From NCBI GenBank assembly GCA_018664825.1, contig JABJNO010000006.1, positions 15,157-79,156 of the forward strand: 64,000 nt of DNA. The letters run 5' to 3'. The DNA comes from Candidatus Parcubacteria bacterium. GTDB lineage: Bacteria > Patescibacteriota > Patescibacteriia > UBA1558 > GWA2-36-10. Position numbers and translations under genes: made by a program. How positions within the stretch are numbered: the stretch's first letter is position 1; every line of letters begins with the position of its first letter. This document shows positions 1 to 64,000 of the stretch, piece after piece. The notes under the pieces were generated by a model. That model searched no databases, was not told the DNA's origin, and worked only from the letters and a program-made list of their open reading frames with translations.

Positions 1-597
1 ACTGCTGTAGCTGCCGGTCGTAAGGAAGCCGCTTCTGCCAATCAGGCAGAGATGGTAGCCCAAGCTGCTGGTAAGCAGGCCGATCTGCTGGCCGATGCTG
101 CTGGTGTCGAAGCTGCTGGTAAAGCTGTCGGTGCGGCCATTCTGGCCAAGCTGGGTGCTGAAGCTGATGGCGCAGACAAGAAGAACAAGGCTCTGGCCAA
201 CCTGTCCGATGGTGCCAAGCTGATCATGGTCTTGGAGAAGCTGCCGACTATCATCGAAGAGATCGGTGAAGCTGGCGAACGCGTCGTGGGTTCGGCCTTT
301 GAGCATGTTGGCTCTGGCCTGGCTGGTATCGATGGCGTCAAGATCGTGGACTTCGGTGGTGGCGGTGGTAACGGTTCCGCTGTTGCCGATCATGCTCTGA
401 ATATCCCCCGAATCGTCTTCAAGACGATGGCGGGATTGAAGGAACTGGGCATCAACCCTGAAGATCTGTTCTCCAAGCTGGGCATCGATATGTCCCAGGT
501 GGAAAACATTCTCAGTGGTGCTCTTACGACCAACAAAGATGTGACTCCTGCTCCCGAGCAGGAGACCGAGACCGAGACCGCTCCGGTCGAAGCTTAG
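1..597 (+). CDS. Flotillin-like (SPFH/band-7, YqiK/FloT-type) protein, C-terminal fragment. The ORF is open from nt 1, so it is 5'-partial.
   Basis: Frame 1 is open from position 1 to a TAG at 595-597. Ala/Glu-rich coiled-coil tail followed by the segment LIMVLEKLPTIIEEIGEAGERVV...GGGGGNG...LNIPRIVFKTMAGLKELGI. This resembles flotillin C-termini (compare E. coli YqiK ...LLEKLPEIA...GGNGG...). GC about 60%, unlike most of the window. Confidence 0.5.
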   Translation, partial: TAVAAGRKEAASANQAEMVAQAAGKQADLLADAAGVEAAGKAVGAAILAKLGAEADGADKKNKALANLSDGAKLIMVLEKLPTIIEEIGEAGERVVGSAFEHVGSGLAGIDGVKIVDFGGGGGNGSAVADHALNIPRIVFKTMAGLKELGINPEDLFSKLGIDMSQVENILSGALTTNKDVTPAPEQETETETAPVEA

Positions 598-675
598 TCC
601 AAGCTGGACTATATCCGTAAGGGAGTTGGTCTCCAGACCAACTCCCTCACTCAATCCTCCAGCAAGGAGTAAGTC

Positions 676-1473
676 ATGAGAGAACGTGAATCTGGTCGTC
701 GTGGTCTACGCGACAATGATCGTGGAAGCGATCGACGTCGTAATGATCACACCGACGATCCTCCTCCTCCCCGTGAGGAAGTGGATACGCATCATGAGGA
801 GCGTAGAACCACTACTGCTCCCCGCCGAAACACTGAATCCGAAAGGGTCACTCCTCCGCCAACTGAGCGCGTTGCTCCAGTTGCAGCAAAAGTTGCTGAG
901 GAAGAGCCGACCAATTCTGTCATCAGTGCTGATGAACTGGCTCGCAACGGCTATACCAGTGAAGCTCCCTGGGAAAATCTTCCCGCGGACGTCGTGGTAA
1001 TCTGCTGTAGCGATCAGCGATTTGGTCGTCAAAACCGTGAATTCCTGCGAGCCCTGGGTTTCCAGAGTCCGCATTTCATCCAGATTCCTTCGGGACTGGC
1101 TGTATTCCACGGTCTGGCCGCGGTAAGTGGATTTTTGCCCAAAGGCATGAATCTTCTGCTCGATAAGGCGATCGATCTGACTGGCGTCAAAGACGTCATC
1201 TGTATCGCTCACCATGACTGTGGTGGCTACAAAGCTGGTCGCTTCGAAGTGATCGGCAAGCTGACTCGCCGTCTGGCTGGCATGGACATCCAAGATGTCC
1301 AGACCGAACAGCTCCACAGAGCTGCTCGTGACGTCCAACTCAGAATGGGCAATGACACGACTGTTCGTGCATTCTACTCCGACGTAGTCGGAAACGAAGG
1401 CGACCAGCAGGTCAAGTTCAGCGAAATTGATCTGATTCAGCGTAGTCTACGCAAAAAGCGCAAGGCAAGCTAA
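676..1473 (+). CDS. Beta-carbonic-anhydrase-like protein with an Arg/Asp/Pro-rich disordered N-terminal extension
   Basis: The two beta-CA zinc-ligand and dyad motifs are in the right order and spacing: VVICCSDQRF (C-x-D-x-R) and ICIAHHDCGGYKAG (H-x-x-C-G). The first 90 aa are low complexity (RRGLRDNDRGSDRRRND, PPPPREE). GC-rich. The internal ORFs 686..1000 and 706..1338 are antisense or out of frame and are ignored. Confidence 0.4.
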   Translation: MRERESGRRGLRDNDRGSDRRRNDHTDDPPPPREEVDTHHEERRTTTAPRRNTESERVTPPPTERVAPVAAKVAEEEPTNSVISADELARNGYTSEAPWENLPADVVVICCSDQRFGRQNREFLRALGFQSPHFIQIPSGLAVFHGLAAVSGFLPKGMNLLLDKAIDLTGVKDVICIAHHDCGGYKAGRFEVIGKLTRRLAGMDIQDVQTEQLHRAARDVQLRMGNDTTVRAFYSDVVGNEGDQQVKFSEIDLIQRSLRKKRKAS

Positions 1474-1506
1474 GTCAATCAAGTTTCTTGAAAAAGCAAC
1501 AACAAA

Positions 1507-1546
1507 GGCCCGGGAAGTAAAACTTCTCGGGCCTCTTTATTTTCCC
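1507..1546 (+). terminator. Intrinsic terminator for the GC-rich gene pair
   Basis: ggcccgggaag-taaaa-cttctcgggcc stem-loop (11-bp stem) followed by tctttattttcc. Confidence 0.6.
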
Positions 1547-1578
1547 GTCCTGAGCGTAGTCGAATGGACGGTTTTTTA
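1545..1578 (+). repeat. Hairpin repeat copy A (ccgtcc-TGAGCGTAGTCGAAT-ggacgg, then T6)
   Basis: 6-bp GC stem closing a 15-nt loop. The loop sequence recurs at about 60897, 63177 and 12173-12231 with different compensating stems. It lies exactly at the boundary between the GC-rich start of the window and the AT-rich remainder. Confidence 0.6.
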
Positions 1579-1580
1579 TT

Positions 1581-3545
1581 TTAAAAAATTACTTGATAAC
1601 CATCACTAACATTAGCATCTTCATCTACTACAAATAAATAAGCTGTACCGCCATCAAGGCTTCCAATATTGGCTGTAAATTGAATCGCCGTATCACCCCA
1701 GCTAGAATAGGACTGTATTTCACAGTGGGTAGCTAAATCTTTATTTTGATTATTACAAAGTTCAACTCTAGACCAGGAGCTATCAACATAAATATCATCA
1801 ATATAAAAATCATCACGATCAGTCCCAGAGTCCCACCAAGAATTGTAAAAACCAACAATAAATGGTCGTTTTAATTCTGAGAAATCTTCTCGTGTTTTGA
1901 TAGTAGTATCTTCCAGAATCAAATTGCCATCTCTCCACATTCGAATAACTCCATTATTGATATTGACGTCTGATTCTTGATATTCAAACTGAAAAAGATG
2001 CCAAGCATCAAGTGATATGTTGTCTATATTATCAAAACTTCCACCAAAACCATCAGTCACGTGTTCGGTGCTATAAATAAGACCTCCTCCTCCATAGCCC
2101 TGACTAGCTATGACAAAGTTTTCATTTATACTTCCTGGATTCCATAAACGGAAAAATTTCACATTAGCCAAAGAAGCATCGTAGCTCTCATCTCTTTCTT
2201 CGTTTGGCAACCAACCATCTCTTCCCCAGTCCCAGTTTTCATCCAATTTGAACCAATATTGTACAAACCATTTTTCAGACAAAGGACTGCCAGCACCCTT
2301 AAAGTAACCAAGGCCCTCTTGTAGGTTTCCTTGAAAATTATGAGTCCCACTGTATTGAGAATTTATATGCCTAGCTTCTGTGCCCACACTCAAATGATTT
2401 ATTGATCCCCAATTCTCACTAAAAGAACCCGACTCTACATCGTCCCAAACAACAGGACTATCCGTTGTCTTGGTAGTAAATGCACTACCACCAATAGTAT
2501 AACTCTGACCATGACTCAAGGTATCAGCAGACAAAGAGCTGATACTTGGCTCATCTGGAGTTGGGCAAGACAAGTCACTACCACTACAATCCTCATCCAC
2601 GCCATTGCCACAAATATCAGTAGCTCCTGGATTTATACTGGCATTATTATCATTGCAATCCAATGAAACATTGTAACCATCTGAATCACCATCGCACAAA
2701 CCACAGTCAGTAGAACAAGATGAACAGCTTTCTGTAGCGTTGCAAATATTATCACCGCAGTATGGGCCAGGAGTTGGCTCTGGATCTGGGTCTGGAATAG
2801 GATCTGGGTCTGGGTCTGGTTCGGGGTCAGGAGTTGGCCCTGGTGTTGGAGGTGGAGAAAAATAATAAGCTGGCATATAACCAGATAAGTTTATTTCTTC
2901 TCCTGTGATTGTCTCGCCAATAGAATAATCCACCAAACTATCAATTTCTATTACATTTGAAAGATTAAAATTGTTGGCTCCAAAAACATTCATACTGTTA
3001 AATTTACGAACATTGCCAACTTCAGAGACATAATATATGTCACCATCTTTTTTTATCAATGTTCCTCTTGGATATAAGTTTGATAAGTCTATATCCACTC
3101 GATAACTTGATGCAAAATACCCGGGAATAACATCCATAACCTTTGTATACCAATTCGCTCCATAAAGTGACTCAGCTATTTCGGCTGTAGGTATCCAATG
3201 GATAGCACCATCAAGATCAACTGCGTAAATTTTGGCTGTATTTTGATGGGTAATCAATTTTGTTCCTGCTCTATAAGGAATAGCTCCGCCATCTGGATAC
3301 TTATCAAGTTCAGTCACACTTACCCTGACCACATCATCAAAATTTTCATGCCAAGTAAAATATGTTTTATCATCTGGGAAGATATACTTTGCGCCATCTG
3401 AGCCAACATAATAAACAGCTGTACTCTCAACGCCCTCCAGAGCAAGTAAAGACCCTGGCCCATAGTTACCTTCTGCTTTGGTGGTAACTATCTGAAATGC
3501 ACCAAGGCTAAAAATAATAACTACTAATAAAATTAATTTTTTCAT
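1581..3545 (-). CDS. Secreted multidomain protein. It has a signal peptide, a Pro/Asp-rich linker, a Cys-rich Asp-rich metal-binding-like module and a C-terminal domain of unknown fold (possibly lectin/glycoside-hydrolase-like).
   Basis: The likely start is the internal MKKLILLVVIIFSLGA signal peptide. This avoids overlap with the neighbouring gene; the track start is 3575. Linker PPPTPGPTPDPEPDPDPDPIPDPDPEPTPGP. Cys cluster CGDNICNATESCSSCSTDCGLCDGDSDGYNVSLDCNDN...CGNGVDEDCSGSDLSC. No SD. Confidence 0.5.
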   Translation of the reverse strand: MKKLILLVVIIFSLGAFQIVTTKAEGNYGPGSLLALEGVESTAVYYVGSDGAKYIFPDDKTYFTWHENFDDVVRVSVTELDKYPDGGAIPYRAGTKLITHQNTAKIYAVDLDGAIHWIPTAEIAESLYGANWYTKVMDVIPGYFASSYRVDIDLSNLYPRGTLIKKDGDIYYVSEVGNVRKFNSMNVFGANNFNLSNVIEIDSLVDYSIGETITGEEINLSGYMPAYYFSPPPTPGPTPDPEPDPDPDPIPDPDPEPTPGPYCGDNICNATESCSSCSTDCGLCDGDSDGYNVSLDCNDNNASINPGATDICGNGVDEDCSGSDLSCPTPDEPSISSLSADTLSHGQSYTIGGSAFTTKTTDSPVVWDDVESGSFSENWGSINHLSVGTEARHINSQYSGTHNFQGNLQEGLGYFKGAGSPLSEKWFVQYWFKLDENWDWGRDGWLPNEERDESYDASLANVKFFRLWNPGSINENFVIASQGYGGGGLIYSTEHVTDGFGGSFDNIDNISLDAWHLFQFEYQESDVNINNGVIRMWRDGNLILEDTTIKTREDFSELKRPFIVGFYNSWWDSGTDRDDFYIDDIYVDSSWSRVELCNNQNKDLATHCEIQSYSSWGDTAIQFTANIGSLDGGTAYLFVVDEDANVSDGYQVIF

Positions 3546-3549
3546 ATTT

Positions 3550-4233
3550 TTATTCTTTTCTTTCTGCCACAACATAAATGATAAAAGCTCCTAAAATAAC
3601 AACGATAAATATTCCTAGCATAAAATAAAGCATTTTTGTATTTGAATCTTGCACCGGATCTTGCTGAAATACCAAAGGATCCTCTTCACCAGAATCATCT
3701 AGATGTATCACGTTGGGAGCAGACGGCATCATTTGTCTTTTGTCATTTTGTCTTTCGTTATTAGGATAAATTGGCTTACTTGGTGCATCTATCTGCTCTT
3801 CTCGAGTTTCAATAGTAAAATAAAGTTTTACAGCAGCTGAAATTTTTAGACCTCCTTGAGTAATAGGAGTAGCCTCAAGAAAAGCAAAATAATCACCCTC
3901 TTTTGCATCAGTTGGCAAATCTAGAAAAATATTTACTTCTCTTTTATCTCCTGCTTCAAGGAAAAAAATTTCAGGATCAAATTTTATCCATGACTCATCT
4001 GGTTGCAGCTCTTCTGCACTATCAGAAAAAGAAACGCTCATCTGAAAATCAACAGGATCGCTTCCTGTATTCAATACCTGTACTGCTTCCAGCTGGTATG
4101 TATCCCCTGCCTGGAGATTTTTGTCCAAATCAATTTTACCAGTACCAACTCCTACTCCTACTCCTAAACCAGCCAAAGATGCTATAGGGATAGCAATGGC
4201 CAATAAAGTTGTAATTAAAAATAATTTTTTCAT
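3550..4233 (-). CDS. Cell-surface protein with N-terminal signal peptide and C-terminal transmembrane anchor
   Basis: MKKLFLITTLLAIAIPIASLA signal peptide. Gly-Val repeat GLGVGVGVGTG. C-terminal hydrophobic helix MLYFMLGIFIVVILGAFIIYVV followed by ERKE. Confidence 0.45.
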   Translation of the reverse strand: MKKLFLITTLLAIAIPIASLAGLGVGVGVGTGKIDLDKNLQAGDTYQLEAVQVLNTGSDPVDFQMSVSFSDSAEELQPDESWIKFDPEIFFLEAGDKREVNIFLDLPTDAKEGDYFAFLEATPITQGGLKISAAVKLYFTIETREEQIDAPSKPIYPNNERQNDKRQMMPSAPNVIHLDDSGEEDPLVFQQDPVQDSNTKMLYFMLGIFIVVILGAFIIYVVAERKE

Positions 4234-4235
4234 AA

Positions 4236-4299
4236 TTTTATTTAATAATATGTTTTTATTGTACCAAAAAATCGCCTATTCGGCGATTTTTATAATTTA
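4236..4299 (-). terminator. Terminator plus extended -10 promoter module, read on the minus strand
   Basis: Minus-strand reading: atcgcc-gaat-aggcgat hairpin, T6, then TGGTACAAT about 25 nt upstream of the 4233 start codon. Confidence 0.5.
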
Positions 4300-5061
4300 T
4301 TAGCTGTGTGGCAAAATAATACCGACAAAATACATCAGTAATACTCCTACTACTAGCCAAATTGAATGAGAAATAATATTTTTCTTGTTTTCTCCATGAT
4401 GAAGCTCTGGAATCAAATCAGCAGTAGCCAAGTATATAAAATTACCAGCTGCAAAAGCCAAAACGAGTGGAATAATATTTTGCAAAGTACTACCAAAATA
4501 ATAAAATAATAAAGCTCCAAGCACAGCTATCAGGGCTGTCACTAGATTATAAAAAATTGCCTTAGCCTTTGATAATCCTGCATAAAGTAAGACTCCAAAA
4601 TCAGAAATTTCTTGGGGTATCTCATGAAGTACTACCGCCAAAGTGACCATCAGGCCAGCATGAAAATCTATCAAAAAAGCAGAGGCTATCAAAGCACCGT
4701 CAACAAAATTGTGAATACCATCACCCACCAAGTTGATAAGGGCCAAATTCTTTTTATCTTTTGTGTTTGGCTTGCCGTGATCCTCACAATGACAATGATG
4801 CCAGTGAAATACTCTTTCTAATAAAAAGAAAAATACAATACTAACAAGTACAACCATCATGATTTGATGAACATCGTAAATTTCTGCCTCAATGGCCTCG
4901 GGCAACATATCCAAAAGAGAAACAGAAAGTAGTGCTCCAGCTGCCACAGAAATCAAGGCTTTGAGAAAACTCTTTTTATTGTCTTTTTTGAAAATGACTA
5001 AAATCCCTACCAATGAGATAAGGCTGACAAAAATTGTAGCTAACAAAATGTTTAATAACAT
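4300..5061 (-). CDS. zupT: ZIP family zinc/iron permease
   Basis: Eight predicted TM helices. His-rich loop HWHHCHCEDHG. Conserved HNFVDGALIASAF and LHEIPQEISDFGVLL (ZIP HExPxE signature). Confidence 0.8.
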   Translation of the reverse strand: MLLNILLATIFVSLISLVGILVIFKKDNKKSFLKALISVAAGALLSVSLLDMLPEAIEAEIYDVHQIMMVVLVSIVFFFLLERVFHWHHCHCEDHGKPNTKDKKNLALINLVGDGIHNFVDGALIASAFLIDFHAGLMVTLAVVLHEIPQEISDFGVLLYAGLSKAKAIFYNLVTALIAVLGALLFYYFGSTLQNIIPLVLAFAAGNFIYLATADLIPELHHGENKKNIISHSIWLVVGVLLMYFVGIILPHS

Positions 5062-5088
5062 GAACTATCTTATCTTAATAATAACTTG

Positions 5089-5127
5089 GCCCAGGCCACC
5101 CTCTCTGGCTCCGCCACTCACCTTGCC
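5089..5127 (-). promoter_or_regulatory. GC-rich structured 5' leader element, copy 1, upstream of zupT
   Basis: ggcccaggccaccctctctggctccgccactcaccttgc. This is an about 39-nt GC-rich island in AT-rich DNA, between the extended -10 and the start codon. It is nearly identical at 6744-6782. It contains the ggcca-ccctctc-tggcc hairpin. Confidence 0.45.
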
Positions 5128-5175
5128 TTTATTATATCAAAAAACCCCGCCAGAAGCGAGGTTTGAATATTTTCA
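5128..5175 (-). terminator. Terminator-promoter cassette copy 1 (hairpin CCTCGCTTCTGGCGGGG + T6 + TGATATAAT)
   Basis: Minus strand: aaacctcgcttctggcggggttttttgatataat. A nearly identical cassette lies at about 9241-9290 and 11803-11870, with a related one at 10176-10262. Confidence 0.55.
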
Positions 5176-5185
5176 TTGCCTATAA

Positions 5186-5437
5186 TCAAGTATTGCTATT
5201 TTTTTCTTTCTCTATAGCCTCTTCGATAAGCTTAATTTTATCTATCCACTCTTGTGGTGCGCTTCCTTTTGTTTCTTCTCTTACTATTTTTGCAGCTTGA
5301 AGTGATCCATTTTTATTTCTCAGCCATTTCAAATACCCACCTCCTGAATATTTGGTCCTGTTGATTTCTAAGGTTTCAGGTGTAATTTCATCAAATTTAT
5401 CTTCGTCGCTTTTGAATAATGATTTAAAAAAATTCAT
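5186..5437 (-). CDS. Small conserved hypothetical protein (about 83 aa), copy 1 of a duplicated gene
   Basis: MNFFKSLFKSDEDKFDEITPETLEINRTKYSGGGYLKWLRNKNGSLQAAKIVREETKGSAPQEWIDKIKLIEEAIEKEKNSNT. About 90% DNA identity to 9297..9548, including its downstream terminator. The start is taken at the Met conserved in both copies; the track start is 5467. Confidence 0.6.
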   Translation of the reverse strand: MNFFKSLFKSDEDKFDEITPETLEINRTKYSGGGYLKWLRNKNGSLQAAKIVREETKGSAPQEWIDKIKLIEEAIEKEKNSNT

Positions 5438-5442
5438 ATTTT

Positions 5443-6156
5443 TTATTTTAATATTGTACCTCCCCACTCTACAACAGCAAAACCTTCTCTGTTGAATGTT
5501 TCTATTGTTTGTGGTTGCAACTCTACCATTTCATCCAATGATTTAAATACTACAAAAACACGCAAAACTGAATCCGGCTTAGGATCTATATCCAATTCTG
5601 CTCTGTCATGATATTCCTCCTTAGTAGCAAAATGAACTAAATTATATTTATTATTCAATAATTGTGGTAACCAATAAACAATAAATTCATTATACTCTTT
5701 TGGAGTTAGGCCGATTTCAGCTAACTTTTCTTGTAGAAAAAATACTGTTTCCTCTCCACTCACAACAAAGCCCGTAGACAAATCATAGTCCACATCTTTG
5801 TTGGATTCTCCCTCCCAAAAAAGATAACTATATTCTCTGTTGTCTTTTAGGTTGATGATTTTACTATCTGGATAAGCAAAGACATTCCAACCATTTTCAT
5901 ATTCTGGATATGTAACTGTAAAAGTGCCCTGATAATTTAGTTGAACATCAATATTTTGAGCTTGAGTTGGATAAAGATAAATAACCGGCTTCCACTCATC
6001 ATAAGGGCCTCCCGGAGGCGAAGATGGTGGCGTAGTTGAGCTCACCTCTTGGACTGGTGGGCTTATCGGCTCTATGTTTTCTGGTTCACTTGTATCTGTT
6101 GTACAAGCTGCACCCATCAGTAATGGAATGATTAAAACTAATAATAATTTTTTCAT
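5443..6156 (-). CDS. Putative lipoprotein
   Basis: Likely start MKKLLLVLIIPLLMGAAC with a lipobox-like LMGAAC. The mature part is Pro/Ser-rich and then globular. This start avoids overlap with the upstream NYN gene. Confidence 0.45.
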   Translation of the reverse strand: MKKLLLVLIIPLLMGAACTTDTSEPENIEPISPPVQEVSSTTPPSSPPGGPYDEWKPVIYLYPTQAQNIDVQLNYQGTFTVTYPEYENGWNVFAYPDSKIINLKDNREYSYLFWEGESNKDVDYDLSTGFVVSGEETVFFLQEKLAEIGLTPKEYNEFIVYWLPQLLNNKYNLVHFATKEEYHDRAELDIDPKPDSVLRVFVVFKSLDEMVELQPQTIETFNREGFAVVEWGGTILK

Positions 6157-6178
6157 GATTTTATTTTGAAAACACCTT

Positions 6179-6724
6179 TTATTTTTTATTAATATATTTC
6201 CTAGGAGCTTTATATACAAACCAGTCTTCTTTGGTTATCTCATAAAAATAATCCGCTTCTTCAACTAATATTCTTGCTGCAGTTTTCTTTACGGCTGCTA
6301 TTTCTACTCTGACTCCCTCACCCTTCAGATGAGACACCAGATCTACATAATCAGAATCTCCAGACATTATTATGATAGTATCAACTTTTGAAGCAAGCTG
6401 TGTAGCTTTGATAGTCAAAGGTATATCTGCTGATTTATGACATGGTATCACTGACCCATAATAATTTTCATGTAACCTTTCTGCAAATTTGGATGAGATG
6501 GATTTCCCTTCACGAAAATATAACAACCTATTCAAACCCCTGCCATTCAATAATTTTGGAATAACTTTATCAAAATCAATCATTGCGCTTTTATTTTTAG
6601 AAACATCGTGAATACTTCTCTCGATATTATTTCCATCACAAAGTATGGCCACAGATTGGTTTATGACCTGTTGTCTTACTTCTGGAATTAAATCGTTGGA
6701 TACTTGATTATTTTTTATCATCAT
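6179..6724 (-). CDS. NYN/LabA-like (DUF88-type) PIN-fold domain protein
   Basis: VAILCDGNNIERS ... IIIMSGDSDYVDLVSHLKGEGVRVEIAAV pattern, typical of LabA/NYN domains. Confidence 0.5.
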   Translation of the reverse strand: MMIKNNQVSNDLIPEVRQQVINQSVAILCDGNNIERSIHDVSKNKSAMIDFDKVIPKLLNGRGLNRLLYFREGKSISSKFAERLHENYYGSVIPCHKSADIPLTIKATQLASKVDTIIIMSGDSDYVDLVSHLKGEGVRVEIAAVKKTAARILVEEADYFYEITKEDWFVYKAPRKYINKK

Positions 6725-6743
6725 AATATTTATTTAATAACAT

Positions 6744-6782
6744 GGCCCAGGCCACCCTCTCTGGCCTTGCCATTCACCTTGC
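6744..6782 (-). promoter_or_regulatory. GC-rich structured 5' leader element, copy 2, upstream of the NYN gene
   Basis: ggcccaggccaccctctctggccttgccattcaccttgc. It is followed on the plus-strand side by the T-tract/TATATCA promoter motif, the same arrangement as copy 1. Confidence 0.45.
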
Positions 6783-6861
6783 GTTCAGTATATCAAAAAA
6801 CCATCCTAAGCGATAGCCGAATGGATGATTCTTTGATTGGTCTCATATAGACGCAAATATA

Positions 6862-8268
6862 TTACCCACCAATACCTTGTCCTTCATAAAGAATTGTACC
6901 AATATCATCTCGTAATATATGGACCTCATACCAAAGGTCGTCTGTGTTTTCAATAGAAAAAAGCGCCTTCCAATACCAATCACCTTCATTTGAACCAGTT
7001 TCTACAGAATATTCAATATCACCCAAATTTTCATATTTGTTAATAAAATCTGCCAATACCTTACTTTTTCTTCTGGCCCAAATTGTAGCATCGGTTGAAT
7101 TATTTATTGGTAAAACAATTTCCTTGGGATACAAATCATGGCATTCATAAAAATCAACTTCCGCATCACGGCAATCATCATAGGTTGTATCTGTTTCTGT
7201 TATTTTTCCATTGTCATATATATACGCTCCATACTCATTCGTTGTGTTCCTTTTTATCTTTACAACATAACAATTTACACAATCCAATGACTCAGCTGAA
7301 AGTATAGTAGCATCACCGGTCCATCCTAAGTGCTCTGCTACAAATCTCAAAACATCCTTTGGCTCTTTTTTCCATGCACGTAAACATACCCGGGCTTCCT
7401 CGGTCCATCTATAGCCTGCCAAATAATCACATCCATATTTCTCATCATTGGATTTGCGTTCTTCTACTTTTACTTTTTGTTGAATTTTTTTGTAGCTACC
7501 ATAATATACAATACCAGCCTCTATTATCTGAATAACAAATAACATTAGGAAAAGAATAATCAATGCATTTATTACTTTTCGTCTACTTTTTGTAAGAATC
7601 GCAATTGTGCCAATGATCCAAATTAAATAAACCATTGTCTCAATCCAAGACCCAACCACTCTTTCTTCGGTACAATCATCACCACTAATCGGGCAAAGCA
7701 GAGTAAGTGGAGCATAAAAAATATTTAATACTGGGAGCTCATACAATCGTAATAATATATTCTTTTCTTCAGGCCAATAAATATCATTGGATCTTTTTAT
7801 GTGCCTTATATAATAATCATACATGTATTTTTTGTACACGCCTTCAGTGTCTGTGGCAAAATATTTTTTCTCCTCAAGATATTCATCAGAAGGATTACCA
7901 GATATTGTAACAAGGGGTACGGCATAAGGATCAAATACCATAATCTCTTCTCCTGCAGATAACTTTGGAGAATGTATGTCAGATTTGATTATAACATCTT
8001 TTGAATCAACGCTTGCAGTGTAAAAATCACCCAAGCCTCCTTCATATTTTTCGTCTTGCAAAACTTCCAGAATCTTCATTTCCTTGATATCCTCTTCTGG
8101 CGCATCATATACTATAGGAGTGATAATTAAAGGAAAAATAATAACAAGCAAAGTCAAAATCAAAATAATTATTTTTTTATTAAAAAATTTAAATTTATTA
8201 TTTTCCATTAGCTCCTCTTGAGGTGCTGGATTGTACTCTTGTTGAATTTTAAATTCTTGTTCTTCCAT
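6862..8268 (-). CDS. Membrane-anchored hypothetical protein, paralogous at its N-terminus to 12267..13802
   Basis: The likely start MEEQEFKIQQEYNPAPQEE matches MEEQNQNLEQEPQIQQEYKPVPQEG of the other gene. It is followed by one TM helix. There are two more TM helices mid-protein. Co-oriented 14 nt downstream of corA. Confidence 0.5.
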   Translation of the reverse strand: MEEQEFKIQQEYNPAPQEELMENNKFKFFNKKIIILILTLLVIIFPLIITPIVYDAPEEDIKEMKILEVLQDEKYEGGLGDFYTASVDSKDVIIKSDIHSPKLSAGEEIMVFDPYAVPLVTISGNPSDEYLEEKKYFATDTEGVYKKYMYDYYIRHIKRSNDIYWPEEKNILLRLYELPVLNIFYAPLTLLCPISGDDCTEERVVGSWIETMVYLIWIIGTIAILTKSRRKVINALIILFLMLFVIQIIEAGIVYYGSYKKIQQKVKVEERKSNDEKYGCDYLAGYRWTEEARVCLRAWKKEPKDVLRFVAEHLGWTGDATILSAESLDCVNCYVVKIKRNTTNEYGAYIYDNGKITETDTTYDDCRDAEVDFYECHDLYPKEIVLPINNSTDATIWARRKSKVLADFINKYENLGDIEYSVETGSNEGDWYWKALFSIENTDDLWYEVHILRDDIGTILYEGQGIGG

Positions 8269-8282
8269 GTTTTTATTTTTAA

Positions 8283-9212
8283 TTATAGCCACTTTTTTTT
8301 ATAAAATAAGAAAAGAAAAGCTGCTATTCCAAATGAGGAAAAAAACAAAACATAGAGAAAAGCAAACTTGCTGCCCGCTAAAGGCAGCTCAACATTCATA
8401 CCATAAAGACTAGCTATAATAGTTGGGATAGTCATAACAATAGTGAAGGCTGTAAGAAACTGGATAATTTTATTTAAACGATTAGTAAAAAGAATCTGAT
8501 AAGATTCCCGCAAACTCTTAATACTTTTTAGGTTAACCTGACAAATGTCTACTGATTGTCGAATACTATTTAACATATCATCAAACAAATCCTGGTCTTC
8601 TCTATAAAATTTTAGATAACTACTACTCATTAAATTTTCAAATAAATTTCTCATGGGTATCAAAGCTGAGATATATTGATTGAGAACATCTTCGTGGTTG
8701 ATTAGTTCACTAATATCAGAATTTTTAATATTCTCAATATGCTTCTTTTTGGACAAAACCTCATAACTAATCTCTTTAACTCTATTAGTAAAACTTCTAG
8801 AAACTTTTAGGAGCACATAAACCAACATCTTACCTCTTTGAGTAGTAGCAATTGATAGGCTGTTTTTTTGTATTTCTTTTATTATACTATTCTTTTCAGC
8901 AGAAATAGTAATAAAATATTTACTATTAATAATAATAGCCAATGGTACAGTATGAATAAATTTATGATCACTATTTTTTATTATCGGTGTCCTAATAAAT
9001 AAAATTATGCTCTTATTGTGCCTTTCCATACGAGGCAACTCTTGTAAATCTAAGGTATCTTGTAAATCTAAAAGACTTAAATCAGTTAATTTGGTTATAT
9101 CCTCTAAATCATTATGCTCTGCATGATTAATATTTATCCAAGAACCTTCCCGAATTTTTTGAACTTTTTTTAACCTTTTACTTTGAGCCGTTTTAAAATA
9201 TACTTTCAACAT
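8283..9212 (-). CDS. corA: CorA-family Mg2+/Co2+ transporter
   Basis: C-terminal YGMNVELP (GMN signature) followed by two TM helices. Length about 310 aa is typical of CorA. Confidence 0.75.
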   Translation of the reverse strand: MLKVYFKTAQSKRLKKVQKIREGSWININHAEHNDLEDITKLTDLSLLDLQDTLDLQELPRMERHNKSIILFIRTPIIKNSDHKFIHTVPLAIIINSKYFITISAEKNSIIKEIQKNSLSIATTQRGKMLVYVLLKVSRSFTNRVKEISYEVLSKKKHIENIKNSDISELINHEDVLNQYISALIPMRNLFENLMSSSYLKFYREDQDLFDDMLNSIRQSVDICQVNLKSIKSLRESYQILFTNRLNKIIQFLTAFTIVMTIPTIIASLYGMNVELPLAGSKFAFLYVLFFSSFGIAAFLFLFYKKKWL

Positions 9213-9240
9213 GTTTATCTTTTTATTTTAATATTACTCT

Positions 9241-9292
9241 CAGTATATCAAAAAACCCCACCAGAAGCGAGGTTTAAATATTTTCATTGGCT
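9241..9292 (-). terminator. Terminator-promoter cassette copy 2
   Basis: Minus strand: aaacctcgcttctggtggggttttttgatatact. This is the same cassette as at 5128. Confidence 0.55.
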
Positions 9293-9296
9293 ATAA

Positions 9297-9548
9297 TCAA
9301 ATATTGTTATTTTTTTCTTTCTCTATAGCCTCTTCGATAAGTTTAATTTTATCTATCCACTCTTGTGGTGCGCTTCCCTTTGTTTCTTCCCTTATTATCT
9401 TTGCAGCTTGAAGTGGCCCATTTTTATTTTGCAGCCATTTCAAATATCCACCACCTGAATATTTAATCCTATTGATTTCTAATGTTTCTGGTGTAATTTC
9501 ATCAAACTTATCTTTGTCGCTTTTGAATAATGATTTAAAAATATTCAT
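9297..9548 (-). CDS. Small conserved hypothetical protein (about 83 aa), copy 2 of the duplicated gene
   Basis: MNIFKSLFKSDKDKFDEITPETLEINRIKYSGGGYLKWLQNKNGPLQAAKIIREETKGSAPQEWIDKIKLIEEAIEKEKNNNI. Duplicate of 5186..5437. Confidence 0.6.
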   Translation of the reverse strand: MNIFKSLFKSDKDKFDEITPETLEINRIKYSGGGYLKWLQNKNGPLQAAKIIREETKGSAPQEWIDKIKLIEEAIEKEKNNNI

Positions 9549-9737
9549 AATTTTATTTTGTCTTCCCAAATAATTTTAAAAGTATTTCTTCTGGACCAAG
9601 ATCATACCCAGAAAGTAGGCCCATTGATAGTAACAACAAAAATATTAAAATCAAAATAAGTATTATAATTAATATTTTCATAATCTAAATTTAATAAAAA
9701 TAATTAGAACATCTACCAGGTTCTATAAATTATTTTT

Positions 9738-10172
9738 CTATGATTCCAAAATTCCTAACAGGTCCCTAGCCAACTCCGGAGCATCCGTAGGCCTTGCCTC
9801 TTTTTCTACCATACGCAAATCCTGTGGTACGTCCCTATACTGTTCTTTGAGTGATTGGATGACATATCTAAGTTCCGTTGTTTTGGCTTTCCATTCAGCT
9901 TGAACGGCCTCATCTGCATCTACGCCGTGAAAAGCTGATTCGGCATTATGCAAAAAATCCCACATTTCTTCTGGGGTAGCATGGCCTTTTTCTACACCAT
10001 CTATTATTTTTTGCAGCTCAAATTTTACGACTTCTTCTTTTTTAATTTCAGCCCTTTCAACCACTGGTTTTTCTGTGGTATTTGGCTGTTTTTCTTCTTT
10101 ATTTTCTGGTTGTGAAGATGTTTCTGGATCAAATCCTGGCATAATTTTATTATTAAATAATCTTATTTTCAT
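9738..10172 (-). CDS. Hypothetical protein
   Basis: ORF only. Followed by a terminator/TGGTATAAT module. No recognisable domain. Confidence 0.4.
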   Translation of the reverse strand: MKIRLFNNKIMPGFDPETSSQPENKEEKQPNTTEKPVVERAEIKKEEVVKFELQKIIDGVEKGHATPEEMWDFLHNAESAFHGVDADEAVQAEWKAKTTELRYVIQSLKEQYRDVPQDLRMVEKEARPTDAPELARDLLGILES

Positions 10173-10175
10173 TAT

Positions 10176-10262
10176 ACCAAAAAACCGCCTTTAGGGCGAT
10201 TTCTTTGGGCGGGGCACTTTCAGAACTTTTTGTTATGAAAATCCTGACTTTGATATTCTTAA
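10176..10262 (-). terminator. Terminator-promoter cassette (cgcc-ctaaa-ggcg hairpin + T6 + TGGTATAAT). It shares the ttttcataacaaaaagttctga segment with the cassette at 11803-11870.
   Basis: Minus strand: ...cataacaaaaagttctgaaagtgccccgcccaaagaaatcgccctaaaggcggttttttggtataat. Confidence 0.5.
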
Positions 10263-10276
10263 ACTATGATTTGTAA

Positions 10277-11785
10277 CTATTTTTTATCTTGAACTATCTT
10301 TTCTAAAGCTTTTTTAAATAAGCCCTCCCATTTTTCCATCGGCTGACTTATAATCATAGGCTTCAACATTTTACGTAATTCATCACTGTGTTCGCCAGCT
10401 TCTTGGTCAATTTTTCTAAAAAATTCCAAACCATCTTCTGTGCTTTGTGAACAATTTTCTTCAAAATGATCCAGAGCCTCTTCAGCCTTTGCTAAACTCC
10501 TGCCAATTGCATCCTCATCTTTTTTACCACGAGGAGTTCCTTTTGTCTCAATACGAAGTTGTCTAAAACTAAGAGTAAGTCTTCTATGCTCAGGATTCTC
10601 CACGCCAAGTTCCTCTAATAAATCATTTGGATAATATTTTAATAACATTTTTTCAAAAGTCAAACGAATATTTCCTACGGCAGCTTTTAACTTTGTTACA
10701 TAAATTGGAATTATATCATTAATATCTTCATTGGATGTTCCTGAAAAATAATAAGCTAATAACTCTTCTTTAACAGTTGCCTCTATAGATGTTTTTTGAA
10801 AATAAGCTACTATTTCTTCTAGCTTGGCCGCAATTTCTTCTAATGATTTTTCAAACGCTTGTTTTAACTTTTCTCTTTGCTCAGCTTTTAGATGTTGGGC
10901 AAATATTTCTTGTATCTCGTCTGGCAAAAGTACCCCCTTACTTTCTTTTGCCTTGGTTATTTCTTGTTGAACTTCTAGAGTTTCTATTTCTAATGTTTGA
11001 ATCATTATCTCCAAGCCATCCACGGACTCCGAAATAACTTTTTGCGGCCCCTCCATTTGTCTACGAGGCCTTAAATACAAACTATTTTCAGCGTGTTGCT
11101 TTTCATGCTCAACTATTTTATCAATATCAGATTCTGTATCCCCTTCTTCAAAGCCGCTTTTGTTTATCAAAATAACCATTTCGCTCACAGAACCAACTTC
11201 TTCTAGATCTAAATCAGGATCGGCAAAAAAAGCACCCAAGGGCAAACCCATGTCACTTGATGAAGGTAATTCTTCGAGAGACATTTCGGATTCTTCAAAA
11301 TCTGCATAAACATCGCCCTCTTTGTGGATGCCCTGAGCTACATCAAGATGATGGTCACACATAAATATTAGACTGTCTTTATCTGGGATTAATGTAATAT
11401 CTCCAAATGTGCCAGAAGAAGAAAATATTTCTTTAAACATAGCTTCTTCATATTCTTCTTCACCAAAACGCTCTTTGTAAACATCAATAGCTCTGGCAAT
11501 TGTTTCACGTTTATTAAAAAGAGTCTCAATCCCTTTTAAAAAATATTCGTGTTGTCTTTTTGTAAATTCATGATTTTCCAAAACAGCTATAACCTCTTGA
11601 CGACTAGCTTCGGGGTTTTCTTGCATAAAATTTTGTACATCACGTACAGCCTCACTAAAATCTGCCAATTGTTCAAAAACCTGCTCTTCTAGTGGAAGAT
11701 TATCTTTGTCTTTTATTTTTTGTTCTGATTCTGCCGTGTCTTCCGTTTCAGAGACCTGATTTCCTTGTTCTAATAATTTTTTCAT
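10277..11785 (-). CDS. Acidic, coiled-coil-rich hypothetical protein
   Basis: 502-aa ORF rich in Glu/Lys. No recognisable catalytic motif. Confidence 0.45.
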   Translation of the reverse strand: MKKLLEQGNQVSETEDTAESEQKIKDKDNLPLEEQVFEQLADFSEAVRDVQNFMQENPEASRQEVIAVLENHEFTKRQHEYFLKGIETLFNKRETIARAIDVYKERFGEEEYEEAMFKEIFSSSGTFGDITLIPDKDSLIFMCDHHLDVAQGIHKEGDVYADFEESEMSLEELPSSSDMGLPLGAFFADPDLDLEEVGSVSEMVILINKSGFEEGDTESDIDKIVEHEKQHAENSLYLRPRRQMEGPQKVISESVDGLEIMIQTLEIETLEVQQEITKAKESKGVLLPDEIQEIFAQHLKAEQREKLKQAFEKSLEEIAAKLEEIVAYFQKTSIEATVKEELLAYYFSGTSNEDINDIIPIYVTKLKAAVGNIRLTFEKMLLKYYPNDLLEELGVENPEHRRLTLSFRQLRIETKGTPRGKKDEDAIGRSLAKAEEALDHFEENCSQSTEDGLEFFRKIDQEAGEHSDELRKMLKPMIISQPMEKWEGLFKKALEKIVQDKK

Positions 11786-11802
11786 GAAAATTGTATTATT
11801 AA

Positions 11803-11870
11803 TATAATTTGATTATATCAAAAAACCCCGCCAGAAGCGAGGTCAGAACTTTTTGTTATGAAAACCCTGT
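11803..11870 (-). terminator. Terminator-promoter cassette copy 3 (CCTCGCTTCTGGCGGGG + T6 + TGATATAAT)
   Basis: Minus strand: ...cataacaaaaagttctgacctcgcttctggcggggttttttgatataatcaaattat. Confidence 0.55.
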
Positions 11871-11872
11871 TT

Positions 11873-12046
11873 TTAATTTTTCTTACTTGCTATAAATGCT
11901 TCTACCATTAAACCTAGACCTAAACCAATCATAATAGGGCCAATGAAAAATAAAGGACTAAGATGCAAAAATAAAAAACCTACCCCGACACCCATAAGAA
12001 CACCTCCGCCAATAGCTAAACCACCTTGATTTTTTTTGTCTGACAT
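11873..12046 (-). CDS. Small glycine-zipper membrane protein
   Basis: MSDKKNQGGLAIGGGVLMGVGVGFLFLHLSPLFFIGPIMIGLGLGLMVEAFIASKKN. The start is taken at an internal Met; the track start is 12094. Confidence 0.35.
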   Translation of the reverse strand: MSDKKNQGGLAIGGGVLMGVGVGFLFLHLSPLFFIGPIMIGLGLGLMVEAFIASKKN

Positions 12047-12122
12047 AATTTTAAAATTAAAAATAAACAACATCTTCATTATACCACAAAACAAAAAACG
12101 AGCTAAGGTTAGCTCACTTTTT

Positions 12123-12231
12123 GACCCCTCGACTCGTTACACTCGCTCAGGACAAGTTGGGTCTCTATCGTAGACCCTGAGCGATTAAAAGGAGTCGAAT
12201 GGGTCGTAGACCCTGAGCGAAGCCGAAGGGT
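12123..12231 (+). repeat. Cluster of three copies of the TGAGCG...TCGAA hairpin repeat: one inverted (12123-12156) and two direct (12173-12205 and 12210-12231)
   Basis: Inverted copy gacccctcgactcgttacactcgctcaggac. Direct copies gaccc-TGAGCGATTAAAAGGAGTCGAAT-gggtc and accc-TGAGCGAAGCCGAA-gggt. A GC-rich patch in an AT-rich spacer. Confidence 0.55.
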
Positions 12232-12266
12232 GGGGTCCTTACGGACCTTAGTTATAACTTAATTAT

Positions 12267-13802
12267 TTATGGACAAAATGTATCACTTACTTGGAAACTA
12301 GTTTCTTTTGGTTGATAATCACTATTTACGCACCAGTACTTATCTTCGGCCAATTTAACAGAGGCAGCCCAAGCCTCAAATTCAGAAACACAAGAAAAAT
12401 TTATTACCCCTAAATCACTCTCTATGATATTAACTTCTGAACTCACACAAAAATCTAAATAAGTTAAATTATCATCATAATAGATTGTACTCAAATTTAA
12501 TAACTCACTAATCTTTGATTTTCTAGAAGCTTGTTCTTCACTAGATACTCCCCAATCATTTAATTCACCCGTGGTCAAAACACCCTCTCCTAAAGGATTA
12601 TAACCATTCTCTACCTCAGCACCATCTAAATAACCATCTCCGTCGGTATCTGGATTATTTGGATCGGTACCATGCATCGCCTCTAAAACATCATTCAAGC
12701 CATCTCCGTCGGTATCAATATTGTCTAAATCAGCATCAAAGAATACATTATCATTATTTATTAAAACAGTATCTTCGTCAATATCACTATCAATATTTTC
12801 TATGCACTCATAACTTATCACATCCATATAATAACCAAGGTAATTTTTGTCTGCATCATATTTTGGTTTTAAGCCATATAAATTACCTTCTGCACTTGCA
12901 TATTGTGGACAAAATATTTTTTCATTAGTATAAAGCACTATCTGACCATATTCAGTGTTTAAATAATGTTCTATTGGATTATCATTTATTCTCATATTAT
13001 GAGAATAATTATATTCCGGATACAAAACTTTTTCTTCAGTTAAGACGCCTTGTAATATAACAATCCCCTGACTAGCTTTACTAATCTGATTGTCAAGGCC
13101 AGTAGCCGCTGGCTCAAAAAACTTAAAAGTATCCACTATACTATGATTTTTTATTCTCTGTCTTTCTATATCTTCATTTTTATCTAATAGAAATAAAATA
13201 CTAACCACATGATCATTTTTTATAAACATAAAATGCTCTTTCATGCCACGATATAATACTCTATCCTCTGGATAATCCATAATAAAATTATAAACATACA
13301 TATCGTTTATTATTATAACCTTCCCTTCAACAAATTCTTCTGATAATTCAAACTGTTGCACTAGTAACTCATAACTTTCTGGGTCTGAAAAATCAACAAT
13401 AATGTCAGAACCTCCCATGGTCATAAAAAATGACTTATCGTCTTCAGACTTCCAACCATCATGATCGCCAATTTTAATAATCTTTAAATCCTCAGGGAAA
13501 GACATATTAAAGGCCCAATAAGTATCTTCTATTTCATGCCATCCTAATTTATCTATTTTATCTTTTTCCTCATTTAAAACTATTTCATTTTTTTGATCTA
13601 CTTCTTCTGCTTCTATGACTACTGTTTTATTAGCTTGTAACCACCAAAAAATCCCTCCCCCAACTAACACTAAAAATATAACAACCACCCCAATTATCAA
13701 TGGCCAATTATTTTTCTTTTGCACTACCCCCTCTTGAGGTACAGGTTTATACTCTTGTTGAATTTGAGGTTCTTGTTCAAGATTTTGATTTTGCTCTTCC
13801 AT
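12267..13802 (-). CDS. Membrane-anchored surface protein with a TSP3-like Ca-binding module
   Basis: N-terminal TM helix. Motif DTDGDGLNDVLEAMHGTDPNNPDTDGDGYLDGAEVENGYNPLGEG, shared with the genes at 18869 and 45985. N-terminus paralogous to the gene at 6862. Confidence 0.5.
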   Translation of the reverse strand: MEEQNQNLEQEPQIQQEYKPVPQEGVVQKKNNWPLIIGVVVIFLVLVGGGIFWWLQANKTVVIEAEEVDQKNEIVLNEEKDKIDKLGWHEIEDTYWAFNMSFPEDLKIIKIGDHDGWKSEDDKSFFMTMGGSDIIVDFSDPESYELLVQQFELSEEFVEGKVIIINDMYVYNFIMDYPEDRVLYRGMKEHFMFIKNDHVVSILFLLDKNEDIERQRIKNHSIVDTFKFFEPAATGLDNQISKASQGIVILQGVLTEEKVLYPEYNYSHNMRINDNPIEHYLNTEYGQIVLYTNEKIFCPQYASAEGNLYGLKPKYDADKNYLGYYMDVISYECIENIDSDIDEDTVLINNDNVFFDADLDNIDTDGDGLNDVLEAMHGTDPNNPDTDGDGYLDGAEVENGYNPLGEGVLTTGELNDWGVSSEEQASRKSKISELLNLSTIYYDDNLTYLDFCVSSEVNIIESDLGVINFSCVSEFEAWAASVKLAEDKYWCVNSDYQPKETSFQVSDTFCP

Positions 13803-13863
13803 AATTTTATTTTAATATATTTAGTATATCAAAAAACCACTTGTTTATAAAGTGATTCTTTGA

Positions 13864-13940
13864 TGGGGTGATAGATGGGGCTTGAACCCACGACCGCCGG
13901 AACCACAATCCGGTGCTCTACCAACTGAGCTACTACCACC
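13864..13940 (-). tRNA. tRNA-His (anticodon GTG), with G-1 and an encoded CCA
   Basis: Reverse complement gGTGGTAGTAGCTCAGTTGGTAGAGCACCGGATTGTGGTTCCGGCGGTCGTGGGTTCAAGCCCCATCTATCACCCCA. Cloverleaf, anticodon loop TTGTGGT, G-1:C73. Confidence 0.85.
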
Positions 13941-13976
13941 ACGTAAATAAATTTTGAAACAATGAAAACAATAAAA

Positions 13977-14051
13977 TGGTACCCCGGCCAGGGATCGAAC
14001 CTGAATCTAAAGCTTAGAAGGCTTTTGTTCTATCCATTGAACTACCGGGGC
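13977..14051 (-). tRNA. tRNA-Arg (anticodon TCT)
   Basis: Reverse complement GCCCCGGTAGTTCAATGGATAGAACAAAAGCCTTCTAAGCTTTAGATTCAGGTTCGATCCCTGGCCGGGGTACCA. Anticodon loop CTTCTAA. Confidence 0.8.
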
Positions 14052-14104
14052 TTATATAAAAACACAGACAACTATACCAAAAAATAAGGGCTCCGTCAAG
14101 ACTT

Positions 14105-15853
14105 TTACTCCTCTAGAGAAGCTTGTTGGCGCCACAAAGCAGCATAAAGCCCAGCTTTTGTGACCAACTCACCATGCTTACCTTTTTCTATTATCCTACC
14201 TTTTTCCAATACATATATCTTCTCAGCATGAGCAATAGTAGATAGACGATGAGCTACCAATATAGTAATCAAGTCAGGGCGTGTTTTTTCTATTTCCAAA
14301 ATAGTCTTGGTAATTTCTTGTTCAGTAAGAGAATCCAGAGAAGAAGTAGCTTCATCAAAAATAATAATATTTGGATTGCGAAGCAATGCTCTGGCAATAG
14401 CCAGTCTTTGTCTTTCGCCGCCAGATAGCTTCATACCGCCTTCACCTATTTTTGTATCTAGACCTTTTTCTCCTCTATCAAGTATGTTGGCAACTGCCGC
14501 TGACCCCAAGGCTTCCATACAATCCTTGTCGCTTGCTTTTGGACTGACAAACAAAAGATTTTCTCTAATAGTTCCTGAAAATAGCTGAGTCTCTTGAGAT
14601 ACTAGGCCTATTCTTTTTCTAAATTTTTCAAAATCAATCTTGGTAAAATCAGTCTCGTTGTTTATGAGCATTTTTCCATTGGTCGGTTTGTACAAACCTA
14701 CCAAAAGTTTTATCAATGTAGTTTTACCAGATCCAGATGGCCCAACAAAGGCCACGGTCTCTCCTGCCTTGATATTTATATTTATATTTTCAACAGCTGA
14801 CTTGGTGTTGCTATCATAATTGAAATCTACATCCTTAAAATTCAAAGATTTTATAGAATCCACTTTTGTTGGATTGGCTGGTTTTGACTCTGGTGGCATA
14901 TTGAGCACTTCCTCTAGGGCTGAGTTGCTAGCCTTGGCTTGTTGATACTGTTCGGCTACTCTACTCAGCTCGGCCAGTGGACTAAACAAGAAAAAACTAT
15001 AAAACAACAATGTAAAAAACTCACCCAAAGAAATATTACCCTCAAACATCAGCCACAACATAGCAAACATAATCAAGGCTCGTAATCCATTGAGCAATGT
15101 ACCTTGGATAAAGCTCATTGTTCTGACTAGTTTTACTCTTTGCAACTCTAGTTTCAATATATTGTCATTTACTTTGTTGAGACGATTTATTTCTTGCACT
15201 TCTAGGCCTAGACTTTTTACCAATTCTACATTACGTAAAGTCTCGGTAGTATATCCAGCTAGTGATGCCTGCTCTTTGACTACTTTTGCTTGGACTCTTC
15301 TGATTCTCTTACTGATGAGAAAAATAGTAGTCCCCAAAAGAGGTACGATAAGAAATATAATAGCACCTATCATCCAGTGCACCCAAAAAGCATAAAGCAA
15401 TACAAAGGTAATGCCTAGAATATATACAAAGAGTAAATTTATCAAACTAGTAATCAAAGCTTGGATATCATCTCTGGCTTTTTGCATCTTACGCAAGACT
15501 TCTCCTGAGCTCTGGTCTTCAAAAACTCGATAAGGCAAAGAAAGTGAGTGTTTGACGCTCTTTGCATAAAGACGAGTCCCAAGACGATGAGTAATTACAT
15601 TGACATAATAGTCTTGAAAATTTTTGGCTATCCGAGACACTAGGGCTACACCCACAAATCCCACCATCAATAATCCTACTCCCTGAAAAAAAGTATCCCT
15701 ATCCATCTCGGTGACTTTTGATGCATAATTGTCTATCAACATCCGGAAAATCTGAGGATCAAGTAGAGAAAATATCTGATTTATGGCAGCCAAGACCAGT
15801 GTACCCGCCAAAAGCTTTTTATAATCTTTTAAATATGTAAATAAAAATTTCAT
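14105..15853 (-). CDS. ABC transporter, fused permease/ATPase (MsbA/MdlB-type exporter)
   Basis: N-terminal six-helix TMD. NBD with Walker A GPSGSGKTT, ABC signature LSGGERQRLAIARAL and Walker B IIIFDEATSSLD. Confidence 0.85.
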   Translation of the reverse strand: MKFLFTYLKDYKKLLAGTLVLAAINQIFSLLDPQIFRMLIDNYASKVTEMDRDTFFQGVGLLMVGFVGVALVSRIAKNFQDYYVNVITHRLGTRLYAKSVKHSLSLPYRVFEDQSSGEVLRKMQKARDDIQALITSLINLLFVYILGITFVLLYAFWVHWMIGAIIFLIVPLLGTTIFLISKRIRRVQAKVVKEQASLAGYTTETLRNVELVKSLGLEVQEINRLNKVNDNILKLELQRVKLVRTMSFIQGTLLNGLRALIMFAMLWLMFEGNISLGEFFTLLFYSFFLFSPLAELSRVAEQYQQAKASNSALEEVLNMPPESKPANPTKVDSIKSLNFKDVDFNYDSNTKSAVENININIKAGETVAFVGPSGSGKTTLIKLLVGLYKPTNGKMLINNETDFTKIDFEKFRKRIGLVSQETQLFSGTIRENLLFVSPKASDKDCMEALGSAAVANILDRGEKGLDTKIGEGGMKLSGGERQRLAIARALLRNPNIIIFDEATSSLDSLTEQEITKTILEIEKTRPDLITILVAHRLSTIAHAEKIYVLEKGRIIEKGKHGELVTKAGLYAALWRQQASLEE

Positions 15854-15922
15854 AGTTTTATATTTAGAAAAGTTATCTTACCATTATCATTAGTTTATAA
15901 CAAATCAAAAATATGGTAAAAT

Positions 15923-16315
15923 ATGAACATGAAACAAACAAAATCAGAAATGAAAATTTGGAGATTCTTGGCAAATTTTTGGGGATTGTTTACTGCTATA
16001 TTTTTTGTCCTCAATTTTCTCAAAATATTTGACCTTGACCAAGCTCTCAAAACCCTAGCTGTAATCTATATCTCTGTATTATCAATTTTTACAGGAATAA
16101 AAGAATACAATCGTTGGGTCGCCAAAAAATTTCTCTCCCGTCACAATGGTGAAATATTTATTATCCTCTGGACCACCCTAATGGTCGGCTTTATATTGTT
16201 TAATGCTTATGACCCAGATAGATACAATATCTCCGGAGAGTTTACAGCTACCTATCTTTCTATCCTTGGCGTCTTTGCTATTAGTTTAAAATCAAAAAAT
16301 TTAAAACAACGATAA
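15923..16315 (+). CDS. Small integral membrane protein (4 TM), hypothetical
   Basis: Hydrophobicity pattern only. Confidence 0.4.
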   Translation: MNMKQTKSEMKIWRFLANFWGLFTAIFFVLNFLKIFDLDQALKTLAVIYISVLSIFTGIKEYNRWVAKKFLSRHNGEIFIILWTTLMVGFILFNAYDPDRYNISGEFTATYLSILGVFAISLKSKNLKQR

Positions 16316-16374
16316 TATTTACCCCGTTAGAAAATTCACAAAATTATACGGGGTACAAAAGTAAAATTATTACT

Positions 16375-16845
16375 ATGAAAAATACTAAAATTTCTAATGG
16401 GGAGACAATTTACTTAGGAGCAGATCACAATGGCTTTAAGCTAAAAGAACACCTGGCCAAACACCTGGCCAAAAAAGGTCACCAGGTGATAGATATGGGC
16501 AATAAAAAACTGGACCTCAAAGATGATTATCCTGACTTTGGTAAAAAAGTAGCCAAAAAAGTATCCGCTGACAAAAAATCTTTGGGAATACTCCTTTGTG
16601 GCAGTGGCCAAGGGATGTGCATAGTAGCCAACAAGTACAAAAACGTCAGAGCAGCTCTGGGCTGGTCTACTGGTGCTGCCAAAAAATCTCGTCATGATGA
16701 TGATTCAAATATATTATGCCTACCTAGCTGGCGGATATCTGACGATCAGGCTATTCGGATTATAAACGGCTGGCTCAATACTCCTTTTTCAAAAATAGCT
16801 AGACACAAAAGAAGGATAAAAAAAATAAATGTCAAAAAAAATTAA
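16375..16845 (+). CDS. rpiB: Ribose-5-phosphate isomerase B
   Basis: IYLGADHNGFKLKEHL ... GILLCGSGQGMCIVANKYKNVRAAL matches the RpiB/LacAB family signature. Confidence 0.8.
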   Translation: MKNTKISNGETIYLGADHNGFKLKEHLAKHLAKKGHQVIDMGNKKLDLKDDYPDFGKKVAKKVSADKKSLGILLCGSGQGMCIVANKYKNVRAALGWSTGAAKKSRHDDDSNILCLPSWRISDDQAIRIINGWLNTPFSKIARHKRRIKKINVKKN

Positions 16846-17476
16846 AATAGTTCCATCTATATTGGTAAAAAATAAAGATGGTTTCAAAAGACAACTTGAT
16901 AAAATAAAAAATATATCCAAGTATATCCAAATAGATATTATGGATGGAGTTTTGGTATCTACCAAAAATAGCGTCTCCCCCAAAAGCATCTCCCCTCTGA
17001 CACGAGGCTACAAAATGGAGATCCACTTAATGGTCAAAGATGTACCGCGCTATATAGAGCAATGGAAAAAGCTCTCTAATGTCAAAAAAATAATCTGGCA
17101 CTACGAAGCAGAAAAAAACAACAAAGCAATAATCTACCTAGCCAAAAAATTGCGAAAAAATAAAATAAAGCCAGGCCTAGCGATCAATCCAAATACTTCA
17201 CTATCCAAAATAAAAGATATTATAAAATATTTTGATACTATCCAGGTGATGGGTGTCACTCCTGGTAAACAAGGACAAAAATTCCAGCCCAAGGTCCTAA
17301 AAAAAATAAAAGGCCTACACCAAAAATACCCCAAGCTAAATATAGCTATTGATGGTGGAGTAAATGAAAAAAATTTTTCTGCAATCAAAAAAGCAGGGGC
17401 AAATATCATAGGCCTCGGCTCCTACCTCCAAAAATCACCCGACCCAAAACAAAGTTTAAAAAAACTGCCTCGCTAG
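16829..17476 (+). CDS. rpe: Ribulose-phosphate 3-epimerase (divergent)
   Basis: KIVPSILVKN, IQIDIMDGVLV, EIHLMV, IIWHYEA, GLAINPNT, VMGVTPGKQGQKF and IAIDGGV follow the Rpe TIM-barrel motif order. Overlaps rpiB by 17 nt (operon). Confidence 0.7.
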   Translation: MSKKIKIVPSILVKNKDGFKRQLDKIKNISKYIQIDIMDGVLVSTKNSVSPKSISPLTRGYKMEIHLMVKDVPRYIEQWKKLSNVKKIIWHYEAEKNNKAIIYLAKKLRKNKIKPGLAINPNTSLSKIKDIIKYFDTIQVMGVTPGKQGQKFQPKVLKKIKGLHQKYPKLNIAIDGGVNEKNFSAIKKAGANIIGLGSYLQKSPDPKQSLKKLPR

Positions 17477-18867
17477 GCAGTTTTCTTTATATTCTTTGTT
17501 TCTTTTATTTTATGAATTTTGGGATCATATATCGGTACAGTAAAATAAAATTGACTACCTACATGTTTGATACTATCTACAAATATTTTACCACCCATCA
17601 ATTCTACTAGTTGCTTGGTAATCCAAAGTCCCAAGCCAGTTCCGACAATTCCTCTGGTTTCGTTACTTTGAATACGATAAAATTTATCAAACAATTTTTC
17701 TCTATCCTCGGCTGACATTCCTATGCCCGTGTCTTTGATGGTGATGGTCACAAACTTATCATCTTTTTCAACGATTAATTCAACTTCTCCTTCTTTTGTA
17801 TATTTTACAGAGTTACCTATCAAATTTACCAAAATCTGACGAAGCTTGTCCTCATCTACAAATACTTTTGGCAAGTCATCGGGTATATTTGGCTTCAAGG
17901 CTAGGCCTTTTTCTTTTATTCTCAACTCAAACTCATCCACTATACTACCCAAGAGGCCGGGCAATTCAATCGGAACTCCATTTACTGCCAATCTATTTTG
18001 TTCAATTCTAGATACATTGAGTAGGTCTTCTACGAGGTTGCCCAGTCTATTGACTGAAGCTTCCATTATTTTAAACCCCTTTTGTCCACCTTCATTGAGC
18101 TCACCATAGTCACCATCCAGAGCCATAGACAAATATCCTTTTAATGTAGTGATTGGAGTCCTAAGTTCGTGGGAAGCAATAGATATAAACTCATCTTTCA
18201 TCTTATCTACTTCTTTGAGCTTTCGAAATAATATAGCATGCTCAAAAAGCCTAGTGTTGAGTGCCAAAAGTAATATAACTATCAAAACCGTAACTACCAA
18301 AAAGAAATATGATTTTGCCAGAGTTGCCTTCGTTAGATCATCCATTATCTTGAGAGACATCCGCATACTCAAAACGGCTTGTTTTTCATTTTCTGAGTTA
18401 GACAACGGCATGACCAGCTCCCAAAAACGCTCCTCTTCTGTACCTGTCTCTACTTTACCAGATACCAAAGTAGCAATTGCTTCGTTTTTGTGCCAAGAAA
18501 TTATATAATTTAGGTCATCAGAAGAACGTCCAATAGCAGTATGATCCATACTAGCAACAATTCGGAATCTTTCTCCTTCTTTTTCCAAAACCTCGAGAGT
18601 TTCCAACTCCAAGGTAGCCTTTTTTAATAAATCAATTTTATTCTGCAAATCCTGATCATTTTCAGCATTTTGATAAATAGAATAATTAAACATCTTACCA
18701 ATGTTGTATGCTTGCCGTTGCAAACTCAAGTCTGTGGTGTATTGAGAAGTTTTTACTGACCAAATCGTATTGAGGATGATAGCCAAAGGAATCAAAAGAA
18801 TCAGGATGATAGCATAGACCACCTGATAATCCCTTTTCAAAAATAAACTTGTTTTTTTGCTTGCCAT
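17473..18867 (-). CDS. Sensor histidine kinase (membrane)
   Basis: Two N-terminal TM helices flank a periplasmic domain. H-box ASHELRTPITTLKGY, N-box and G-boxes GIGMSAEDREKLFDKFYR and GTGLGLWITKQLVELMGGKI. No response regulator is adjacent. Confidence 0.8.
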   Translation of the reverse strand: MASKKTSLFLKRDYQVVYAIILILLIPLAIILNTIWSVKTSQYTTDLSLQRQAYNIGKMFNYSIYQNAENDQDLQNKIDLLKKATLELETLEVLEKEGERFRIVASMDHTAIGRSSDDLNYIISWHKNEAIATLVSGKVETGTEEERFWELVMPLSNSENEKQAVLSMRMSLKIMDDLTKATLAKSYFFLVVTVLIVILLLALNTRLFEHAILFRKLKEVDKMKDEFISIASHELRTPITTLKGYLSMALDGDYGELNEGGQKGFKIMEASVNRLGNLVEDLLNVSRIEQNRLAVNGVPIELPGLLGSIVDEFELRIKEKGLALKPNIPDDLPKVFVDEDKLRQILVNLIGNSVKYTKEGEVELIVEKDDKFVTITIKDTGIGMSAEDREKLFDKFYRIQSNETRGIVGTGLGLWITKQLVELMGGKIFVDSIKHVGSQFYFTVPIYDPKIHKIKETKNIKKTA

Positions 18868-18868
18868 T

Positions 18869-21800
18869 TTAAGCTTCTATTTCTTCTCTCTTTCTTTGAT
18901 GCAAAAATATAATAACTATCAACGCAATGATAATGAGTACCGCTGCTCCTATAATATAATAAACTACCATGTTGTTTACATTGTTTGGGACAGTGGCATT
19001 ATCAAAATAATCATCAGCTGTCACCGCTTGGGCAGATTTGACCAAAAAAGAAGTTGGGTTTGATTGTTTTACTATCTTGCCAGTGTCATCATTGACCGTC
19101 ACATAGACCCGATGATGTCCATCAGCCAAAGAATGTTGTATGTCATACGTCCAGTTACCACTAGCGTCTGTCTTGGTGGTCATCACTAAAGGCAAATCAC
19201 TATACAAGAAAAGTGTCACCCAAGTATTTGGTGTTGCTTTACCTCCAAACTTTACATTTTTATCTTGGCTATTGATGTTATTAACATCAAAATTTTTATC
19301 AATCTTTTTTGATTTTACTCTCGGCTGTTCAATCATCTCACCAGCTGCAATAGCCTGCTCCAAATCATTTCTCGTGATTTCTAGCCTGCCTGGCCCCAAA
19401 GGATCATAGCCATTTTTTATTTCCTGACCATCTAGATAGCCATCTCCATCGGTGTCTGGATTGTTTGGATCGGTATCATAATATACTTCCAAGTCATCAC
19501 TCAAGCCATCCTCATCAGTATCAACCATCAAAATAGCCTGATTTACGATAGTCAATCTATCAGTATCTTCCAAAACTGTCTCTGATTTTGATTGAGCAAT
19601 GTATACATTTGTTTCTGCTTCTTCGAGTGGAGTCAGTGGAATAATTTCTTCATCTATACCTCCTTCATTCAAAGTAGCGTTGAGCTCGCCGACTGTCATC
19701 ACCTGTCCTATCAAAGGACTCAAAATATTATTGATATTAGTGGTTTGTCTTTGCCCAATAACCAAACGATTTAAGTATTCATCTCTCAATATATCATTAC
19801 AAATACTGATATCATCAAGCTGACAATCTACTGCGCTTCCATATTCTTCCAAGAGATAGTCTTTGCACTGATTGATATCTACAATACCCTTGTCCTGACA
19901 CTCCGTGTCCACATGAACTCTATTGAGATAGTCTTCACAAGAAATAGCATCATATATACCCTGTTCAATACACTCGTCAGCCAACGAGTCTATAGTCGCT
20001 CGAAATAAACGACAATTTTCTTCATCGCTAATGCCAGCTTCTATACAACTGGTATAAATAGTTACCGCCACACTAGCCCCTGAATCAGAAATTTCCTCTT
20101 CTTGCTCTGGAATATCCTCGGGCTCTACATCCTCATCTTCTACTTCATCCTCTACCTCGTCTTCTACCTCAGAAACAACAACATTTCCCTGCTCAATAGA
20201 AAAATAAATACGCTCTGTTTGTAAGGTTCCGTTTATCAATTCGATATAAAAATAATAATCTCCATCCTCTATCAACTGATTACCGTCTTCATCTTCAGAA
20301 TAAAATGTATATAACAACTTGTTGCTGATATTTGGATTATCTTCTTCATCTATGCTCCATGGCTCCAAAGATTCCCAATCTATCGTATAATTATTCCCCG
20401 TTTTATCAGAAACCTCTTCACCATCAACATAAAATAAATGCTGAACTGAAGCAAATGAATTTAATGATGTTAAAAATGGAAAACCGAGAGTAGCCCTTCC
20501 TTCTCTTCCTTCAAAAATACGCGGAGCGTGCAAATCAAAAATAACATCTTCCGGCACTTCCTGATTCTGACCTTCATTAACTATCTCTATATTTTCCAAA
20601 ATATTACTAGTCACCCATGGAATATACATATTACCCTCTGCCGAATGTTGGAGCCAAGCATCATAGATACCAGAAGTCAGGCCACCTAAACCATCCAAAT
20701 GGGCAGGATCTTTTGCATAAGCATAATCTGCGTCTGGAAAATTATCTCTATTTATTCCGTAGCCTTCAAGCTGACTCCAATCAGCTAAATCAGCTGAAAA
20801 ATAATATTTACTTTCATCAGCTTGATTTTCAAATACAAAATAAACCATCTGATTGTTCAGATCTACATTGGAACTCCCCATCAAAGTCACATCACCCTCC
20901 ATAAAAGATTCAGTATTGTGAAAATTGAGAACCACGTCATCCGGTGGCGGTGGTGGCAAATCCGGATCTTCTGTTTCTGCCACAATCAAGTTGTAGCCAT
21001 AGGTCGGCAGTCCTCCGCCTTCAAGCTCATATATAGTTCCGTCTTCTTTGGTGATTTCAAAAATCAAGTCATAGTTTCCTGATGGAAAAATATCGTCCCA
21101 AAAGTCGAGTATTATTCCACCTCCCCAAATATAACTATCTGGCTGTACCTGCGCAAGAACACCACCTCCGGCAATAGCGGCATCATCTTGATAAACAAAC
21201 TCGATCCCAACATCTGTAGCTATAAAATCTAATTCGATCTCAATATCAATTGGTATTATACCGTTGGAAATCAAATCACTACCTGGCACAGGAGCGATTA
21301 TGACGACCTCTTCTACTTCTGGTTGTTCTGTCAAATTACTCACTGCATATGACTCCAAAACAAACAGTGGTTCGTCTAGAGAAATTCCATTGATCTCCTC
21401 ATAAATTTTTACACTGTACGTACTATTTTGGTACAATGGTGTCCCATCAGCTCGGGCAACTGTAGTATCCCAATAACCAGAATACATCAATACACCATCA
21501 GCATCTGAAGAAAAAAGATCAACAGACCCTACATAATAATCAAAGACGTTAAAAATTTTGGCTGTTAGCTTAATGTTATCCCCCAATGGTCTGTTTATTT
21601 CAAATGCCAAAAGTACTTCTCCTGACAAGTCGGTCTCAGTAGGAGAAATAACACTTACTATTTCCAAAGGTACTATTTCTGGAATATCGACAGCAGGAGG
21701 AACTATAGAAAATCTTACATAATTACTAATCGCACCGGTGGGTCCTTCTTCGCCACTACTGCCATCAAGATCAGCTTGCATTATTATCTGATATTCACCA

Positions 21801-22573
21801 TCCGCCAAGCTCGATATATCATAATCGCGTACTCCCCATGTACCATAGACTAGGTCAAGTTGTTGACCATGAATATCTTCTACCAATGCTGGCACAACAA
21901 TAATTCCATTGTTATCAACTTCATGAATATCAAAAAAAATGTTGTTCAAATATTCAGTACCTTCAAATTCAAATATTATATCCATTGTATCATCAGTAAT
22001 CTCCATATCCGTCAATGGATTAAGAAACGTTGTATCACCCCCAATATCATACTGCTGTGGGTCTTGATTTCTAGATGCCAACAAGACAAAACTTTCCAAA
22101 GGTGACTCTATCTCATCAGACAAAAGACCATTGTTGTCAAATATCTGAGCAGTTACTTTCAAATAATAGTCTCCAGCTGGAAAATCAGCGGTATCCCAAC
22201 TAGAAATAGCTTTCCAACTACCATCACTCTGCAGTTCAGCTGGAAACTCTAGGTTTGTTATAGTCCCCAAAAGAGTAAAGTGTGCATGTGTAAAACCCTG
22301 ATTAGGTCCAATGTTGGCCTGAATATTTAGAACCGTGCCCCCTGGTATATCTACGCCCTGAACAGGATCGATATAAGTAGCCGACAGTTGTGGCAATTGT
22401 GGAGGGTCAATAATCTGAGCTCGTGTAGCCACAAAGACCAAGCCATACATTAGAGACAAAGCGATAACAAAAGTTATCATCAAATGATGTTGTACTCTTT
22501 CTAAAATCATAAAAAAAAATTTGTATTTAACTGAGTTTATTATACCACAAATCAATACAAATAAAAAAATCAC
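18869..22573 (-). CDS. Giant (1234 aa) cell-surface protein with signal/TM N-terminus, acidic tandem repeats, TSP3-like Ca-binding module and C-terminal TM anchor
   Basis: VEDEVEDEVEDEDVEPEDIPEQEEE repeats. Cys-rich segment CIEAGISDEENC...CIEQGIYDAISCEDY...CQDKGIVDINQCKDY. DTDEDGLSDDLEVYYDTDPNNPDTDGDGYLDGQEIKNGYDPLGPG motif. C-terminal helix VVYYIIGAAVLIIIALIVIIF then LHQRKREE. Confidence 0.55.
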   Translation of the reverse strand: MIFLFVLICGIINSVKYKFFFMILERVQHHLMITFVIALSLMYGLVFVATRAQIIDPPQLPQLSATYIDPVQGVDIPGGTVLNIQANIGPNQGFTHAHFTLLGTITNLEFPAELQSDGSWKAISSWDTADFPAGDYYLKVTAQIFDNNGLLSDEIESPLESFVLLASRNQDPQQYDIGGDTTFLNPLTDMEITDDTMDIIFEFEGTEYLNNIFFDIHEVDNNGIIVVPALVEDIHGQQLDLVYGTWGVRDYDISSLADGEYQIIMQADLDGSSGEEGPTGAISNYVRFSIVPPAVDIPEIVPLEIVSVISPTETDLSGEVLLAFEINRPLGDNIKLTAKIFNVFDYYVGSVDLFSSDADGVLMYSGYWDTTVARADGTPLYQNSTYSVKIYEEINGISLDEPLFVLESYAVSNLTEQPEVEEVVIIAPVPGSDLISNGIIPIDIEIELDFIATDVGIEFVYQDDAAIAGGGVLAQVQPDSYIWGGGIILDFWDDIFPSGNYDLIFEITKEDGTIYELEGGGLPTYGYNLIVAETEDPDLPPPPPDDVVLNFHNTESFMEGDVTLMGSSNVDLNNQMVYFVFENQADESKYYFSADLADWSQLEGYGINRDNFPDADYAYAKDPAHLDGLGGLTSGIYDAWLQHSAEGNMYIPWVTSNILENIEIVNEGQNQEVPEDVIFDLHAPRIFEGREGRATLGFPFLTSLNSFASVQHLFYVDGEEVSDKTGNNYTIDWESLEPWSIDEEDNPNISNKLLYTFYSEDEDGNQLIEDGDYYFYIELINGTLQTERIYFSIEQGNVVVSEVEDEVEDEVEDEDVEPEDIPEQEEEISDSGASVAVTIYTSCIEAGISDEENCRLFRATIDSLADECIEQGIYDAISCEDYLNRVHVDTECQDKGIVDINQCKDYLLEEYGSAVDCQLDDISICNDILRDEYLNRLVIGQRQTTNINNILSPLIGQVMTVGELNATLNEGGIDEEIIPLTPLEEAETNVYIAQSKSETVLEDTDRLTIVNQAILMVDTDEDGLSDDLEVYYDTDPNNPDTDGDGYLDGQEIKNGYDPLGPGRLEITRNDLEQAIAAGEMIEQPRVKSKKIDKNFDVNNINSQDKNVKFGGKATPNTWVTLFLYSDLPLVMTTKTDASGNWTYDIQHSLADGHHRVYVTVNDDTGKIVKQSNPTSFLVKSAQAVTADDYFDNATVPNNVNNMVVYYIIGAAVLIIIALIVIIFLHQRKREEIEA

Positions 22574-22603
22574 CCAAAATAAACTTGAATGAAATAAAAA
22601 AAT

Positions 22604-23407
22604 TTATTCACAAGGACAAAGATTGCTATAGCCAGCTACATTGAAGTCACAAGGGAAAATATCTGTACGGTAAGAACAGATGATTCCACCACCGGCATGT
22701 GCCGGAGAATAATCTTGATAAGTTGGGTCATTGCCAAGGAAACAAGCGGAGCTACAAGCCGCACCAAAAGCCTTGTTTAGAGCACAATAACCAGTATCTC
22801 CAGAATCTACATCTGAAGCATATCTGATAGTTTCCACACAGATAAAACCATTGTCCGAACAAACGGTGTCACAACTTTTGGTAGTTGCATCTGCTTCATA
22901 CCAACAATAACCCCCAGCATAAGCTGGGCAACTTACTTGAATAGTAGTAGTACTGACGACATCTGCCGTACCATAGGTACTACACGCCCCTACTACCAAC
23001 TGATTATTTTCTCCTTTTTTAAAATAATACCCCGTGTCTTGATTACTTGTCTTGTCAGGATCAATCGGTAATGTTGGTAGGTATTCAACATAAAAATCTG
23101 AATCAGCAATTCGCAAACAATGAGCGCTGTTGCCGTCACAAGTTACATCAGCAGCACCTTGTTCTGTGCAGATTACTGTTTTTGCAGTTGGTACTGCCCC
23201 CAATACCGGCAAAGCCCCCCTGTGATCTTTGACATATGCATCTACTGCTCTGACAATTTCCAAAACCTCTTTGGTTCTTTGCCTGTCTTTGGCTTGACCT
23301 ATTTTGGCCACAGGATCAATCCAAACAAAAACCGAAGCCGCCAATACAGAGATTACAGCTACGGTTATTATCAATCTTGCCAGTGTAAATCCTTTCATGC
23401 TATGCAA
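22604..23407 (-). CDS. Type IV pilin-like (prepilin-type N-terminus) Cys-rich secreted protein
   Basis: MHSMKGFTLARLIITVAVISVLAASVFV resembles the prepilin leader plus hydrophobic alpha1-N. Position +5 is R, not the usual E. 18 Cys in the globular part. Confidence 0.4.
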   Translation of the reverse strand: MHSMKGFTLARLIITVAVISVLAASVFVWIDPVAKIGQAKDRQRTKEVLEIVRAVDAYVKDHRGALPVLGAVPTAKTVICTEQGAADVTCDGNSAHCLRIADSDFYVEYLPTLPIDPDKTSNQDTGYYFKKGENNQLVVGACSTYGTADVVSTTTIQVSCPAYAGGYCWYEADATTKSCDTVCSDNGFICVETIRYASDVDSGDTGYCALNKAFGAACSSACFLGNDPTYQDYSPAHAGGGIICSYRTDIFPCDFNVAGYSNLCPCE

Positions 23408-24257
23408 ATTCTTTGGTAAGTTTATCCAAATTTCTAGTTGTTATTTTTCTTTTACTCAAAGCCTGTCCTTTTAGTTGAGGTAGGTTGCTGCCATAGGTAT
23501 CTCTCTTTGCTTTATACAAAACTCCATAAGGTATTTTTTTGCCCCATTCTTGAGTTTTTCCAAAAGCAGCCATCTTGTCTGTATTTTTATAAGTAGCATC
23601 ATCATCAACATTGTATACTCTATCAAAAAACCACTCAAAAGTATTTATTTTGTTGAAAGTAACACAAGGTTGGAATACATCAACAAAAGAAAATCCTTTG
23701 TGAGTAATAGCCTGCTTAAATAAACCCTTGAGATGTTTGGCATTTCCTGAAAAACCCCTAGATACAAATGTCCCGCCATTGGTCACGGCCAATGATGTTG
23801 GGTTTACTGGTACTTCGATGATGCCCGCTGGAGTTGATTTTGCTTTGTAGCCTTTGTCTGCAGTTGGCGCTGCTTGTCCAGTAGTCAATCCATAAACATG
23901 ATTATCATGTACTACATAAGTAATGTCTGCATTGCCACGGATTGCATGGAGAAAGTGTCCTAGTCCTTCACCAAAAGCATCACCATCACCAGCCATCACA
24001 ATCACCGTCAAATCTTTGTTGGCTAGTTTTGCTCCAATTGCACTAGGTACTGCTCGACCATGTAGTGAATGCCATGTATATGATTTGGTAAAATTGGCTC
24101 CGTTTCCAGAACAACCAATTCCATAAAAAATCAACACATTTTCGGGTTTAAGCCCTAGTTCTGCCAAGGCTCCGCGCATAGCAATCCAAATCGCATGATT
24201 ACCACAACCCGGACACCAAGTAGGTTTATAATTTGTTTCAAAATCTTTTAAATTCAT
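23400..24257 (-). CDS. korB: 2-oxoacid:ferredoxin oxidoreductase beta subunit (TPP-binding)
   Basis: N-terminal WCPGCGNHAI Cys motif. TPP-binding GDGD...N motif. Confidence 0.8.
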   Translation of the reverse strand: MNLKDFETNYKPTWCPGCGNHAIWIAMRGALAELGLKPENVLIFYGIGCSGNGANFTKSYTWHSLHGRAVPSAIGAKLANKDLTVIVMAGDGDAFGEGLGHFLHAIRGNADITYVVHDNHVYGLTTGQAAPTADKGYKAKSTPAGIIEVPVNPTSLAVTNGGTFVSRGFSGNAKHLKGLFKQAITHKGFSFVDVFQPCVTFNKINTFEWFFDRVYNVDDDATYKNTDKMAAFGKTQEWGKKIPYGVLYKAKRDTYGSNLPQLKGQALSKRKITTRNLDKLTKEFA

Positions 24258-24258
24258 A

Positions 24259-25998
24259 TTAAAATTTCTTTAAAGCTTTAGTTATTTCTTCTCTAAAAAA
24301 TGGTCGCCCATCATATTTTAATAACTTATTTTTTATTTTTATTCCTGTTTCCTGAGCTATCAAGTTGCCCAATTGAGCATTGCTGTTGTTTTCTATCAAC
24401 AAAACATCTTTGGAAGTCTCCAAAACGTGGCTGACAAATTTCCCAGCAAAAGGCCAGATATATTGTACCTGCATTATTCGGATTTTCTTTTTTATACTTT
24501 CAGGAAGCTGGACATAAGCATCCAAAATCACTCCTTTGGTAGATCCCCAAATCACAACTGTCTTTTTGGCTTTTGGATTTCCATAGATTAGTGGTGTTGG
24601 CATACTCTTCATAAAAGTATCTAGCTTGGACTGACGTTTGTCTACTTGCTCAATCCTATTTTTTGATCCTTCAAAGGAAAATCCATAAGAATCATGCTCA
24701 TCACTATTGGCAATATACAAACCGCCCTTCATGCCAGGCACAGTACGTGGCGAAATACCGTCGGCTGACAATTTGTAGCGACGATATTCCTTTATCTTGT
24801 TGAGCTGTGCCTGAGTCAAGAGCTTCCCTCTATTTATTTTTATATTATTGGTTTTAAATTTTGGTACAGTACTGTTTCCTTCAGCGATAAACTTGTCAGA
24901 AATAATAATCACTGGAGTTTGGTATACCTCGGCTATATTCATAGCCTGAGCACCAAGATCAAAAGCTTCTCCAGCATCTCCAGGAGCCAAAATCACTCTT
25001 GGGAAATCACCCTGAGCAGCATGAAGCATAAATTGTAAATCTCCCTGCTCAGTCCAAGTAGGAATACCAGTAGCTGGTCCTCCTCTTTGGACGTTGACCA
25101 TGACGACTGGCGTTTCGGTCAAGGCAGCTAGCCCAAGAGATTCGGTCATCAAGGCAAATCCTCCACCAGAAGTACCGACCATTGCTCGCGCACCAGTGTG
25201 AGCTGCTCCCAAGGCCATATTTATTACCGCTATTTCATCTTCGGCATGTTTGACTACTGTGCCGGTTTTCTCAGCTACGCTAGCCAAATAATGCAAAATA
25301 GATGAAGAAGGAGTCATTGGATAAGCTACATAAAAATTCAATCCTGCGGCAAGAGCTCCCATAGCTAGTGACTCATTGGCTGAAATCAAAATATTGTCCT
25401 TTGGTTTTAAAGTAGGCAGATCACAAGGAAAATCTTTTTTGTATTCTTTGATTACAAAATCAAATCCCGCCTTTACAGCTTTGAGATTGTTAGCAATTAT
25501 TTTTGGACCTTTGTTTTTAAAATTTTCTCGAATTACTTTGTTGGCAATTAGCAATTTTTGATCTACCAAAGCCAAAGTTGCTCCCAAGGCCACCACATTT
25601 CTCATCACCTCTCCACCTGATTCTTTGGCAAAAGTTGTCAGTGGTATTCCAATACCATCTACCTTGGCATTTTTTAGTTTGGCTGAAGATATCTTTATCT
25701 TGTCAGTGTCATATATCAAAACTCCTCCTGATGCCAAATCATCAAAATTTTCTTTGATAGTATTTTGATTTAGAGCCACTAGAACATCGATTTTTTCAGT
25801 CACACTATTGACCGGCCTAGTGTCGACGATCAATTGGAAGACATTGTGCCCTCCTCTGATTAGAGATGGATACTCTGTATAGTCAAACAATTCGTAGCCT
25901 GCTCGCATAAAAATCTTGCCGAGCATCATACCAGCTGATTTGATTCCAAAGCCTGCCTCACCGGCAATCTTCCAACTCAAGTTATTTTTTTGTTTCAT
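24259..25998 (-). CDS. korA: 2-oxoacid:ferredoxin oxidoreductase alpha subunit (fused gamma-alpha type)
   Basis: 579 aa. Pyruvate/2-oxoglutarate flavodoxin/ferredoxin oxidoreductase domain order. Lies 1 nt upstream of korB. Confidence 0.75.
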   Translation of the reverse strand: MKQKNNLSWKIAGEAGFGIKSAGMMLGKIFMRAGYELFDYTEYPSLIRGGHNVFQLIVDTRPVNSVTEKIDVLVALNQNTIKENFDDLASGGVLIYDTDKIKISSAKLKNAKVDGIGIPLTTFAKESGGEVMRNVVALGATLALVDQKLLIANKVIRENFKNKGPKIIANNLKAVKAGFDFVIKEYKKDFPCDLPTLKPKDNILISANESLAMGALAAGLNFYVAYPMTPSSSILHYLASVAEKTGTVVKHAEDEIAVINMALGAAHTGARAMVGTSGGGFALMTESLGLAALTETPVVMVNVQRGGPATGIPTWTEQGDLQFMLHAAQGDFPRVILAPGDAGEAFDLGAQAMNIAEVYQTPVIIISDKFIAEGNSTVPKFKTNNIKINRGKLLTQAQLNKIKEYRRYKLSADGISPRTVPGMKGGLYIANSDEHDSYGFSFEGSKNRIEQVDKRQSKLDTFMKSMPTPLIYGNPKAKKTVVIWGSTKGVILDAYVQLPESIKKKIRIMQVQYIWPFAGKFVSHVLETSKDVLLIENNSNAQLGNLIAQETGIKIKNKLLKYDGRPFFREEITKALKKF

Positions 25999-26090
25999 TT
26001 TATTTTGTTAGATTGTTTTCATTATTATTATAACATTTTTTCGCCAAAAATAAAAAGCACCCCCATTACAAAAGGGGGTGCTTCATTTAG
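25999..26090 (-). promoter_or_regulatory. kor operon promoter (TGTTATAAT extended -10) immediately preceded by a bidirectional terminator (gcaccccc-attacaaaa-gggggtgc)
   Basis: Minus strand: gcacccccttttgtaatgggggtgctttttatttttggcgaaaaaatgttataataat, then about 25 nt to the ATG. Confidence 0.55.
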
Positions 26091-26266
26091 ATTGGAGAGT
26101 CTTTGTTGCTATACTCTTCATGTTTTAAATTTTGTTCTTCACTTTGATCTTCGTTTTTTTCTACCACCATTAGATCATCAGGTGGAGCTTGTTGTAAATC
26201 ATGAGCTGGTTGCTTCATGATTTGTTTATTGTTGTTTAATCCCAACAACTTTTTCCAAAATGACAT
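26087..26266 (-). CDS. Small hypothetical protein (59 aa), not in the ORF track
   Basis: MSFWKKLLGLNNNKQIMKQPAHDLQQAPPDDLMVVEKNEDQSEEQNLKHEEYSNKDSPI, translated by hand. Just below the 60-aa track cutoff. Confidence 0.3.
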   Translation of the reverse strand: MSFWKKLLGLNNNKQIMKQPAHDLQQAPPDDLMVVEKNEDQSEEQNLKHEEYSNKDSPI

Positions 26267-26398
26267 AAATTTTAAAGTTCAATTTTTGTTTTTTAAAGTG
26301 TTTTAGCAATACATAGTATAGGGTGCCCAACTAAACATTACTAAAACATAAAGTGCTGTTTCCATTTTTTTGTTTTTATTTTTGTTTTTACTTAATGA

Positions 26399-26509
26399 TT
26401 ATCCGACTAGATATACTAGTCCTAGCAAGAATAAGGTCAATACAGACCAATTCTCATGACTTTCCACTTTGGGATCACGATAGAATCCCACTAATTGAAA
26501 TGACTTCAT
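26399..26509 (-). CDS. Small hydrophobic peptide (36 aa), paralogous to the adjacent peptide
   Basis: MKSFQLVGFYRDPKVESHENWSVLTLFLLGLVYLVG. Hand-translated and absent from the track. Confidence 0.35.
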   Translation of the reverse strand: MKSFQLVGFYRDPKVESHENWSVLTLFLLGLVYLVG

Positions 26510-26531
26510 TGCATTTTATTTTATTTAATTG

Positions 26532-26675
26532 TTAAATAGCTTGACCTACTACGAAAAAAAGAACGAAGGCTCCTCCAGCAACTAATGCCAAAATTGCCCA
26601 ATAATCACTGTTACGCAGCTTTTTGTCTCCTGGTTTTACAACCAGCTTAAATGAGTTTACGTTGTTATTTAGCAT
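26532..26675 (-). CDS. Small hydrophobic peptide (47 aa), paralogous to the adjacent peptide
   Basis: MLNNNVNSFKLVVKPGDKKLRNSDYWAILALVAGGAFVLFFVVGQAI. It shares the SF(K/Q)LV...W(S/A)(V/I)L(T/A)L...G pattern with the 36-aa peptide. Confidence 0.35.
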   Translation of the reverse strand: MLNNNVNSFKLVVKPGDKKLRNSDYWAILALVAGGAFVLFFVVGQAI

Positions 26676-26910
26676 AATACCTTTTTTATTATTTGGTACC
26701 ACATGGAAGTTTTTATTGTAAGGCTGTTTTATATGAAAACAAAAAAATTGGTCGCCAATGCCCCATTTCTAGGGTATTTGGTCTTACACCAATCTTAACT
26801 TACAAAGTAATGATAGCACAAAAAATCGCTTTTGTCAACCTAAGATATTTTACTTTTTATCTATAATTGATTATGTTATAATATACTGGTAATAATTAAT
26901 ACTTATATAT

Positions 26911-27123
26911 ATGAAAATAGAAGTAGATAGAGAACTTTGTACTAGTGTAGCTACCTGCGTAGCTGTTGCTCCAGGCACCTTTGAGCTAGATGATGAAGGA
27001 ATTGCTATTATAAAGGACTCAAAAGGAGATGTTGAAGACATTATTTTGAAAGCAGCCAAAAGCTGTCCTGTTGATGCTATCATCCTTTATGATGATGCCG
27101 GAAAACAAACTTGGCCAAAATAA
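26911..27123 (+). CDS. fdx: Small single-cluster ferredoxin
   Basis: 70 aa. ELCTSVATCVAVAP ... AAKSCPVDAI cysteine pattern of small Pyrococcus-type ferredoxins. TGTTATAAT extended -10 about 35 nt upstream. Divergent from korAB. Confidence 0.7.
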   Translation: MKIEVDRELCTSVATCVAVAPGTFELDDEGIAIIKDSKGDVEDIILKAAKSCPVDAIILYDDAGKQTWPK

Positions 27124-27197
27124 TAGCTTTTACAACAAAAACCATGTTTGAGGTGAATAACATCACCCCTGTTTTTATTAGATGATAAGAAATAAAT

Positions 27198-28439
27198 ATG
27201 CCCAATAATATATATTTAGACTATGCCTCTACCACTCCCACTGATCCGGAAGTGGTCAAAGCCATGCAACCTTATTGGAATGACGTCTACGGAAACCCCT
27301 CTAGTCTTTATTCTATGGGGCAAAAAAGTAAAAAAGCCTTGATTGCAGCTAGATCTGCTATAGCTGATACATTTAGTTGCCAACCAGAAGAGATAATCTT
27401 TACTGGTGGTGGCACCGAAAGTATCAATCTAGCTATCAAAGGGCTTTTTCAGTACCAAAAAGAGCCCCGTCATATGATCACATCGGCTATTGAGCACCAT
27501 GCTGTAATCGATTCTGCAGAAAGCATCACTCGCCAAGGACACGCCGTGTCTATTTTGCCAGTTGATGAAGATGGTTTGGTCAATCTAAAGGATTTGGAGA
27601 CTGCCATCAAAGACAATACTCTCCTCGTCAGCATCATGCTAGCCAACAACGAAGTCGGCACCATCCAAGATATCCGCGCTATTGGGAATTTTATAGAAAA
27701 ATTGAACAAAAAAAGAGTCGCCAAAGATTTGCCCAAGATATTTTTCCATACCGACGCTTGTCAGGCAGCAGGAGCTCTAGATCTCGACGTCCAAAAGCTC
27801 CACGTAGACATGATGACTATCAATGGTAGCAAAATATACGGACCAAAAGGCATTGGTGTGCTTTATAAAAAAAGAGATGTACCTCTTACTGCCCTAGTCA
27901 GTGGTGGTGGACAAGAAAGAAACTTACGCTCAGGTACAGAAAATGTCCCTGGCATCATAGGTTTGGCCAAAGCACTAGAGCTAGCTGAAAAAAACAAGAA
28001 AAAAGAAAATGCTCGCCTCAGTAAAATGCGTGATTGGTTGATCGAACAAATTTTGCAGATACCAAAAACAAGATTAAACGGACATCCTACAAAAAGATTA
28101 GCAAACAACATCAATATTTCTATATTAGATATCGAAGGCGAAGCCACTCTCCTCTACCTTGATGAGATTGGTGTCCAAGCCTCAACCGGCTCCGCCTGTA
28201 CCTCTGAATCCCTCGAACCAAGTCACGTCATCCGAGCCTTGGGTCGCCCTTATGAAGCTGCTCATGGCTCTATCCGCTTTACTCTAGGCAAACATACTAC
28301 TCAAAAAGACCTAAAATACTTGGTTTCCAAGCTACCAGATATAGTAGAACATCTCCGCAAGGCTTCTCCTGTTGATGTTGATATGGATACTTTGGATAAA
28401 TCAATAAAAACTTTTCCCCGTGAAATAACGGAATTATAA
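27198..28439 (+). CDS. iscS: Cysteine desulfurase (class V aminotransferase, IscS/NifS type)
   Basis: PLP-lysine region TINGSKIYGPKGIGVLY. Active-site loop SGTENVPGI. Catalytic Cys in STGSACTS. Confidence 0.85.
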   Translation: MPNNIYLDYASTTPTDPEVVKAMQPYWNDVYGNPSSLYSMGQKSKKALIAARSAIADTFSCQPEEIIFTGGGTESINLAIKGLFQYQKEPRHMITSAIEHHAVIDSAESITRQGHAVSILPVDEDGLVNLKDLETAIKDNTLLVSIMLANNEVGTIQDIRAIGNFIEKLNKKRVAKDLPKIFFHTDACQAAGALDLDVQKLHVDMMTINGSKIYGPKGIGVLYKKRDVPLTALVSGGGQERNLRSGTENVPGIIGLAKALELAEKNKKKENARLSKMRDWLIEQILQIPKTRLNGHPTKRLANNINISILDIEGEATLLYLDEIGVQASTGSACTSESLEPSHVIRALGRPYEAAHGSIRFTLGKHTTQKDLKYLVSKLPDIVEHLRKASPVDVDMDTLDKSIKTFPREITEL

Positions 28440-28464
28440 ATAACAATTAATAGAATTTATATAT

Positions 28465-29130
28465 ATGTCAAAGACAAAAAGTGTTGCTGCTGATGTGGAC
28501 ATTGTCCCCAAAGGCACCGACGAAGACTGGGTCTATACCCAGACAATAAAAGAACATTTTTTTAGCCCTCAAAACTTGATTACAGATGCTAGTAAAATGA
28601 AGGACTACGATGGCCTAGGTATGGTAGGAAGTCCTGCTTGTGGTGATATGATGAAGGTCTGGATCAGGGTGGATAAAAAAGCAGATAAAATCAAAGAGAT
28701 GAAGTGGCAAACTTTTGGTTGTGGCTCTGCTATCTCTGCCACCTCTATGCTTTCTGTCATGGTCAGCGAAAAAGGTGGCATGCAAATAGAAGATGCTCTC
28801 AAAATCAAACCCCAGGACATCACCGCTCGCCTAGGAGGTCTACCTACTCGCAAAATTCATTGTTCTGTACTAGGAGACAAAGCTTTGCTCAGTGCCATCA
28901 ATAACTATTTCCTAAAAAGCAAACAAAAAGATAGAGTAATAAAAGAAAGTAAAAGAATGATAGACAAAATAGCCAAGGTGACAGACCACGATATAGAAGA
29001 AGCTGTCCTCGAGGGCGCTCATGACTTGGCTGCTGTCCAGAAAAAAACAAAAGCTGGTATTGGCAATCCGTCTGTCATACCAGAAATCGAACAACTTATC
29101 AGATTTTACACCGAAAAATATTTCGGTTAA
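28465..29130 (+). CDS. nifU: NifU/IscU-like Fe-S cluster scaffold with extra C-terminal domain
   Basis: GSPACGDMMKVWI ... TFGCGSAISATSML ... HCSVLGDKAL (three scaffold Cys plus His). Confidence 0.8.
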   Translation: MSKTKSVAADVDIVPKGTDEDWVYTQTIKEHFFSPQNLITDASKMKDYDGLGMVGSPACGDMMKVWIRVDKKADKIKEMKWQTFGCGSAISATSMLSVMVSEKGGMQIEDALKIKPQDITARLGGLPTRKIHCSVLGDKALLSAINNYFLKSKQKDRVIKESKRMIDKIAKVTDHDIEEAVLEGAHDLAAVQKKTKAGIGNPSVIPEIEQLIRFYTEKYFG

Positions 29131-29162
29131 AATAAACACATAATAAATTAAATATAAAATAT

Positions 29163-29777
29163 ATGAATAAATTTGAAACACCTTCATTGCCTTATGACTA
29201 TAATGCTCTGGAGCCACATATAGATGAAGCAACTATGAAAATTCACCACGATAAACATCACGTTGCTTATACAACAAATTTTAACAAAGCCCTAGAGAGT
29301 GTCGCCAACCTAGATGGTAAATCAGCTGAAGATATTTTGAAAAATTTGGACTCTATACCAGAAGACGCTCGCAATGCAATCAAAAATCATGGCGGTGGAC
29401 ATGTCCATCACAGCTTTTTTTGGGAAATCATGCGACCAGGGCAAAACAACAATGCCCCTGAGGGTGAACTACTTGAAGCTATAAACAAAACATTTGGTAG
29501 CTTTGAAAAATTCCGTGAAGAATTTAGTCAATCTGCAATGACTGTCTTTGGCTCCGGCTGGGCCTGGCTAGTTGTAGATGGTGGAGACCTAAAAATCACT
29601 CAAACTTCAAAACAAGATAGCCCCTATTCACTAGGTCATATCCCTGTCTTGGGTATTGACGTTTGGGAGCATTCATATTATCTTAAATACGAAAATAAAA
29701 GAGCTGATTTTGTCGATGCCTTTTGGAATATAATCAACTGGACGAAGGTTGCTGAAAACTACTCAGCTAGTAAATAA
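29163..29777 (+). CDS. sodA: Fe/Mn superoxide dismutase
   Basis: HHDKHHVAYTTNFNKALE. Metal-ligand motif DVWEHSYYLKYENKRADFV. Length 204 aa. Confidence 0.9.
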   Translation: MNKFETPSLPYDYNALEPHIDEATMKIHHDKHHVAYTTNFNKALESVANLDGKSAEDILKNLDSIPEDARNAIKNHGGGHVHHSFFWEIMRPGQNNNAPEGELLEAINKTFGSFEKFREEFSQSAMTVFGSGWAWLVVDGGDLKITQTSKQDSPYSLGHIPVLGIDVWEHSYYLKYENKRADFVDAFWNIINWTKVAENYSASK

Positions 29778-29803
29778 CAAAGACTTAACTTATTGGCGAA
29801 TAA

Positions 29804-30682
29804 ATGGAAAGAGACACTATTATTATTGTTGAAGGAGGTACTATCCAAGGAGTATTTAGTGCTGGAGTTTTGACCCCTCTACAAGAACACAACTTTTATC
29901 CACGTATACATTCTGTATATGCTGTTTCGTCAGGAAGTCACAATGCTGCCTATTTTTTGGCCAAAAACATTGAAGTAAGCTCAACTCTATACTGTGATTA
30001 TCTAGCCAAAAGGCATGCTTTTTTCAAGCATCTTTCAGCCAAGGTAATAATCAAAAAACTATGGAGACTTGCTAGATATAGAGAAAGTTTTGATATTATA
30101 GATTTGGCCTATGTCGAAGATATAGAGAGAAATATCATGCCCATGGATGCAGAGACAATCAAAAACTCTCCAATCAAATTCTACGTACGCGTATTTGATC
30201 CCAAAACCAAAAAAACAAAATACTTAGATGCCAAAGAGGATACCATCACTCGTTGTATCCAATCATCAAAAGTACCGCCCTATGCTTATTCTAATGCCAA
30301 AGAAGATGTATACTTTGATGGCGGCATCATGCCTTGCAAAGATTTTTTGAAAACCGTCAAAGCCAATCCTGATAAAAAAATAATCTATATTTTCAATGAC
30401 AAAAAAACTCCCAAAAGAGTGACCCGTTATATAATGTCTGACCTACTAGATATCTTGTTCAAAACTGTCTATCTAGGATTGGACTATGGCTTGAAACATT
30501 TGTTCAATATTTATAACTACACTTATGTGCACGACCTAAAAAAGTATAAAAATGTACATATACTCTATGATGAAACCGGAAACTCCAAACGAGAAAAAAA
30601 TGTTGAAAAAATTACCGAAGCTTTTGAGCTCGGCAAAAAGAAAGGCGAACAACTTTTGAAAGATATAAATTTTATAAAATAA
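29804..30682 (+). CDS. Patatin-like phospholipase
   Basis: N-terminal oxyanion hole EGGTIQGVFSAGVL. Nucleophile elbow AVSSGSHNAAYF (GxSxG). D-G later (YFDGGIM). Confidence 0.6.
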   Translation: MERDTIIIVEGGTIQGVFSAGVLTPLQEHNFYPRIHSVYAVSSGSHNAAYFLAKNIEVSSTLYCDYLAKRHAFFKHLSAKVIIKKLWRLARYRESFDIIDLAYVEDIERNIMPMDAETIKNSPIKFYVRVFDPKTKKTKYLDAKEDTITRCIQSSKVPPYAYSNAKEDVYFDGGIMPCKDFLKTVKANPDKKIIYIFNDKKTPKRVTRYIMSDLLDILFKTVYLGLDYGLKHLFNIYNYTYVHDLKKYKNVHILYDETGNSKREKNVEKITEAFELGKKKGEQLLKDINFIK

Positions 30683-30700
30683 TTAATAACAAACAAATAT

Positions 30701-31312
30701 ATGGAAAAAGAACATGACTGCTGTGGCGGTGGAAACTGTGATAGCTACGAACTAAAAATAGGTAGCCCTGCTCCAAGTTTTGAAGCAGAAATCTATCATG
30801 AAGATGATACAAAAAAGATAAAGCTATCTGACTACAAAGGAAAATGGGTGATTCTATTTTTCTATCCAGCTGATTTTACTTTTGTCTGTCCAACTGAGCT
30901 AAGTGATATAGCTGATAGATATGAGGAAGTCAAAAAGCTCAACGGAGAGATATTGTCAGTCAGTACTGATACTGTCTTTAGCCACAAAGCTTGGCACAAT
31001 GAATCAGATACTATCAAAAAAATAAAATTCCCAATGGTAGCAGACCCAACTCACGAAATATCATACAAGTACAATGTTTTGATTGAAGATGAGGGCCTAG
31101 CTCTCAGGGGAACATTTATCATCGATCCTGAAGGCAATCTCAAAACTATGGAAGTACATGACAATGGTATTGGCCGAAGTGGTGACGAACTCATCCGCAA
31201 GCTGCAGGCCGCTCAATTTGTCCATAAGTATGGCGACCAAGTCTGCCCTGCCAATTGGCAACCAGGCAAAGACACGCTGAAACCCGGACTAGACCTAGTA
31301 GGAAAACTTTAA
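30701..31312 (+). CDS. ahpC: Typical 2-Cys peroxiredoxin (AhpC/Prx1) with a Cys-rich N-terminal extension
   Basis: FFYPADFTFVCPTEL peroxidatic Cys. Resolving Cys in QVCPANW. Extra N-terminus MEKEHDCCGGGNCDSYE. Confidence 0.85.
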   Translation: MEKEHDCCGGGNCDSYELKIGSPAPSFEAEIYHEDDTKKIKLSDYKGKWVILFFYPADFTFVCPTELSDIADRYEEVKKLNGEILSVSTDTVFSHKAWHNESDTIKKIKFPMVADPTHEISYKYNVLIEDEGLALRGTFIIDPEGNLKTMEVHDNGIGRSGDELIRKLQAAQFVHKYGDQVCPANWQPGKDTLKPGLDLVGKL

Positions 31313-31320
31313 ATCAATTT

Positions 31321-31352
31321 AAAAAGACCTCCCTTTGGAGGTCTTTTTTATT
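31321..31352 (+). terminator. Bidirectional intrinsic terminator between ahpC and the paralog array
   Basis: aaaaagacctccctttggaggtctttttta. A 9-bp stem flanked by A and T runs. Confidence 0.7.
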
Positions 31353-31944
31353 ATTCATATAATATTTTGTCTTTCAAGCCTCCTAGTCTTTTTATTCTAA
31401 AAGCTTCTTCCACCAAAGATGCATCTACATAAATATGACCATGCACAACCAAATCATCGGGCAACTCTTTTATCTTTGTTTTTTTCATATACAACACCCC
31501 TCCTACTTCCAGGCCTTTTGGCAGTTTTGTAATACCGTCATTGTCCAAGTATAGATCTCCTGTTGTAGTCAGATTGTCTGGTATTCTCGAATCAATATCT
31601 TCTGTATCTTTTAAATTTAAAAATCCCTGGACAGCTATTATTTTTATTTCTTCTCCATTTTTTATTCTAGTTTCAACTTTTACTTTTTCTCTAGGCTCAA
31701 CTTCTTCACCAATCTCCTTTGATTGAGCTATGACAGCCTCAACTGTAAACTTGTAGCCATTGATAACTCCTACTTCTTTTTTTAAAAAATCTAAACTTGG
31801 CTCCAACTGATGTTTTTTTAGTGACCTCAACAATCTAAAATCACAATCTTTTGAATCTGCCAAAAAATTGTTATCAAAATTTTGCTTACTTTCTTTGAGC
31901 TGAACAATTTCTCTTCTCAGGTTTTCACAATCTATTGCTTGCAT
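31351..31944 (-). CDS. LRR-like repeat protein, member 1 of a five-gene tandem paralog array (cytoplasmic, no signal peptide)
   Basis: C-terminal triple about-21-aa repeat IPDNLTTTGDLYL / ITKLPKGLEVGGVLYM / IKELPDDLVVHGHIYV. N-terminus MQAIDCENLR. DNA segments are shared with its neighbours. Confidence 0.55.
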   Translation of the reverse strand: MQAIDCENLRREIVQLKESKQNFDNNFLADSKDCDFRLLRSLKKHQLEPSLDFLKKEVGVINGYKFTVEAVIAQSKEIGEEVEPREKVKVETRIKNGEEIKIIAVQGFLNLKDTEDIDSRIPDNLTTTGDLYLDNDGITKLPKGLEVGGVLYMKKTKIKELPDDLVVHGHIYVDASLVEEAFRIKRLGGLKDKILYE

Positions 31945-31953
31945 AATTTTATC

Positions 31954-32529
31954 TTAATCTTCAAGGCCTACGTGTACTGAACCATATATGCCATTTATTC
32001 TAGTCACCTCATCCGTCAAAATGGGATCAATATAAATATCTCCATGTACTATCAAATCATCTGGTAGTTTTTTTATCTTGGTACGGTTGATATGCAGATT
32101 ACCTCCCACTACCAGTCCTCTTGGTAATTTTGTAATCTTTGTACCCTTAAAATTTAAATATTCTTTCACTTCTAAATTGTTGGGTATTTTTGAGTCTATA
32201 TCATTCATCATATCTAAGACTAATCCAATTTTTATGACAGTAATCTTTATACTAGCACCATCTCTATTTCTATACTTAAAATCTAATGACTTTTCTATAT
32301 CTCCTGGATTAAGCCTCATATCAATGGCCTCAATTGCAAACCTATACCCTTTAATAGCTTCCACTTCTGACCTCAAAGATTCTAAACGTTTTTCTAGGCT
32401 AGTTTTCCATAATCTGAGATCAACAAAATCCCACTTCTCTGAAGTGCCTCTACACCTTTCATCAAAACCATCTTTGTCCTCTTTGGTACGATGTATAAAT
32501 TTCCTCGTTTTTTCACAATCTATTGGCAT
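31954..32529 (-). CDS. LRR-like repeat protein, array member 2
   Basis: MPIDCEKTRK ... KEDKDGFD ... WDFVDLRLW ... KGYRF; C-terminus ITKLPRGLVVGGNLHINRTKIKKLPDDLIVHGDIYID. Confidence 0.55.
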   Translation of the reverse strand: MPIDCEKTRKFIHRTKEDKDGFDERCRGTSEKWDFVDLRLWKTSLEKRLESLRSEVEAIKGYRFAIEAIDMRLNPGDIEKSLDFKYRNRDGASIKITVIKIGLVLDMMNDIDSKIPNNLEVKEYLNFKGTKITKLPRGLVVGGNLHINRTKIKKLPDDLIVHGDIYIDPILTDEVTRINGIYGSVHVGLED

Positions 32530-32537
32530 GTTTTTAT

Positions 32538-33128
32538 TTATCCCATTAAATGTATATCTCCTCGTAAATTTCCTGCTTTACGTAATCGAACTACCTCGTC
32601 TCTCAAACTTTCGTCAAGATAAATATCTCCGTGAACCATCAAATCGTCTGGTAATTTTTTTATTTTGCTGTTATTGATATGCAGATTACCTCCCACTACC
32701 AAGCCTTTTGGTAATTCCGTAATATCTGAACCTTGTAAAAATATATTTTCCATCACAGTCATGTTTTCCGGTATTTTTCCATCCAAATTTTCTACTCTCT
32801 TTAAATTCAAAATATCTTTTACTACTATTGTTCTAATCTTTTCTCCACCCCTTAGCCCGCCCTCTACAAGTACTTTTTTTCTTGCTCCCTCAAAATCCTT
32901 GGGCTCACCTACACTAGCCATGACTACACTCACTATAAATTTATAACCTTTAACAAATTTTAACTCTCCCCTTAAAAAATCCAAACGCTGGCCCAGGGCA
33001 ATCCTCCATTGCCTCAAAGCAACGAAATCCCAATCGGCCACTTCACCAATACAAGATTTATCAAACCATCTTTTATCTTCCTTGGCGTGCTCTATGGTTA
33101 TTCTTATTTTTTCACAATCTATTATCAT
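32538..33128 (-). CDS. LRR-like repeat protein, array member 3
   Basis: MIIDCEKIRI ... KEDKRWFD ... WDFVALRQW ... KGYKF; C-terminus ITELPKGLVVGGNLHINNSKIKKLPDDLMVHGDIYLD. Identical 29-nt DNA stretch shared with member 2 (attgatatgcagattacctcccactacca). Confidence 0.55.
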   Translation of the reverse strand: MIIDCEKIRITIEHAKEDKRWFDKSCIGEVADWDFVALRQWRIALGQRLDFLRGELKFVKGYKFIVSVVMASVGEPKDFEGARKKVLVEGGLRGGEKIRTIVVKDILNLKRVENLDGKIPENMTVMENIFLQGSDITELPKGLVVGGNLHINNSKIKKLPDDLMVHGDIYLDESLRDEVVRLRKAGNLRGDIHLMG

Positions 33129-33130
33129 AT

Positions 33131-33721
33131 TTATGCTGCTACAAAGAGACTACGTATATTACCCTTTTTCTTTAGCTTGGTTATTTTATCTCCCAATAAA
33201 GGTAGTTGTTTTTGATTAATAACCAACTCTCCCTCAACTACAAGATCATCTGGAATATCCGTAATAAGAGTACCCCTAATATCCATATTACCACTTACTA
33301 GTAGATCACGAGGTATTTCTCTTACATTAAGATCTTTGATAAAAAAATTTCCATCTATTGTCCAGTCACCCGGAATCCTTACTGTCTTTTCACCAAATAT
33401 ATCTTTTCCGTTTTCTGTAAAATCCAAACCTCCTTTGTAGAGCATTCTTCCGTGTCTTTTAAATTCCATGAACTCTACCATAGATAAGAGATCTTCTCTA
33501 TCAGAACTTCTGATAAATTCCATCATATCAACCCCAATTACTTCTCCTTTGAGTTTTTCCAATGCTTCACTTATATTTATTTTTTTTTCTCTCAACTTGC
33601 CAAGATCCAAAGAATCATCGATAGCATCAAATTGATCCACAAAACCAGCAAAGGCTGGCTTTGTTACCTTTAGTAAATATCTCCATTGTTCACATTCTAC
33701 TTTGTTTTTATTTTTAAACAT
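33131..33721 (-). CDS. LRR-like repeat protein, array member 4 (divergent N-terminus)
   Basis: C-terminus IPGDWTIDGNFFIKDLNVREIPRDLLVSGNMDIRGTLITDIPDDLVVEGELVIN retains the repeat. Confidence 0.5.
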   Translation of the reverse strand: MFKNKNKVECEQWRYLLKVTKPAFAGFVDQFDAIDDSLDLGKLREKKINISEALEKLKGEVIGVDMMEFIRSSDREDLLSMVEFMEFKRHGRMLYKGGLDFTENGKDIFGEKTVRIPGDWTIDGNFFIKDLNVREIPRDLLVSGNMDIRGTLITDIPDDLVVEGELVINQKQLPLLGDKITKLKKKGNIRSLFVAA

Positions 33722-33725
33722 ACTT

Positions 33726-34319
33726 TTAATACAACATGCTTAATTTGCCACCTATCTGACCTTTGTCTTTTAATCTTTGCATCAGCTCTCTACGAGGATC
33801 ATTGGGATCAGAAAAAGTCAGATAACAATCTCCCTTGATGATAATATCTTCTGGAATATAATATCTATCGTCTTTATCAAATGAAAAATTACCATTCACT
33901 ACTAAACCTTTTGGTAAAAAACTAATATCTGTATTATTAATATTAAAATCCCCCTCAACAACCAAATTCTTTGGTAAAAATTTGATTGGCCTTCTAGATA
34001 AATCCAAATCTTCTTGATATATTATCTTTCTTTTTTCAAAACTAATTCCAAATCGTGGTAAAAAATATTTTCTATCATCTTCCGAACCTACCATGGCTAC
34101 CAATCTCCGTATTTGCTTTTGAGCAGGAACCATAAAAAGGGTTTCTTCAATATTTTTTTTCAACAAGCCAAAAGAATAGGTAGTATTTCCAATAGTAGCA
34201 AAATTTCTTGTTTTTATTGCATCTGGATATTGATCAGCAAAGTCAACTACAAAGCCCTTCATAGCTCCTAGGTCTCTCCTCAGTTCTTCACAATATTTTT
34301 TTGGTGTTTCTTGGCTCAT
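33726..34319 (-). CDS. LRR-like repeat protein, array member 5 (divergent N-terminus), first gene of the array
   Basis: C-terminus IKFLPKNLVVEGDFNINNTDISFLPKGLVVNGNFSFDKDDRYYIPEDIIIKGDCYL. Confidence 0.5.
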   Translation of the reverse strand: MSQETPKKYCEELRRDLGAMKGFVVDFADQYPDAIKTRNFATIGNTTYSFGLLKKNIEETLFMVPAQKQIRRLVAMVGSEDDRKYFLPRFGISFEKRKIIYQEDLDLSRRPIKFLPKNLVVEGDFNINNTDISFLPKGLVVNGNFSFDKDDRYYIPEDIIIKGDCYLTFSDPNDPRRELMQRLKDKGQIGGKLSMLY

Positions 34320-34415
34320 ATTCTTAAATTAGCAATAATTTCTATATTAATCAAATCTACTTAATTTTAGCATAAAATTTTAAAAAATGTTATAATCTTT
34401 ATATAAAAACAGCTT

Positions 34416-34994
34416 ATGAAAATAGAATACGAAGTAACATTTCCGGACATAAACAAAAATGAAATCAGAGCTCGCCTCAAAAAAGCAGGTGCCAAGATGA
34501 TTTATCCAGAATTTTTGATGAAAAGACATGTCTGGCTCTTGCCAGAAGGACACGAAATAGAAGGTAGTTGGGCTCGCGTCCGCCAAGAGGCTGACAAAGT
34601 AACTATGAGTGTCAAAATAGTAGCTGACAACAAAAAAATCGAAGATCAAAAAGAGATTTGTATCACAGTAGATAGTTTTGATACTGCCTGTGACATACTC
34701 AATACCCTAGGCTGTCAGGAAAAAGCCTATCAAGAAAGCAAACGAGAACTCTGGATACTAGATGGAGCCGAAGTGACTATAGATGAGTGGCCTTGGCTAG
34801 AACCTTTTGTAGAAGTCGAAGCCAAAACCGAGCACCGAGTAAAGCAAGTTTGTAAAAAACTAGACTTTGATTATTCTGAAGCACTCTTTGGATCAGTAGA
34901 CTTCCAATATGCCGACAAATATAATATAGATCTAGAAAAAATAAACGAAAGGACTCCCAATATTACTTTTGATATGCCGAATCCTTGGAAATAA
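34416..34994 (+). CDS. CYTH-domain protein (CyaB-like class IV adenylyl cyclase / triphosphate tunnel metalloenzyme family)
   Basis: N-terminal KIEYEVTF (the EXEXK start of CYTH). Alternating acidic beta-strand pattern WLLPEGHEIEGSWARVRQE ... WPWLEPFVEVEAKTE. Confidence 0.5.
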   Translation: MKIEYEVTFPDINKNEIRARLKKAGAKMIYPEFLMKRHVWLLPEGHEIEGSWARVRQEADKVTMSVKIVADNKKIEDQKEICITVDSFDTACDILNTLGCQEKAYQESKRELWILDGAEVTIDEWPWLEPFVEVEAKTEHRVKQVCKKLDFDYSEALFGSVDFQYADKYNIDLEKINERTPNITFDMPNPWK

Positions 34995-35006
34995 AAATAA
35001 AATAAA

Positions 35007-36365
35007 ATGCCAAAACTAAAACTAACATCATTTGGAGCCGCTGGTGAAGTGACTGGCTCTTGCCACCTTCTCAATATCGGAGGCTATCGCCTACTGGTCG
35101 ATTGTGGTATGTGGCAGGGTGGCCAAGAAGGTTATCTCAAAAACTGGGACAAATTTTTGTTTGATGTCAAAAGTATCGATGCTGTCATCCTCACTCACGC
35201 TCACCTAGATCACTGTGGTCGTCTAGCCAAGCTCTATGCTCATGGCTACAAAGGAAAAGTCTATGCCACTCCTCCTACTATCAAGCTAGCCGAAATCGTC
35301 CTGACTGATAGTTTCAATATAATGAAGGAAAAAGCTGCACGGAAAAAACTTCCCATGCTACATAGCTCACGGGACTTAAAAAGACTATACGAAAGCTGGA
35401 AGCCAACTCCATATTACAACCAAGTAAACCTGACTTCTGATATAAAATTCAAATTTCACAACGCTGGACATATCCTAGGCTCTGCAATAGTAGAGATCAC
35501 CGCTGGCGACAAGACCGTCGTGTTTTCTGGAGATATAGGTGGGCATGATATGCCCCTAGTCAAAGACATAGACTACGTCCCTCACGCTGACTATGTAGTC
35601 TGTGAAGGTACTTATGGTGATCGTGTACACGAACATCTCAAAGATAGAAACCAAAAACTAATCCAAGCAGTCCAAAACGTCACTTTGAACAACTCCACTC
35701 TACTGATTACAATCTTTGCGATCGAAAGAACTCAGGATATACTCAAAGTACTCAATGACTACTACGAAAGTCACCTAGACTTCCGCGTACCTGTCTATCT
35801 AGATAGTCCAATGGCCGCCACTGCTACCAAAGTATACAAACAAGAACTAGAACACCTAAATCCCGCCGCTCAAGAAACTCTAAAAAGAGATAAGGACATC
35901 TTTAATTTTCCTCATCTTGATATCACCAACAATATCCGTCAATCAAAAAAAATAAACAGTGCCTCGCCACCAAAGATAATCATGGCTGGTAGTGGTATGG
36001 CTGAAGGTGGACGAATGATTCATCATTTTGCTCACTACTTATCAAACAATAACAACCACGTCTTGTTTATGGGATTCCAAGTGCCTGGTACACTAGGACA
36101 CAAAATCCTCAATGGAGAAGGTGGTTTTAACTACTACGGCAAAGACATCCCTGTCCGTGCTCAAGTAGACCAGATAGATGGCTTTTCTGCTCATGGAGAC
36201 CTAAATGCTTTGATGGACTGGCTAGATCATTTTGAAAAACCTCAACGAATCGTCCTGGCTCACGGAGATCAAAGGGTATTGGAAAGTTTTGAAAAAACAA
36301 TAAACGATAAACTAGGATATCAAACAACGATATCTAGACAAAATATACCTATCAATTTAAATTAA
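35007..36365 (+). CDS. MBL-fold beta-CASP family ribonuclease (RNase J / CPSF-like)
   Basis: HxHxDH motif ILTHAHLDHCGRL, GD, the beta-CASP motifs and a C-terminal His (AHGD). 452 aa. Confidence 0.7.
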   Translation: MPKLKLTSFGAAGEVTGSCHLLNIGGYRLLVDCGMWQGGQEGYLKNWDKFLFDVKSIDAVILTHAHLDHCGRLAKLYAHGYKGKVYATPPTIKLAEIVLTDSFNIMKEKAARKKLPMLHSSRDLKRLYESWKPTPYYNQVNLTSDIKFKFHNAGHILGSAIVEITAGDKTVVFSGDIGGHDMPLVKDIDYVPHADYVVCEGTYGDRVHEHLKDRNQKLIQAVQNVTLNNSTLLITIFAIERTQDILKVLNDYYESHLDFRVPVYLDSPMAATATKVYKQELEHLNPAAQETLKRDKDIFNFPHLDITNNIRQSKKINSASPPKIIMAGSGMAEGGRMIHHFAHYLSNNNNHVLFMGFQVPGTLGHKILNGEGGFNYYGKDIPVRAQVDQIDGFSAHGDLNALMDWLDHFEKPQRIVLAHGDQRVLESFEKTINDKLGYQTTISRQNIPINLN

Positions 36366-36370
36366 AACTT

Positions 36371-37837
36371 ATGTTTAAACAAAAACATTTGGATTTTGCT
36401 CAAATCATGATCTATATCATGATAGCTTTTGTACTAGTCACCTACGTCGTACTGGTGGTCTGGTATTGGCAAAACAAAGTCGACAATAGTGGAGAGTATT
36501 TTAAAAATCCACTCTATTGTGAAAGTGTTTCTGATTGTACCTGGCAAGAAGAGTCTTGTAATAATTGCAAATGTCCAGAACCTAGAAATAAAACCAACTT
36601 ATTTGATTTGGACTGTAGTGTTGCAGACGCTAATCCGGTGTGCCTCCAAATATGTGAAACTGGAGAATTGGACTGTGTAAAAAATACCTGCGTAGCTAAA
36701 AAACAAAAAAAAGAATTTGATCAAAAATATCTCGATGATTCTCTGTATTGCGAAAATAAAGAAGATTGTATTTGGCAAACTACTGATTGCGGTGGCTGTA
36801 CTTGCCCAGAACCAGTCAACAAATACAATCAGACCAAGACCACTCTAGATTGCGCGGACTTTGACCCAGGTTTGAGTTGCGAATTGGCCTGTGAACATGC
36901 CAATCTAGAATGTATGAACAATACTTGTGTTGGTGCAAAACGTGGTGACGAAATCTTGGTGAGCTATCCCTGGAAAGACAACTCGGTCCCAAATTCTTTT
37001 ACTATCCGCGGACAAGCTCGAGGGTCTTGGTTTTTTGAAGGAAGCTTTCCTTTTGATATATACGACAAAGATGACAAGCTAATCCTCCAAAGCTACGTCA
37101 CGGCTACCGAAAATTGGATGACTGACGACTGGGTACCTTTTGAAGCTGAGGTAAATATAAACCCTAGTGACAAAAGAGGTTATATAATATTTAAAAAAGA
37201 TAACCCATCTGGATTACCCGAACACGATGATAGTCACTATCTATATATAAGGTTTGCTGAAGCAGACAAATTTGATTACAACCACCTACTAGCCGTACAT
37301 ATCAGCAAGGCCCATTACAAAACTTGGAAATTGGTGTCATATGAAACTATCGACAATGTGCAGATAGAAGTCTACAAACCAGAGCTAGGACTACTAGACG
37401 ATGAAATACTCAATGCCCCAAAAACCAAGACTCTATTTTTCCGAGAAGGTGGCAATTTTGCTACTTATGATGAAGATTATAAACAATCCCGACGAGTAGA
37501 CCCACTGACAGGTCAATGGGAAATAGAAGATAGGGTCAAAGCTATCCTATCCGTAGATATAGGAAATATTTATCAAGATAAATACGAAATTGTAGAGCTG
37601 GAAGATGATTTGCTAAAATTAAAACCTCTTGAATATTTAGACCCAAGCACTTATTGTACAGATGATTCCGAATGTGTCCTTCAGGCAACCTGCTCTTGCG
37701 GTTGTCCTACGGCAGTAAACAAAGAAAGCTACACTGACATACTCTGCCTTCAAGATGAAGAGTTTTGTGATTTGTGGTGCCCTGAGACAACACCAAAGTG
37801 TATAGCCAACAAATGTACTGCTATAAATGTAGAATAA
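36371..37837 (+). CDS. Membrane-anchored Cys-rich protein with a Gmad2-like immunoglobulin-like domain
   Basis: N-terminal TM helix. Three copies of C.W....C..C.CPEP.NK modules (CTWQEESCNNCKCPEPRNK; CIWQTTDCGGCTCPEPVNK; CVLQATCSCGCPTAVNK). Central SYPWKDNSVPNSFTIRGQARGSWFFEGSFPFDIYDKDDK...ENWMTDDWVPFEAEV resembles Gmad2. Confidence 0.45.
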   Translation: MFKQKHLDFAQIMIYIMIAFVLVTYVVLVVWYWQNKVDNSGEYFKNPLYCESVSDCTWQEESCNNCKCPEPRNKTNLFDLDCSVADANPVCLQICETGELDCVKNTCVAKKQKKEFDQKYLDDSLYCENKEDCIWQTTDCGGCTCPEPVNKYNQTKTTLDCADFDPGLSCELACEHANLECMNNTCVGAKRGDEILVSYPWKDNSVPNSFTIRGQARGSWFFEGSFPFDIYDKDDKLILQSYVTATENWMTDDWVPFEAEVNINPSDKRGYIIFKKDNPSGLPEHDDSHYLYIRFAEADKFDYNHLLAVHISKAHYKTWKLVSYETIDNVQIEVYKPELGLLDDEILNAPKTKTLFFREGGNFATYDEDYKQSRRVDPLTGQWEIEDRVKAILSVDIGNIYQDKYEIVELEDDLLKLKPLEYLDPSTYCTDDSECVLQATCSCGCPTAVNKESYTDILCLQDEEFCDLWCPETTPKCIANKCTAINVE

Positions 37838-37842
37838 AACAA

Positions 37843-37876
37843 ACTAAAAACACCCCAAAGTGGGGTGTTTTTTATT
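37843..37876 (+). terminator. Intrinsic terminator (acaccccaaagtggggtgt + T-run)
   Basis: 8-bp GC-rich stem, then tttttattttat. Confidence 0.65.
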
Positions 37877-38098
37877 TTATCGTTTATTGAGTGGATTTTC
37901 TATCTCTTCTTCTGGTTTTTTATCCTTTTTCTCATTTTCCAAAGGCAAAGTGGGATATACTTCTTTGTCCAGTCCTCCAATATACAAAACAGGATCTACT
38001 AGCTCTACTTTTTCGGTAGACTTAGCAGTTCTTGGGCCATGAGGACCTTTTTTGAAGAATGGTTTTTTCTTTTTTTTGAAAAATTTTGCCATGACCAT
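37877..38098 (-). CDS. Small Lys-rich hypothetical protein
   Basis: 73-aa ORF rich in KKKK. Weak evidence; it could be non-coding. Confidence 0.25.
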   Translation of the reverse strand: MVMAKFFKKKKKPFFKKGPHGPRTAKSTEKVELVDPVLYIGGLDKEVYPTLPLENEKKDKKPEEEIENPLNKR

Positions 38099-38208
38099 AT
38101 AGTATCAGAGTCTAAAAAAGCTGTCCAGAGCCCAAAATTGGACTTTTCTTTATCGTTGCATTATAATGAAATGACTCAAAAACAAACACAAAAATCGAAA
38201 ATTTAGCC

Positions 38209-38256
38209 AAACTACATCTTGTGTGCTATAATGATTTCAGACACTACATGTAGTGG
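38209..38256 (+). promoter_or_regulatory. nrdJ promoter (extended -10 TGCTATAAT at about 38224-38232) with two NrdR-box-like palindromes (38209-38224 and 38241-38256)
   Basis: Box 1 ACACTACATGTAGTGg is a near-perfect 14-bp palindrome. Box 2 aAACTACATCTTGTGT matches 12 of 16 positions. Box starts are 32 bp apart, bracketing the -10. The NrdR consensus is acaCwAtATaTwGtgt. Confidence 0.5.
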
Positions 38257-38323
38257 TTTAGTCCTAAATTTTGTACCGTGTTTCTTTTTTTGACCTAAAT
38301 TATTAAGCATAAAAACAAAACTC

Positions 38324-41260
38324 ATGCCTATCAATAAAGTCCAAAAACGTGGTGGACAAATCGAAAACTTTGATTTGGAAAAGCTAATCGCCTCATTCAA
38401 GCAGATACTAAAGAGTATAAACGCAAAAGACAATCCTGTTTCAGGAAAATTAGCCAAACAAACCATTGAATATATAGAAAACAACTACGACGGCGGAGAA
38501 TTTGTCACTACTGACGATATCCGTAGCGCCGTAAATATCGTTTTGTTGGAAAACGATATGCCAAAAGCTTCTATGGTCTACTTTAAGACTAGAGGCAAAA
38601 AAATACAGACTCAACAAACTATTTTCCCCGGCCTCACAAAGGTCCAAAAGCGCGACGGTACTGTCGTTGATTTTGATACTCACCGTATTTACAATGCTGT
38701 CTTAAAAGCTGGAGAAGCAAGTGGTGAACTCGACGAAGAACAAACAAAAATACTAGCCGACACAGCTATCTCCATCCTCGAGCACAAATATGACGAACAC
38801 AATATCCCGACAGTTGAAAATGTCCAAGATATTATCGAAATTTTGCTCATCCAAGGCAATTGGGCCAAAACCGCCAAGCACTTTATCCTCTACCGAGAAC
38901 AACGCAAAAAAATCAGACTAGAAAGAGGTAAACCAATCACTAGTGCTGAGGTCAAAAAACTAGAAGAACTAAGCATACCTCTTAGTAAACAAGCCAAACA
39001 TATATTAAACAATTCTACCAACTTTGATGAGCTTGGCAGAATCATATTTTTGGACAGATATAGCATCAAAGACAAAAGAGGTGATGTAGAAGAAGGTGAT
39101 CTAGTAATAGTAGTCACCAAAGAAGACAGAAAATATCCAAAAAAAGATCTTGGTATCATCAAAAAACTTCACGACAATGATAAGGCTACTCTACATATAC
39201 TGACTGGTGTCTACGCAGACGAAGCAAACAACTACGAATTCAAACAAGCTTTGACCAAGATAGACAAACCCCGTGAATCAATCGAAGATGCTCATCGTCG
39301 TATCGCCAAAGCAGTAGCTAGTGTCGAAGCTGATGAAAACCGTGAAAAATACTTTGAACTATTTTTTGAACAACTTCGTAAAAAACATATTCAACCTGGT
39401 GGACGTATCATGACCGGTGCCAATGTAGACAATCATGGCAACTATACTTCAAATTTGACTTTGTTTAACTGCTATGTCCTACCTAGTCCTCTAGATAGCA
39501 GGCAAGCCATAGTAAAAGACACCCTCCATCAAATGGTAGAGGTGATGTCTCGTGGTGGTGGAGTTGGAATGTCTCTTTCTGCTCTAAGGCCTCGATATGC
39601 CTATGTAAAAGGCGTACACGGCAAATCCTCTGGCTCTGTGTCATGGGCTGGGCTATTTTCCTATGCTACAGGCCTAATAGAGCAAGGCGGCTCACGTAGG
39701 GGCGCTCTGATGCTAATGCAATGGGACTGGCATCCAGATGTACTAGAGTTTATCTCTTCAAAATCAGTAGCCGGGCAAATAGAAAACGCCAATATTTCTG
39801 TGATGATTTCTGATGATTTTATGGAAGCTGTCAAAAATGACGGTGATTGGAACCTAGAATTCCCTGATTATGAAAATCCAGCTTACAAAGATATATATGA
39901 CAACACTTGGACTGGTGACTTGCATGCTTGGAAAGAAGCTGGCTACCCAGTCAAAATCTACAAAACACTCAAAGCTCGTGAAATTTGGAACAAAATCACA
40001 AAAAATGCCCACAGTAGTGCTGAGCCGGGTATAGTATTTATGGAAAGATACAACAAAACTTCAAATTCATACTATTTCAACAAAGTAATAGCTACCAACC
40101 CCTGTGGTGAACAAGGTTTGCCTGGTTGGGGAGTTTGCAACCTAGGGCATATATACTTGGCTTCATTTGCCAAAGAAGTAGACAACGACGATATCGGACC
40201 TATATATGAGATGGACTGGGCAGAGCTCAAAAAATCAGCTCGTATCTTGACCCGCTTCCTAGACAACGTCATCGACCTGACTCCATATCACTTCAAAGAA
40301 AACGAAGAAAATCAAAAAAACGAAAGAAGAATCGGTGGTGGTACTCTAGGACTTGGAGAACTCCTCATCAAGATGCGTTTGAGATATGGCTCTGATCAAA
40401 GCTTGGAATTTATCGACAAGATATACAAAACAATTACTACTCAGATGTATCATGAGTCTACCGAGCTAGCCGCCGAAAAAGGACCCTTTGCCAAATTCAA
40501 TACTGACAAATTTCTAGAATCTGGCTTTATGAAAACAATGCCAGTAGAAGTCCGCGATGCTGTCCGAGAAAACGGTATCCGCAACGTCACTCTGACTACC
40601 CAAGCTCCGACTGGTACAGTAGGATCTATGCTGGGTACTAGTACAGGAGTAGAGCCTTACTATGCTTTCAAATTTTTCCGCCAAAGTCGACTTGGCTTTC
40701 ACGAAGTATTTATTCCCCTGGCCGAACAGTATAGAGTCAACGGCAATCTACCAAAATTCTTTGCCTCTGCTATGGACCTCATCCCCCTAGAACATATCAA
40801 AGTCCAAGCAGCAGTCCAAAAATGGACAGACTCCTCTATTTCCAAGACAGCCAATGCTCCAGCAGACTTTACTGTCGAGCAGACAGCAGAGCTCTACGAG
40901 CAAGCCTATGAGCTAGGATGCAAAGGTGTGACTATCTACCGTGATTCTAGTCGTACCGAACAAGTACTGACAACAGACAAAGATACAGAAAAGAAAAATC
41001 TAGCCTACAACGGCGACAGCAAAAAAGAAAAAGAAGATACACCAAAACAAGAAACATTTGCTGAACCAGCCAAAGTAGAAATCACTGAAATGCAAAATCC
41101 TCTCAAACACGCTGAAAAGATAAAAGAAGAATCCAAGAAATATGGCACCGACGTCGGCCAAGTCTGCCCTCAATGTAAAGAAGGCGTAATGGTCAAACTG
41201 GGCGGCTGTACAGAATGTAGTAAACAGTGTGGAATGAAAGGCGCTTGTGATTTAAAATAA
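38324..41260 (+). CDS. nrdJ: Class II (adenosylcobalamin-dependent) ribonucleotide reductase with two N-terminal ATP-cone domains and a C-terminal zinc ribbon
   Basis: ATP cones KVQKRGGQIENFDLEKL and KVQKRDGTVVDFDTHRI. Catalytic NPCGEQGLPGWGVCNLGHIYL. C-terminal CPQCKEG...CTECSKQC. 978 aa. Confidence 0.85.
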   Translation: MPINKVQKRGGQIENFDLEKLIASFKQILKSINAKDNPVSGKLAKQTIEYIENNYDGGEFVTTDDIRSAVNIVLLENDMPKASMVYFKTRGKKIQTQQTIFPGLTKVQKRDGTVVDFDTHRIYNAVLKAGEASGELDEEQTKILADTAISILEHKYDEHNIPTVENVQDIIEILLIQGNWAKTAKHFILYREQRKKIRLERGKPITSAEVKKLEELSIPLSKQAKHILNNSTNFDELGRIIFLDRYSIKDKRGDVEEGDLVIVVTKEDRKYPKKDLGIIKKLHDNDKATLHILTGVYADEANNYEFKQALTKIDKPRESIEDAHRRIAKAVASVEADENREKYFELFFEQLRKKHIQPGGRIMTGANVDNHGNYTSNLTLFNCYVLPSPLDSRQAIVKDTLHQMVEVMSRGGGVGMSLSALRPRYAYVKGVHGKSSGSVSWAGLFSYATGLIEQGGSRRGALMLMQWDWHPDVLEFISSKSVAGQIENANISVMISDDFMEAVKNDGDWNLEFPDYENPAYKDIYDNTWTGDLHAWKEAGYPVKIYKTLKAREIWNKITKNAHSSAEPGIVFMERYNKTSNSYYFNKVIATNPCGEQGLPGWGVCNLGHIYLASFAKEVDNDDIGPIYEMDWAELKKSARILTRFLDNVIDLTPYHFKENEENQKNERRIGGGTLGLGELLIKMRLRYGSDQSLEFIDKIYKTITTQMYHESTELAAEKGPFAKFNTDKFLESGFMKTMPVEVRDAVRENGIRNVTLTTQAPTGTVGSMLGTSTGVEPYYAFKFFRQSRLGFHEVFIPLAEQYRVNGNLPKFFASAMDLIPLEHIKVQAAVQKWTDSSISKTANAPADFTVEQTAELYEQAYELGCKGVTIYRDSSRTEQVLTTDKDTEKKNLAYNGDSKKEKEDTPKQETFAEPAKVEITEMQNPLKHAEKIKEESKKYGTDVGQVCPQCKEGVMVKLGGCTECSKQCGMKGACDLK

Positions 41261-41270
41261 AGTTTATTTA

Positions 41271-41298
41271 AAACTCCACGAAAGTGGGGTTTTTTTAT
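41271..41298 (+). terminator. Intrinsic terminator after nrdJ
   Basis: ctccacgaaagtgggg, then ttttttt. Confidence 0.6.
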
Positions 41299-41356
41299 TG
41301 GACAAGTAATAAGAGTGCTGATAAGATTTAAATATACTTACTAATTAAATTACATT

Positions 41357-41974
41357 ATGGAAATTTTAAACAACCCCTGGATAATAACTATTGGAAGTGG
41401 CATAATTGTCGCTATATTTTCTTTTTTTATCCTAAGAAAAAAATCTGAGCCTATGCCTGCTAAAAAATTAACACAGGCAGGAAAACACAATCAATCTATT
41501 AATATTGATATAAAAGATGGGGACAACAAAATAAGTATCAACGAACGAGATAAAAATAGGAAAAAACATGACAACCAAATGGATATAGATAATCTAAAAA
41601 AAATAACAAACATACTATTTGTTGATGATGATCCCAATTACATGATTGTCAAAATATTAAAAAAGCAAGGCTGGATAAATACAAAAATTGTTACTGATAT
41701 CATTGATCCGGATAAATTTAATGACGTACATGTATTTTTTGTTGATATAAATGGGGTCGGTAAAAAAATGCACCTCAAAGATGAAGGCATGGGTTTAGCC
41801 TTGCTCTTAAAAGATAAGTTTGTAGATAAAAAGGTTATTTTATACTCTTCTGACACAAATAGAGATATGGCCCATCCAGTCTTCAAAAAAATAGATGGAA
41901 TTTTACCTGCAGATGCTCAAATTTATCAATTTACAAATATACTTGAACAATTTGCAAAAGAGATAAAAATTTAA
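41357..41974 (+). CDS. Membrane-anchored protein with a degenerate receiver (REC)-like domain
   Basis: N-terminal TM helix. NILFVDDDPNYMIVKILKKQGW ... VHVFFVDINGVG ... KVILYSSD follows the beta-alpha pattern of CheY-like domains (acidic pocket DDD, candidate phospho-Asp in FFVD). GC about 25%. Confidence 0.35.
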   Translation: MEILNNPWIITIGSGIIVAIFSFFILRKKSEPMPAKKLTQAGKHNQSINIDIKDGDNKISINERDKNRKKHDNQMDIDNLKKITNILFVDDDPNYMIVKILKKQGWINTKIVTDIIDPDKFNDVHVFFVDINGVGKKMHLKDEGMGLALLLKDKFVDKKVILYSSDTNRDMAHPVFKKIDGILPADAQIYQFTNILEQFAKEIKI

Positions 41975-41976
41975 AA

Positions 41977-42996
41977 ATGTTTTACTATCATCTACTCGAC
42001 AATAACAATGAACTAGTTTTATCTAATCTTCCTCCAGAATTAAAAAAATACTTTACAAAATGTAAAGATAAGAATAAGCTATCACGTTTTAATGGGCAAA
42101 AATGCAGAGAGGGTAAATTAGCTGATGGTACTATTGGAACTGCATATATACTCACAACAGATACTAATGAGGTTAATAGTTCAAAAATCTTCCAAGACAA
42201 ACTAGCATTATATTTAAAATTTATTCAAGAAATAATAAATATAAAAAATGATACTGTAAACAAAATATTACATGAAATAACCAAAATTAACGGCCATTGT
42301 TTACTGGAATTATTTGATATAATACCAAATGATATAAGTAAAACTAAAACTTATAAAAAACAAATTTTAAAAGTAGAAAAACAAATTATAGCCAAAACCA
42401 AGGATACAGCAAAAAGCTTATTTAGCCTACACAGAAAAATATTACACATAAAGACCACTTGCTCTAATTTAAAACTTTTATTTAGCAAAAAAATAACCGT
42501 AGATAAAGAAAGGCACGATATAGCAAACGCAATTAAACCTAGTTTACATGTTTATATTCCACACTTACAAGAAAAAGGTGTACACATAAATGTAAAAGAA
42601 AAAAATACAAAGAATATAAACATGAATTTTGAGTACTTCGAAGCTGCCATGGTACCTCTTTTAGATAATACACTTAAATATATCTTGCATGACTCTACTC
42701 TTCATATTTATTTTAAAAACTCCGAAGAGGGTTTCATAATAAACTTTGATATGATAAGCATGGCCATAACAAAAGAGGAAGAAGAAGATATTATGAAATA
42801 TGGGTTTTCTGGAATAAACGCAAAAAAGAATCAAAAAAATGGTAAAGGCATTGGAATGACTACTATAAAAGATTCATTAAAGGTTAATAATGCTAAAATA
42901 AAGTTTGAAAATAATGTTAATGGAAGAAGAGAAAAAAGATATAAAAACACCACCTATGAAAGGAATATATTTAAAATAATTTTTCTGGATCAGTAA
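41977..42996 (+). CDS. Soluble histidine-kinase-like ATPase (HATPase_c N-box and G2-box present)
   Basis: N-box MVPLLDNTLKYILH. G2-box GKGIGMTTIKD. Candidate H-box HEITKINGH. Starts 3 nt after the preceding stop. Extremely AT-rich. Confidence 0.4.
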   Translation: MFYYHLLDNNNELVLSNLPPELKKYFTKCKDKNKLSRFNGQKCREGKLADGTIGTAYILTTDTNEVNSSKIFQDKLALYLKFIQEIINIKNDTVNKILHEITKINGHCLLELFDIIPNDISKTKTYKKQILKVEKQIIAKTKDTAKSLFSLHRKILHIKTTCSNLKLLFSKKITVDKERHDIANAIKPSLHVYIPHLQEKGVHINVKEKNTKNINMNFEYFEAAMVPLLDNTLKYILHDSTLHIYFKNSEEGFIINFDMISMAITKEEEEDIMKYGFSGINAKKNQKNGKGIGMTTIKDSLKVNNAKIKFENNVNGRREKRYKNTTYERNIFKIIFLDQ

Positions 42997-43290
42997 TTTT
43001 TTATTAAAATCCGAGCTTATAAAGTTTGAATAAAATTTTACAGCAAAATGAAATGTCCTCCGCCAAAAGCGGAGGAATTTTTATTTGTTTGAGGACGTAG
43101 GACGAGTTATAAAAATTAATGGAGTTTTGCTGATACAAATTTATGAAAAGTTTATCTAGCGAGCCGCTTTTTTCTGCTACTTTTTTGGCGGGCAAAAAAG
43201 TGGCGAAAGAAACAAAAAAAAGTACAAGAAGAAAAGCTAGCTAAAGAAAAAAAATAATGATAATATAAAAGCATAAATTAAATTAAAACT

Positions 43291-44028
43291 ATGAAACTAT
43301 TTAAAAACCAAAAAGGATTTAATGACGTAATCACCCTCGCCATTATAGGTGGTATAATTGGCGCCTTATTTATAACAGGCACTTATATATGGCAAGAGAT
43401 GAAGCAGGGCGACAATTTTATAGTCTACAAAATAAACAAAGACTCCGAACCAGTTGAAAAAAAACTAGGAGATTTTATAGAATTTAGCATCCTGGATCTA
43501 GATGTAGAGGCTACCAAAAAATACATCCAAGAAAATAAAACATACAGCCAAACTTATAATATAAATAATGTAAGAAAAGTCATCCATAAAGACTTGGATG
43601 GAGATAGCATAAATGAAGCTATAGTTGAGTTTGACACTGACCCTTATAAGACAAGGGATCTATTGGAGCAACTTAGTAGAAAAATAATCAGACCCGCACA
43701 TGCAGGTGGCTGGCCTACAGCAAGTATCTTTGGAGTATTCAAATATAATACAACAGATAAAATATGGCGCCCAATATACATGGACTATGTTGCTATTGGT
43801 GTTTGGGGTTGTGCGGATGAAGTAGAAGATTGCTATGATGATATAAAAGGAAATAAAATTCCCGAAATAGTAAGAATAGAAATATTAAACAAACAATACG
43901 GAGTGACTCCTGAAAAACCACTAAAGACTGATATCCTGATTGAGAAACAATCTTGTAGCGGAACCACACCCTGCAAATACATACTACATTTTGAAAATTT
44001 AGAATTTACAAAAGAAGAAATAGAATAA
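43291..44028 (+). CDS. Membrane-anchored hypothetical protein
   Basis: N-terminal TM helix LAIIGGIIGALFITGTYIW. No recognised domain. Confidence 0.4.
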   Translation: MKLFKNQKGFNDVITLAIIGGIIGALFITGTYIWQEMKQGDNFIVYKINKDSEPVEKKLGDFIEFSILDLDVEATKKYIQENKTYSQTYNINNVRKVIHKDLDGDSINEAIVEFDTDPYKTRDLLEQLSRKIIRPAHAGGWPTASIFGVFKYNTTDKIWRPIYMDYVAIGVWGCADEVEDCYDDIKGNKIPEIVRIEILNKQYGVTPEKPLKTDILIEKQSCSGTTPCKYILHFENLEFTKEEIE

Positions 44029-44101
44029 AATAATACAATAACCAAAATAGACAAATAAACCCAAAAAAGCTAAAATAGACACATAAAATTAATTTAAAAC
44101 T

Positions 44102-44824
44102 ATGGCTGAAAAAACAAACAAATTTAAAGACTGCTCTTTCTGTTCTGAAAAGATCCTAGAAAGTGCAACAAAGTGTAAACATTGCGGAGAATGGCTAAAT
44201 AATACAGTGCCCCGTCCAGGTGTGACAATGCATGTCAGTGATAAAAACAAGAAAATCGGAATATTTTGGCTAGTCGCTCCCACCCTATCCATGGTAATGG
44301 TTTTGATGTTGTATGCTATTGCTAAATTTGCCTTTGGAGTAAATAACCCAGAAGAAATGACAACAACAATGGGAATAATCAATGTTGTCCTAGGATTCAT
44401 GGGTATAATATCTACCTTTGGAATACTCGCCGGAATACCAATAGGCATTGTCTTCCTAACCAAAAAAACTCCCGTAGACCCGAATATAAAATTTGACTCT
44501 CGTAGTGGTAAAGGTGATCTGTCAGAAATACCAGCCGAAATTCATGGCTGGAGCTGGGGAGCCGCAGGACTTACTTGGCTTTGGGGAATTAGCAATGGTG
44601 TCTGGCTTTCTCTTTTGATGTTTATCCCTTATTTTGGATTGATCTGGTGGATTGTCTTGGGTATAAAAGGAAACGAGTGGGCCTGGAAAGCAAGGCCATG
44701 GACAAGTACCGCTGAATTTATTGCCCATCAAAACAAATGGAAAATATGGGGAATTATAGTTTTCTTTTTACCATTACTGATGCTACTTATAAATATTCTC
44801 GTAGTAATAGCCGCTTTTTCATAA
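44102..44824 (+). CDS. Zinc-ribbon-fronted polytopic membrane protein
   Basis: CSFCSEKILESATKCKHCGEW zinc ribbon, then about 5 TM helices. Confidence 0.45.
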   Translation: MAEKTNKFKDCSFCSEKILESATKCKHCGEWLNNTVPRPGVTMHVSDKNKKIGIFWLVAPTLSMVMVLMLYAIAKFAFGVNNPEEMTTTMGIINVVLGFMGIISTFGILAGIPIGIVFLTKKTPVDPNIKFDSRSGKGDLSEIPAEIHGWSWGAAGLTWLWGISNGVWLSLLMFIPYFGLIWWIVLGIKGNEWAWKARPWTSTAEFIAHQNKWKIWGIIVFFLPLLMLLINILVVIAAFS

Positions 44825-44842
44825 AAAATCAATTTAAAATAA

Positions 44843-44876
44843 AAACCCCCTATTTTCATAGGGGGTTATTTTTTTA
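44843..44876 (+). terminator. Bidirectional terminator (aaccccct-attttcat-agggggtt)
   Basis: 8-bp stem flanked by A and T runs. Marks the left edge of a GC-rich island. Confidence 0.65.
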
Positions 44877-45149
44877 TACTTTTTTCAAAGTTTCGAGAAT
44901 ACGCTGAGGGACAAAACAGATTTCGTCGGCTTGGCTACGCACCCAAAGCACGGGGTCGCTGTGATTTACACAATCACATCGCATACCTTCGGGTATAGGC
45001 GCTGCTCCCAGCACAGTAGCTGGCTTGTCCATGTGCTCCTCAGGAGCAATCTGATCGCCGGCTTCAAAGCCAAACTGACTACAAGCCTCAGTATCGACCT
45101 CGATTGTTCCCCCGCCATCTTGCAGGGTGATTGTTTGCATCTTCGGCAT
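44874..45149 (-). CDS. Hypothetical protein in GC-rich island
   Basis: 91-aa ORF, GC about 52%. Contains CDCVNH. Third gene of a three-gene minus-strand set. Confidence 0.4.
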   Translation of the reverse strand: MPKMQTITLQDGGGTIEVDTEACSQFGFEAGDQIAPEEHMDKPATVLGAAPIPEGMRCDCVNHSDPVLWVRSQADEICFVPQRILETLKKV

Positions 45150-45172
45150 TACAAAACCTCCGTTTGTTTTGG

Positions 45173-45361
45173 TTACTTCTTTTTGGGTGGATAAACCGCG
45201 TTGTAACTTTTACGACCATTCTCATAAAAAACACCACGCCTCGCAATCAACAAAGCACCTTGAGCCTCTGGATTGAGATGCTCAAAAGCCACTTGGCTAG
45301 TTGGAATGTCCTTGTGCTGAGGACGCAGATCTTCTCGGTCAAACTCTACCTTCATAATCAA
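45173..45361 (-). CDS. Hypothetical small protein in GC-rich island
   Basis: 62 aa. Overlaps the upstream gene by 4 nt. Confidence 0.35.
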   Translation of the reverse strand: MIMKVEFDREDLRPQHKDIPTSQVAFEHLNPEAQGALLIARRGVFYENGRKSYNAVYPPKKK

Positions 45362-45567
45362 GCCTCTTCCTTTGGGTAGCTCTCAAGAATCCTCGCCCAG
45401 CCCCAATGGCTAGGATTTTCTAAAACAATATCCTCAATAGTCTCTCTTAGGGTGGGTGGTTCCTCTTTGAGATCGATGGTAAATCCAAGGGCAAACAAGC
45501 AAAGCAAGGCAACCCAGGAAATGACGAATCTCTTTGAACTCATATTATTCTCCTTGTTAGGGTACAA
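45358..45567 (-). CDS. Hypothetical small secreted/membrane protein in GC-rich island
   Basis: N-terminal hydrophobic segment FVISWVALLCLFALGF. Confidence 0.35.
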   Translation of the reverse strand: MYPNKENNMSSKRFVISWVALLCLFALGFTIDLKEEPPTLRETIEDIVLENPSHWGWARILESYPKEEA

Positions 45568-45732
45568 AAAACTACATTAGACAATACAATATTTCATGTA
45601 TTTTGTCAATATATAGCCTAAAAAAGCCTTTCTTTTGTAAAAAACAAGAAAAAACTTGATAAAAGGTTAAATCTATTATAATCTACCCTTAGTCCTTTAA
45701 AACTCATAGGAAAATAAACAAAGGAGATAAAG

Positions 45733-45894
45733 ATGGGCAATAAAGGAGCCTCCCCCGAATTTGTAAGGCAAGCCCGCGAAATCTCTGACCGCGCCAACAT
45801 GCGTCAAGCTGGCTATGGCCCTGGCGGACCTTCTCCTAGGCCTCCAATCCAAAGATCGCTCTGGCGTAAATTTCTCGACAGACTCTTTTCCTAA
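45733..45894 (+). CDS. Small protein (53 aa) with strong SD, not in the ORF track
   Basis: aaaggagataaagATG. Sequence MGNKGASPEFVRQAREISDRANMRQAGYGPGGPSPRPPIQRSLWRKFLDRLFS, hand-translated. A TTGATA...TATAAT promoter lies about 55 nt upstream. Followed by the terminator aagagggaac-tacg-gttccctctt + T6. The track's antisense ORF 45697..45900 is probably spurious. Confidence 0.45.
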   Translation: MGNKGASPEFVRQAREISDRANMRQAGYGPGGPSPRPPIQRSLWRKFLDRLFS

Positions 45895-45984
45895 ACACAC
45901 CCAAAGAGGGAACTACGGTTCCCTCTTTTTTATTACCCTCAAAAATGCTAAAATAAGTACGTAAATAAAATAAAAACACTCAAA

Positions 45985-47643
45985 ATGCCAAAACAAAAAA
46001 TAAAATTCTTGTTTTTGATAATTACTGGGTATTTTTTTATTTTTGCCAAGCCAGCCAAGGCTGTCATACCGCCTGATTTTATATTTAGCATTACTGCCCA
46101 AATAGTCCAATTTTTTTCAATCATAATGATATTTTTGGCTACTATTTTAGGAACTTTGGTTCAATTTTTTAAAACGAAATACTACACTATCAGACACAAA
46201 AAAACTATCCTGACCTTGATAATAATCGGTATTGTCTTGGTCTCTTTTGTTTCTTCCTACTTTTATGCTACCCACAAACAAGAAGTCGAATATCAAAAAT
46301 GGCTAAACGAAAGTGAAAAATACAATATAGTAGAAATGGAGAACGAAGACATGGACTCTGATGGTGATGGACTGACAGATCTAGAAGAAGTCACCTACGG
46401 CACAAATCCTCACAACGCAGACACTGACGGAGACTCCTACTCAGACGGAGAAGAAGTCGCCAATGGCTATGATCCCCTGGGAAGTGGCAAGACCAAAGAA
46501 AATATAGAAAAAGGAGATGCAAACGATCAGCTAGCAATCGGTGCTCAAGCAAATGAAAATATCGATACTTCCGACAATACATTTGTATCCAATGTAGAGA
46601 TCACTGATGCTTCTACTAGTTTTATAAATGAGTATTATAGCAACATGGCCAACAGCAAACTAACCGAGGCCTATGAAATGTCAAAAAAATCTGTCAGCTA
46701 CTCAACATTTGAAAGCTGGTATCTAGAAACTACCAAAATTACTATTGATAAACTCATCAGAATAGACGAAACAAAATCATCCATAGAGCTCACTTTGTTT
46801 GAAGGAGAAAAATTTACTAGATATGGTGTCTTGATGGCTTTGGAGTTGAGAAATGAAATCCCACAAAGAGTAGCTAGCTCCAATGTAAAAATACTAGCCG
46901 AAGGAACTATCCAAAATCAAATTGTATCTATAGACGAACAAAAACTTTCTGATGAATATGCTTTTTTTGATGAACATAAAAACAAAAATCTCCTCTTCGG
47001 CAACCAAGAGCTACAAGACTTGATATCTAGTAGCGCCCAAGACTATATCATCTTGGATGCCAGAGAAGATATCGAATATGAAAATGGATATTTTCCTGCT
47101 AGTGAACATATACGCTTTGCAGATCTCAAGGCCGGACAATGGATAGAAATACCAGATGATAAATTTGTCTATGTCCTCTGCTGGTCAGGTATCCGTGGCA
47201 AAGAAGTAGCCGAATTTTTGAGAACCAAAAAAATAGTTGCCTCATACCTAGAAGAAGGAGCCAATGGCTGGGTAGAATTTGGTGGACACTGGATAGGTAG
47301 TATAAAATTTGGAGCACAATACAACGAATCAAGATATCAAATAGTATTTGATACTGATGATGTCAGACAAAAAGTACGAGATGGTGCCTTTTTGGTAGAT
47401 ACTAGAGAGCCCTACAAATTTAAACAAACCCACATAACAGGCAGTGTAAATATACCTATCATGTACACTCCTACTGTAAATATCGAAAATGTTTTTGCCC
47501 AAGTGCCAGCCAACAGCCAAATAATCACTGTCTGCGATGGTTATGTAAATTGTTTTGATGCAAAAATAACTGGCGTAGAACTAGAAAGACGTGGACATCA
47601 GTTTTTGGGAAGATACAATAAACCCTGGGAATATGAAAATTAA
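45985..47643 (+). CDS. Membrane-anchored protein with TSP3-like Ca-binding module and two C-terminal rhodanese domains
   Basis: Signal/TM N-terminus. DSDGDGLTDLEEVTYGTNPHNADTDGDSYSDGEEVANGYDPLGSG. Rhodanese 1 active-site loop LCWSGIRGKE. Rhodanese 2 ITVCDGYVNC. Confidence 0.55.
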   Translation: MPKQKIKFLFLIITGYFFIFAKPAKAVIPPDFIFSITAQIVQFFSIIMIFLATILGTLVQFFKTKYYTIRHKKTILTLIIIGIVLVSFVSSYFYATHKQEVEYQKWLNESEKYNIVEMENEDMDSDGDGLTDLEEVTYGTNPHNADTDGDSYSDGEEVANGYDPLGSGKTKENIEKGDANDQLAIGAQANENIDTSDNTFVSNVEITDASTSFINEYYSNMANSKLTEAYEMSKKSVSYSTFESWYLETTKITIDKLIRIDETKSSIELTLFEGEKFTRYGVLMALELRNEIPQRVASSNVKILAEGTIQNQIVSIDEQKLSDEYAFFDEHKNKNLLFGNQELQDLISSSAQDYIILDAREDIEYENGYFPASEHIRFADLKAGQWIEIPDDKFVYVLCWSGIRGKEVAEFLRTKKIVASYLEEGANGWVEFGGHWIGSIKFGAQYNESRYQIVFDTDDVRQKVRDGAFLVDTREPYKFKQTHITGSVNIPIMYTPTVNIENVFAQVPANSQIITVCDGYVNCFDAKITGVELERRGHQFLGRYNKPWEYEN

Positions 47644-48547
47644 AACTTCAAAAGTCATAATACTTTGGTTACTGGTCGTTATTTTGTCCATTGCTGTACC
47701 TCTTAGCTATTTGTTGTTCAACAAATCACTATACTTTTCTGATAGAATAATTGTATTGTTCAATGACGAAAACAATGCCAATCATGCCTTGATAGTTGAG
47801 CTAGTTAGTTATGAGATGGCGCCTTATTATTATCATCATACTTATTTTGCAATTTTGCTGGATGAGAAAAAAAATAGCCATACCAAGTCACACGAGTTCA
47901 ATTCTTTCAACGGTGATTTTCAAGCCAAAGATTTTATAAAAAATATCAAAAAAGAAAACAACGAAAATATCCTAGACGAAGACTATCTTATCAGCTTACA
48001 AATCAATAACAAAAATATCGAAATTGATTTGACTGACTTACGTGGAGATTTTTTGATAAACAACTCTTTGGACAGATTTACTTATATGAATCTAGGCAAT
48101 ACCGAGATAAAAATAAACGGACAAGGGCAACAAGCCGACTTTGCAATGAATAGGACATCATCCATAAACCACGGCAAGCTGATGTTGTCTCAAAATGTCA
48201 GAGCAAAAGGTCAGGCTGTATTTTTGGCAGACAAAGATGGCGCTTTGTACTACACCGACATAACCAATGTCCCCGAAAATAGCACAAACTATATGTCCCA
48301 TGCTTGGTCTATAAACAAACACGACAATGTATTGCGCAAAGATGTCAGCGAACGAATAAATATAACCGACATAGACCAAGAAAGTTATATTTTGGATTTG
48401 CCACACTTTGATAACGCTTATATAAAAATAAACAAGACATTTATCTATCCTGGTATAATAGACTACGCCCTACTCCGAGGCGAGCTGATAGATAATCATG
48501 GTGAAAAAATAATACGTGGTTTTAGTATGCAATATGACTACCGATAA
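47633..48547 (+). CDS. Membrane-anchored hypothetical protein
   Basis: Start chosen at the MKIKTSKVIILWLLVV Met, which overlaps the upstream stop (ATGAAAATTAA). The track start is 47591. Confidence 0.4.
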   Translation: MKIKTSKVIILWLLVVILSIAVPLSYLLFNKSLYFSDRIIVLFNDENNANHALIVELVSYEMAPYYYHHTYFAILLDEKKNSHTKSHEFNSFNGDFQAKDFIKNIKKENNENILDEDYLISLQINNKNIEIDLTDLRGDFLINNSLDRFTYMNLGNTEIKINGQGQQADFAMNRTSSINHGKLMLSQNVRAKGQAVFLADKDGALYYTDITNVPENSTNYMSHAWSINKHDNVLRKDVSERINITDIDQESYILDLPHFDNAYIKINKTFIYPGIIDYALLRGELIDNHGEKIIRGFSMQYDYR

Positions 48548-50576
48548 AAGTCTCATTTCTATACAAGAAATTGACTCTTACAAAAAATTTATTGGCAACA
48601 AAACTCTAAATTTAAAAAAGTGTTCTGATTTTGGATTCAATGTTCCAAAATTTTTGGCTATCCCCAGTACAGTTACTAGTATTTTGTTGACCAACCCCAG
48701 TGCACGCAAAGATATCGCCAAAAAAATTGTACACACACTTCCCAGTGAAAAATACGCTATCCGCTCTAGTGGACTTTTGGAAGATAGTCAGAGTCAGTCA
48801 TTTGCTGGCCAATTTTTGACCAAAACAAATGTCAGGCCAAGTGGCCTCGAAGACGCTATCCGCCAAGTCCTAGAACATGCTGACAAATACCTAAAAGGGC
48901 AGATAGATAAATTTTCTATAATAATACAAGAATACATAAACCCTCAGATGGCAGGCGTCACTTTTACTAGAAATCCAAACGGTAGTAGAGAGATGATAAT
49001 CGAATATGGATATTGTGAGGGCGAAAAGATAGTCAGTGGAGAAATAAAGCCAAAAAAAGTTTCTTTTTATTGGTCAGAGCAAACACCAAAAAAGCTCCCA
49101 GAATCATTTGTAGATCAAAAAGTTATTGAACAGTTCAAAGATATAGAGACAAAAAACAACTGGCCACAAGATATAGAGTGGTGCTTCAAAGACGAGACTT
49201 TTTATATATTACAAAATAGGCCGATCACTACCATCTCTCCAGAAAAATATCAGGAAAGTACTTTTTTGGACAACAATTTGGCAAAGCAAAAAAAATACTA
49301 CTTTGAAAAAACTGAAATATCCGAAATAGCACCAAAACCCAACACTATTACGCTAGATATACTCAAAAAAATATACAGCCCAAAAGGTCCTGTAACCAAT
49401 ATCTACAAAAAATATAATGTAGCTTACAAAGATACTGATTTTTTAAAAATTGTTGGCAATGATCTATATGTAGACAAAGAAAAAGAAATACAAAGTCTCT
49501 TACCTGCTTATAGCTATCTACAAAACAATACTTATTCTGCCAAATTCAGAAAATATTCCAAAACTTTGATAACTCTAAAAAATCTCCTCCACCTAAACAA
49601 AATCAAAACTGATGATTATGAGTACATTTTTGATAACCTAAAAAACAAAATCGAAGAGACAACACCTGAGCTAAATATAAAAGAAATTTTGGAGAAATTT
49701 TTGACAGACTATGAGATTATTTTCCAAGCAAATCTTTTGTCTGGTATGGCTATCAAAAAACTAGAGGCTATTTTGAAAAACGAAAAAATAAATCTACCCG
49801 AAATCATAGAGAGTTCCTCTACTTTTGTTGATCTTGATAAATACAAAATAAATCTACCCCAAAACCTACAGGGAAACTCTATTGATATAGCTGACAAATC
49901 AGAATTTGCTACTAGTGTAAAAAATAGCCAAGAAAATAAAGATACAAAAGAGTGGTGGCAAAAAATATCTAGCTACAAAAAGAAAGTTTTTGAAAAAAAG
50001 ATAGAAGAAGGTATTTTTTATAACTACTTACGAGAAGTAGGCCGCTACCTAACAGTAAAAAATATCAATCTACTACGACAATCTTTACTCAATATCGCCA
50101 AACAAAATAATTTTGCCAATCCAGAAGACATATACTTTACCAATCTTGAAAATGTCTTGGAAAACAAAATAAATGAAGAAAAATGCATTGCTAATAAAAA
50201 CAATTATCTAAAATACAAAGATTTTGAGTTTCCAAGCACCCTGACTTCATCTGTGCCCAATATAAAAAACAAAATAATGGGCGTATCAGCAGGCGTGGCT
50301 ACTGGTATTTTGCAAACCGCTGATATGATCAAAAATACAGGAGACAAAAATATTATATTGTATACCAAAATGTTATCTCCTGATCTGACTACCTATTTTG
50401 ATAAAATATCTGGCATAGTCTCAAACAACGGTGGCCTACTGTCCCATCTAGCCATAGTTGCCCGTGAAAGTAACATCCCTGTGATCGTAGGTGTATCACT
50501 AAACACCACCCAGATAAAAATCGGAGACAAAATACAAATAGACGGTAGCCAAGGTAAAATTTCTAAAATAAATTAA
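48534..50576 (+). CDS. PEP-utilising enzyme family protein (PPDK_N-like ATP-grasp plus mobile phospho-His domain; PEP synthase / rifampicin-phosphotransferase-like)
   Basis: C-terminal ILYTKMLSPDLTTYFDKISGIVSNNGGLLSHLAIVARESNIPVIVGV matches the mobile domain GG..SHaAIvARE..iP.VvG. N-terminal half is an ATP-grasp-like nucleotide-binding domain. Confidence 0.55.
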   Translation: MTTDKSLISIQEIDSYKKFIGNKTLNLKKCSDFGFNVPKFLAIPSTVTSILLTNPSARKDIAKKIVHTLPSEKYAIRSSGLLEDSQSQSFAGQFLTKTNVRPSGLEDAIRQVLEHADKYLKGQIDKFSIIIQEYINPQMAGVTFTRNPNGSREMIIEYGYCEGEKIVSGEIKPKKVSFYWSEQTPKKLPESFVDQKVIEQFKDIETKNNWPQDIEWCFKDETFYILQNRPITTISPEKYQESTFLDNNLAKQKKYYFEKTEISEIAPKPNTITLDILKKIYSPKGPVTNIYKKYNVAYKDTDFLKIVGNDLYVDKEKEIQSLLPAYSYLQNNTYSAKFRKYSKTLITLKNLLHLNKIKTDDYEYIFDNLKNKIEETTPELNIKEILEKFLTDYEIIFQANLLSGMAIKKLEAILKNEKINLPEIIESSSTFVDLDKYKINLPQNLQGNSIDIADKSEFATSVKNSQENKDTKEWWQKISSYKKKVFEKKIEEGIFYNYLREVGRYLTVKNINLLRQSLLNIAKQNNFANPEDIYFTNLENVLENKINEEKCIANKNNYLKYKDFEFPSTLTSSVPNIKNKIMGVSAGVATGILQTADMIKNTGDKNIILYTKMLSPDLTTYFDKISGIVSNNGGLLSHLAIVARESNIPVIVGVSLNTTQIKIGDKIQIDGSQGKISKIN

Positions 50577-50592
50577 ATTTAAACCCAAAAAT

Positions 50593-51174
50593 ATGAATTC
50601 AAGACAAATCATCCTAGCATCTACCTCCCCTCGTCGCAAAGAAATACTATCTTTGACTGGTTTAAAGTTTGAAACAGTTGCCAGTGACTACGAAGAGGAT
50701 ATGACTCTAGACCTCGAACCACTAGAGCTAGCCAAACTCCTTTCTAGAGGAAAGGCCGAGGCCGTGGCAAAAGACTATAAAGATAGTATAGTTATCGGTG
50801 CTGATACTTTTGTTGTGCTAAACAACGAACTCCTAGGCAAACCACATGATGCAGATACTGCTACCAAAATGCTAGAAAAAATAAGCAATCAAGCAGTTTC
50901 ATTGATAACTGGCTATACTATCATCGATACAGCCAATAATAAAAATATATCCGAAACAGTAGAAACCAAAATATACATAAAAGAGCTTTCAGACCAAGAG
51001 ATCAAGGGCTACGTCGCAACAAAAGAGCCTCTCGATAAAGCAGGGGCATTTGCTATACAGGGTATAGGTGCAATATTTATCAAAAAAATTGAAGGTGACT
51101 TCTTTGGGGCTATGGGTTTACCACTTTTTGACCTATCAAAAGCTCTAAAAAAATTTGGAATCTCTATTTTATAA
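50593..51174 (+). CDS. maf: Maf-like nucleoside triphosphate pyrophosphatase
   Basis: IILASTSPRRKEILSLTGLKF ... VIGADTFVVLNNELLGKP ... AFAIQGIGAIFIKKIEGDFFGAMGLP. Confidence 0.85.
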   Translation: MNSRQIILASTSPRRKEILSLTGLKFETVASDYEEDMTLDLEPLELAKLLSRGKAEAVAKDYKDSIVIGADTFVVLNNELLGKPHDADTATKMLEKISNQAVSLITGYTIIDTANNKNISETVETKIYIKELSDQEIKGYVATKEPLDKAGAFAIQGIGAIFIKKIEGDFFGAMGLPLFDLSKALKKFGISIL

Positions 51175-51177
51175 AAC

Positions 51178-51987
51178 TTGCCTAATATAAAATTTAAATC
51201 TAAAATTATGAAAACAATCTTTTCCTTATTCCTCTTGGTGGTGCTGGCTGGTGCTGGCTATATCTGGTGGCAAAACAGTCAAACAGTCAAAACTACAGAA
51301 CCAGATCAACAAATCCAACAAGAAGTTTCAGAAGAACAAATCAGTCCAGAAGAACAAGAATTCAATGACAGTGGCCAAGCCAAAGCCATAGAAGATGAGA
51401 GCGATCTCTGGCCATTTTATAATAACCCAGCAGTTGGCATTTCATTTAACCACCCTCCTGATATAATTCTCTTGGAAGATGGTGTTGTGATGGATGATGC
51501 AGAACAAATCTATCTAGAAGTAGAAATAAAAAATATCGGAGAACAAGTAGAACCTATAGATTTTGACTATGATGAAGCTATGGAAAATATCCAAGACCTA
51601 TCCGGTGGAGAGTTTGGCCTAGCTCACGGTTTTCCTTTTGAAAATTCCCAACAAGTAAAGTCCGTCGGCTTTCTTTTTGCCCAAGACTATATGGTCCTAG
51701 CTCGCTTTGAAGTCTGTGATGTGGCCTTAGAAAGAAAACTTCGTTTTTATTTCAACAACAAACAAATTACTTTGACTTTGTTTGGCCCTGAAGATACGTT
51801 GACCAAAACTATGTCCAAATACTTTACTGTTGACCCTGACAATTGTGGAGATTACAAAATGTGGGATTTTGATAAACAAGCTGATTTTTACCAAGAACTA
51901 CTAGATGGTACTGCTTCACCTGAAGTCCAAAAATGGTTTGATAGTTTTGATGATATAGCCGAAAAAATAATTTTTGCTCACCGATAA
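51178..51987 (+). CDS. Membrane-anchored acidic hypothetical protein
   Basis: N-terminal TM helix. Glu/Asp-rich. No recognised domain. Confidence 0.4.
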   Translation: MPNIKFKSKIMKTIFSLFLLVVLAGAGYIWWQNSQTVKTTEPDQQIQQEVSEEQISPEEQEFNDSGQAKAIEDESDLWPFYNNPAVGISFNHPPDIILLEDGVVMDDAEQIYLEVEIKNIGEQVEPIDFDYDEAMENIQDLSGGEFGLAHGFPFENSQQVKSVGFLFAQDYMVLARFEVCDVALERKLRFYFNNKQITLTLFGPEDTLTKTMSKYFTVDPDNCGDYKMWDFDKQADFYQELLDGTASPEVQKWFDSFDDIAEKIIFAHR

Positions 51988-52213
51988 AAATAAACACATG
52001 AAAAAATATACACTTCCTATTATTATTTTTATTCTTGGCATCATCTCTTTTATTACCTTTGGCCTTATTGGTTCCGAAGTTTCAGAAGATGGGATGCTTA
52101 TAGAACAATTCGGACTTATACCTATTGGTTATTTATTGATAACTATCAGTATAATATGGAGCATAATTATTTTAATTATCCCCATGTTTCAAAAGACAAA
52201 TAAAAAACCCTAG
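51974..52213 (+). CDS. Small two-TM membrane protein
   Basis: 79 aa with two hydrophobic helices. Overlaps the upstream stop. Confidence 0.35.
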   Translation: MLTDKNKHMKKYTLPIIIFILGIISFITFGLIGSEVSEDGMLIEQFGLIPIGYLLITISIIWSIIILIIPMFQKTNKKP

Positions 52214-52229
52214 ATTAAAATCTAGGGTT
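52206..52229 (+). terminator. Bidirectional terminator (aaccctagatt-aa-aatctagggtt)
   Basis: Perfect 11-bp palindromic stem between convergent genes. Confidence 0.65.
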
Positions 52230-52236
52230 TTGTTTA

Positions 52237-52578
52237 TTAACAGGCTTTTTCCCTCTGCCACATGATAAAAAAATATGTGAGCATAAACAAAAAGAAACAG
52301 GGAAAAATAAAGCCAACTGCTGTGATTTTGGCAATGGCAAAATGAATCACCAGGTACAAGGCCGCTAATAAAATAGCCGCTCCCGACCAATTGATACGCT
52401 TGCCTATAATACCTCCAGCCACAATGCCAGCAATCAGCCCAAAGGCAAACCCTATCAAACAGCCCAAATAAGCTCTCTGCTGATCTTGCTCTCCTAGGGC
52501 TTCAACCCAAGAAAAAAAGAATCTTTGCACAATCAGACTAGCTGATGAGACCAAGATGATAGGAATCAGGTTACGCAT
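52237..52578 (-). CDS. Integral membrane protein (3-4 TM), hypothetical; strong SD
   Basis: aaaagggagataatcATG. A TTGACA -35 lies upstream. Confidence 0.45.
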   Translation of the reverse strand: MRNLIPIILVSSASLIVQRFFFSWVEALGEQDQQRAYLGCLIGFAFGLIAGIVAGGIIGKRINWSGAAILLAALYLVIHFAIAKITAVGFIFPCFFLFMLTYFFIMWQREKAC

Positions 52579-52695
52579 GATTATCTCCCTTTTTTAAAAG
52601 ATCAAAGTTTGAATTTAACGATTGATATTATTATATATAATCATCTTTGTCAATAAATAAACCCCCTAGATAAAAATATAGGGGGTTTTATAATA

Positions 52696-52775
52696 AGGGA
52701 GCAGGAACTCACCGGAAGAGCTAGGCTCCTCACGAACTCCGTAGAGCCCGCTGGGCGAGAGAGCCCCTACTCCAC
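52696..52775 (+). ncRNA. GC-rich highly structured element of about 80 nt (candidate small RNA or repeat); strand uncertain
   Basis: GGGAGCAGGAACUCACCGGAAGAGCUAGGCUCC forms nested helices (GGAGC/GCUCC and CUC/GAG around ACCGGAA). Then CUCCGUAGAG and GGGCGAGAGAGCCC hairpins. A long-range GGAGCAGG/CCUACUCC pairing is possible. About 65% GC in AT-rich surroundings. No family recognised. Confidence 0.25.
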
Positions 52776-52780
52776 ACTGA

Positions 52781-53149
52781 TTATTCTTTACTATCAGCCA
52801 AATTGACCTCAGGCCAACTCAAGACTTCTTCGGGAATTGGACTCCCCCCTTCTCTTGCTTGCCTAGCCAAAATCCGACGTAGATGAAAATTTTGGCAAGC
52901 TATCATATTGTGCATATGGCAAATATTGCTACTGCGAAAAACTCCCAAGATGCCAGGACAATCAGAATAATGTATCCGACCACTATTTTCACCTATGCGA
53001 AAAGGTGGAAAACTACCCAATGTCCACGTACCTCTTTCTTCATTTACTTTTACATTGCGCGGACACTTGCCAGTGACTTTGATTTCATTACCTTCTCTAA
53101 TTAGAAAAAGTAATCCTGACCATTTTTTTCTGGTTTTTTTCATAGTCAT
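52781..53149 (-). CDS. Cys/His-rich small protein, possible zinc-dependent nuclease-like (HNH/Vsr-like motif uncertain)
   Basis: SDCPGILGVFRSSNICHMHNMIACQNFHLRR. GC-richer. N-terminal basic segment. Confidence 0.3.
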   Translation of the reverse strand: MTMKKTRKKWSGLLFLIREGNEIKVTGKCPRNVKVNEERGTWTLGSFPPFRIGENSGRIHYSDCPGILGVFRSSNICHMHNMIACQNFHLRRILARQAREGGSPIPEEVLSWPEVNLADSKE

Positions 53150-53322
53150 CTTATACTCCTTATTTTGGGTTTAAAAGTACTATCTCAATAATCAAAAATT
53201 ACTACTTAACATAACAATTGTCAAATATCATTGACAAAATACCTTCAAAATACTAATATTTAGTGTAATTCACCTAGGTAAAAATCCTATAAAATGTACC
53301 CTAAAACAAAAGAGGTTTCCAA

Positions 53323-53703
53323 ATGAACAACAAAGTGCGCCGTTTTCTTTTGATCTTGTTATTGATCCTCATCTACATCCCTGTCCGTGGTATCGACAAC
53401 ATCAACGGTGATCTCCGATTTATAGGCTTCTGCCCCAACTGTACGGATTCCTATTATTGGAAAGAATCCAGCTCTCTGACTTATTGGAAAGCCGAAGATC
53501 AAACTTCGTTTGGCCACACATCCTCAGCAGTGATGATCTGTAAAAAATGTATGGATGACCCCGAGGGGCTGAGTCCCAACCGAATCGGCTTTATGCTCTG
53601 GTGGCCACTTGGAATAGGTGGCTGGGACAAAGAAGGCACAGACATGGTCAAGGATGCTGTACGTCAGTACAAACAAGGTGACGCAAGTCTTCGGTCAATC
53701 TAA
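53323..53703 (+). CDS. Secreted/membrane-anchored zinc-ribbon protein (CxxC...CxxC), hypothetical
   Basis: SD caaaagaggtttccaaATG. Motifs FCPNCTD and ICKKCMDDPEG. N-terminal hydrophobic helix. Confidence 0.4.
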   Translation: MNNKVRRFLLILLLILIYIPVRGIDNINGDLRFIGFCPNCTDSYYWKESSSLTYWKAEDQTSFGHTSSAVMICKKCMDDPEGLSPNRIGFMLWWPLGIGGWDKEGTDMVKDAVRQYKQGDASLRSI

Positions 53704-53750
53704 AGCCCAAAACAAACACACCGATTTCTCCCCAACCGAAAGGAAAGACT

Positions 53751-53993
53751 ATGTGGTTGATACGATTCAATCAATGGTACGACCAACTATCCCCCGATCC
53801 TCGTTTCATTTTATTCCTGCTCTTCATCGCCATAATCGGCATTGGGTCGATTAGCTTTGGTCTGAATCTCAATCAGCCCAAGCTAGCTCTATTTGGCACT
53901 GTCTGGATTGCCATCTTTGGTGGCCAAAGAGCGATTTACTTCCTTCTCAATCGAAGAGTTGTTCGTTCCAGAGTCCAAAAACCTAGAGGTTAA
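53751..53993 (+). CDS. Small two-TM membrane protein
   Basis: 80 aa. Followed by a terminator (ccctcg...cggggg + T-run). Confidence 0.35.
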   Translation: MWLIRFNQWYDQLSPDPRFILFLLFIAIIGIGSISFGLNLNQPKLALFGTVWIAIFGGQRAIYFLLNRRVVRSRVQKPRG

Positions 53994-54066
53994 ACCTCAC
54001 TCACCCTCGTTTTTTTAAACGGGGGTTTTATTTTACAAAAATATCTAAAAGGATTAAGATTATCTT

Positions 54067-54741
54067 ATGGAAAATAATAAACTAGAAGATTGTAAAAAAC
54101 TAAAGGAATACCTGGCCAATGCCAAATCGGGTCTTGAAAAAATTGATGAATTACTAGCTTCTAGTGAAATTGCTTTTGCTGGACCTGCAAAAAACTCTTT
54201 AGATTTTTTTATAGCTGAAATAAAAAAACTTTTAGATTGCTACAAAGAAATATCTTTTATTGAATATACTACTCTAGCAGAACTTGATAAAAATGATTTT
54301 CATAGCACAGAATCTTTTAAAGCCAACATATCACAACAAATAATTTTGGCAATGCTAAATGGCTATGCAGAAGGACGATATCATGCGGGTAACTCTAACT
54401 ATATAGAAGATAAAGAATCCGATAAGATAATAGGCATATCCTATAATGCACGTGGGTTTAAAGATCCTGAAAAAGATTTTGCTGGTTTTGCAGAATATAT
54501 CAAAAAAAATATTCGTCTCATCCCCTCCGACCTAAGAGATCATTTTACCATACATATTGGTCATAACTTTGGTGATGCCTGTGGTATATTGATAAAAGGA
54601 GATGAAATAAAAATAATAGACCAAGACGTAATAAACGATCAGGGAATGACCATAGGCAACAAGGGAATTACTTATTATGATTATAATAACGAACAGCTAA
54701 AAAAAATCTACAAGAAAGTGACAGAAGAACTAAGTAAATAA
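54067..54741 (+). CDS. Hypothetical protein with a helical N-terminus related to the next gene
   Basis: KLEDCKKLKEYLANAKSGLEKIDELL versus KKDCETMAENLDDAKGALELIKKVL in the downstream gene. GC about 30%. Confidence 0.4.
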   Translation: MENNKLEDCKKLKEYLANAKSGLEKIDELLASSEIAFAGPAKNSLDFFIAEIKKLLDCYKEISFIEYTTLAELDKNDFHSTESFKANISQQIILAMLNGYAEGRYHAGNSNYIEDKESDKIIGISYNARGFKDPEKDFAGFAEYIKKNIRLIPSDLRDHFTIHIGHNFGDACGILIKGDEIKIIDQDVINDQGMTIGNKGITYYDYNNEQLKKIYKKVTEELSK

Positions 54742-54742
54742 T

Positions 54743-55201
54743 GTGATGAAAAAAGCTACAAAAAAAGATTGTGAAACAATGGCGGAAAATCTAGATGATG
54801 CCAAAGGTGCTTTGGAGCTAATAAAAAAAGTATTGGAAGACAAGCTGAACAACCATCCTAAATGGCCTGACCCCGAATCCTTTACAACAGCCTTTGATTC
54901 TCATACCAGGGAAATAAGGAAGATATTAGAAAATTACGGCATCTTTACATTTGAAGAACATAGTTTTGAATTAGACGGAAATGGATTTATTGAGTTTGGC
55001 TCACTATCCAGAAGAGTAATGAAAAAACAATGCCAATATGGTAGCCGTTATATTGACGGCAAGCTAGATGATTACCCTAACCTAGGTGAGGGTTTACGCT
55101 TTGAAGGAGATACTTCGGATTATCATTTTATCAAAATACACAAAGACGATGTAACTGAATTTATCAAAAGAGTCCGCGAATACCAATCACAATATACATA
55201 A
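54743..55201 (+). CDS. Hypothetical protein (paralog-like N-terminus)
   Basis: Starts 2 nt after the upstream stop. Followed by the bidirectional terminator aaccccatactatatagtatggggtt. Confidence 0.4.
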   Translation: MMKKATKKDCETMAENLDDAKGALELIKKVLEDKLNNHPKWPDPESFTTAFDSHTREIRKILENYGIFTFEEHSFELDGNGFIEFGSLSRRVMKKQCQYGSRYIDGKLDDYPNLGEGLRFEGDTSDYHFIKIHKDDVTEFIKRVREYQSQYT

Positions 55202-55238
55202 AATAAAAACCCCATACTATATAGTATGGGGTTTTAAA

Positions 55239-55787
55239 TTATATTTTTAATGCCGGCGGATGATATCCTCCAGACGCTGCAGCTGCTGCTGTCGTACCAC
55301 TGGTCGAAGAATCTCTCCCTTTGACACCACCACCTGCTCCACTAGGATCATATGTAGCGCCACCTGTTCTTGAATTGTCCAAAAAATCAAGTGCGCCCCC
55401 GGTACTTCTACGAGGATCTTTGTGAAGTTGTGCTTTTTTGGCCTCCGTTCTAGAAGGCTTCGCGTTTTTGGCAGCTGTTTTACTAGCTGCCTTTGCGGCA
55501 TTACCCTTGCTCAAATGAGTCAACATTTGTCTAAGCTCTCTTTTGCCCTGATTACTCATACCACTGATAGAGCGAAGATCGCTGTCCACTTGTGACTTAC
55601 TATACTTACCTTTTTGTATGGCAGTTTGTCTTTTTTTGGCCAATTTTATGATTGCCTCCTGACTAGCCTTGAGTTGGTTTAGCCCTCCTGCAGAAGCCGC
55701 GTGTCTAAATTTACTTTGTAAACTACCAGAGCCAGATGTAGCTTTAAATTTTGCACCAGTTGGCAGTCTTTTTATAATATCACCCAT
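55239..55787 (-). CDS. Basic low-complexity hypothetical protein (Ala/Gly/Ser/Lys-rich)
   Basis: 182-aa ORF with GC about 48%. No catalytic motifs. Confidence 0.35.
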   Translation of the reverse strand: MGDIIKRLPTGAKFKATSGSGSLQSKFRHAASAGGLNQLKASQEAIIKLAKKRQTAIQKGKYSKSQVDSDLRSISGMSNQGKRELRQMLTHLSKGNAAKAASKTAAKNAKPSRTEAKKAQLHKDPRRSTGGALDFLDNSRTGGATYDPSGAGGGVKGRDSSTSGTTAAAAASGGYHPPALKI

Positions 55788-55863
55788 ATTTTTATCTTAA
55801 TAATATAGTTAAGAATAGCATATTTTAAAAATTCTCGACAATCCAAAATATTTAAGCTAATAT

Positions 55864-56397
55864 ATGAATATGGACATAATTACTATACAACATCTTTGCG
55901 CAGTAATGAGAGAAAATATAAGTAAATCTAAATTTACTCTTGAAACTATTGAAGAAAAAATTCAATCTAACAATTTCAACTGTTTGACTGAAAAACAATC
56001 TCTAAGCGCAAATATAAAAAACTCCCAAGAACTCCTAGAAGTAAGCAAAGAAACAACTACTGGCTTACGTCTCGTTAGACAAAGCTATACCAATCTTAAG
56101 AACAAAAAAATTACTCCTGAACCAGATATTTTGGAAGCAAACATACCTCGATTCGGTAAGGATATCAAAGTTGGTACTCAAATGAGGGTTTTTTTTGATG
56201 ATTTTAAACCAACAGTAGAAGAGAGCACGGTTTGTACGGTAGTAGGTTTTAGGAGAACCAAAAAACCTCTGATTGGTAAAAAACCAAAAGATGATCTTGA
56301 AATAATACTTTTGTATGAAGATAAACACAACAAAGGAAAAGTAACCACGGTGGGTCTTTCTGAAAGATTTTTTAATCAATGCGACCTTATAGAATAA
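55864..56397 (+). CDS. Hypothetical protein
   Basis: 177-aa ORF; no motif recognised. Confidence 0.4.
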   Translation: MNMDIITIQHLCAVMRENISKSKFTLETIEEKIQSNNFNCLTEKQSLSANIKNSQELLEVSKETTTGLRLVRQSYTNLKNKKITPEPDILEANIPRFGKDIKVGTQMRVFFDDFKPTVEESTVCTVVGFRRTKKPLIGKKPKDDLEIILLYEDKHNKGKVTTVGLSERFFNQCDLIE

Positions 56398-56401
56398 ACA
56401 T

Positions 56402-56791
56402 ATGAAACAATCAAACATTTCTTTCAACGAATTAGTCAGCAAGCTAGACGACTTTGACAAAGCTAGAGACTGGATTGGCCTAGACCCTGCAGATCTAGCA
56501 AAGTCTATCGCCCTAGAGGCTTCCGAGCTTTTGGAGTTTTATCAATGGGACAACAGTCTGACTGCCAAAGGCAAAAAAATACCAAAAAAGGATAAAGAAG
56601 AAATAGGTTTTGAGGTAGCTGATATTTTGATCTATTTACTCAAATTTTGCCGAGAGACAAAGATAGATATTGTAGGCGCTACTTTCAAAAAACTAGAGCA
56701 CAACAACAAAAAATATCCCGCCAACTACAAAGACAAGGGCGGGCACGAAGAATATGAAAGAATAAAAAAATCTTATCGTAATAAAAAATAA
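56402..56791 (+). CDS. MazG-like nucleotide pyrophosphohydrolase
   Basis: DWIGLDPADLAKSIALEASELLEFYQW ... EEIGFEVADILIYLLKFCRETKIDI (EExxE/D metal-binding helix pair). Confidence 0.65.
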   Translation: MKQSNISFNELVSKLDDFDKARDWIGLDPADLAKSIALEASELLEFYQWDNSLTAKGKKIPKKDKEEIGFEVADILIYLLKFCRETKIDIVGATFKKLEHNNKKYPANYKDKGGHEEYERIKKSYRNKK

Positions 56792-56795
56792 TTTT

Positions 56796-57197
56796 ATGAA
56801 AAAAGAATACTTAGAATTAATAAAAAAAGCTTCTGCATTGGCCAAGGCCAAAAGACACAATGACTCCATAACATCGGGCTACGTTGGTTGTGCATTACTC
56901 ACTGATCAGGGCAATACCTACACTGGGGTAAGTATTGATGCTGATTGTGCTATTGGATTTTGTGGTGAACACAGTGCTATTGCTCAGATGATTACCGCCG
57001 GCGAAGATCGCATCAAAGCAATCGTAGCTGTGGCTGATGAAAAAGACATCCTGCCCCCTTGTGGTCGTTGTAGAGAACTTATTTATCAAACAAACTACGC
57101 CAACCTAGATACCGAGGTTATCCTTTCCAAGGATAAAACAATCCCCCTTGGAGAATTACTCCCTTACAATTGGCAAAATCATTCTAATAAAAAATAA
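56796..57197 (+). CDS. cdd: Cytidine deaminase
   Basis: Zinc ligands in CGEHSAIAQ (C/H-x-E) and PCGRCRELI (PCGxCRQ). Confidence 0.8.
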   Translation: MKKEYLELIKKASALAKAKRHNDSITSGYVGCALLTDQGNTYTGVSIDADCAIGFCGEHSAIAQMITAGEDRIKAIVAVADEKDILPPCGRCRELIYQTNYANLDTEVILSKDKTIPLGELLPYNWQNHSNKK

Positions 57198-57340
57198 TTA
57201 GAAAAATATACATTCAAAAAACCCACTAGCTCATTTAGTGGGTTTTGTTATTATGATTGACAAAAGTCTTCAAATACACTTAAATACAAGCAGAATGATC
57301 TTTTTAATGAGTAAAAACCATAAACCAAGGAGAGTTTATA

Positions 57341-57637
57341 GTGAAAAGCAATGGAGAAACCGTCCAAATGACAAGGTCTGATGGAAAGCTAGGAGTTGAG
57401 TTTAACCCCCCTGAAGAATTGCAAAGATTTCTAGATTTTGTCATAAAATCCGAAGACCCCTACATGGAGCACTACCCTCAAATCCTCCGAAATGGAGGCA
57501 TCATTCCTTTGGACGATCCTGAATTTATGAAAATGTTGGATAGAAAAGGAATTACTCCTTATACTATCCCCAACACAATGCGAGCTGACTATTTGGTAGC
57601 CTTTCAAAAAAATAAGGCCTCCCAGTCAACTACATAA
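57341..57637 (+). CDS. Hypothetical protein, GTG start with SD
   Basis: ccaaggagagtttataGTG. 98 aa. Followed by the terminator aaaagtctaatcttttaagattagacttttt. Confidence 0.4.
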   Translation: MKSNGETVQMTRSDGKLGVEFNPPEELQRFLDFVIKSEDPYMEHYPQILRNGGIIPLDDPEFMKMLDRKGITPYTIPNTMRADYLVAFQKNKASQSTT

Positions 57638-57706
57638 AAGTCTAATCTTTTAAGATTAGACTTTTTTATTTAAAATAAAAAAAGCGGAGTTGTCTCCGCT
57701 CTTGTC

Positions 57707-58018
57707 TCACGAAAAAAAAGTAGGGAATTGACCTTTGATTAGATTGGCCAAAGCTATTGAAACCACAAACATCGGTAAAAAAAATACTGTGAACCGCCTG
57801 GGATATTCAACTCTTCTTTTTAGAAAACCCCAAAATATACTCAGGCCAAAAAACATAATAACATTATTCCAAAATCCAGTATGATCATAATGATTTGCCC
57901 AGAGCATATGAGTAATAAACACCAATGTAAATAAGATCGTCACCAGGGTGACATAAACCGTATTGTTTGGTTTGATTTTCACGTCTACCTCCTTGTTCCC
58001 TAAGTTTGTAACGTACAA
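57707..58018 (-). CDS. Small integral membrane protein (3 TM)
   Basis: Followed on the minus strand by the terminator agcggagacaactccgct + T7. The overlapping track ORF 57885..58124 is rejected. Confidence 0.45.
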   Translation of the reverse strand: MYVTNLGNKEVDVKIKPNNTVYVTLVTILFTLVFITHMLWANHYDHTGFWNNVIMFFGLSIFWGFLKRRVEYPRRFTVFFLPMFVVSIALANLIKGQFPTFFS

Positions 58019-58124
58019 AAGAACGCTTATTTTTACTATATATTTGAATATTTGTCAATAATAGGGTAAAATACAAGCTAAAGAGGGCCCCCTGGGCCAA
58101 CAATGATATTATTAAAAAAATCAT

Positions 58125-58397
58125 ATGGATGCTGATGACAAAAAGAAAATAAAAGATTATTTAAACAGTCCTGATACTGAACTTTTAAATATTATCCGTA
58201 GCCAATATGACACTCCCAATGCAGACCTCGCCAAATGGACTCTCAATTATAGGCTCTACGATACTATGGTGAGCCTCAACCATAGTATAAAAGCAAACAG
58301 TAAAAATGCTGCTCGTTATAATAGATATATGTTTTGGATTGCCATCTTCATGGCCACAATGACTGCTCTTAATATGATATTTATTATTTCTCTATAA
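58125..58397 (+). CDS. Hypothetical protein with C-terminal TM helix
   Basis: 90 aa. Followed by the terminator aaacccccgttgttttaacgggggttttttg. Confidence 0.4.
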   Translation: MDADDKKKIKDYLNSPDTELLNIIRSQYDTPNADLAKWTLNYRLYDTMVSLNHSIKANSKNAARYNRYMFWIAIFMATMTALNMIFIISL

Positions 58398-58428
58398 AAT
58401 AAATTACAAAAAATAAACCCCCGTTGTT

Positions 58429-58608
58429 TTAACGGGGGTTTTTTGAATACCTCTTCAGAGATTGCATAAACTTTTTCCGCTTCTGCGGACAAATTTCAGT
58501 ATCTCCGATTTCACGAATATGATTTCTGATCCCTATGATCATAAAGGTAAAAATACCTACAAAAATCAAACCAGCGACTACAGCCACGATGATTTCTTTG
58601 ATTTCCAT
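58429..58608 (-). CDS. Small membrane protein (59 aa) with textbook sigma70 promoter and SD; not in track
   Basis: TTGACA-17-TATAGT upstream, then aaaaaggagaccaagATG. Protein MEIKEIIVAVVAGLIFVGIFTFMIIGIRNHIREIGDTEICPQKRKKFMQSLKRYSKNPR, hand-translated. Its stop lies within the downstream terminator hairpin. Confidence 0.4.
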   Translation of the reverse strand: MEIKEIIVAVVAGLIFVGIFTFMIIGIRNHIREIGDTEICPQKRKKFMQSLKRYSKNPR

Positions 58609-58769
58609 CTTGGTCTCCTTTTTCCAGAGTTTTAAGGTTCAAAAATATTCTAAATACTATATCATAAAAATCTGTTTTTGTCAACAGATTCGACAAGCTC
58701 ACTACAAGTAAATAAAAACCCACCTCAATCTTTTGAAGATATATTGGTGGGTTATAGTCGGGGGTACAT

Positions 58770-59060
58770 CTACAGTTGACCTCCTGTGTAGAGCCTGGTA
58801 CTAATCCAGACATAAAAGACAACCGAGCCTATGATAAGTAAGCACGTAACCACCGCTACCGGAAAACTCAATCGACTAAGATTGGGATAATCTTTACGAT
58901 TATAGACTTCCAGTCTACTAATAAACAGGGAAAGTACTCCCACAGCAGTACCAGCGATTAGCTTGGACTTTACACCAGGCATAACGGCCACCAACAGCAC
59001 CATCAGGACAAGGGCCACAACGGCCCAGACAAAGGGGTTATACAACAGCTTTTTCATCAC
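58770..59060 (-). CDS. Integral membrane protein (3 TM) with SD
   Basis: gggaaggaagaggtgATG. GC about 50%. Followed on the minus strand by the terminator cccacc...ggtggg + T5. Confidence 0.45.
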   Translation of the reverse strand: MMKKLLYNPFVWAVVALVLMVLLVAVMPGVKSKLIAGTAVGVLSLFISRLEVYNRKDYPNLSRLSFPVAVVTCLLIIGSVVFYVWISTRLYTGGQL

Positions 59061-59087
59061 CTCTTCCTTCCCGGGGGATACGGGATT

Positions 59088-59222
59088 TTAAGCTACCTTG
59101 ACTATGGACATTAGTAGAAGAGCCAAAATGCAAAACAATAAACCCAGATCAAGCCAGTAGGCCTTGTTTGTTTCTAATGGCTCTTCTTCTCGACGATCAC
59201 GTCCTCTTTTTCCACTCATTGC
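59088..59222 (-). CDS. Small membrane protein (about 44 aa) with SD and TTGACA-17-TATATT promoter
   Basis: gggaggaatggcaATG. Protein MSGKRGRDRREEEPLETNKAYWLDLGLLFCILALLLMSIVKVA. The track's longer version (to 59333) includes the promoter region and is unlikely. Confidence 0.4.
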   Translation of the reverse strand, partial: AMSGKRGRDRREEEPLETNKAYWLDLGLLFCILALLLMSIVKVA

Positions 59223-59289
59223 CATTCCTCCCTGTTCAATGTAAAATAAAGGGTACAAAAACATCTTAATATAATTTATTATATCAGTT

Positions 59290-59847
59290 ATGTCAAATAT
59301 AGAAAATAGGCACAAATTAGGTAAAATACACATCTATACTGGAGATGGTAAAGGCAAGACTACTGCAGCCCTAGGATTGGCCGTCCGAGCTCTAGGCAAT
59401 GGCCTCCGAGTTGGTATTATTTATTTTGACAAAGGTGGAGATTATTACAATGAAAGAAAAATCCTAGACAAGCTAAAGCCAGATGGTCTAGAATACAAGG
59501 CTTTTGGCCAAACAAGAATGGTAGAAAAAAAAGGTTTTCGTTTTGAAAATGTACCAGCTGACTTTGCTGATGCCGAAGATGCTATCCTAACTGCTGAAAA
59601 ATGGATGAAAAAAAGGCTTGATTTGATGATTTTGGATGAGATCAATACTACCGTCAAAACGGGCTTGCTAAAAGTTGAAAAAATTGTTAATTTACTAGGG
59701 CAGAAACCAGCTCATTTAGAACTGATTTTGACTGGCCGTTATGCTCCAGATGAAGTTTTAAAATTCGGTGACTTGATTACCGAAATGACTATGGTCAAAC
59801 ATTATATGAGTGAGGGTATTCCTGCTAGAAAAGGGATTGAATTCTAA
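59290..59847 (+). CDS. cobO: Cob(I)alamin adenosyltransferase (CobO/BtuR/CobA type)
   Basis: P-loop-like HIYTGDGKGKTTAALGLAVRALGNGLRVGIIYFDKGG, then LDE. Confidence 0.8.
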   Translation: MSNIENRHKLGKIHIYTGDGKGKTTAALGLAVRALGNGLRVGIIYFDKGGDYYNERKILDKLKPDGLEYKAFGQTRMVEKKGFRFENVPADFADAEDAILTAEKWMKKRLDLMILDEINTTVKTGLLKVEKIVNLLGQKPAHLELILTGRYAPDEVLKFGDLITEMTMVKHYMSEGIPARKGIEF

Positions 59848-59872
59848 TAATTATACTGAGCTTTATTAAAAT

Positions 59873-60304
59873 ATGAAAAAAATTATATCTTTTATCTTCT
59901 TTATTGTAGCCATTGCTATTATTGTGCTAATATTAAGAAACAATGGTCTCCCAAATATTGGTAACAACACAATCGACGAAGGACCTATAAAAAAATATAT
60001 CGGCATAGAGTTCCTATTTACTGAAGACGACAAAATTTTTGTCCAATATGAACACATTGATCCCCCTCAAGATCTATTTACTATCACTCAGGATATAGCC
60101 CTACAACAAAACTGGGAATTTGCTTCTGAGGACTATGGAGAGATGGGCATCTTGGTTGAAAAAATAAAAGACAAAGAAAACGGAGAGAGCAAAAAATACT
60201 GGCAATACTTTATGGACCTACAACAACCCCAAGTATCTGCTGAAAAGTTTTATCCTACACCAGGACAATACATACAATGGAAATTTCAAGCGTCTGAATT
60301 TTAA
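59873..60304 (+). CDS. Membrane-anchored/secreted small protein, hypothetical
   Basis: N-terminal TM/signal. 143 aa. No motif recognised. Confidence 0.4.
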   Translation: MKKIISFIFFIVAIAIIVLILRNNGLPNIGNNTIDEGPIKKYIGIEFLFTEDDKIFVQYEHIDPPQDLFTITQDIALQQNWEFASEDYGEMGILVEKIKDKENGESKKYWQYFMDLQQPQVSAEKFYPTPGQYIQWKFQASEF

Positions 60305-60328
60305 AAAATATATTTAGTTTATCAAAAT

Positions 60329-60853
60329 ATGAAAAAAACAAACCTATTACTTATAGTAGCAATTAGTCTAATACTCTTACTTGCTAGATTGATTCCACAT
60401 GTACCAAATTTTTCTCCTTTGGCTAGTGTACTACTTTTTGCTGGAGTATACGCCAAAGACAAAAGATATCTTTTGATTCCTCTAGTTGCCTTATTTGTCT
60501 CTGACTTGTTTCTTGGTTTTTATAAACTAGAAATCATGCTATCTGTTTATATCTCCTTGGCATTGATAGGATTGGTTGGCGTCATAGTCAAAAAAAACAA
60601 AAATATTTTGAACATTATTACCGGCTCTATGGGAGCAGCTATATTATTTTTCCTAGTCACTAACTTTGCTGTTTGGTATTTTGGCGCCTGGTATCCAAAT
60701 ACTCTTTCCGGATTAGCTCTGTGCTATAGTCTGGCAATTCCTTTTTTCAAAAGTACTTTAATCAGCAATTTATTTTATACAAGTGTACTGTTTGGCACTT
60801 ATGAAATGGCCTTATATTTTTACCAACAAAGAATTCTAGCCAAATCCCGTTAA
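60329..60853 (+). CDS. Small polytopic membrane protein (5-6 TM), possible transporter substrate-capture-like component
   Basis: 174 aa with six hydrophobic segments. No ATPase nearby. Function not determinable. Confidence 0.35.
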   Translation: MKKTNLLLIVAISLILLLARLIPHVPNFSPLASVLLFAGVYAKDKRYLLIPLVALFVSDLFLGFYKLEIMLSVYISLALIGLVGVIVKKNKNILNIITGSMGAAILFFLVTNFAVWYFGAWYPNTLSGLALCYSLAIPFFKSTLISNLFYTSVLFGTYEMALYFYQQRILAKSR

Positions 60854-60896
60854 AAAATTTCTAGCCAAAATAAACAATAATTTTTTTTAAAACAAA

Positions 60897-60929
60897 TTGT
60901 CTTGAGCGTAGTCGAAAGGCGATTTTTTT
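60897..60929 (+). repeat. Hairpin repeat copy B (ttgtct-TGAGCGTAGTCGAA-aggcga + T7), acting as terminator of the upstream gene
   Basis: Same loop as copy A. The stem forms with two G-U wobbles, which works only in RNA and in this orientation. Followed by ttttttt. Confidence 0.5.
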
Positions 60930-60981
60930 AATTGTCAAAAAAATGGTATAATAATAATAGTAAAAATTATTACACACAAAA

Positions 60982-62025
60982 ATGGACAAAAAAATAAACA
61001 TCAACGATTTATTTAAAAAAGCAACCGAAAAAAAAGCCTCTGACTTACACATCATTGCTGGTAAACCACCTATCTTGAGAATTGACGGAGAACTAAAGGT
61101 AATTGCGGATTATCCTATTATTACTAGAACATCTGGAAAAGAAATGGTTTTTAGTATTCTTACTGAAAGACAAAGAATAAAGTTCGAAGAAGAAAGAGAA
61201 CTAGATATTTCTTATGAAATTCCCAAATTTTCTCGTTATCGTGTCAATCTACATTGGGAGAAAGACAATGTTGGTCTAGTAGCTAGGGTCATTTCAAATG
61301 AGGTCCCTTCTATAGACACACTTGGCCTACCTCCAATAGCCCTAGAGCTGATCTCCAAAACTAGTGGGCTACTCCTAGTGACCGGTCCTACTGGCTGTGG
61401 TAAATCCACCACTCTAGCCGCTATGGTAGAAAAAATAAACCAAATGCGCTTTGCTAATATTATTACCCTTGAGGATCCTATTGAGTTTATCCATAAACCA
61501 GTCAAAAGTATTATCAAGCAAAGACAACTAGGCAATGACATGCTGACTTTTGAAGGAGCCTTGCGACATGTCTTGAGACAAGATCCAAATGTAATCATGG
61601 TCGGTGAGGTCAGAGATCTAGAAACAATGGCAGCGACTATTACCCTAGCTGAAACCGGTCACCTAGTACTAGCCACTCTACATACTCACAATGCCGCCCA
61701 AACAATTGATCGTATTATCGACGTCTTCCCCCCTCATCAACAGGCCCAAGTCAGACTTCAGTTGTCTATTTCTTTGAGCGGTATCATCTCCCAACAATTA
61801 TTACCTAGAGTTGGTGGAGGTCGTATTGCAGCCAGAGAGATACTACTAAACACTCCAGCAGTAGCAAATATTATTCGCGAGAACAAAGTACCTCAAATCA
61901 AAAGCGTCATTCAAACTAGCGCTGAAGAAGGTATGTTTACAATGGAACAAAATATCAAGGAGTTATTAAGTCAAAACTTGATTGAAGAAACTACTGCTAT
62001 GGCTTATTTGAGTAACTTTCAATAA
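60982..62025 (+). CDS. pilT: Type IV pilus retraction ATPase PilT
   Basis: Walker A GPTGCGKSTT. Asp box, Walker B and His box VIMVGEVRDLET ... HLVLATLHT. 347 aa. Confidence 0.85.
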   Translation: MDKKININDLFKKATEKKASDLHIIAGKPPILRIDGELKVIADYPIITRTSGKEMVFSILTERQRIKFEEERELDISYEIPKFSRYRVNLHWEKDNVGLVARVISNEVPSIDTLGLPPIALELISKTSGLLLVTGPTGCGKSTTLAAMVEKINQMRFANIITLEDPIEFIHKPVKSIIKQRQLGNDMLTFEGALRHVLRQDPNVIMVGEVRDLETMAATITLAETGHLVLATLHTHNAAQTIDRIIDVFPPHQQAQVRLQLSISLSGIISQQLLPRVGGGRIAAREILLNTPAVANIIRENKVPQIKSVIQTSAEEGMFTMEQNIKELLSQNLIEETTAMAYLSNFQ

Positions 62026-62969
62026 TGAACAAAGCTATTCTCTCACAAATAAGTTTATTTAAAAATCTAAGCCCCAAAGAAATTTCAATAGTGGCTGATT
62101 TTTTGATAGACAAACAATACAACCAGGGTGACAAAATATTTAAAGTGGGAACTGTTCGAGATAAAATAATAATAATCACCGATGGTATGGCCGCCCTAAA
62201 GACAGGTCTTGATAGCGAACAAACCATTGCTCTTTTCAAAAAATATGACTCTCTAGGAGAAATGGCCTTGGTGTCAAAAGCCAGCACTCATCAATATGGA
62301 CTAGAAGTAGATACTCCAAAACTAAAAACCCTTGAACTATCTGTCTACAATTGGGCTACCATCTTAAAAAATCATCCCAAAATTGCCAACAAAATATACC
62401 AAAATATTTCCATCACAATCAAAGATCGCCTCAATCATGCCAACAATAAATTAGTGGCTCTGTTTGCTGCCGGTCAAATAATCAGTGGCCTGGATGATCT
62501 AAAAACTACCCTATCCTCTATCCTAAATATCATCCTCAAAATTATTCCTTCCGAAAAAGCTGCCTTTGCCACTTATTCAAAAGATATCCAAAAGGTTCAT
62601 ATCTATGAAAGCGTTGGTTTTAAAAATATAATAGATAACAAAAGTTATGATATAAACAAAGATCCCTTATTGACTTTTGTAGCATCTGAAGCAAAGACTA
62701 CTATCTTGGAAAAAAACAATTGGCCCAAAGAATATCAAACACTGCCCTACAAATGTGACACCCTGATTGTCTGCCCAATCAAAATACAAAAAAATGTAAT
62801 TGGTTTTATAATTTTGGGAGACAAGAGTAATGGCAGGGACTTTAGTACCAACAATAAAATACTATTAGAGTCACTTTCTAGCCAAGCTGCTCCGGCCATT
62901 TATTATATATCTTCCCAAAAAATAAAAAAAGCAGCCCAAGATATAAAAAGAGAATATATTGATCTCTAG
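62025..62969 (+). CDS. Cyclic-nucleotide-binding-domain plus GAF-like domain regulatory protein
   Basis: N-terminal cNMP-binding-like segment LFKNLSPKEISIVADFL...GDKIFKVGTV...GEMAL. C-terminal GAF-like region. Start overlaps the pilT stop (TAATG). Confidence 0.5.
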   Translation: MNKAILSQISLFKNLSPKEISIVADFLIDKQYNQGDKIFKVGTVRDKIIIITDGMAALKTGLDSEQTIALFKKYDSLGEMALVSKASTHQYGLEVDTPKLKTLELSVYNWATILKNHPKIANKIYQNISITIKDRLNHANNKLVALFAAGQIISGLDDLKTTLSSILNIILKIIPSEKAAFATYSKDIQKVHIYESVGFKNIIDNKSYDINKDPLLTFVASEAKTTILEKNNWPKEYQTLPYKCDTLIVCPIKIQKNVIGFIILGDKSNGRDFSTNNKILLESLSSQAAPAIYYISSQKIKKAAQDIKREYIDL

Positions 62970-63050
62970 TCACTACTATTGAAATATCTTTTATTCTGTG
63001 TTATATTGTTTTGGCTTATAGCTTATCAGGCTATTTTTTAATATAAATCT

Positions 63051-63126
63051 GCGGTCGTAGCTCAATGGATAGAGCACTTGGCTTCGGACCAAGGGGTTGT
63101 AGGTTCGACTCCTACCGGCCGCACCA
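63051..63126 (+). tRNA. tRNA-Arg (anticodon TCG), CCA encoded
   Basis: GCGGTCGTAGCTCAATGGATAGAGCACTTGGCTTCGGACCAAGGGGTTGTAGGTTCGACTCCTACCGGCCGCACCA. Anticodon loop CTTCGGA. Confidence 0.85.
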
Positions 63127-63202
63127 TTCGACTCGCTTCGCTCGCTCATGGCCTACGGCCAGAATATGCGAGGCGAATGTCCTGAGCCTAGTCGAAGGAC
63201 AT
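63124..63202 (+). repeat. Inter-tRNA copy of the hairpin repeat: one inverted half (63124-63152) and one direct hairpin C (63177-63202: atgtcc-TGAGCCTAGTCGAA-ggacat)
   Basis: The stem atgtcc/ggacat covaries with ccgtcc/ggacgg of copy A while the loop is conserved. The inverted half begins at the tRNA CCA end. Confidence 0.55.
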
Positions 63203-63219
63203 CAATCATTATCAAGTCC

Positions 63220-63295
63220 GCCCTTATAGCTCAGTCGGTAGAGCAGTTGCCTCTTAAGCAAACGGTCGGGGGTTCAAGTCCCTCTGAGGGCACCA
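63220..63295 (+). tRNA. tRNA-Lys (anticodon CTT), CCA encoded
   Basis: GCCCTTATAGCTCAGTCGGTAGAGCAGTTGCCTCTTAAGCAAACGGTCGGGGGTTCAAGTCCCTCTGAGGGCACCA. Anticodon loop CTCTTAA. Confidence 0.85.
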
Positions 63296-63402
63296 CTAAA
63301 ATAACCTTTTCTACAGGGTTGTTTTTAATTTGACAGCTTTGGAGATTAGCCCTAAGATAAATACGATTTGTTGTACCCTACGACTCAAAAAGGAGAGAGG
63401 AA

Positions 63403-63633
63403 GTGAAAAACACTCGTGTCATAATCGTCACCAATGGTGAACCACTACCCACAGAAATCACTCAACAACTAGAAGCTGGCTACCAGGAGGTAATTGTTAC
63501 TGAAGACATGGATATTGGAGATGTTCTCCGAGATTGCTTTTTTACTAGGATTGGCTATTATAGCCCTCTACACCGACAGTTTGTTGGTGAGCTACTCAGC
63601 CACCTAAAAAGACACAATACAAGGCCTTCCTAA
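63403..63633 (+). CDS. Hypothetical small protein, GTG start with SD
   Basis: aaaggagagaggaaGTG. 76 aa. GC about 48%. Confidence 0.35.
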   Translation: MKNTRVIIVTNGEPLPTEITQQLEAGYQEVIVTEDMDIGDVLRDCFFTRIGYYSPLHRQFVGELLSHLKRHNTRPS

Positions 63634-63767
63634 AGCCCCAATCTATCAAGATTGGGGCTTTTATTGTATAATATTGACATACTATCCCAATATTGGTAGT
63701 ATAAACAATCGTTTCGTTTCGTACTTTTCATTCACATCTCAAAAGGAGGTGAAATAATGAGTTCCTA

Positions 63768-64000
63768 CTCACACGGACAGATGATCTGTCACATTAAAGA
63801 CAAAGAACCTACTCTTCTCACTACTCTACAAGGAGCCTTCAACCAAGACGTTACGTCTTTTATAAGACATATTATTGAAGTTGATCAAAATATCTCTCTG
63901 GGTATCCCCCAAAGAAAATTCAAAGGCTTTGTTTTTGACCTCTCTGAGGTCACTGCCGTAGGTAGAGAGCTAGAAGTTTTTTTGGCAACCTTATCTCAAC
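63768..64000 (+). CDS. Hypothetical protein, 3'-partial (runs off window end), strong SD
   Basis: aaaggaggtgaaataATG. The ORF MSSYSHGQMICHIKDKEPTLL... stays open to the window end. Not in the track. Confidence 0.4.

Follow-up and report, generated by a model that had tools for sequence, protein, structure and literature searches.

Short bacterial LRRs, with repeats of 20-22 residues and an LP-containing variable segment, are found in the type III effectors YopM, IpaH, SspH and SlrP. In the IpaH family the LRR is joined to an all-helical NEL domain with a functional Cys, an arrangement that can be likened to that of the proteins described here. The only solved member of the LRR class considered in this work is FlrP (PDB 8z5u), which was described in 2025 as an LRR protein on the rod of the Vibrio polar flagellar motor (bioRxiv 10.64898/2025.12.04.692373). 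Small LRR proteins proposed to neutralise toxins (Imm-LRR) have been described from tandem immunity-gene arrays (Zhang et al. 2012, PMC3482391), and LRR immunity proteins of this kind occur in poly-immunity loci (PMC3482391). LRR proteins built from the same repeat unit as those reported below are also encoded by phages and mobile elements (uncultured Caudovirales; PcfJ and Amidoligase_2 fusions), and many of them are small (130-240 aa).

The CPR/Patescibacteria represent a large share of bacterial diversity and subsist on other cells, and the majority of their lineage-specific genes are without an assigned role. A search of the literature on CPR bacteria and LRR returned nothing specific. Here we describe a locus of five paralogous, co-oriented genes on the minus strand of a 64,000-nucleotide stretch of DNA (the window) from an uncultured, ultra-small marine Candidatus Parcubacteria (CPR) bacterium (Table 1). 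The ORFs were found exactly where the earlier note had placed five head-to-tail genes of 191-197 aa. All five begin with ATG and end with TAA, and the gaps from m5 to m1 are 4, 2, 8 and 9 nt. The array is operon-like, with gaps of 2-9 nt, a single conserved upstream region and a terminator hairpin at the far end. The hairpin has a 12-bp stem with 5 GC pairs and is flanked by T-runs on both strands. The upstream region, which lies between m5 and the divergent CYTH gene, is 78-92% identical to that of three related genomes (62 of 96 columns invariant), and it stays conserved although the subtype of the first array gene varies between genomes. An antisense ORF of 199 aa (32078-32677) was rejected as a by-product of the repeat codons.

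Table 1. Coordinates of the array genes and their flanking features, counted from the first nucleotide of the window.
Feature	Position	Strand	Description
Divergent intergenic region m5/CYTH	34320..34415		two conserved blocks, promoter-like in appearance
Promoter-like match	34367-34396	+	TTAGCA, 18-nt spacer, TATAAT, with TG; consensus match only
Promoter-like match	34393-34364	-	consensus match only
m5	33726..34319	-	first array gene, 197 aa, type B; N-terminal part 33978-34319; three 20-aa LRR units 33798-33977
m4	33131..33721	-	196 aa; divergent, groups with type A (NJ tree); LRR units 33197-33376
m3	32538..33128	-	196 aa, type A; N-terminal part 32775-33128 (helical domain and hairpin); LRR units 32595-32774
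m2	31954..32529	-	191 aa, type A; LRR units 32008-32187
m1	31351..31944	-	last array gene, 197 aa, type A; LRR units 31405-31584
Terminator-like hairpin, bidirectional	31321..31348		between m1 and the convergent peroxiredoxin gene

The genes had been taken for native backbone genes, and this holds: their GC (0.32-0.36) and GC3 (0.23-0.30) are inside the range of the window, and the slot that they occupy is syntenic and belongs to the core genome. A prophage or genomic island was rejected in view of the syntenic core flanks, the genome-like composition and the lack of an adjoining integrase or tRNA. The lack of a Shine-Dalgarno (SD) motif, to which the earlier note had also pointed, is real (0/5 genes) but is not a trait of the locus. 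Among 50 long ORFs of the window, an SD motif accompanies just 8%, so its absence is a property of the genome.

Pairwise alignment, which had been named as the possible refuter of paralogy, gives BLASTP E values down to 1e-56 and identifies the genes as full-length paralogs with 20-48% identity to one another. The closest members are m1 to m3 (41-48% as a subgroup), for which full-length BLASTP alignments give 41-46% identity with E values of 1e-39 to 1e-56; m2 and m3 share 46% identity (E 9e-56) and m1 is 41-43% identical to both. The m4 protein is 27-28% identical to m2 and m3 across ~190 aa (E 1e-15 to 1e-17) and matches m5 at E 2e-7. The N-terminal halves of m4 and m5 were initially described as unrelated. 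This description does not stand, as they retain weak in-register similarity (N-half BLASTP E 3e-4 to 0.01; profile-profile E 0.0012, but with a probability of merely 19%), they have the invariant Cys, Glu and Lys in common with the family, and m3 and m5 are predicted with the same order of structural elements.

The predicted architecture is a three-helix orphan N-terminal domain, a beta-hairpin, three 20-residue LRRs and a helix-strand C-terminal cap, and the AlphaFold2 models of m3 and m5 agree in the order of secondary-structure elements (pLDDT 92.8 and 87.1). The N-domain is ~85 residues long and highly charged, and all 11 family members carry an invariant Cys at residue 5-10, where helix 1 begins. 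A triple C-terminal repeat had been noticed, and three units are indeed present in each of the five proteins, but the period is 20 aa and not 21 as first given. The units ([IL]P..L.V.G.L.I) are exactly 20 residues apart, at residues 119, 139 and 159 in m3, and the copies in the DNA are 60 and 120 nt apart. The proteins have the tandem units, the hydrophobic pattern and the strand-and-turn solenoid of the LRR superfamily, and the fold and the profile matches to LRR proteins bear out their description as LRR-like. As the earlier note had stated, none of the five has a signal peptide; membrane segments are likewise absent, the N-termini are charged and the Kyte-Doolittle 19-residue mean reaches at most 1.22. 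From this lack of any hydrophobic segment these small proteins appear to be soluble and cytoplasmic.

With the family profile as query, FlrP is matched first, at E 1.4e-37, and other LRR proteins rank below it; the LRR domains of SlrP, IpaH9.8 and SspH1 are matched at E 4e-7 to 3e-2 (SlrP 4e-7, IpaH9.8 6e-4). The 20-residue repeat consensus and the fold are common to FlrP and the window proteins. However, FlrP is periplasmic, with a Sec signal peptide (M1-A19), whereas the window proteins have none, and it serves as a structural spacer on the flagellar rod. In the part of the genome covered here, the annotated 18 kb around the array and the scanned window ORFs, there is no flagellar gene. In addition, FlrP is almost entirely LRR, while the window proteins have three clear repeats, devote about half of their length to an unrelated helical N-domain and hairpin, and come as a variable multigene array. 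Compared with YopM, IpaH, SspH and SlrP, the window proteins have the reverse domain order, a helical domain of only ~85 residues with no NEL similarity, and a Gly in the repeat consensus where those effectors have Asn; there is also no T3SS context at the array. The window genes resemble Imm-LRR, as published, in being tandem, small and cytoplasmic, and the Pfam scan gave no match. They differ in that Imm-LRR lie beside toxins (T5SS) and in heterogeneous poly-immunity loci (PMC3482391), while the window array is homogeneous and without a toxin gene.

Scans of the five proteins against Pfam (including the Imm families), NCBIfam, PADLOC and PHROGs returned nothing usable. The LRR models of Pfam and NCBIfam (LRR_1, LRR_4, LRR_8 and others) did not match the array proteins at E up to 1, and longer proteins of the same repeat class have only weak matches to LRR_4 or LRR_1. 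PADLOC gave 0 matches for the five proteins and the CYTH neighbour. The Pfam scan detected no NTPase (STAND or other) or effector domain in the array proteins. The repeat class itself comprises 4809 clusters at 50% identity, with many phage members, and only four of these have the full-length architecture. A very large LRR class is thereby essentially invisible to the Pfam, NCBIfam, PADLOC and PHROGs models. Against 5.8 billion proteins the N-domain profile finds this locus family only, and its best match in PDB is no better than E 0.06. The earlier judgement that the family is unrecognised is justified where the architecture as a whole is concerned, since this is an orphan, but not for the repeat, which belongs to a large LRR class with FlrP as a solved member.

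In these searches and in genome surveys the full architecture is confined to a tiny clade. The species-representative genomes contained one distant LRR locus only (Candidatus Allofournierella MAG), and the species of the window was not among the matches. The metagenomes scanned contained the same clone, one relative, distant LRR-only loci and nothing else. Within the clade the chromosomal slot always has the CYTH gene on one side and the peroxiredoxin gene on the other, and related genomes have 0, 1, at least 2, at least 3 and 5 copies in it. The single-copy state is found in L033, in the same slot. Close relatives with 75-83% identity in CYTH do not have the family, which indicates that the gene is dispensable, and in genomes where the family is missing, Prx and SOD are missing from the site as well. 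Neighbours annotated within 18 kb of the array are CYTH, a beta-CASP MBL hydrolase, a Gmad2 protein, RNR, peroxiredoxin, a patatin-like protein, SOD, NifU and cysteine desulfurase. No toxin, nuclease or secretion gene is found beside the array, here or in relatives, and the suggestion of such an upstream partner is therefore not borne out. The annotated 18 kb likewise holds no chaperone, secretion-system or defence gene. A functional tie to CYTH was considered from the conserved synteny and dropped because the compared genomes are too closely related for the synteny to be informative.

The array genes diverge much faster than their surroundings, as had been proposed. Flanking genes retain 86-90% amino-acid identity to those of relatives with dN/dS of 0.07-0.09, whereas array orthologues are 54-64% identical with dN/dS of 0.2-0.5, and dN in the array is 3- to 8-fold above that of the flanks. 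The change is unevenly distributed. Compared with the flanking genes, divergence is several-fold faster in the N-terminal half, hairpin and C-terminal tail, while both the LRR core and the promoter region have stayed conserved; omega in the LRR ranges from 0.04 to 0.3, and for m3 against P0002 it is 0.04 in the LRR and 0.47 in the N-domain. Positive selection is not demonstrated, since overall dN/dS is below 1 and the one 22-codon segment that exceeds 1 does so with dS near saturation.

The paralogs are significant mosaics of one another (maximum chi-square breakpoints, permutation p < 1e-4), and the breakpoints are located in the conserved LRR core. Recombination between paralogs, which had been proposed from a shared stretch of DNA, is thus upheld by the mosaic analysis and not by that stretch alone. 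The longest exact match between m2 and m3 is 28 nt rather than the reported 29; it is located in the codons of LVVGGNLHIN, and codon-shuffled controls reach at most 13 nt. The match sits within a 127-nt segment of 82.7% identity, and an exact run of this length is only marginally surprising in a ~80%-identical segment that codes for identical residues. Recent duplication or recent gene conversion on the strength of this match was rejected for that reason. The paralogs are old rather than recent, contrary to the earlier view, given their 20-48% identity, saturated dS (1.4-1.8) and the occurrence of both subtypes (A and B) in related genomes. Taken together, the comparisons show that genes have been gained and lost in one fixed slot and that the paralogs swap segments. 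Such copy-number change and segment swapping is typical of genes under conflict-driven selection.

Variation within the sampled population is minimal. The same array structure was recovered in nine or more independent assemblies at 99.99-100% identity, and the variants seen in m1 in other assemblies of the clone are a T6-to-T7 frameshift (L001) and a 96-nt in-frame deletion (L010). TRF found no relevant simple-sequence repeat in the array and homopolymers do not exceed 9 nt, and phase variation was rejected on these grounds. Hypervariability within the population was rejected on the near-identity of the assemblies. The idea of a contingency locus is unsupported on both counts, with a single T6-to-T7 change among at least nine assemblies.

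The locus bears the evolutionary marks of a conflict or partner-recognition family, with copy turnover in a fixed slot, mosaicism, fast putative specificity regions on a conserved scaffold and a conserved promoter region. For this reason it constitutes a small, tractable candidate set for the dealings of CPR bacteria with phages, competitors and hosts; the proteins are only ~195 aa long, soluble and have confident predicted structures. Our leading interpretation, which is held tentatively, is that the array encodes a repertoire of proteins that bind or neutralise targets in the cytoplasm, much as immunity proteins do. The array proteins would be stoichiometric protein binders in which the conserved LRR core is the scaffold and specificity comes from the variable parts, namely N-domain, hairpin, first repeat and tail. 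The paralogs would form a co-expressed repertoire, in which each member recognises or neutralises its own variant of a rapidly evolving foreign protein that gets into the cytoplasm. This protein could be a toxin from neighbours or the host, or a phage protein, and the locus would in effect be an orphan, homogeneous, poly-immunity-like array. The lack of a linked toxin, secretion or nuclease gene, the homogeneity of the array and the lack of a PADLOC, PHROGs, Pfam or NCBIfam match stand against such a repertoire, as do the overall dN/dS below 1 and the invariance of the locus in the sampled population.

That same low dN/dS is compatible with endogenous adaptor or regulatory proteins, a possibility that we regard as real but somewhat doubtful. 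An ancestral single copy would bind a native partner, such as a protein from a pathway connected with the neighbouring CYTH or peroxiredoxin gene, the Cys may be redox-active, and the extra copies would be subfunctionalised duplicates under relaxed constraint. The single copy of L033, the invariant Cys and the strongly conserved promoter region common to the array and CYTH agree with this, and the family co-occurs with the adjacent peroxiredoxin, although that co-occurrence comes from 2-4 genomes that are phylogenetically non-independent. On the other hand, the gene is missing in close relatives, the subtype of the first gene varies between genomes, and segment shuffling together with the elevated dN would be unusual for a housekeeping adaptor. 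If the proteins are ordinary adaptors, the locus is just another lineage-specific LRR family expansion. CPR bacteria are generally host-dependent, which lends some weight to the rather unlikely alternative that the proteins are translocated host-interaction effectors. These would be exported independently of Sec into or onto the host of a presumably episymbiotic CPR bacterium, where the LRR would bind host proteins as in YopM, IpaH and SspH, and the Cys near the N-terminus of every member could be a site of modification or anchoring. The scores of the class against the SlrP, IpaH9.8 and SspH1 LRR domains, the lack of a Sec signal, the multi-copy, fast-evolving nature of the family and the origin of relatives in a foraminifer-associated metagenome are in line with export, but the foraminifer association is mere co-assembly among unbinned contigs and the same clone occurs in many free metagenomes. 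The proteins also lack an effector enzymatic domain, and the surroundings lack a secretion-system or chaperone gene.

Less probable still is that the array serves as a repertoire of anti-phage sensors or consists of domesticated phage genes. Phage proteins would then be sensed by the LRR, and the response would be executed by the helical N-terminal domain or by a partner encoded elsewhere. Phages or mobile elements encode the nearest LRR-only relatives, which favours such a reading. However, PADLOC is silent, there are no defence genes nearby and no NTPase or effector domain, and the small, charged N-domain is without detectable similarity to anything. We consider it improbable, and offer it as a conjecture, that the locus is an unrecognised intracellular variable-recognition repertoire of ultra-small CPR bacteria, in which N-domain, hairpin, LRR and tail are swapped via the LRR core and the Cys-bearing helical domain is the output module, a minimal NTPase-free counterpart of LRR immune receptors. 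Decaying, functionless duplicates or an assembly artefact are hardly credible and already largely refuted. The m1 frameshift and deletion, each from one assembly, would fit decay, but the five ORFs are intact and of near-equal length, their structure recurs identically across the independent assemblies, the low omega of the LRR and the overall dN/dS point to constraint, the fold predictions are confident and the promoter region is conserved.

The LRR proteins of phages and mobile elements have up to 47% LRR identity to the window proteins, and Foldseek matches to viral LRR proteins reach 32% identity. They are without the CE-motif N-domain and in most cases contain additional repeats or are fused to other domains, and they reside in phage or integrative-element contexts, whereas the window array occupies a syntenic core-genome slot. 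Among cultured phages, tblastn gave a single weak match, to a hypothetical protein of Edwardsiella phage Edno5. Small LRR proteins of the same class were seen in phages or integrative elements in all four contexts examined, and also on jumbo-phage contigs; together with the LRR immunity proteins of poly-immunity loci they provide a precedent for the function proposed in our leading interpretation.

The array consists of five minus-strand genes, m1 to m5, with an operon-like organisation and transcription from m5 towards m1 (see the table). Each begins with ATG and ends with TAA, and the intergenic gaps are 4, 2, 8 and 9 nt. An earlier note made from the bare sequence had described co-oriented paralogs here. 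This is borne out by pairwise BLASTP, in which full-length alignments of m1, m2 and m3 give 41-46% identity (E 1e-39 to 1e-56), m4 is 27-28% identical to m2 and m3 across approximately 190 residues (E 1e-15 to 1e-17), and m5 matches m4 (E 2e-7). The GC and GC3 of the array lie inside the range of the genome. The lack of Shine-Dalgarno (SD) motifs had been taken as a mark of backbone genes; the absence is real but is a genome-wide trait rather than a property of the locus, because only 8% of 50 long ORFs in the window carry such a motif. Start codons in the window are preceded by A/T-rich sequence such as TAAAAnn. A TTG-initiated ORF of 199 aa (32078-32677, plus strand) lies antisense to m2 and m3. 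Its low-complexity product, rich in Leu, Ser and Phe, is what the repeat codons give when read on the reverse strand, and the ORF is very probably not a gene.

Genes of the LRR array and the associated hairpin
Feature	Position	Strand	Description
m1	31351-31944	-	197 aa ORF
m2	31954-32529	-	191 aa ORF
m3	32538-33128	-	196 aa ORF
m4	33131-33721	-	196 aa ORF
m5	33726-34319	-	197 aa ORF
Hairpin	31321-31348		Bidirectional, terminator-like; closes the array

Scans of m1-m5 against Pfam, NCBIfam, PADLOC and PHROGs gave no usable match. The AlphaFold2 models are confident (m3, pLDDT 92.8 and pTM 0.83; m5, pLDDT 87.1 and pTM 0.73). The m3 model opens with three helices (residues 5-25, 35-73 and 76-85), continues with a beta-hairpin (86-103) and a short LRR solenoid, and finishes with a C-terminal helix and a terminal strand; m5 is predicted with the same succession of elements. 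All five proteins carry three [IL]PxxLxVxGxLxI units spaced at exactly 20 residues, with repeat copies in the DNA at distances of 60 and 120 nt; the triple repeat of the earlier note thus stands, but its period of 21 residues does not. Nor are the N-terminal halves of m4 and m5 unrelated, as had been proposed: they retain weak in-register similarity (BLASTP E 3e-4 to 0.01; hhalign E 0.0012, probability 19%), and one Cys, one Glu and one Lys in helix 1 are invariant. By profile comparison the N-terminal domain is an orphan. A profile of this domain only, run against 5.8 billion proteins, found nothing beyond this locus family, and against the PDB there was no match better than E 0.06. The LRR class is very large: exhaustive profile searching across 1.84 billion representative proteins gave 4809 clusters at E <=1e-3; nearly all align to the LRR part alone, and many are long multi-repeat proteins. 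Some are fused to PcfJ, to Amidoligase_2, or to ToxN plus SpoVG. The array is a real feature in which an orphan domain architecture is built on a known, poorly modelled LRR class.

Evolutionary rates of the array and its flanks were compared by the Nei-Gojobori method. The flanking CYTH and peroxiredoxin (Prx) genes share 86-90% amino-acid identity with those of relatives (dN 0.05-0.11, dN/dS 0.07-0.09), versus 54-64% for the best pairs of array orthologues (dN 0.26-0.31, dN/dS 0.2-0.5), all omega values being rough because dS is near saturation. Divergence is strongly segmental. Between m3 and its homologue P0002, identity is 85% in the LRR (omega 0.04), 51% in the N-domain (omega 0.47) and 32% in the tail; in another pair of homologues, P0192 and L033_190, the N-domain is 80% identical and residues 86-108 only 23%, with an omega of approximately 1.4 over just 22 codons. 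The nearest paralog changes along the sequence. For P0002 it is m1 at columns 31-60; at columns 61-150 P0002 is 60-95% identical to m3, and in the tail it shares 67% identity with m2 versus 20-25% with the others. In P0075, a further homologue, the tail shares 70-95% identity with m3. Maximum chi-square analysis placed breakpoints at approximately column 146 (P0002, m3 versus m2) and column 168 (m3, P0002 versus P0075), each with a permutation p <1e-4. Both fall inside the conserved LPKGLVVGGNLHIN...KIKKLPDDL core, which is also the site of the longest exact stretch common to m2 and m3. This stretch is 28 nt, not the 29 nt reported earlier; it lies within a 127-nt segment of 82.7% identity, and codon-shuffled controls reached at most 13 nt. 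The conserved LRR DNA probably provides the homology substrate for exchange. Of the recent duplication or gene conversion suggested in the earlier note, segment exchange is upheld by the mosaic tests, but recent duplication finds no support because the paralogs are old (dS 1.4-1.8). We conclude that family members are gained and lost and that paralogs exchange segments. The locus, in a CPR bacterium, is a multigene array with a mosaic structure.

A tree of 11 full-length family members contains two deep types. Type A comprises m1-m3, P0002, P0075 and, more distantly related, the divergent m4, and type B comprises m5, L025_193 and the P0191/P0192/L033_190 group. The subtype of the first gene after the promoter varies among genomes (21-31% amino-acid identity). 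The 96-nt intergenic region that separates the array from CYTH is 78-92% identical among relatives, with 62 of 96 columns invariant, at a flanking-gene synonymous divergence of 0.8 to >1. Palindromic insertions, e.g. CCCAGCCCCACTTTTTCAAGAAAAAGTGGGGCTGGG, lie between two conserved promoter blocks in the relatives L025 (1608-1795) and L033 (2148-2384). The flanks are core genes: ferredoxin, cysteine desulfurase, NifU, SOD, a patatin-like protein and peroxiredoxin on one side, and CYTH, a beta-CASP MBL hydrolase, a Gmad2 protein and RNR on the other. Their synteny is kept in related genomes and the content of the interval between CYTH and Prx is variable. Ranked by CYTH identity to the window, L025 (90%) has CYTH followed by three members, L009 (87%) at least two members, L032 (83%) a DUF2207 gene and no member, L033 (79%) one member, and the P0201 contig (75%) again a DUF2207 gene and no member. 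In L008 the end of an m5-like gene is followed by one type-A gene and peroxiredoxin. L008 and L025 are foraminifer-associated contigs from an unbinned metagenome (PMC6783311). The family combines accelerated, mosaic evolution on a conserved scaffold and promoter region with copy-number turnover and clade restriction. Peroxiredoxin (30701-31312) and SOD (29163-29777) are missing at the syntenic site in close relatives without the LRR family. L025 (PJEL010026745.1) looks chimeric in the stretch from approximately 3340 to 4202, where the reading frame of its m5-like gene continues into a C-terminus of APH/kinase type and is followed by a higher-GC gene resembling glycerate kinase.

Public records contain identical proteins, annotated as hypothetical, from MAGs of Candidatus Parcubacteria bacterium (e.g. 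MBT4849391.1). The same clone is present in at least nine independent assemblies at 99.99-100% identity across the locus; there is therefore no hypervariability within the population, and the contingency locus envisaged earlier was rejected. The sole variants are both in m1, in one assembly each. In L001 a T6-to-T7 homopolymer change (approximately 31658-31664) frameshifts the gene, and L010 has a 96-nt in-frame deletion (31453-31544); either could be an assembly error.

The products of m1-m5 may act as stoichiometric protein binders, and the paralogs would be expressed together as a repertoire directed at variable foreign proteins. We tentatively read the array as an orphan, homogeneous, poly-immunity-like repertoire of this kind, an interpretation with a precedent in the literature, the Imm-LRR proteins (PMC3482391). 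Imm-LRR arrays are similar in form, but the array fails their linked-toxin test: no toxin or secretion gene, the upstream partner for which a search had been advised, is linked to it. This counts against the repertoire, as do the lack of defence-model matches for the array proteins and an array dN/dS below 1. Functionless duplicates are highly improbable. An endogenous adaptor or regulator, possibly tied to the neighbouring CYTH or peroxiredoxin and to the invariant Cys, is a somewhat doubtful alternative to the repertoire.

The proteins are soluble and, as the earlier note held, cytoplasmic, with no hydrophobic segment in any member. An array of exported host-interaction effectors is unlikely. 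The likeness to the YopM and IpaH LRR class is limited to the short repeat. Small members of the LRR class at large occur in a T4-like phage contig, beside an integrase and excisionase pair, on a 312-kb viral contig, on a 260-kb contig crowded with small ORFs and on another contig, possibly from a phage, whose small ORFs lack annotation, and Foldseek matches among viral models are LRR proteins of uncultured Caudovirales. Anti-phage sensors or domesticated phage genes are improbable as an account of the array. A known defence system was rejected (PADLOC, no match). Orthology to FlrP (8z5u_0) was also rejected. FlrP, an LRR protein of the periplasm, carries a Sec signal peptide, and five copies of it attach to the rod of the Vibrio polar flagellar motor (bioRxiv 10.64898/2025.12.04.692373). 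The array proteins have its repeat class, but they lack a signal peptide, no flagellar gene occurs in the annotated 18 kb surrounding the array or among the scanned ORFs of the window, and approximately half of each protein is another domain. The array offers a clean evolutionary pattern together with tractable proteins.

Several minor observations concern the LRR class and the rest of the window. On the 260-kb contig (L028, Ga0334986_0000005) four consecutive ORFs of approximately 151 aa (274-2166) surround the small LRR protein P0024, with many further small ORFs without a Pfam match; these surroundings resemble a jumbo-phage accessory-gene array. A C-terminal domain of approximately 150 aa (…YKINDRDTSxYKNLSLDD…TGAC..GTR.F…), without a match in a Pfam scan, is repeatedly fused to the 20-aa LRR class (P0018, P0040 and L034 4752-6317), including in a 521-aa protein of the 312-kb viral contig.

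Among 50 ORFs of at least 150 aa in the window, 44 end in TAA, six in TAG and none in TGA; out-of-frame TGA triplets are as common as TAA, and the few TGA-terminated ORFs of 100 codons or more look spurious. The pattern points to TGA being avoided, or not used, as a stop codon in this Parcubacteria genome. Positions 1-1500 have a GC of 0.50-0.57 versus approximately 0.35 elsewhere, contain two ORFs without a Pfam match (52-597 and 676-1473, one with an SD-like motif), and may represent either foreign DNA or a chimeric end of the contig. Two adjacent ORFs at 41357-42996 (205 and 339 aa), also without a Pfam match, have an unusually low GC of 0.26-0.29. Several large proteins with bacterial TSP3 repeats or Big_13 domains, one with an additional rhodanese domain, are encoded at 10277-13802, 18869-22573 and 45985-47643, and probably lie on the cell surface of this CPR bacterium.

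Follow-up and report, generated by a model that had tools for sequence, protein, structure and literature searches.

Tandem NrdR-type boxes interlocked with the promoter of a class II ribonucleotide reductase gene in a Candidatus Parcubacteria genome

The stretch of DNA analyzed here, referred to as the window, comprises 64,000 nucleotides of a 254,331 bp contig from a 'Candidatus Parcubacteria bacterium' metagenome-assembled genome. It carries nrdJ, which encodes a class II ribonucleotide reductase (RNR; NCBI accession MBT4849398.1). The protein scores 538.5 bits against TIGR02504 (cut-off 399.95) and contains the Pfam domains Ribonuc_red_lgC and Ribonuc_red_lgN in addition to its two ATP-cones, with the RNR barrel (PF02867) matched at 3e-109. 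No NrdB gene is adjacent to nrdJ. The first ATP-cone (residues 1-102) has KRGG in place of the canonical KRDG and has diverged much further than the second; its nucleotide site may be degenerate. A fused NrdR was considered as the origin of this domain and rejected because the domain is nearer to the ATP-cones of RNRs than to those of NrdR. Elsewhere in the window, a gene for a cob(I)alamin adenosyltransferase (PF02572) is followed by genes for DUF4430 and DUF6580 proteins. These genes probably form a B12 salvage or uptake cluster, which fits dependence on an adenosylcobalamin-requiring RNR.

The intergenic region upstream of nrdJ spans 225 bp, between a 73-aa ORF on the minus strand and the 978-aa ORF of nrdJ on the plus strand. 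It contains two 16-bp sequences, AAACTACATCTTGTGT (box 1) and ACACTACATGTAGTGG (box 2), each of which agrees with the NrdR consensus ACACWATATATWGTGT at 13/16 positions. Each box has the conserved C4 and G13 and fits the regular expression C.[AT].A[AT].[AT].G for the core (PMC12051234). Box 2 is self-complementary at 14/16 positions. The start positions of the boxes are 32 bp apart, leaving a spacer of 16 bp, and the pair lies 67 nt upstream of the nrdJ start codon. As summarized in Table 1, the boxes are embedded in a predicted promoter. An independent promoter scan identified TAGCCA-17 nt-TATAAT with an upstream TG at positions 38204-38232, so that the predicted -35/-10 spacer is taken up by box 1 and the predicted start site is covered by box 2. 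The first T of the extended -10 element is the final base of box 1. Further upstream, between a gene encoding a 488-aa protein and the 73-aa ORF, a perfect hairpin with a 12-bp stem is flanked by A and T runs and can be read as an intrinsic terminator in either direction.

Table 1. Features of the nrdJ locus and other regions of the window. Conservation is given in bits per column over an alignment of 26 promoters.
Feature	Position	Strand	Conservation	Remarks
Five tandem paralogous ORFs	31351-34319	-		191-197 aa
Hairpin, reads as intrinsic terminator	37846-37872			
73-aa ORF	37877-38098	-		
Intergenic region	38099-38323			
Sequence further upstream			0.19	
A-rich tract, possibly UP-element	38178-38203	+	0.62	moderate conservation; function inferred
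-35-like hexamer TAGCCA	38204-38209	+		from promoter scan
NrdR box 1, distal, weaker	38209-38224	.	1.35	in -35/-10 spacer; 14.3 bits with matrix from relatives' box 2
Extended -10 TGcTATAAT	38224-38232	+	1.78 (gcTATAAT segment)	reads TGTGcTATAAT when joined to end of box 1; TG from promoter scan
Predicted transcription start	38239-38240	+		7-8 nt past -10; from standard sigma-70 geometry
NrdR box 2, proximal, strong	38241-38256	.	1.40	about +2 to +17 relative to predicted start; 23.5 bits, top site
Perfect palindrome in box 2	38242-38255			14-mer
Rest of 5' UTR	38257-38323	+	0.28	unconserved in relatives
nrdJ	38324-41260	+		class II, adenosylcobalamin-dependent RNR, 978 aa; two N-terminal ATP-cones
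First ATP-cone of NrdJ	38324-38630	+		divergent
MazG-like and cytidine/dCMP deaminase genes	56402-57197			
Cobalamin adenosyltransferase, DUF4430 and DUF6580 genes	59290-60853			

An initial annotation of this DNA had described tandem NrdR-box-like palindromes at the nrdJ promoter, and direct reading of the sequence bears this description out, with a class II RNR gene downstream. Its statement that a weaker box starts exactly 32 bp upstream of the stronger one holds, as does its description of the spacing as characteristic of NrdR operators: the most common spacer between NrdR boxes is 15-16 bp, and tight binding is observed at about 14-18 bp (PMC12051234). It had also placed an extended -10 element between the boxes, and the promoter scan likewise flags the upstream TG. 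One correction is required. The perfect 14-bp palindrome, CACTACATGTAGTG, is present, but it had been assigned to positions 38241-38255, where the 15-mer includes one extra A at its 5' end.

To place the promoter in a wider context, GTDB species genomes were scanned with NrdJ, yielding 50 loci. The NrdJ proteins are 66-77% identical to that of the window in Patescibacteria, 53-65% in DPANN archaea, and 53-55% in Bacillota. Promoters were aligned for the window and the 25 Patescibacteria relatives with usable upstream sequence. All 26 align without a gap and share the same order of elements: A-rich tract, TTTGgc, box 1, gcTATAAT, 8 nt, box 2. The initial annotation had made its reading depend in part on the palindrome recurring upstream of nrdJ in relatives; both boxes, at the exact 32-bp distance, are kept in 25/25 of them. 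Box 2 follows the pattern nCACwAnATnTwGTgn, in which eight positions are invariant and which equals the NrdR logo, while the conserved parts of box 1 are C4, A8, T9 and its right half, TTGTGT. The hexamer TATAAT is invariant in 26/26 promoters. The TTTG immediately 5' of box 1 shows little or no variation among the relatives, whose -35 element reads TTGGCA or TTGTCC and is shifted one base to the left.

A comparable pair of boxes is present in most of the seven Bacillota relatives. In the nrdJ promoters of Tepidibacillus and Paenibacillus (L043-L052), box 1 is followed by 2 nt, TATAAT, about 8 nt and box 2, and the box starts are 31-33 bp apart, as in the layout of the window. The Bacillota enzymes differ in that the tblastn alignment begins only at about residue 210-237 of the protein from the window, without the N-terminal ATP-cone region. 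Tandem boxes also lie upstream of RNR operons in DPANN archaea, with the arrangement nrdR-nrdJ or nrdR-nrdD (L024, L026, L027, L042, L049, L054, L059). Unlike in the window, nrdR is adjacent and co-oriented in these operons, and the boxes are located downstream of archaeal TATA-like boxes, outside any -35/-10 promoter. When L056 is included, eight such loci of Woesearchaeota and Nanobdellota carry nrdR-nrdJ, nrdR-nrdD or nrdR-dcd-nrdJ operons; the boxes are 30-33 bp apart in most of them, L056 being an exception. Identity between the DPANN NrdJ proteins and the Patescibacteria enzyme reaches 64%, suggesting transfer between these two ultra-small groups. In addition, box 1 is interlocked with TGTGcTATAAT in the promoter of a Hydrogenedentes-like nrdR-nrdD operon (L060:715-775; TTGACT-ccctatatgttgtgtgcTATAAT), so this layout is not confined to Patescibacteria.

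These comparisons bear on whether both boxes serve NrdR. Box 2 could work as an NrdR site by itself, with 'box 1' conserved as a promoter spacer and a TGTG-type extended -10 element. The left half of box 1 is variable, its invariant part (T-TTGTGT) abuts gcTATAAT, and in several relatives the box scores only 10-11/16. Because the TTGTGT half overlaps TGTG-N-TATAAT, part of the conservation of box 1 could reflect promoter function. We nevertheless regard this reading as unlikely. C4 of box 1 is found in at least 90% of the promoters, A8 and T9 are nearly invariant or invariant, and none of these three positions has a known role in promoters. The 32-bp distance between box starts is the same in 26/26 promoters, and this register recurs in operators of Bacillota and DPANN archaea that have different promoter elements. 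Furthermore, published work shows that the NrdR tetramer binds pairs of boxes, located about three helical turns apart and overlapping the start site, and that inverting the conserved C4/G13 pair in each box reduces binding in Streptomyces by about 50-60-fold (PMC9110341).

Among characterized systems, the nrdRJ operator of Streptomyces coelicolor (PMC9110341) is closely comparable. It likewise consists of two 16-bp palindromic boxes with the C/G pairs, about three helical turns apart, which overlap promoter and transcription start at a class II RNR gene, the start being a predicted one in the window. The expected effector logic is also the same, with dATP and ATP together yielding a DNA-binding tetramer. 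There are two differences. In S. coelicolor, nrdR heads the regulated operon, whereas nrdJ stands alone in the window and nrdR would have to be elsewhere; and the operator described here lies in AT-rich DNA, with box 1 abutting an extended -10 element. The nrd sites of Listeria monocytogenes and Escherichia coli (PMC12051234, PMC12176259) belong to the same 16-bp spacer class and share the box consensus, but their targets are RNR operons of classes I and III. Spacers of 25-26 bp, as used by Streptococcus (PMC12051234, PMC12176259), are not observed in the window. No paper linking NrdR with the Candidate Phyla Radiation, in its main text or supplements, was found in the literature searched; published GTDB-wide scans for NrdR boxes probably already include such genomes.

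A search of the 64-kb window for the regulator gene, using a regular expression for the cysteine motif, E. coli NrdR as a phmmer query, and a profile HMM trained on E. coli NrdR and 120 other NrdR sequences, detected no nrdR. An 11.9-bit match at positions 53887-54015 was rejected as a chance match because the fragment, of 41-43 aa, has no cysteines. No nrdR was present in the gene lists flanking the window, which cover 10 kb before its start and about 5 kb past its end up to the last called gene. Likewise, nrdR was not found within 10 kb of nrdJ in any of the Patescibacteria relatives, and none of the best 120 Patescibacteria NrdR matches lies on the nrdJ contig of a relative.

When DPANN or Hydrogenedentes-like NrdR served as the query, only proteins of archaea and of other bacterial clades were recovered. 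The NrdR proteins of Patescibacteria were reached by another route, starting from a divergent NrdR on an IMG/VR contig (L066) and proceeding through a metagenome scan and cluster names. This revealed a distinct NrdR clade with the motif 'RFST', the cluster names of which include Candidatus Komeilibacteria (OGY89452.1), Uhrbacteria, and the Moraniibacteriota or Parcubacteria group. When the Komeilibacteria protein was used as a query, all named sequences among its best 120 matches were from Patescibacteria (Komeilibacteria, 'Patescibacteria group', Kerfeldbacteria, Uhrbacteria), the rest being unclassified metagenome-assembled genomes labelled 'bacterium'. All 120 of these relatives' proteins contain PF22811 and PF03477. 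The zinc-ribbon residues C3, C6, C31 and C34 show little or no variation; 119/120 sequences have D15-S16-R17, and 120/120 have R27-29 and R37. In the cryo-EM complex (PMC9110341), the box is read by D15 and R17, which determine specificity; given their conservation, the same DNA specificity is expected of the Patescibacteria proteins. The clade also has S39 in 120/120 sequences, giving RFST where other NrdRs have RFTT, and its first zinc knuckle is usually CPVC. Separately, eleven IMG/VR viral contigs (L072-L082) match only the NrdR zinc ribbon, from the first residue to about residue 42-49, and their proteins show no detectable match to the ATP-cone; these may be phage mimics or competitors of NrdR.

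In five Komeilibacteria-like assemblies, the gene order is ybeY-ftsA-ftsZ-nrdR, with nrdR at about position 5001 in L163, 1279 in L169, and 3001 in L175, L178 and L180. The gap between ftsZ and the start of nrdR is 6-90 bp and nrdR is not preceded by an NrdR box, which suggests that it is co-transcribed with the cell-division genes. Beyond nrdR lie one or two small ORFs of unknown function, htrA or glnA, and prfA, with cysS where the locus extends far enough. None of the usual neighbors ftsZ, ftsA, ybeY, prfA and glnA is found in the window or in the loci of the relatives. As nrdR normally adjoins ftsZ in this phylum and the window does not include ftsZ, one would not expect to find nrdR there. 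A Moraniibacteriota nrdR-nrdD operon (L153) has a strong, 20-bit box at its own TGgTATAAT promoter. This shows box and regulator together within the phylum, in an nrdD operon outside the nrdJ-bearing lineage.

These results also allow an assessment of whether the Parcubacteria lineage lost nrdR during genome reduction, leaving the conserved boxes to be read by a replacement DNA-binding protein. About 79 kb of the source genome were inspected without encountering nrdR, and its absence from the vicinity of nrdJ extends to all relatives. If this explanation were true, the locus would present a conserved operator that has outlived its repressor. However, the site is indistinguishable from an NrdR site in sequence, symmetry and spacing, NrdR with conserved DNA-reading residues is widespread in Patescibacteria, including Komeilibacteria, and the normal place of its gene in the phylum is beside ftsZ rather than nrdJ. 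We therefore consider the loss of nrdR very unlikely.

It is highly improbable that the box 2 palindrome works instead at the RNA level, as a 5'-terminal hairpin of the nrdJ mRNA with an effect on its stability or translation. Box 2 is indeed located where the transcript is predicted to begin, and a 5-bp stem is possible in the source genome. However, the variable pair of the palindrome, W5/W12, is unpaired in 13/26 sequences and its covariation score is below that of most shuffles. The lack of covariation, together with half-sites that each keep their own consensus independently, points to the site of a dimeric protein. A hairpin would also leave box 1 and the fixed 32-bp register unexplained, and folding of the 5' UTR is no more stable than that of shuffled sequence (z = 0.12). 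A riboswitch or otherwise structured 5' UTR was rejected on the same absence of excess folding energy and because the 5' UTR has no match to a regulatory RNA in Rfam.

The probability that both boxes are chance palindromes in AT-rich intergenic DNA is negligible: the loose 10-nt core expression yields about 4.8 pairs per 64 kb by chance, but pairs of full 16-mers arose in 0/400 simulations and the conservation of the arrangement in 26/26 orthologous promoters refutes this reading. The simulations used a third-order Markov model of 64 kb and gave a mean of 2.1 sites of at least 13/16; the window, with a G+C content of 37%, has four such sites and one pair at 30-33 bp. As the 10-nt core does not discriminate in AT-rich DNA, it was rejected as evidence, and the significance of the site rests on the full 16-mers and their conservation.

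On this basis, the two boxes are with high likelihood a canonical tandem NrdR operator, situated in a sigma-70-type nrdJ promoter and predicted to be bound by an NrdR tetramer carrying dATP and ATP. Since NrdR is abundant in the phylum, including Komeilibacteria, we infer on good grounds that NrdR represses nrdJ. The gene for the regulator, a protein with a zinc ribbon at its N-terminus and an ATP-cone at its C-terminus, would lie elsewhere in the genome; in related Patescibacteria, this gene is typically found directly 3' of ftsZ. By analogy with characterized NrdR proteins (PMC9110341, PMC12051234), a rise in dATP relative to ATP would generate tetramers loaded with dATP and ATP. The two zinc-ribbon pairs of a tetramer would then occupy box 1 and box 2, three helical turns apart. 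Because box 1 lies in the -35/-10 spacer and box 2 over the predicted start, the sharply bent complex would exclude RNA polymerase and switch nrdJ off. NrdR loaded with ATP only would form oligomers unable to bind DNA, allowing nrdJ to be transcribed. Through the ATP-cones on NrdJ and the NrdR operator, the supply of dNTPs would be subject to both allosteric and transcriptional feedback.

The nrdJ operator is an unexceptional instance of a control circuit well known in bacteria and leaves the known working of NrdR unchanged. Its interest lies in the organisms concerned: dATP-sensing transcriptional control of dNTP synthesis has very probably been kept in the ultra-small Patescibacteria, the regulatory repertoire of which is otherwise small. 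Operator and core promoter interlock tightly there, and the operator is fixed in all 26 promoters that were compared. This enables a confident regulatory annotation of nrdJ in the Parcubacteria lineage.

Further NrdR sites in the window were sought with a symmetric weight matrix derived solely from the box 2 sequences of the relatives and scanned over 64,000 positions. Box 2 ranked first and box 1 second, and no second tandem pair was detected in the 64-kb window. In 476 kb of DNA flanking nrdJ in Patescibacteria, the only tandem pairs are those of the nrdJ promoters. The initial annotation had proposed looking for the same box in front of other genes of nucleotide metabolism; within the 64-kb window, none was found upstream of the genes for dCMP deaminase, the MazG-like protein, Maf or cobalamin adenosyltransferase, the first two of which are listed together in Table 1 as nucleotide-metabolism genes. 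Single sites at positions 49164, 46814 and 28332 were rejected as further NrdR sites, as all are unpaired and inside ORFs. The five paralogous ORFs listed in Table 1 have no Pfam match, and their products share repeated LPxxLxVxGxL-type motifs in the C-terminal parts.

Follow-up and report, generated by a model that had tools for sequence, protein, structure and literature searches.

A PDC-M43 gene pair encoding a membrane-anchored receiver and a soluble histidine kinase in a Parcubacteria genome: a candidate anti-phage phosphorelay

Detocs (DtcABC) is a defensive two-component system (Rousset et al. 2023, bioRxiv 10.1101/2023.01.24.525353) for which abortive infection has been validated and both the His and the Asp are required, and a minority of its variants carry membrane-spanning effectors. 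Detocs therefore provides a precedent for His-to-Asp phosphotransfer driving abortive infection. Ambrosia (AbrR-A-B-C-D), likewise validated as a defence system, includes a sensor kinase of the HATPase type and a REC protein; the latter bears a wHTH and has been proposed as a transcriptional regulator of the methylase and HNH genes (bioRxiv 10.1101/2025.09.30.679545). A third entry, PDC-M43, is a computational phage defence candidate from a set that its authors describe as untested (Payne et al., bioRxiv 10.1101/2024.01.29.577857), listed as cassette CAS_00151 (FAM_00604>>FAM_02649; Count 72) with the entry 'Assign as candidate', and was picked independently by 'guilt-by-embedding' in the same study. 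In the literature, no mention of PDC-M43 or its protein accessions was found, nor was a domain description, mechanism or experiment for it.

Here we describe a pair of genes, A and B, in a 64,000-nucleotide stretch of a Candidatus Parcubacteria genome (contig JABJNO010000006.1, positions 15,157 to 79,156; hereafter the window). Judged by full-length matches to both PADLOC models, the pair is a further member of this already listed, uncharacterised candidate family. We consider it roughly 60% probable, from comparative sequence evidence, that PDC-M43 is a self-contained, horizontally mobile phosphorelay cassette, most likely with an anti-phage role of the abortive-infection type.

Layout and family assignment of the gene pair

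The module features are listed in Table 1. The two genes are joined by a TAA-AA-ATG junction that places the ATG of B 2 nt past the stop codon of A. The GC content is 29.0% in A, 26.4% in B and 27.3% over the module, whereas the window as a whole has 36.7% and the neighbouring nrdJ 41.3%; the first-pass annotation had put the module at about 25% GC, which is fair given sliding windows down to 24%. All of the motifs that it quoted were located, in A (DDD, residues 90-92; FFVD, 127-130; LYSSD, 162-166) and in B (LLDNTLKY, 228-235; GKGIGM, 289-294), and both of its module borders, the hairpin on the nrdJ side and the right-hand hairpin, were confirmed in a terminator scan that found 9 terminator-like sites in comparison with 2.3 expected in shuffles. 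A search for att-like direct repeats and inverted repeats around the module returned only short AT-rich chance matches, and no insertion scar was identified. Two AT-rich ORFs further downstream (43291-44028 and 44102-44824) were considered as parts of the system and rejected, as they lie past the terminator, have no PADLOC match and are missing beside the closest Parcubacteria homologue.

Table 1 Features of the gene pair and its borders (positions in the window)
Feature	Positions	Strand	Description
Terminator-like hairpin	41270-41293	+	10-pair stem then T-run; ends nrdJ; left module border
Promoter-like site	41299-41327	+	TGGACA-17-TAAGAT with TG; 30 nt 5′ of A; consensus match only
Gene A	41357-41974	+	205 aa; membrane-anchored receiver protein; PADLOC PDC-M43A
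A residues 8-26	41378-41434	+	WIITIGSGIIVAIFSFFIL; predicted single TM helix, then RKK; AF2 helix 7-25
A residues 27-83	41435-41605	+	Low-complexity Asn/Lys/Ser-rich linker, predicted disordered
A residues 84-205	41606-41971	+	CheY-like receiver domain (AF2, Foldseek, family residues)
Gene B	41977-42996	+	339 aa; soluble histidine kinase; PADLOC PDC-M43B
B residues 1-60	41977-42156	+	Small β-β-α-β-β-β domain; putative cytoplasmic sensor
B residues 69-169	42181-42483	+	DHp-like helical hairpin
B hairpin parts			Helix 69-115, insert 116-140, helix 141-169
B invariant His99	42271-42273 (codon)	+	KILHEITKINGH; within helix 69-115
B residues 178-336	42508-42984	+	HATPase_c (Bergerat) catalytic ATP-binding (CA) domain
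B N-box	42658-42681	+	LLDNTLKY; within CA domain
B G1 equivalent	42745-42768	+	FDMISMAI, Met259/Ser261; within CA domain
B G2 box	42841-42858	+	GKGIGM; within CA domain
Strong bidirectional terminator hairpin	43056-43076	both strands	TCCTCCGCCAAAAGCGGAGGA + T-run; right module border

Searched alone against Pfam, window A had no match and window B reached HATPase_c at an E value of 0.074, below significance, so family-level searches were needed for both proteins. Against the PADLOC profiles, A matched PDC-M43A (PDLC04646) with an E value of 2.2e-52 (residues 5-202 on profile positions 7-200 of 203), and B matched PDC-M43B (PDLC04647) with an E value of 2.3e-67 (residues 4-337 on positions 5-342 of 347). 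The gene order and adjacency, A then B on one strand, are also those of PDC-M43, and the proposal that this is a novel module therefore gives way to membership of an existing candidate system. Within the family, the Parcubacteria pair of the window is divergent: its B protein shares about 25-33% identity with most others, and its A protein has the K185A substitution described below. An exhaustive HMMER search placed the B family at 651 clusters at 50% identity, whereas a word-based homologue search with B gave only 3 matches. No NCBIfam model matched the pair at its cutoff; NCBI annotates the proteins as 'response regulator' or 'hypothetical' and 'HAMP domain-containing histidine kinase', labels that conceal the likely role of the pair.

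Domain architecture of the two proteins

A spans the membrane once, and its cytoplasmic portion is a receiver domain; the phospho-acceptor pocket of this domain is complete in the family. The TM helix has a mean KD of 2.41, and a strong TM segment is present in 60/72 family members, with flank charges across the family of +1.5 on the C-terminal side versus -0.7 on the N-terminal side; the topology is probably N-out/C-in, with an extracytoplasmic part of only about 9 residues. In the AF2 model, pLDDT is below 50 over residues 27-57 of the linker and above 90 over residues 75-205. Every one of the top 50 Foldseek matches in the PDB is a REC domain, and most target TM-scores against stand-alone receiver domains lie at 0.6-0.78; Pfam Response_reg (PF00072) is matched by 38/72 A homologues. 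The C-terminal domain is thus a CheY-like receiver, as the first-pass annotation had supposed. Because the top structural matches are all receivers and the REC catalytic residues are conserved, a TIR or other flavodoxin-like fold was rejected. No HTH was found in A.

The receiver pocket of the window copy contains D90/D91, the phospho-acceptor D130 (FFVDINGVG) and S164, and across the family the DD pair is conserved in 72/72 members, D130 and S164 each in 71/72 and K185 in 70/72. The window protein has Ala185 (codon GCA, 41909-41911) in place of this conserved receiver Lys, the equivalent of CheY K109 at the end of β5; it is the sole homologue of the 72 with Ala at this position, Lys occupies it in both E. 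coli versions, and the change takes two nucleotide substitutions. The earlier description of the domain as degenerate consequently holds for this copy, which is without the Lys, but not for the family, in which the DD/D/S/K set is essentially invariant. With this unique K185A substitution, the window pair may signal more weakly or differently.

B is a cytoplasmic histidine kinase comprising a small N-terminal domain, a hairpin with an invariant His and a CA domain. The predicted model has a pLDDT of 95.3 with WalK, HK853, HprS and CusS as the top PDB matches by Foldseek, and the family profile matched SrrB (9e-17) as well as WalK, PhoR and HK853 when compared with the PDB; the expected HATPase_c fold is borne out within a DHp+CA histidine kinase that has both the HK N-box and the G2 box. 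As the top structural matches are all sensor kinases, a MORC/Hsp90/GyrB/MutL-type GHKL protein was rejected. PF02518 is matched by 79/101 members, and conservation is near complete for N231 (100/101), K234/Y235 (101/101) and the G2 glycines (G289/G291, 101/101; G293, 100/101). In whole-length alignments to PAS/LOV histidine kinases, the N-terminal domain occupies the position of the PAS/LOV sensor of WalK, VicK and YF1, and it occurs in two family subtypes, Cys-rich and Cys-less.

The H-box, left uncertain at first, was tentatively assigned to His99 on the basis of its invariance, helical context and whole-fold match. H99 is present in 101/101 members and is the only invariant His in the family, in the context Φ-x-H-[N/D/E]-Φ. 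It lies in a 47-residue helix paired with helix 141-169, whole-fold matches include the HK853 DHp, and helix 2 of B aligns with DHp helix 2 of SrrB and CusS. Directly after His99, where an acidic residue is usual, 89/101 members have Asn. Pfam HisKA is matched by 0/101 members, the DHp segment alone matched no PDB kinase and reached only 5.5% probability by hhalign, and hhalign of the B family with the window's own HisKA kinase aligned the CA domain only; HisKA membership is thus without sequence support.

The Asp-x-Gly-x-Gly G1 box is absent from the B family, which has Met-x-Ser instead. HMM alignments with SrrB and WalK, and hhalign with the window's own histidine kinase, place Met259 (99/101) at the G1 Asp and Ser261 (100/101) at the first Gly. 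ATP use by B is therefore not assured, as Met replaces the adenine-binding G1 Asp in 99/101 members; with Met in place of this universal GHKL residue, the pocket may accept a different nucleotide or have unusually low basal activity. The family-wide loss can serve as a natural experiment in how GHKL kinases recognise nucleotides. The window copy also has a unique Q110L at a position conserved in 95/101 members, and Glu rather than Asn after His99.

Pairing, mobility and rival explanations

Pairing of the two genes is obligate in both directions: they invariably lie side by side in tight coupling, and no third gene or other output domain is ever associated with them. A was followed by B in 55/56 genome loci found via the A alignment; a B-only motif, a back-translated H-box DNA pattern, led to 34 metagenome loci, of which 32 have A in front of B and the other two are on contigs too short upstream. 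Overall, pairing was kept in 87/90 loci; the remaining 3 end at a contig edge, and effector swapping was not seen. No third conserved gene recurs within ±5 genes of the pair.

The pair has a lower GC content than its flanks in 52/52 loci (mean -9.1 points; Wilcoxon p = 3.5e-10), and the low GC of the window module is accordingly not chance. Its distribution is patchy, covering Bacteroidota, Patescibacteria, Endomicrobium, Pirellulales, Verrucomicrobiota and E. coli. Four P2-like prophage lineages, among them that of E. coli DETEC-P881 (NZ_CP116100.1, 2445-4106), carry the pair in the interval from the replication gene gpA to the portal gene, which is documented as a defence hotspot with old and tin (PMC9122126); the native E. 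coli P2-prophage proteins are WP_176600426.1 and WP_113415494.1. Five other E. coli genomes carry the pair in an integrase-bounded islet, and at four loci in 4 species it is embedded in or abuts a type I R-M operon. The uniform GC depression, scattered phyla and prophage and islet carriage substantiate the first-pass suggestion of a mobile gene pair, and the cassette in the Parcubacteria genome was acquired laterally. The hosts of PDC-M43 are distant from one another: at one end stand E. coli strains with P2 prophages, at the other ultra-small CPR/Parcubacteria, in which very few defence systems are known. The Parcubacteria copy adds to the sparse picture of anti-phage gene gain by CPR via lateral transfer.

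At most of the 53 species-level loci the neighbours of the pair are housekeeping genes, and in some Flavobacteria its synteny with genes for β-oxidation or topoisomerase IV is conserved, which would suit ordinary non-immune signalling, with a sensor kinase controlling a membrane-tethered single-domain regulator that acts, CheY-like, on a membrane machine for transport, envelope or motility, and a pair that simply spreads well between genomes. The intact two-component chemistry and the NCBI labels of response regulator and histidine kinase fit such a role too, and single-domain receivers acting via protein-protein contact are well known. We nevertheless regard it as rather unlikely, as no conserved partner or target gene lies nearby, the GC depression is universal and the cross-phylum distribution patchy, placement in the P2 gpA-portal hotspot and type I R-M operons is unexpected for housekeeping regulators, and so little of A extends outside the cytoplasm.

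Of comparably low probability is a selfish module for addiction or exclusion that does not truly sense infection, in which A would be toxic or block phage DNA entry at the membrane, and the kinase would restrain or constitutively activate it, stabilising the carrier prophage or island in a toxin-antitoxin-like or superinfection-exclusion manner. Small membrane-anchored proteins are typical superinfection-exclusion factors. The tight coupling of the two genes, whose ORFs overlap or nearly abut, and the carriage by prophages and an integrase islet point the same way. So does the DtcB result in Detocs, which indicates that phosphorelay systems can sit near toxicity (bioRxiv 10.1101/2023.01.24.525353). 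B nevertheless keeps a conserved sensor-like N-terminal domain before the DHp, in both subtypes, which counts against a module that senses nothing. Owing to its mechanistic overlap with abortive infection, this explanation is hard to separate from the preferred one by sequence alone.

Decay or functional silencing of a transferred system in the window is less probable still: Ala185 in A, Q110L in B and the Glu after His99 would suit a remnant, but both ORFs are intact, just 2/39 and 2/15 of the conserved positions are altered, the module still has its promoter-like and terminator signals, and an identical protein sequence on 18 metagenome contigs, together with a 58-63% identical pair in another Parcubacteria lineage, argues for purifying selection.

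Proposed mechanism and comparison with known systems

The best reading of the pair is a minimal two-component abortive-infection system in which the membrane anchor would be the only effector. An infection cue in the cytoplasm would be sensed by the N-terminal domain of B, leading to autophosphorylation on His99 and transfer of the phosphoryl group to Asp130 of A. The phosphorylated receiver domains would then associate and cluster the conserved Gly/Ser-rich TM helices, which would disturb the inner membrane or make it permeable and halt the infected cell ahead of phage release. The lone TM helix as killing effector is a conjecture, and phosphorylated A may be either the active or the inactive form. 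We advance only tentatively the more specific proposal that PDC-M43 is a minimal immune phosphorelay, spread across very distant hosts, in which a receiver-gated single TM helix is the entire effector of a kinase with a remodelled pocket. The native copy in the E. coli P2-prophage hotspot makes the family directly testable in E. coli.

The TM effectors of CBASS and Pycsar combine a cytoplasmic signal-receiving domain with one or a few TM helices and are thought to kill by membrane disruption upon ligand-induced oligomerisation; they are gated by cyclic nucleotides and not by Asp phosphorylation. A may be likened to them in pairing a signal-receiving domain with a TM segment. The pair shares with classical HisKA-type two-component systems (HK853-RR468, WalKR, EnvZ-OmpR) the DHp+CA fold, N-box and G2 box of the kinase and the DD/D/S(T)/K pocket of the receiver fold. 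It differs from them in its inverted topology, with a soluble kinase, a membrane-anchored receiver and no output domain, and in the features of PDC-M43 B, which has no HisKA signature, has Met-x-Ser at G1 and mostly Asn after the His. The order of the genes had been taken as an oddity; response regulator before kinase is common in ordinary two-component operons, and the unusual feature is instead the combination of a membrane-tethered receiver with a soluble kinase.

Ambrosia resembles the pair in its HATPase kinase and REC protein, and it is a further example of two-component modules occurring with R-M genes. It comprises five genes, including a methylase, an HNH nuclease, an XRE regulator and a REC-wHTH protein, none of which is present in the window module; the window pair also lacks a DNA-binding domain and a fixed R-M partner. 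At E≤1, PDC-M43 models were the only PADLOC matches, in a release that may not include Detocs profiles. Detocs and the window pair share a kinase and receiver-effector logic with no DNA-binding output. However, Detocs has three genes, dtcA-dtcB-dtcC, with the stand-alone buffer receiver DtcB, whereas the window pair has two genes and no buffer; the Detocs kinase carries TPR repeats, whereas B has a 60-aa β-rich input domain and no TPR; and the Detocs effector has an N-terminal REC and a C-terminal enzymatic or TM domain, whereas in A the TM segment is N-terminal and the REC C-terminal. If its function is confirmed, PDC-M43 would follow Detocs as the second architecture to use His-to-Asp phosphotransfer itself as the immune signal, and would be the smallest, with two genes in about 1.6 kb and no enzymatic effector.

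Layout, pairing and distribution of the A-B module

ORF A, encoding a membrane-anchored receiver protein, and ORF B, encoding a soluble histidine kinase, are present on the plus strand where the first-pass annotation had placed them, with the junction TAA-AA-ATG, and every motif it had quoted was found at the expected residues. Its description of a low-GC unit bounded by the nrdJ terminator and a hairpin near 43060 also held, with GC contents of 29.0% (A) and 26.4% (B) versus 36.7% for the window and 41.3% for the upstream neighbour nrdJ (a class II ribonucleotide reductase of 978 aa with two ATP-cones), and a hairpin at either border. No att-like repeats were found around the window copy.

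Features of the A-B module and of the predicted model of protein B
Feature	Position	Strand	Length or basis
Terminator-like hairpin, end of nrdJ	41270-41293		
Promoter-like site, after the nrdJ hairpin and before A	41299-41327		
ORF A	41357-41974	+	205 aa
ORF B	41977-42996	+	339 aa
Strong bidirectional hairpin, right border of the A-B unit	43056-43076		
B, β-β-α-β-β-β domain	residues 1-60		predicted model
B, 47-residue helix carrying H99	residues 69-115		predicted model
B, short helical insert	between helices 69-115 and 141-169		predicted model
B, second long helix	residues 141-169		predicted model
B, α/β domain	residues 178-336		predicted model

In 55 of the 56 species-representative genome loci found via A, B comes directly 3′ of A in the same orientation; the one exception is a locus cut by a contig end. 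A is directly upstream of B in 32/34 metagenome loci found via a B-only DNA motif (the remaining two contigs do not reach far enough upstream), the arrangement was also found on 18 metagenome contigs, and no recurrent third gene occurs within ±5 genes. In all 52 loci compared, GC is lower in the pair than in the flanking DNA (mean difference -9.1 points, p = 3.5e-10), and this holds for a Pirellulales genome of 60% GC as well. Most hosts are Bacteroidota, and scattered occurrences fall in Patescibacteria, Endomicrobium, Pirellulales, Verrucomicrobiota and E. coli; the window itself derives from a Candidatus Parcubacteria (CPR) MAG.

Downstream of the pair are two hypothetical membrane proteins (43291-44028, 33.9% GC; 44102-44824, 39.3% GC) that share the 5′ leader AAATTAAWTTAAAACTATG, the second having several TM segments and, at its N-terminus, a zinc-ribbon-like CxxC…CxxC; neither is matched by PADLOC or conserved beside A-B elsewhere. 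Further upstream, a tandem array of five paralogous ORFs (31351-34319, minus strand; 191-197 aa, 21-46% pairwise identity) with no Pfam family on record looks like a locally amplified gene family.

A is a membrane-tethered receiver and B a soluble kinase-like protein

Searched singly against Pfam, A matched no family, and Response_reg was matched singly by 38/72 homologues. Alignment of the A family (75 homologues found) shows a conserved hydrophobic N-terminal segment joined by a variable linker rich in Asn, Lys and Ser to a C-terminal domain in which D90/D91 are invariant and D130 (FVDINGVG), S164 and K185 nearly so. The AlphaFold2 model built on this alignment has a helix at residues 7-25, disorder at 27-57 and alternating β/α elements with pLDDT >90 at 75-205. 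The CheY-like fold suspected at first pass was borne out by Foldseek: each of the 50 best PDB matches is a receiver domain (NtrX, CheY, PorX and QseB among them), and for stand-alone receiver domains the target TM-scores mostly fall at 0.6-0.78. A strong TM segment is present in 60/72 members (median start 9 residues from the N-terminus), and since its N-side flank is acidic and its C-side flank basic, the positive-inside rule would place the receiver in the cytoplasm. A combines a membrane tether with a receiver whose phospho-acceptor pocket is complete in the family; it is obligately paired with B and has no other output.

An exhaustive HMMER search with B returned 651 cluster representatives, nearly all of 330-360 aa and matched over their full length. 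The family profile matched solved sensor-kinase catalytic domains (SrrB, 9e-17, followed by CusS, WalK, PhoR and HK853), with alignments reaching into DHp helix 2, and 79/101 members match Pfam HATPase_c. Foldseek with the B model (pLDDT 95.3, pTM 0.86) found histidine kinases and HK-like phytochrome modules only, in agreement with the anticipated Bergerat fold, and whole-length alignments to PAS/LOV-kinases put the N-terminal domain at the usual PAS sensor position. In roughly half of the family this domain has a CxxCxxxC…C set (window residues 22, 25, 29 and 59; nt 42040-42156), which suggests a metal or redox site of a putative sensor; a Cys-less subtype includes the window copy, its relatives in Parcubacteria and the copies from E. 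coli. The conserved His in a DHp-like helix that had been sought is H99, present in 101/101 aligned members within the motif RLxHNLxSLNAH. B is soluble and kinase-like, and combines an input domain, the invariant His and a nucleotide-binding domain.

B departs from the canonical kinases in two respects. None of the 101 members matches Pfam HisKA, the isolated DHp segment matched no kinase in the PDB, and hhalign of the family against the internal control, the window's own HisKA kinase, aligned the CA domain only. Because a HisKA match is absent, H99 is the putative phospho-acceptor on the basis of invariance, helical context and overall fold rather than residue-level alignment. The control (17473-18867, minus strand, 463 aa) is an ordinary HisKA + HATPase_c kinase adjoining a 1233-aa Big_13/TSP3-repeat protein (18869-22573). 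Canonical histidine kinases have an adenine-contacting Asp-x-Gly in the G1 box; in the B family this aligns with Met259-x-Ser261 (99/101 and 100/101; window 42745-42768, residues 257-264). The N-box (N231/K234/Y235) and G2 box (G289/G291/G293) stay invariant or nearly so beside it, which points to a changed mode of nucleotide recognition and not to a dead domain. At His+1, 89/101 members have Asn and the window copy has Glu. NCBI names A 'response regulator' and B 'HAMP domain-containing histidine kinase'; the latter name (MBT4849400.1 and WP_113415494.1) is not supported, as B contains neither a TM segment nor a HAMP domain and reaches the cutoff of no NCBIfam model.

Identity and genomic context

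In PADLOC, A and B match over their full length the profiles PDC-M43A (2e-52) and PDC-M43B (2e-67) of a computational phage defence candidate. The first-pass observation and most of its interpretation stood, and its suggestion of a novel module did not: the window module is a divergent CPR-borne member of a catalogued, experimentally uncharacterised candidate defence family. PDC-M43 (cassette CAS_00151, Count 72) is one of 145 untested 'phage defence candidates' selected for lying inside BREX, DISARM or type I R-M systems (bioRxiv 10.1101/2024.01.29.577857). This contextual evidence was independently reproduced and extended here. A-B lies within or against HsdM/HsdS/HsdR genes in four loci (L021, L048, L057, L059), and the intact pair is present in 6/6 IMG/VR viral contigs with an A relative. 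It also sits directly between gpA (replication endonuclease) and the portal gene in P2-like prophages of four distinct lineages and in the E. coli DETEC-P881 chromosome (L067, L068, L070, L071, L073), an interval identified as a defence hotspot by Rousset et al., in which P2 itself has old and tin (PMC9122126). The DETEC-P881 pair (L073, NZ_CP116100.1, 2445-4106) is carried by only 1/5426 complete E. coli genomes; five other E. coli genomes have a divergent pair, annotated merely as hypothetical proteins, in a small islet, bounded by an integrase, that lies between der and xseA (for example T28R, L074, NZ_CP049353.1, 1219780-1221535; overlapping ORFs of 235 aa and 351 aa). The case for an immune role of A-B is now contextually strong. 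Elsewhere in the window, an RNase J-like β-CASP/metallo-β-lactamase protein (35007-36365) lists Anti-Pycsar_Apyc1 among its precomputed Pfam matches, most likely because the MBL fold is shared and not because the protein counters defence.

Proposed mechanism, alternatives and comparison with known systems

In an immune role, an infection cue would trigger autophosphorylation of B on H99 and the phosphoryl group would move to D130 of A; receiver association could then cluster the conserved Gly/Ser-rich TM helices, leading to membrane damage and abortive infection. As alternatives, the obligate pair could be an ordinary signalling pair, or an addiction or exclusion module that operates without sensing; recurrent placement at defence-associated sites speaks against the former and an input domain in B against the latter. 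Decay would concern the window copy alone, in which A has Ala185 (GCA, 41909-41911) at the conserved REC Lys, the only one among 72 homologues and a change requiring two nucleotide substitutions, and B has a unique Q110L; the E. coli versions retain all key residues, including Lys185 and Met259/Ser261. A native E. coli homologue makes the immune role directly testable, and the DETEC-P881 pair is convenient for experiments.

Detocs is a validated precedent for phosphotransfer-driven abortive infection, membrane effectors included, and Ambrosia is a second defence system using a kinase/receiver module. Membership of A-B in Detocs was rejected, as A-B has two genes rather than three and lacks both a buffer receiver and TPR. 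Compared with Detocs, the domain order of A-B is reversed and effector modularity is absent. The architecture is unusually minimal.

Follow-up and report, generated by a model that had tools for sequence, protein, structure and literature searches.

A hairpin-bounded block of four small genes, located at 44.8–45.9 kb of the window (the entire stretch of 64,000 nucleotides of a Parcubacteria chromosome that was analyzed here), is best read from its sequence as a three-gene operon on the minus strand and a divergent single gene on the plus strand, with no overlap between genes. The earlier note on this DNA described the block as a single island, whereas the window contains at least four equivalent clusters, of which the block is one, and the promoter, Shine-Dalgarno (SD) and terminator features that these clusters have in common define a class of genes, not one island. 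The interpretation that we tentatively prefer, with a probability that falls somewhat short of even, is that the block is a moron-like accessory cassette laterally gained from a gene pool specific to Patescibacteria; both the lateral origin of the block and its expression are what we infer from the evidence below.

Anatomy of the block

The elements of the block and the adjacent backbone genes are as follows.

Stop at 44824, plus strand: p240, a 240-aa backbone gene, convergent with the g61-g60-g91 operon
44844–44867, both strands: left hairpin, predicted bidirectional intrinsic terminator (10-bp stem, A-run 5′, T-run 3′)
44874–45149, minus strand: g91, 91 aa, acidic (pI 4.5)
45157–45161, minus strand (CCTCC on the plus strand): SD site of g91, GGAGG, 7 nt before the ATG
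45173–45355, minus strand: g60, 60 aa, basic (pI 9.5)
7 nt upstream of the g60 ATG, minus strand: SD site of g60, AGGAAGAGG
45358–45543, minus strand: g61, 61 aa, first gene of the operon
6 nt before the g61 ATG, minus strand: SD site of g61, AAGGAG
45559–45566, minus strand: leader motif TGTACCCT in the 5′ untranslated region of the g61 operon
45581–45609, minus strand: promoter-like site of the g61-g60-g91 operon, ATTGACAAA (−35 region)-17 nt-TATTGT
45656–45682, plus strand: promoter-like site of g53, TTGATA-15 nt-TATAAT, then CTACCCTTAG
45721–45726, plus strand: SD site of g53, AAGGAG, 6 nt before the ATG
45733–45894, plus strand: g53, 53 aa, very basic (pI 11.5), Gly/Pro-rich
45903–45928, plus strand: right hairpin, predicted intrinsic terminator of g53 (11-bp stem, then TTTTTTATTA)
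Start at 45985, downstream flank: rhodanese-domain gene, 552 aa

The two terminator hairpins that had been proposed to bound the block are both present and fold far better than shuffled sequence. The left hairpin (−17.1 kcal/mol on the plus strand and −18.9 on the minus strand; z-scores of −3.7 and −3.1, respectively) is preceded by an A-run and followed by a T-run and can therefore act on both strands, terminating p240 (stop at 44824) as well as the g61-g60-g91 operon (stop at 44874). The right hairpin (−17.8 kcal/mol, z-score of −5.5) has a T-run on the plus strand only. A search of the block and of the whole window against Rfam yielded only four tRNAs above the gathering thresholds; within the block, the matches are far under the gathering scores and are mostly located at the left hairpin.

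All four genes have an SD site 6–7 nt from the ATG, in agreement with the earlier description of four small SD-bearing genes. Among the lengths then given for the minus-strand genes (91, 62 and 69 aa), the first stands; the latter two proteins were started at upstream TTG codons, and the SD-led ATG codons shorten them to 60 and 61 aa. With these starts the supposed overlaps between the genes disappear: g60 begins 2 nt past the stop of g61, and the gap between g60 and g91 measures 23 nt. Identical contigs carry independent public gene calls, which likewise give 61, 60 and 53 aa for g61, g60 and g53, respectively, and 91 aa (88 aa in some contigs) for g91. The doubt previously cast on the open reading frame antisense to g53 was justified: g53 beats either antisense frame, its SD site and the T-run past its stop lie on the plus strand, and it is the gene chosen by the public calls in most of the contigs that cover it.

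The two units diverge from a 189-bp region of 25% GC that contains both promoters, which are matches to the consensus and should be regarded as putative. The TTGATA...TATAAT promoter attributed to g53 in the earlier note is indeed present, but its 15-nt spacer is suboptimal, and on account of this short spacer it was omitted by the consensus scan described below.

A class of small, SD-led genes

The clusters are located at 44.8–45.9, 52.2–54.0, 57.2–59.3 and 63.3–64.0 kb of the window (gene limits 44874–45894, 52237–53993, 57341–59219 and 63403–63633, respectively; a further unit starts at 63758). They have in common TTGACA-N17 promoters, the TGTACCCT leader motif, SD sites, a higher GC3 and bordering G+C-rich hairpins with T-runs. 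The encoded proteins are 43–126 aa in length, and hydropathy reveals a membrane-like segment in 8 of the 14 that were examined. The backbone in which the clusters are embedded consists of cellular genes, namely those for ribonucleotide reductase (RNR), rhodanese, PPDK, Maf, pyruvate:ferredoxin oxidoreductase (POR), IscS, RNase J, an ABC transporter and PilT-like proteins.

Anti-SD pairing was scored upstream of 71 curated gene starts. An SD site was found in 15 of these genes, 12 of which are genes of 43–126 aa within the four clusters; two more cluster genes, g60 among them, are just under the cut-off. By contrast, among the 53 genes with a length of at least 129 aa, only 3 are preceded by an SD-like match; the leaders of the remaining 50 are A/T-rich, for example aaattaaaactATG, and have no SD site, a result that bears out the previous claim that backbone genes lack SD sites. 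RNR and POR are among the backbone genes with no SD site, so that SD use is not simply tied to the expression level. The SD-led genes are smaller and GC-richer than the others (Mann-Whitney P ~4e-5 and 8e-5, respectively), and their SD spacing is 5–8 nt, i.e., optimal, including the internal genes of operons.

The promoters follow the same division. Exact TTGACA-N16-18-TAnnnT sites number nine in the window, and six of these lie 38–64 nt upstream of SD-led units, all with 17-nt spacers; none of the nine is found upstream of a backbone gene, as the claim that these genes have no consensus promoters had implied. All five occurrences of ATTGACAAA in the window are at such unit promoters. The leader motif TGTACCCT also occurs five times in the window (1.28 occurrences expected), in four cases in the sense strand of a leader, between the promoter and the SD site, i.e., in the g61 operon and in three other SD-led units. 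For the shorter TACCCT, 6 of the 27 occurrences fall in leader windows, which account for 0.8% of the sequence (P ~6e-8). Matches to TGTACCCT in the loci of distant relatives have unrelated contexts. The same two gene classes are present in a sister metagenome-assembled genome (MAG), GCA_018669975.1, where the SD-led, GC-richer class includes NhaA and UPRTase.

The GC content of the block (44877–45902) is 44.4%, compared to 36.7% for the window, with values of 51, 45, 46 and 54% for the four genes. The range of 50–55% originally given for the block is thus valid for g91 and g53 only, given the lower overall value and the 25% GC of the promoter region. Relative to sliding windows, the z-score of the block is ~2, and only positions 1–1700 of the window are higher. 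For GC3, the pooled value of the block is 0.464, whereas backbone codon use would give 0.303 (z = 6, on a scale where the standard deviation among the backbone genes is itself 2 z-units). The amino acid sequences alone, combined with backbone codon usage, predict a GC content of 43.5% for the block, so that about half of the GC excess is due to protein composition; the remaining half is synonymous. Mobile DNA usually has a higher AT content than its host, rather than a higher GC content; the contribution of amino acid composition and the deviation towards higher GC both speak against lateral gain.

The encoded proteins and the g91 family

Comparison of the four proteins, of further cassette proteins and of P0005, a 145-aa protein of the sister MAG, with Pfam, PHROGs, NCBIfam and PADLOC produced nothing credible. 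The earlier statement that none of the four resembles a known family accordingly holds for these collections, but g91 and g60 do have homologues in other genomes, where they are conserved at 46–63% identity. A word-indexed homology search with g91 and g60 returned self matches only, and an exhaustive HMMER search (phmmer) was needed to recover the g91 family. This search gave ~18 cluster representatives out of 1.84 billion, of which 12 are short proteins (88–193 aa, mostly 88–97 aa; 30–58% identity). The other six are long proteins that share no common domain, and these matches look spurious.

The commonest form of the family is a stand-alone protein with a conserved N-terminus, M-[PS]-K-M, and g91 matches the stand-alone proteins of 88–97 aa with phmmer E-values from 6e-29 to 6e-4. 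Wherever the source is named, the carriers are Parcubacteria or members of the ‘Patescibacteria group’ only. The full-length alignment reveals two motifs, F-x-V-D..A-C..F-G-F..G-D and V-x-G-V-A-P..L-W-V..V-C-F, and the residues C23, G27, G48, A50, P51, C60, W69 and C78, including three cysteines, are invariant or nearly so. This rare family of small proteins is newly defined here.

P0005 is a continuous g60-g91 fusion, the first 60 residues of which are 63% identical to g60 and the remainder 45% identical to g91. The fusion links g60 to the g91 family and implies that the two proteins act together, so that g60 and g91 likely interact as the two halves of one functional unit. For the remaining two proteins, predictions are derived from the amino acid sequences. 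Hydropathy of g61 indicates a hydrophobic N-terminal signal or anchor segment (residues 3–21) followed by an acidic tail, which suggests a small acidic protein that is anchored in the membrane or secreted; no homologue of g61 was detected. The very basic g53 is probably a disordered peptide, and none of the smaller searches run with it found a homologue. Sequence searches of the PDB with P0005 and g53 gave no match.

An AlphaFold model of g91 built from the 12-sequence alignment is a small barrel (pLDDT 87.5, pTM 0.79); the single-sequence model was unusable (pLDDT 52). The best PDB matches of the model are the C-terminal Tudor domain of UvrD, the RNA-polymerase-interacting domain of Mfd and the beta domain of MscS. 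All of these are weak (TM-scores of 0.4–0.54, E-values of 0.04 or worse), including those to the UvrD and Mfd domains (TM-scores of 0.47–0.54, E-values of 0.04–0.4, 12–21% identity), and the matches to predicted structures of viral proteins are equally weak. The protein is predicted to be an SH3/Tudor-like beta-barrel, a statement on fold class and not on function. Although barrels that bind RNA polymerase are among the best matches of g91, the UvrD and Mfd domains do not contain its three conserved cysteines, and the SH3/Tudor fold is very common.

Origin of the block and comparison with known systems

The block is present in every contig that encodes an identical p240 or rhodanese protein, provided that the contig extends that far, and these contigs are 99.86–100% identical to the window. 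The identical sequence is also found in the NCBI MAG GCA_018670855.1, the g60 product of which is listed under ‘Candidatus Parcubacteria bacterium’, and has been assembled independently in ENA, JGI, NCBI and Logan contigs; 33 collection blocks list g91. The presence/absence polymorphism that the earlier note suggested looking for was not seen, every contig of the population carrying the block. Two differences in one further contig (L052) were considered as strain polymorphism and discarded, the contig having 1.1x coverage and the differences being probable errors.

Outside this population, the rhodanese gene is 65–67% identical to those of Magasanikiibacteriota and Uhrbacteria MAGs. In 40 related loci from GTDB genomes and JGI metagenomes (at most 69% identity), conservation is limited to the rhodanese-PPDK gene pair; all 40 lack the block as well as the four backbone-like genes upstream of it. 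An empty site beside the rhodanese gene was not found, the closest relatives (65–69% identical) being too distant to show one. There is no integrase, transposase or other mobility gene; blastn searches of the block against phage and plasmid collections gave no match, and scans of viral contigs, for which the g91 profile and the 126-aa protein of the second cluster served as queries, yielded no relatives. The lack of an empty site, of polymorphism, of mobility genes and of phage, plasmid or viral relatives is to be counted against lateral gain.

Several candidate signatures of mobility were discarded. A 12-nt direct repeat, TAAAATAAAAAC, at 44835 and 45966 could be taken for a target-site duplication, but it is of a common A-tract type, near-copies of which are scattered over the window (19 against ~3 expected). 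Readings of the two hairpins as integron attC sites or as a MITE do not hold, since their stems have different sequences and resemble ordinary terminators.

In other genomes, the homologues of g91 are found in differing neighborhoods, mostly alone; they are usually SD-led and, in the contexts in which a hairpin terminator could be seen, are followed by it. In one locus (L061), a g91 homologue lies 3′ of a gene for a 55-aa membrane protein, with AAGGAGG at both genes. In two others (L070 and L071), a 62%-identical g91 homologue is divergent from a 60%-identical homologue of the window gene at 53323–53703 (126 aa, second cluster), and the intergenic region contains a TTGTCAA...ATTGACAAA promoter region like that of the second cluster. 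In these two loci genes from different cassettes adjoin, and the gene set thus appears to be reshuffled.

Under the cassette interpretation, the block would be self-contained and comprise two divergent transcription units. In the minus-strand unit, a near-consensus sigma-70-type promoter, ATTGACAAA-17-TATTGT, would drive a short leader with UGUACCCU and the three SD-led, closely set genes g61, g60 and g91, ending at the bidirectional hairpin that is common to the unit and the backbone gene; in the plus-strand unit, the TTGATA-15-TATAAT promoter and an SD site would serve g53, which has its own terminator. Cassettes of this class, with at least four clusters in the window, would sit among housekeeping genes that use neither SD nor consensus promoters, as additions to the backbone, the likely source being a pool reshuffled among related Patescibacteria. 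Lateral gain is favored because of the synonymous-site deviation, the mosaic neighborhoods, the absence from related loci and the ordinary genes in the corresponding class of the sister MAG.

The most serious competitor, a possible one to which we give less weight, is a native, vertically inherited, lineage-specific regulon of small proteins with a distinct expression regime, i.e., strong consensus promoters, a common leader element (UGUACCCU) to which a single regulator would bind, and initiation that depends on SD sites. SD sites would then be needed because GC-richer mRNAs cannot use the route of the A/U-rich, unstructured leaders of the backbone, and the higher GC3 would reflect selection, not foreign origin. 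The occurrence of the same promoter and leader motifs at several units is consistent with such a regulon, as are the optimal SD spacing, which extends to genes inside the operons, the fixation of the block in identical form across the contigs sampled, and the absence of mobility genes; furthermore, in 5 of the 6 host contexts examined (locus GC of 38–50%), the GC content of the g91 homologue exceeds that of its locus. That all units have a promoter and leader motif in common fits a native regulon and a cassette pool equally well. Against vertical inheritance, the units are missing from all related loci examined, the combinations of neighbors vary between genomes, the absence of SD sites extends to RNR and POR, which are expected to be highly expressed, and the presence of NhaA and UPRTase in the SD-led class of the sister MAG looks more like acquisition.

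That the block is a toxin-antitoxin, defense or bacteriocin-immunity module, with g61 as the membrane protein, g60/g91 as a DNA- or protein-binding partner and g53 as a divergent regulator-like peptide, appears quite improbable. Small, tightly coupled genes, a divergent promoter region and the hydrophobic segment of g61 would suit such a module, as would the matches of the g91 profile to AbrB-type swapped-hairpin regulators. However, these matches fall short of significance (E-values of 0.6–0.9), and g91 is predicted to fold into an SH3/Tudor-type barrel; moreover, PADLOC, Pfam, NCBIfam and PHROGs contain no credible match for the four proteins or P0005, and the g91 homologues are mostly solitary.

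Chance reading frames or an assembly artefact, as might be suspected from the small size of the frames and from the lack of a detected homologue for g53 and g61, can be dismissed as highly improbable in view of the independent assemblies, the SD site at 6–7 nt of all four starts, the correctly oriented terminators and the conservation of g91 and g60 elsewhere. The genes look real because of their SD sites, coupled starts, oriented terminators and the conserved g91/g60 family. Of the foreign mini-island of genuine orphans that was implied before, there remain real genes with deviant synonymous sites; the island is not singular, and two of the four genes are not orphans.

Among known systems, the block as a putative cassette is most readily compared to phage morons, independent transcription units that have been added to prophages, in between the conserved genes (Cumby et al., 2012, PMC3594210). 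Like a moron, the block has its own sigma-70-type promoter and factor-independent terminators (as sequence matches), deviates in GC content from its neighbors, sits between co-oriented backbone genes and consists of small genes of unknown function, the neighbor combinations of which vary among genomes. Unlike a moron, it resides in a cellular Parcubacteria chromosome (with RNR, PPDK, Maf, POR and IscS) and not in a prophage, with no credible PHROG match and no related genome in which an empty site was found, and it is bipartite and divergent, with a leader motif common to other cassettes. Integron cassettes differ from the block in that its units carry their own promoters, and no conserved attC core (GTTRRRY) is seen. 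Small, horizontally acquired ORFan islets similarly consist of short, deviant, lineage-restricted genes between conserved genes, but the block deviates to higher GC, and the islets described here recur every few kb with common motifs.

With respect to translation, the closest parallel is with SD-independent lineages. In Bacteroidota, translation is SD-independent, the anti-SD being lacking or hidden. According to Tsurumaki et al. (2022, PMC9297842), about half of Parcubacteria are without the anti-SD motif CCUCCU. The backbone genes analyzed here, with their A/T-rich leaders and no SD sites, resemble those of such lineages, from which the genome differs in that a minority class, made up of small genes, retains strong SD sites with optimal spacing. 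We know of no description of such a two-class SD pattern for Patescibacteria. It could be proposed, although we consider this doubtful, that two gene-expression regimes coexist in one Parcubacteria genome, housekeeping genes having neither SD sites nor consensus promoters and small-protein cassettes having perfect TTGACA-N17 promoters, UGUACCCU and SD sites.

The genomes of CPR/Patescibacteria contain many small unknown genes. The combination of SD site, consensus promoter and leader motif marks a subset of small, often membrane-associated proteins and offers a sequence-based way to tell recent gains, or genes under special regulation, from the backbone of these uncultured symbionts. The same features pose the question of whether SD pairing is still used by their ribosomes, and for which genes. 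Two regimes, if they exist, could alternatively mark an unnoticed, Patescibacteria-specific pool of exchangeable cassettes, or mean selective, separately controlled translation of small proteins by ribosomes in which the anti-SD has no other use; such selective SD-dependent translation would be comparable to that of the SD-regulated genes of Bacteroidota.

Small-gene clusters and their common leader motif

The 1.1-kb block at about 44.8-45.9 kb, which comprises the minus-strand g61-g60-g91 operon and the divergent plus-strand gene g53, is the first of at least four groups of small genes preceded by Shine-Dalgarno (SD) sites in the window. A second cluster of the same kind, at 52215-54030, has hairpins at its borders and a divergent promoter region, TTGTCAA...ATTGACAAA; none of its genes matched a Pfam family. 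Its SD-led genes are:

113 aa, four membrane-like segments
122 aa, basic and rich in Cys and His
126 aa, with a signal segment as well as four Cys
80 aa

Third and fourth clusters lie at 57240-59280 and 63300-64000, each with a hairpin terminator and a promoter of the TTGACA-N17 type. Their SD-led genes encode 98, 91, 59, 95, 43 and 76 aa, and an additional gene, starting at 63758, extends past the window end. Among the genes of these clusters is also a 90-aa gene (58125-58397) of low GC content that lacks an SD site.

Four different units carry the leader motif (TTTT)TGTACCCT(AA) downstream of the promoter and ahead of the SD site, where it is strongly enriched:

45559-45566, minus, motif copy
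53295-53302, plus, motif copy
59250-59257, minus, motif copy
63372-63379, plus, motif copy
45683-45689, plus, related sequence CTACCCT

At 26700-26850, on the minus strand, a lone TTGACA-17-TATCAT promoter precedes a leader with ATACCCT and a possible ORF, lacking a clear SD site, for a 47-aa membrane protein. This promoter, located in a 1.2-kb low-GC gap with backbone genes on either side, could belong to another unit or to a small RNA.

Genes and repeats outside the clusters

Four genes immediately upstream of the block (41357-44824; 205, 339, 245 and 240 aa) are lineage-specific, like the cassette genes: none could be credibly assigned to a Pfam family, and the 40 related rhodanese-PPDK loci contain no relatives of them. 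Unlike the cassette genes, however, they show the low GC content of the backbone (26-39%) and leaders without SD sites; therefore, orphan status is not a distinctive property of the cassette genes.

The highest GC content in the window (54-57%) is found at positions 1-1500, a region truncated by the window start that deviates far more strongly than the block. It contains ORFs of 181 and 265 aa, the second of which is SD-led, with only weak Pfam matches below the gathering cut-offs and no credible family. The GC3 of these ORFs is 0.49-0.59 (z 7-8.5), whereas backbone codon use would predict about 0.30.

Five paralogous genes (191-197 aa, 21-46% identical) are arranged in tandem on the minus strand at 31351-34319, and all share a repeat-like C-terminal half, LPDDLVVHGDIY...

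The block is flanked by exact copies of the 12-nt direct repeat TAAAATAAAAAC (44835-44846 and 45966-45977, 1131 nt apart). Excision of one copy together with the intervening DNA would join p240, the 240-aa backbone gene to the left, to a typical backbone leader preceding the rhodanese gene. Because 19 near-copies occur across the window, the repeat cannot convincingly be read as a target duplication.

g91 paralogues in a sister genome

The sister Parcubacteria MAG GCA_018669975.1 encodes two g91 paralogues located about 7.5 kb apart, near its RNR gene:

L056, 3640-5500, contig JABHSK010000002.1
L061, 4740-5330, contig JABHSK010000002.1

One paralogue is a g60-g91 fusion, the last gene in an SD-led operon that encodes small membrane proteins, and the other is preceded by a 55-aa membrane protein. 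The leaders at these loci contain TTTGTAAC...AACCAAGGAGG, which is similar to TTTGTACCCTAACAAGGAG of the window.
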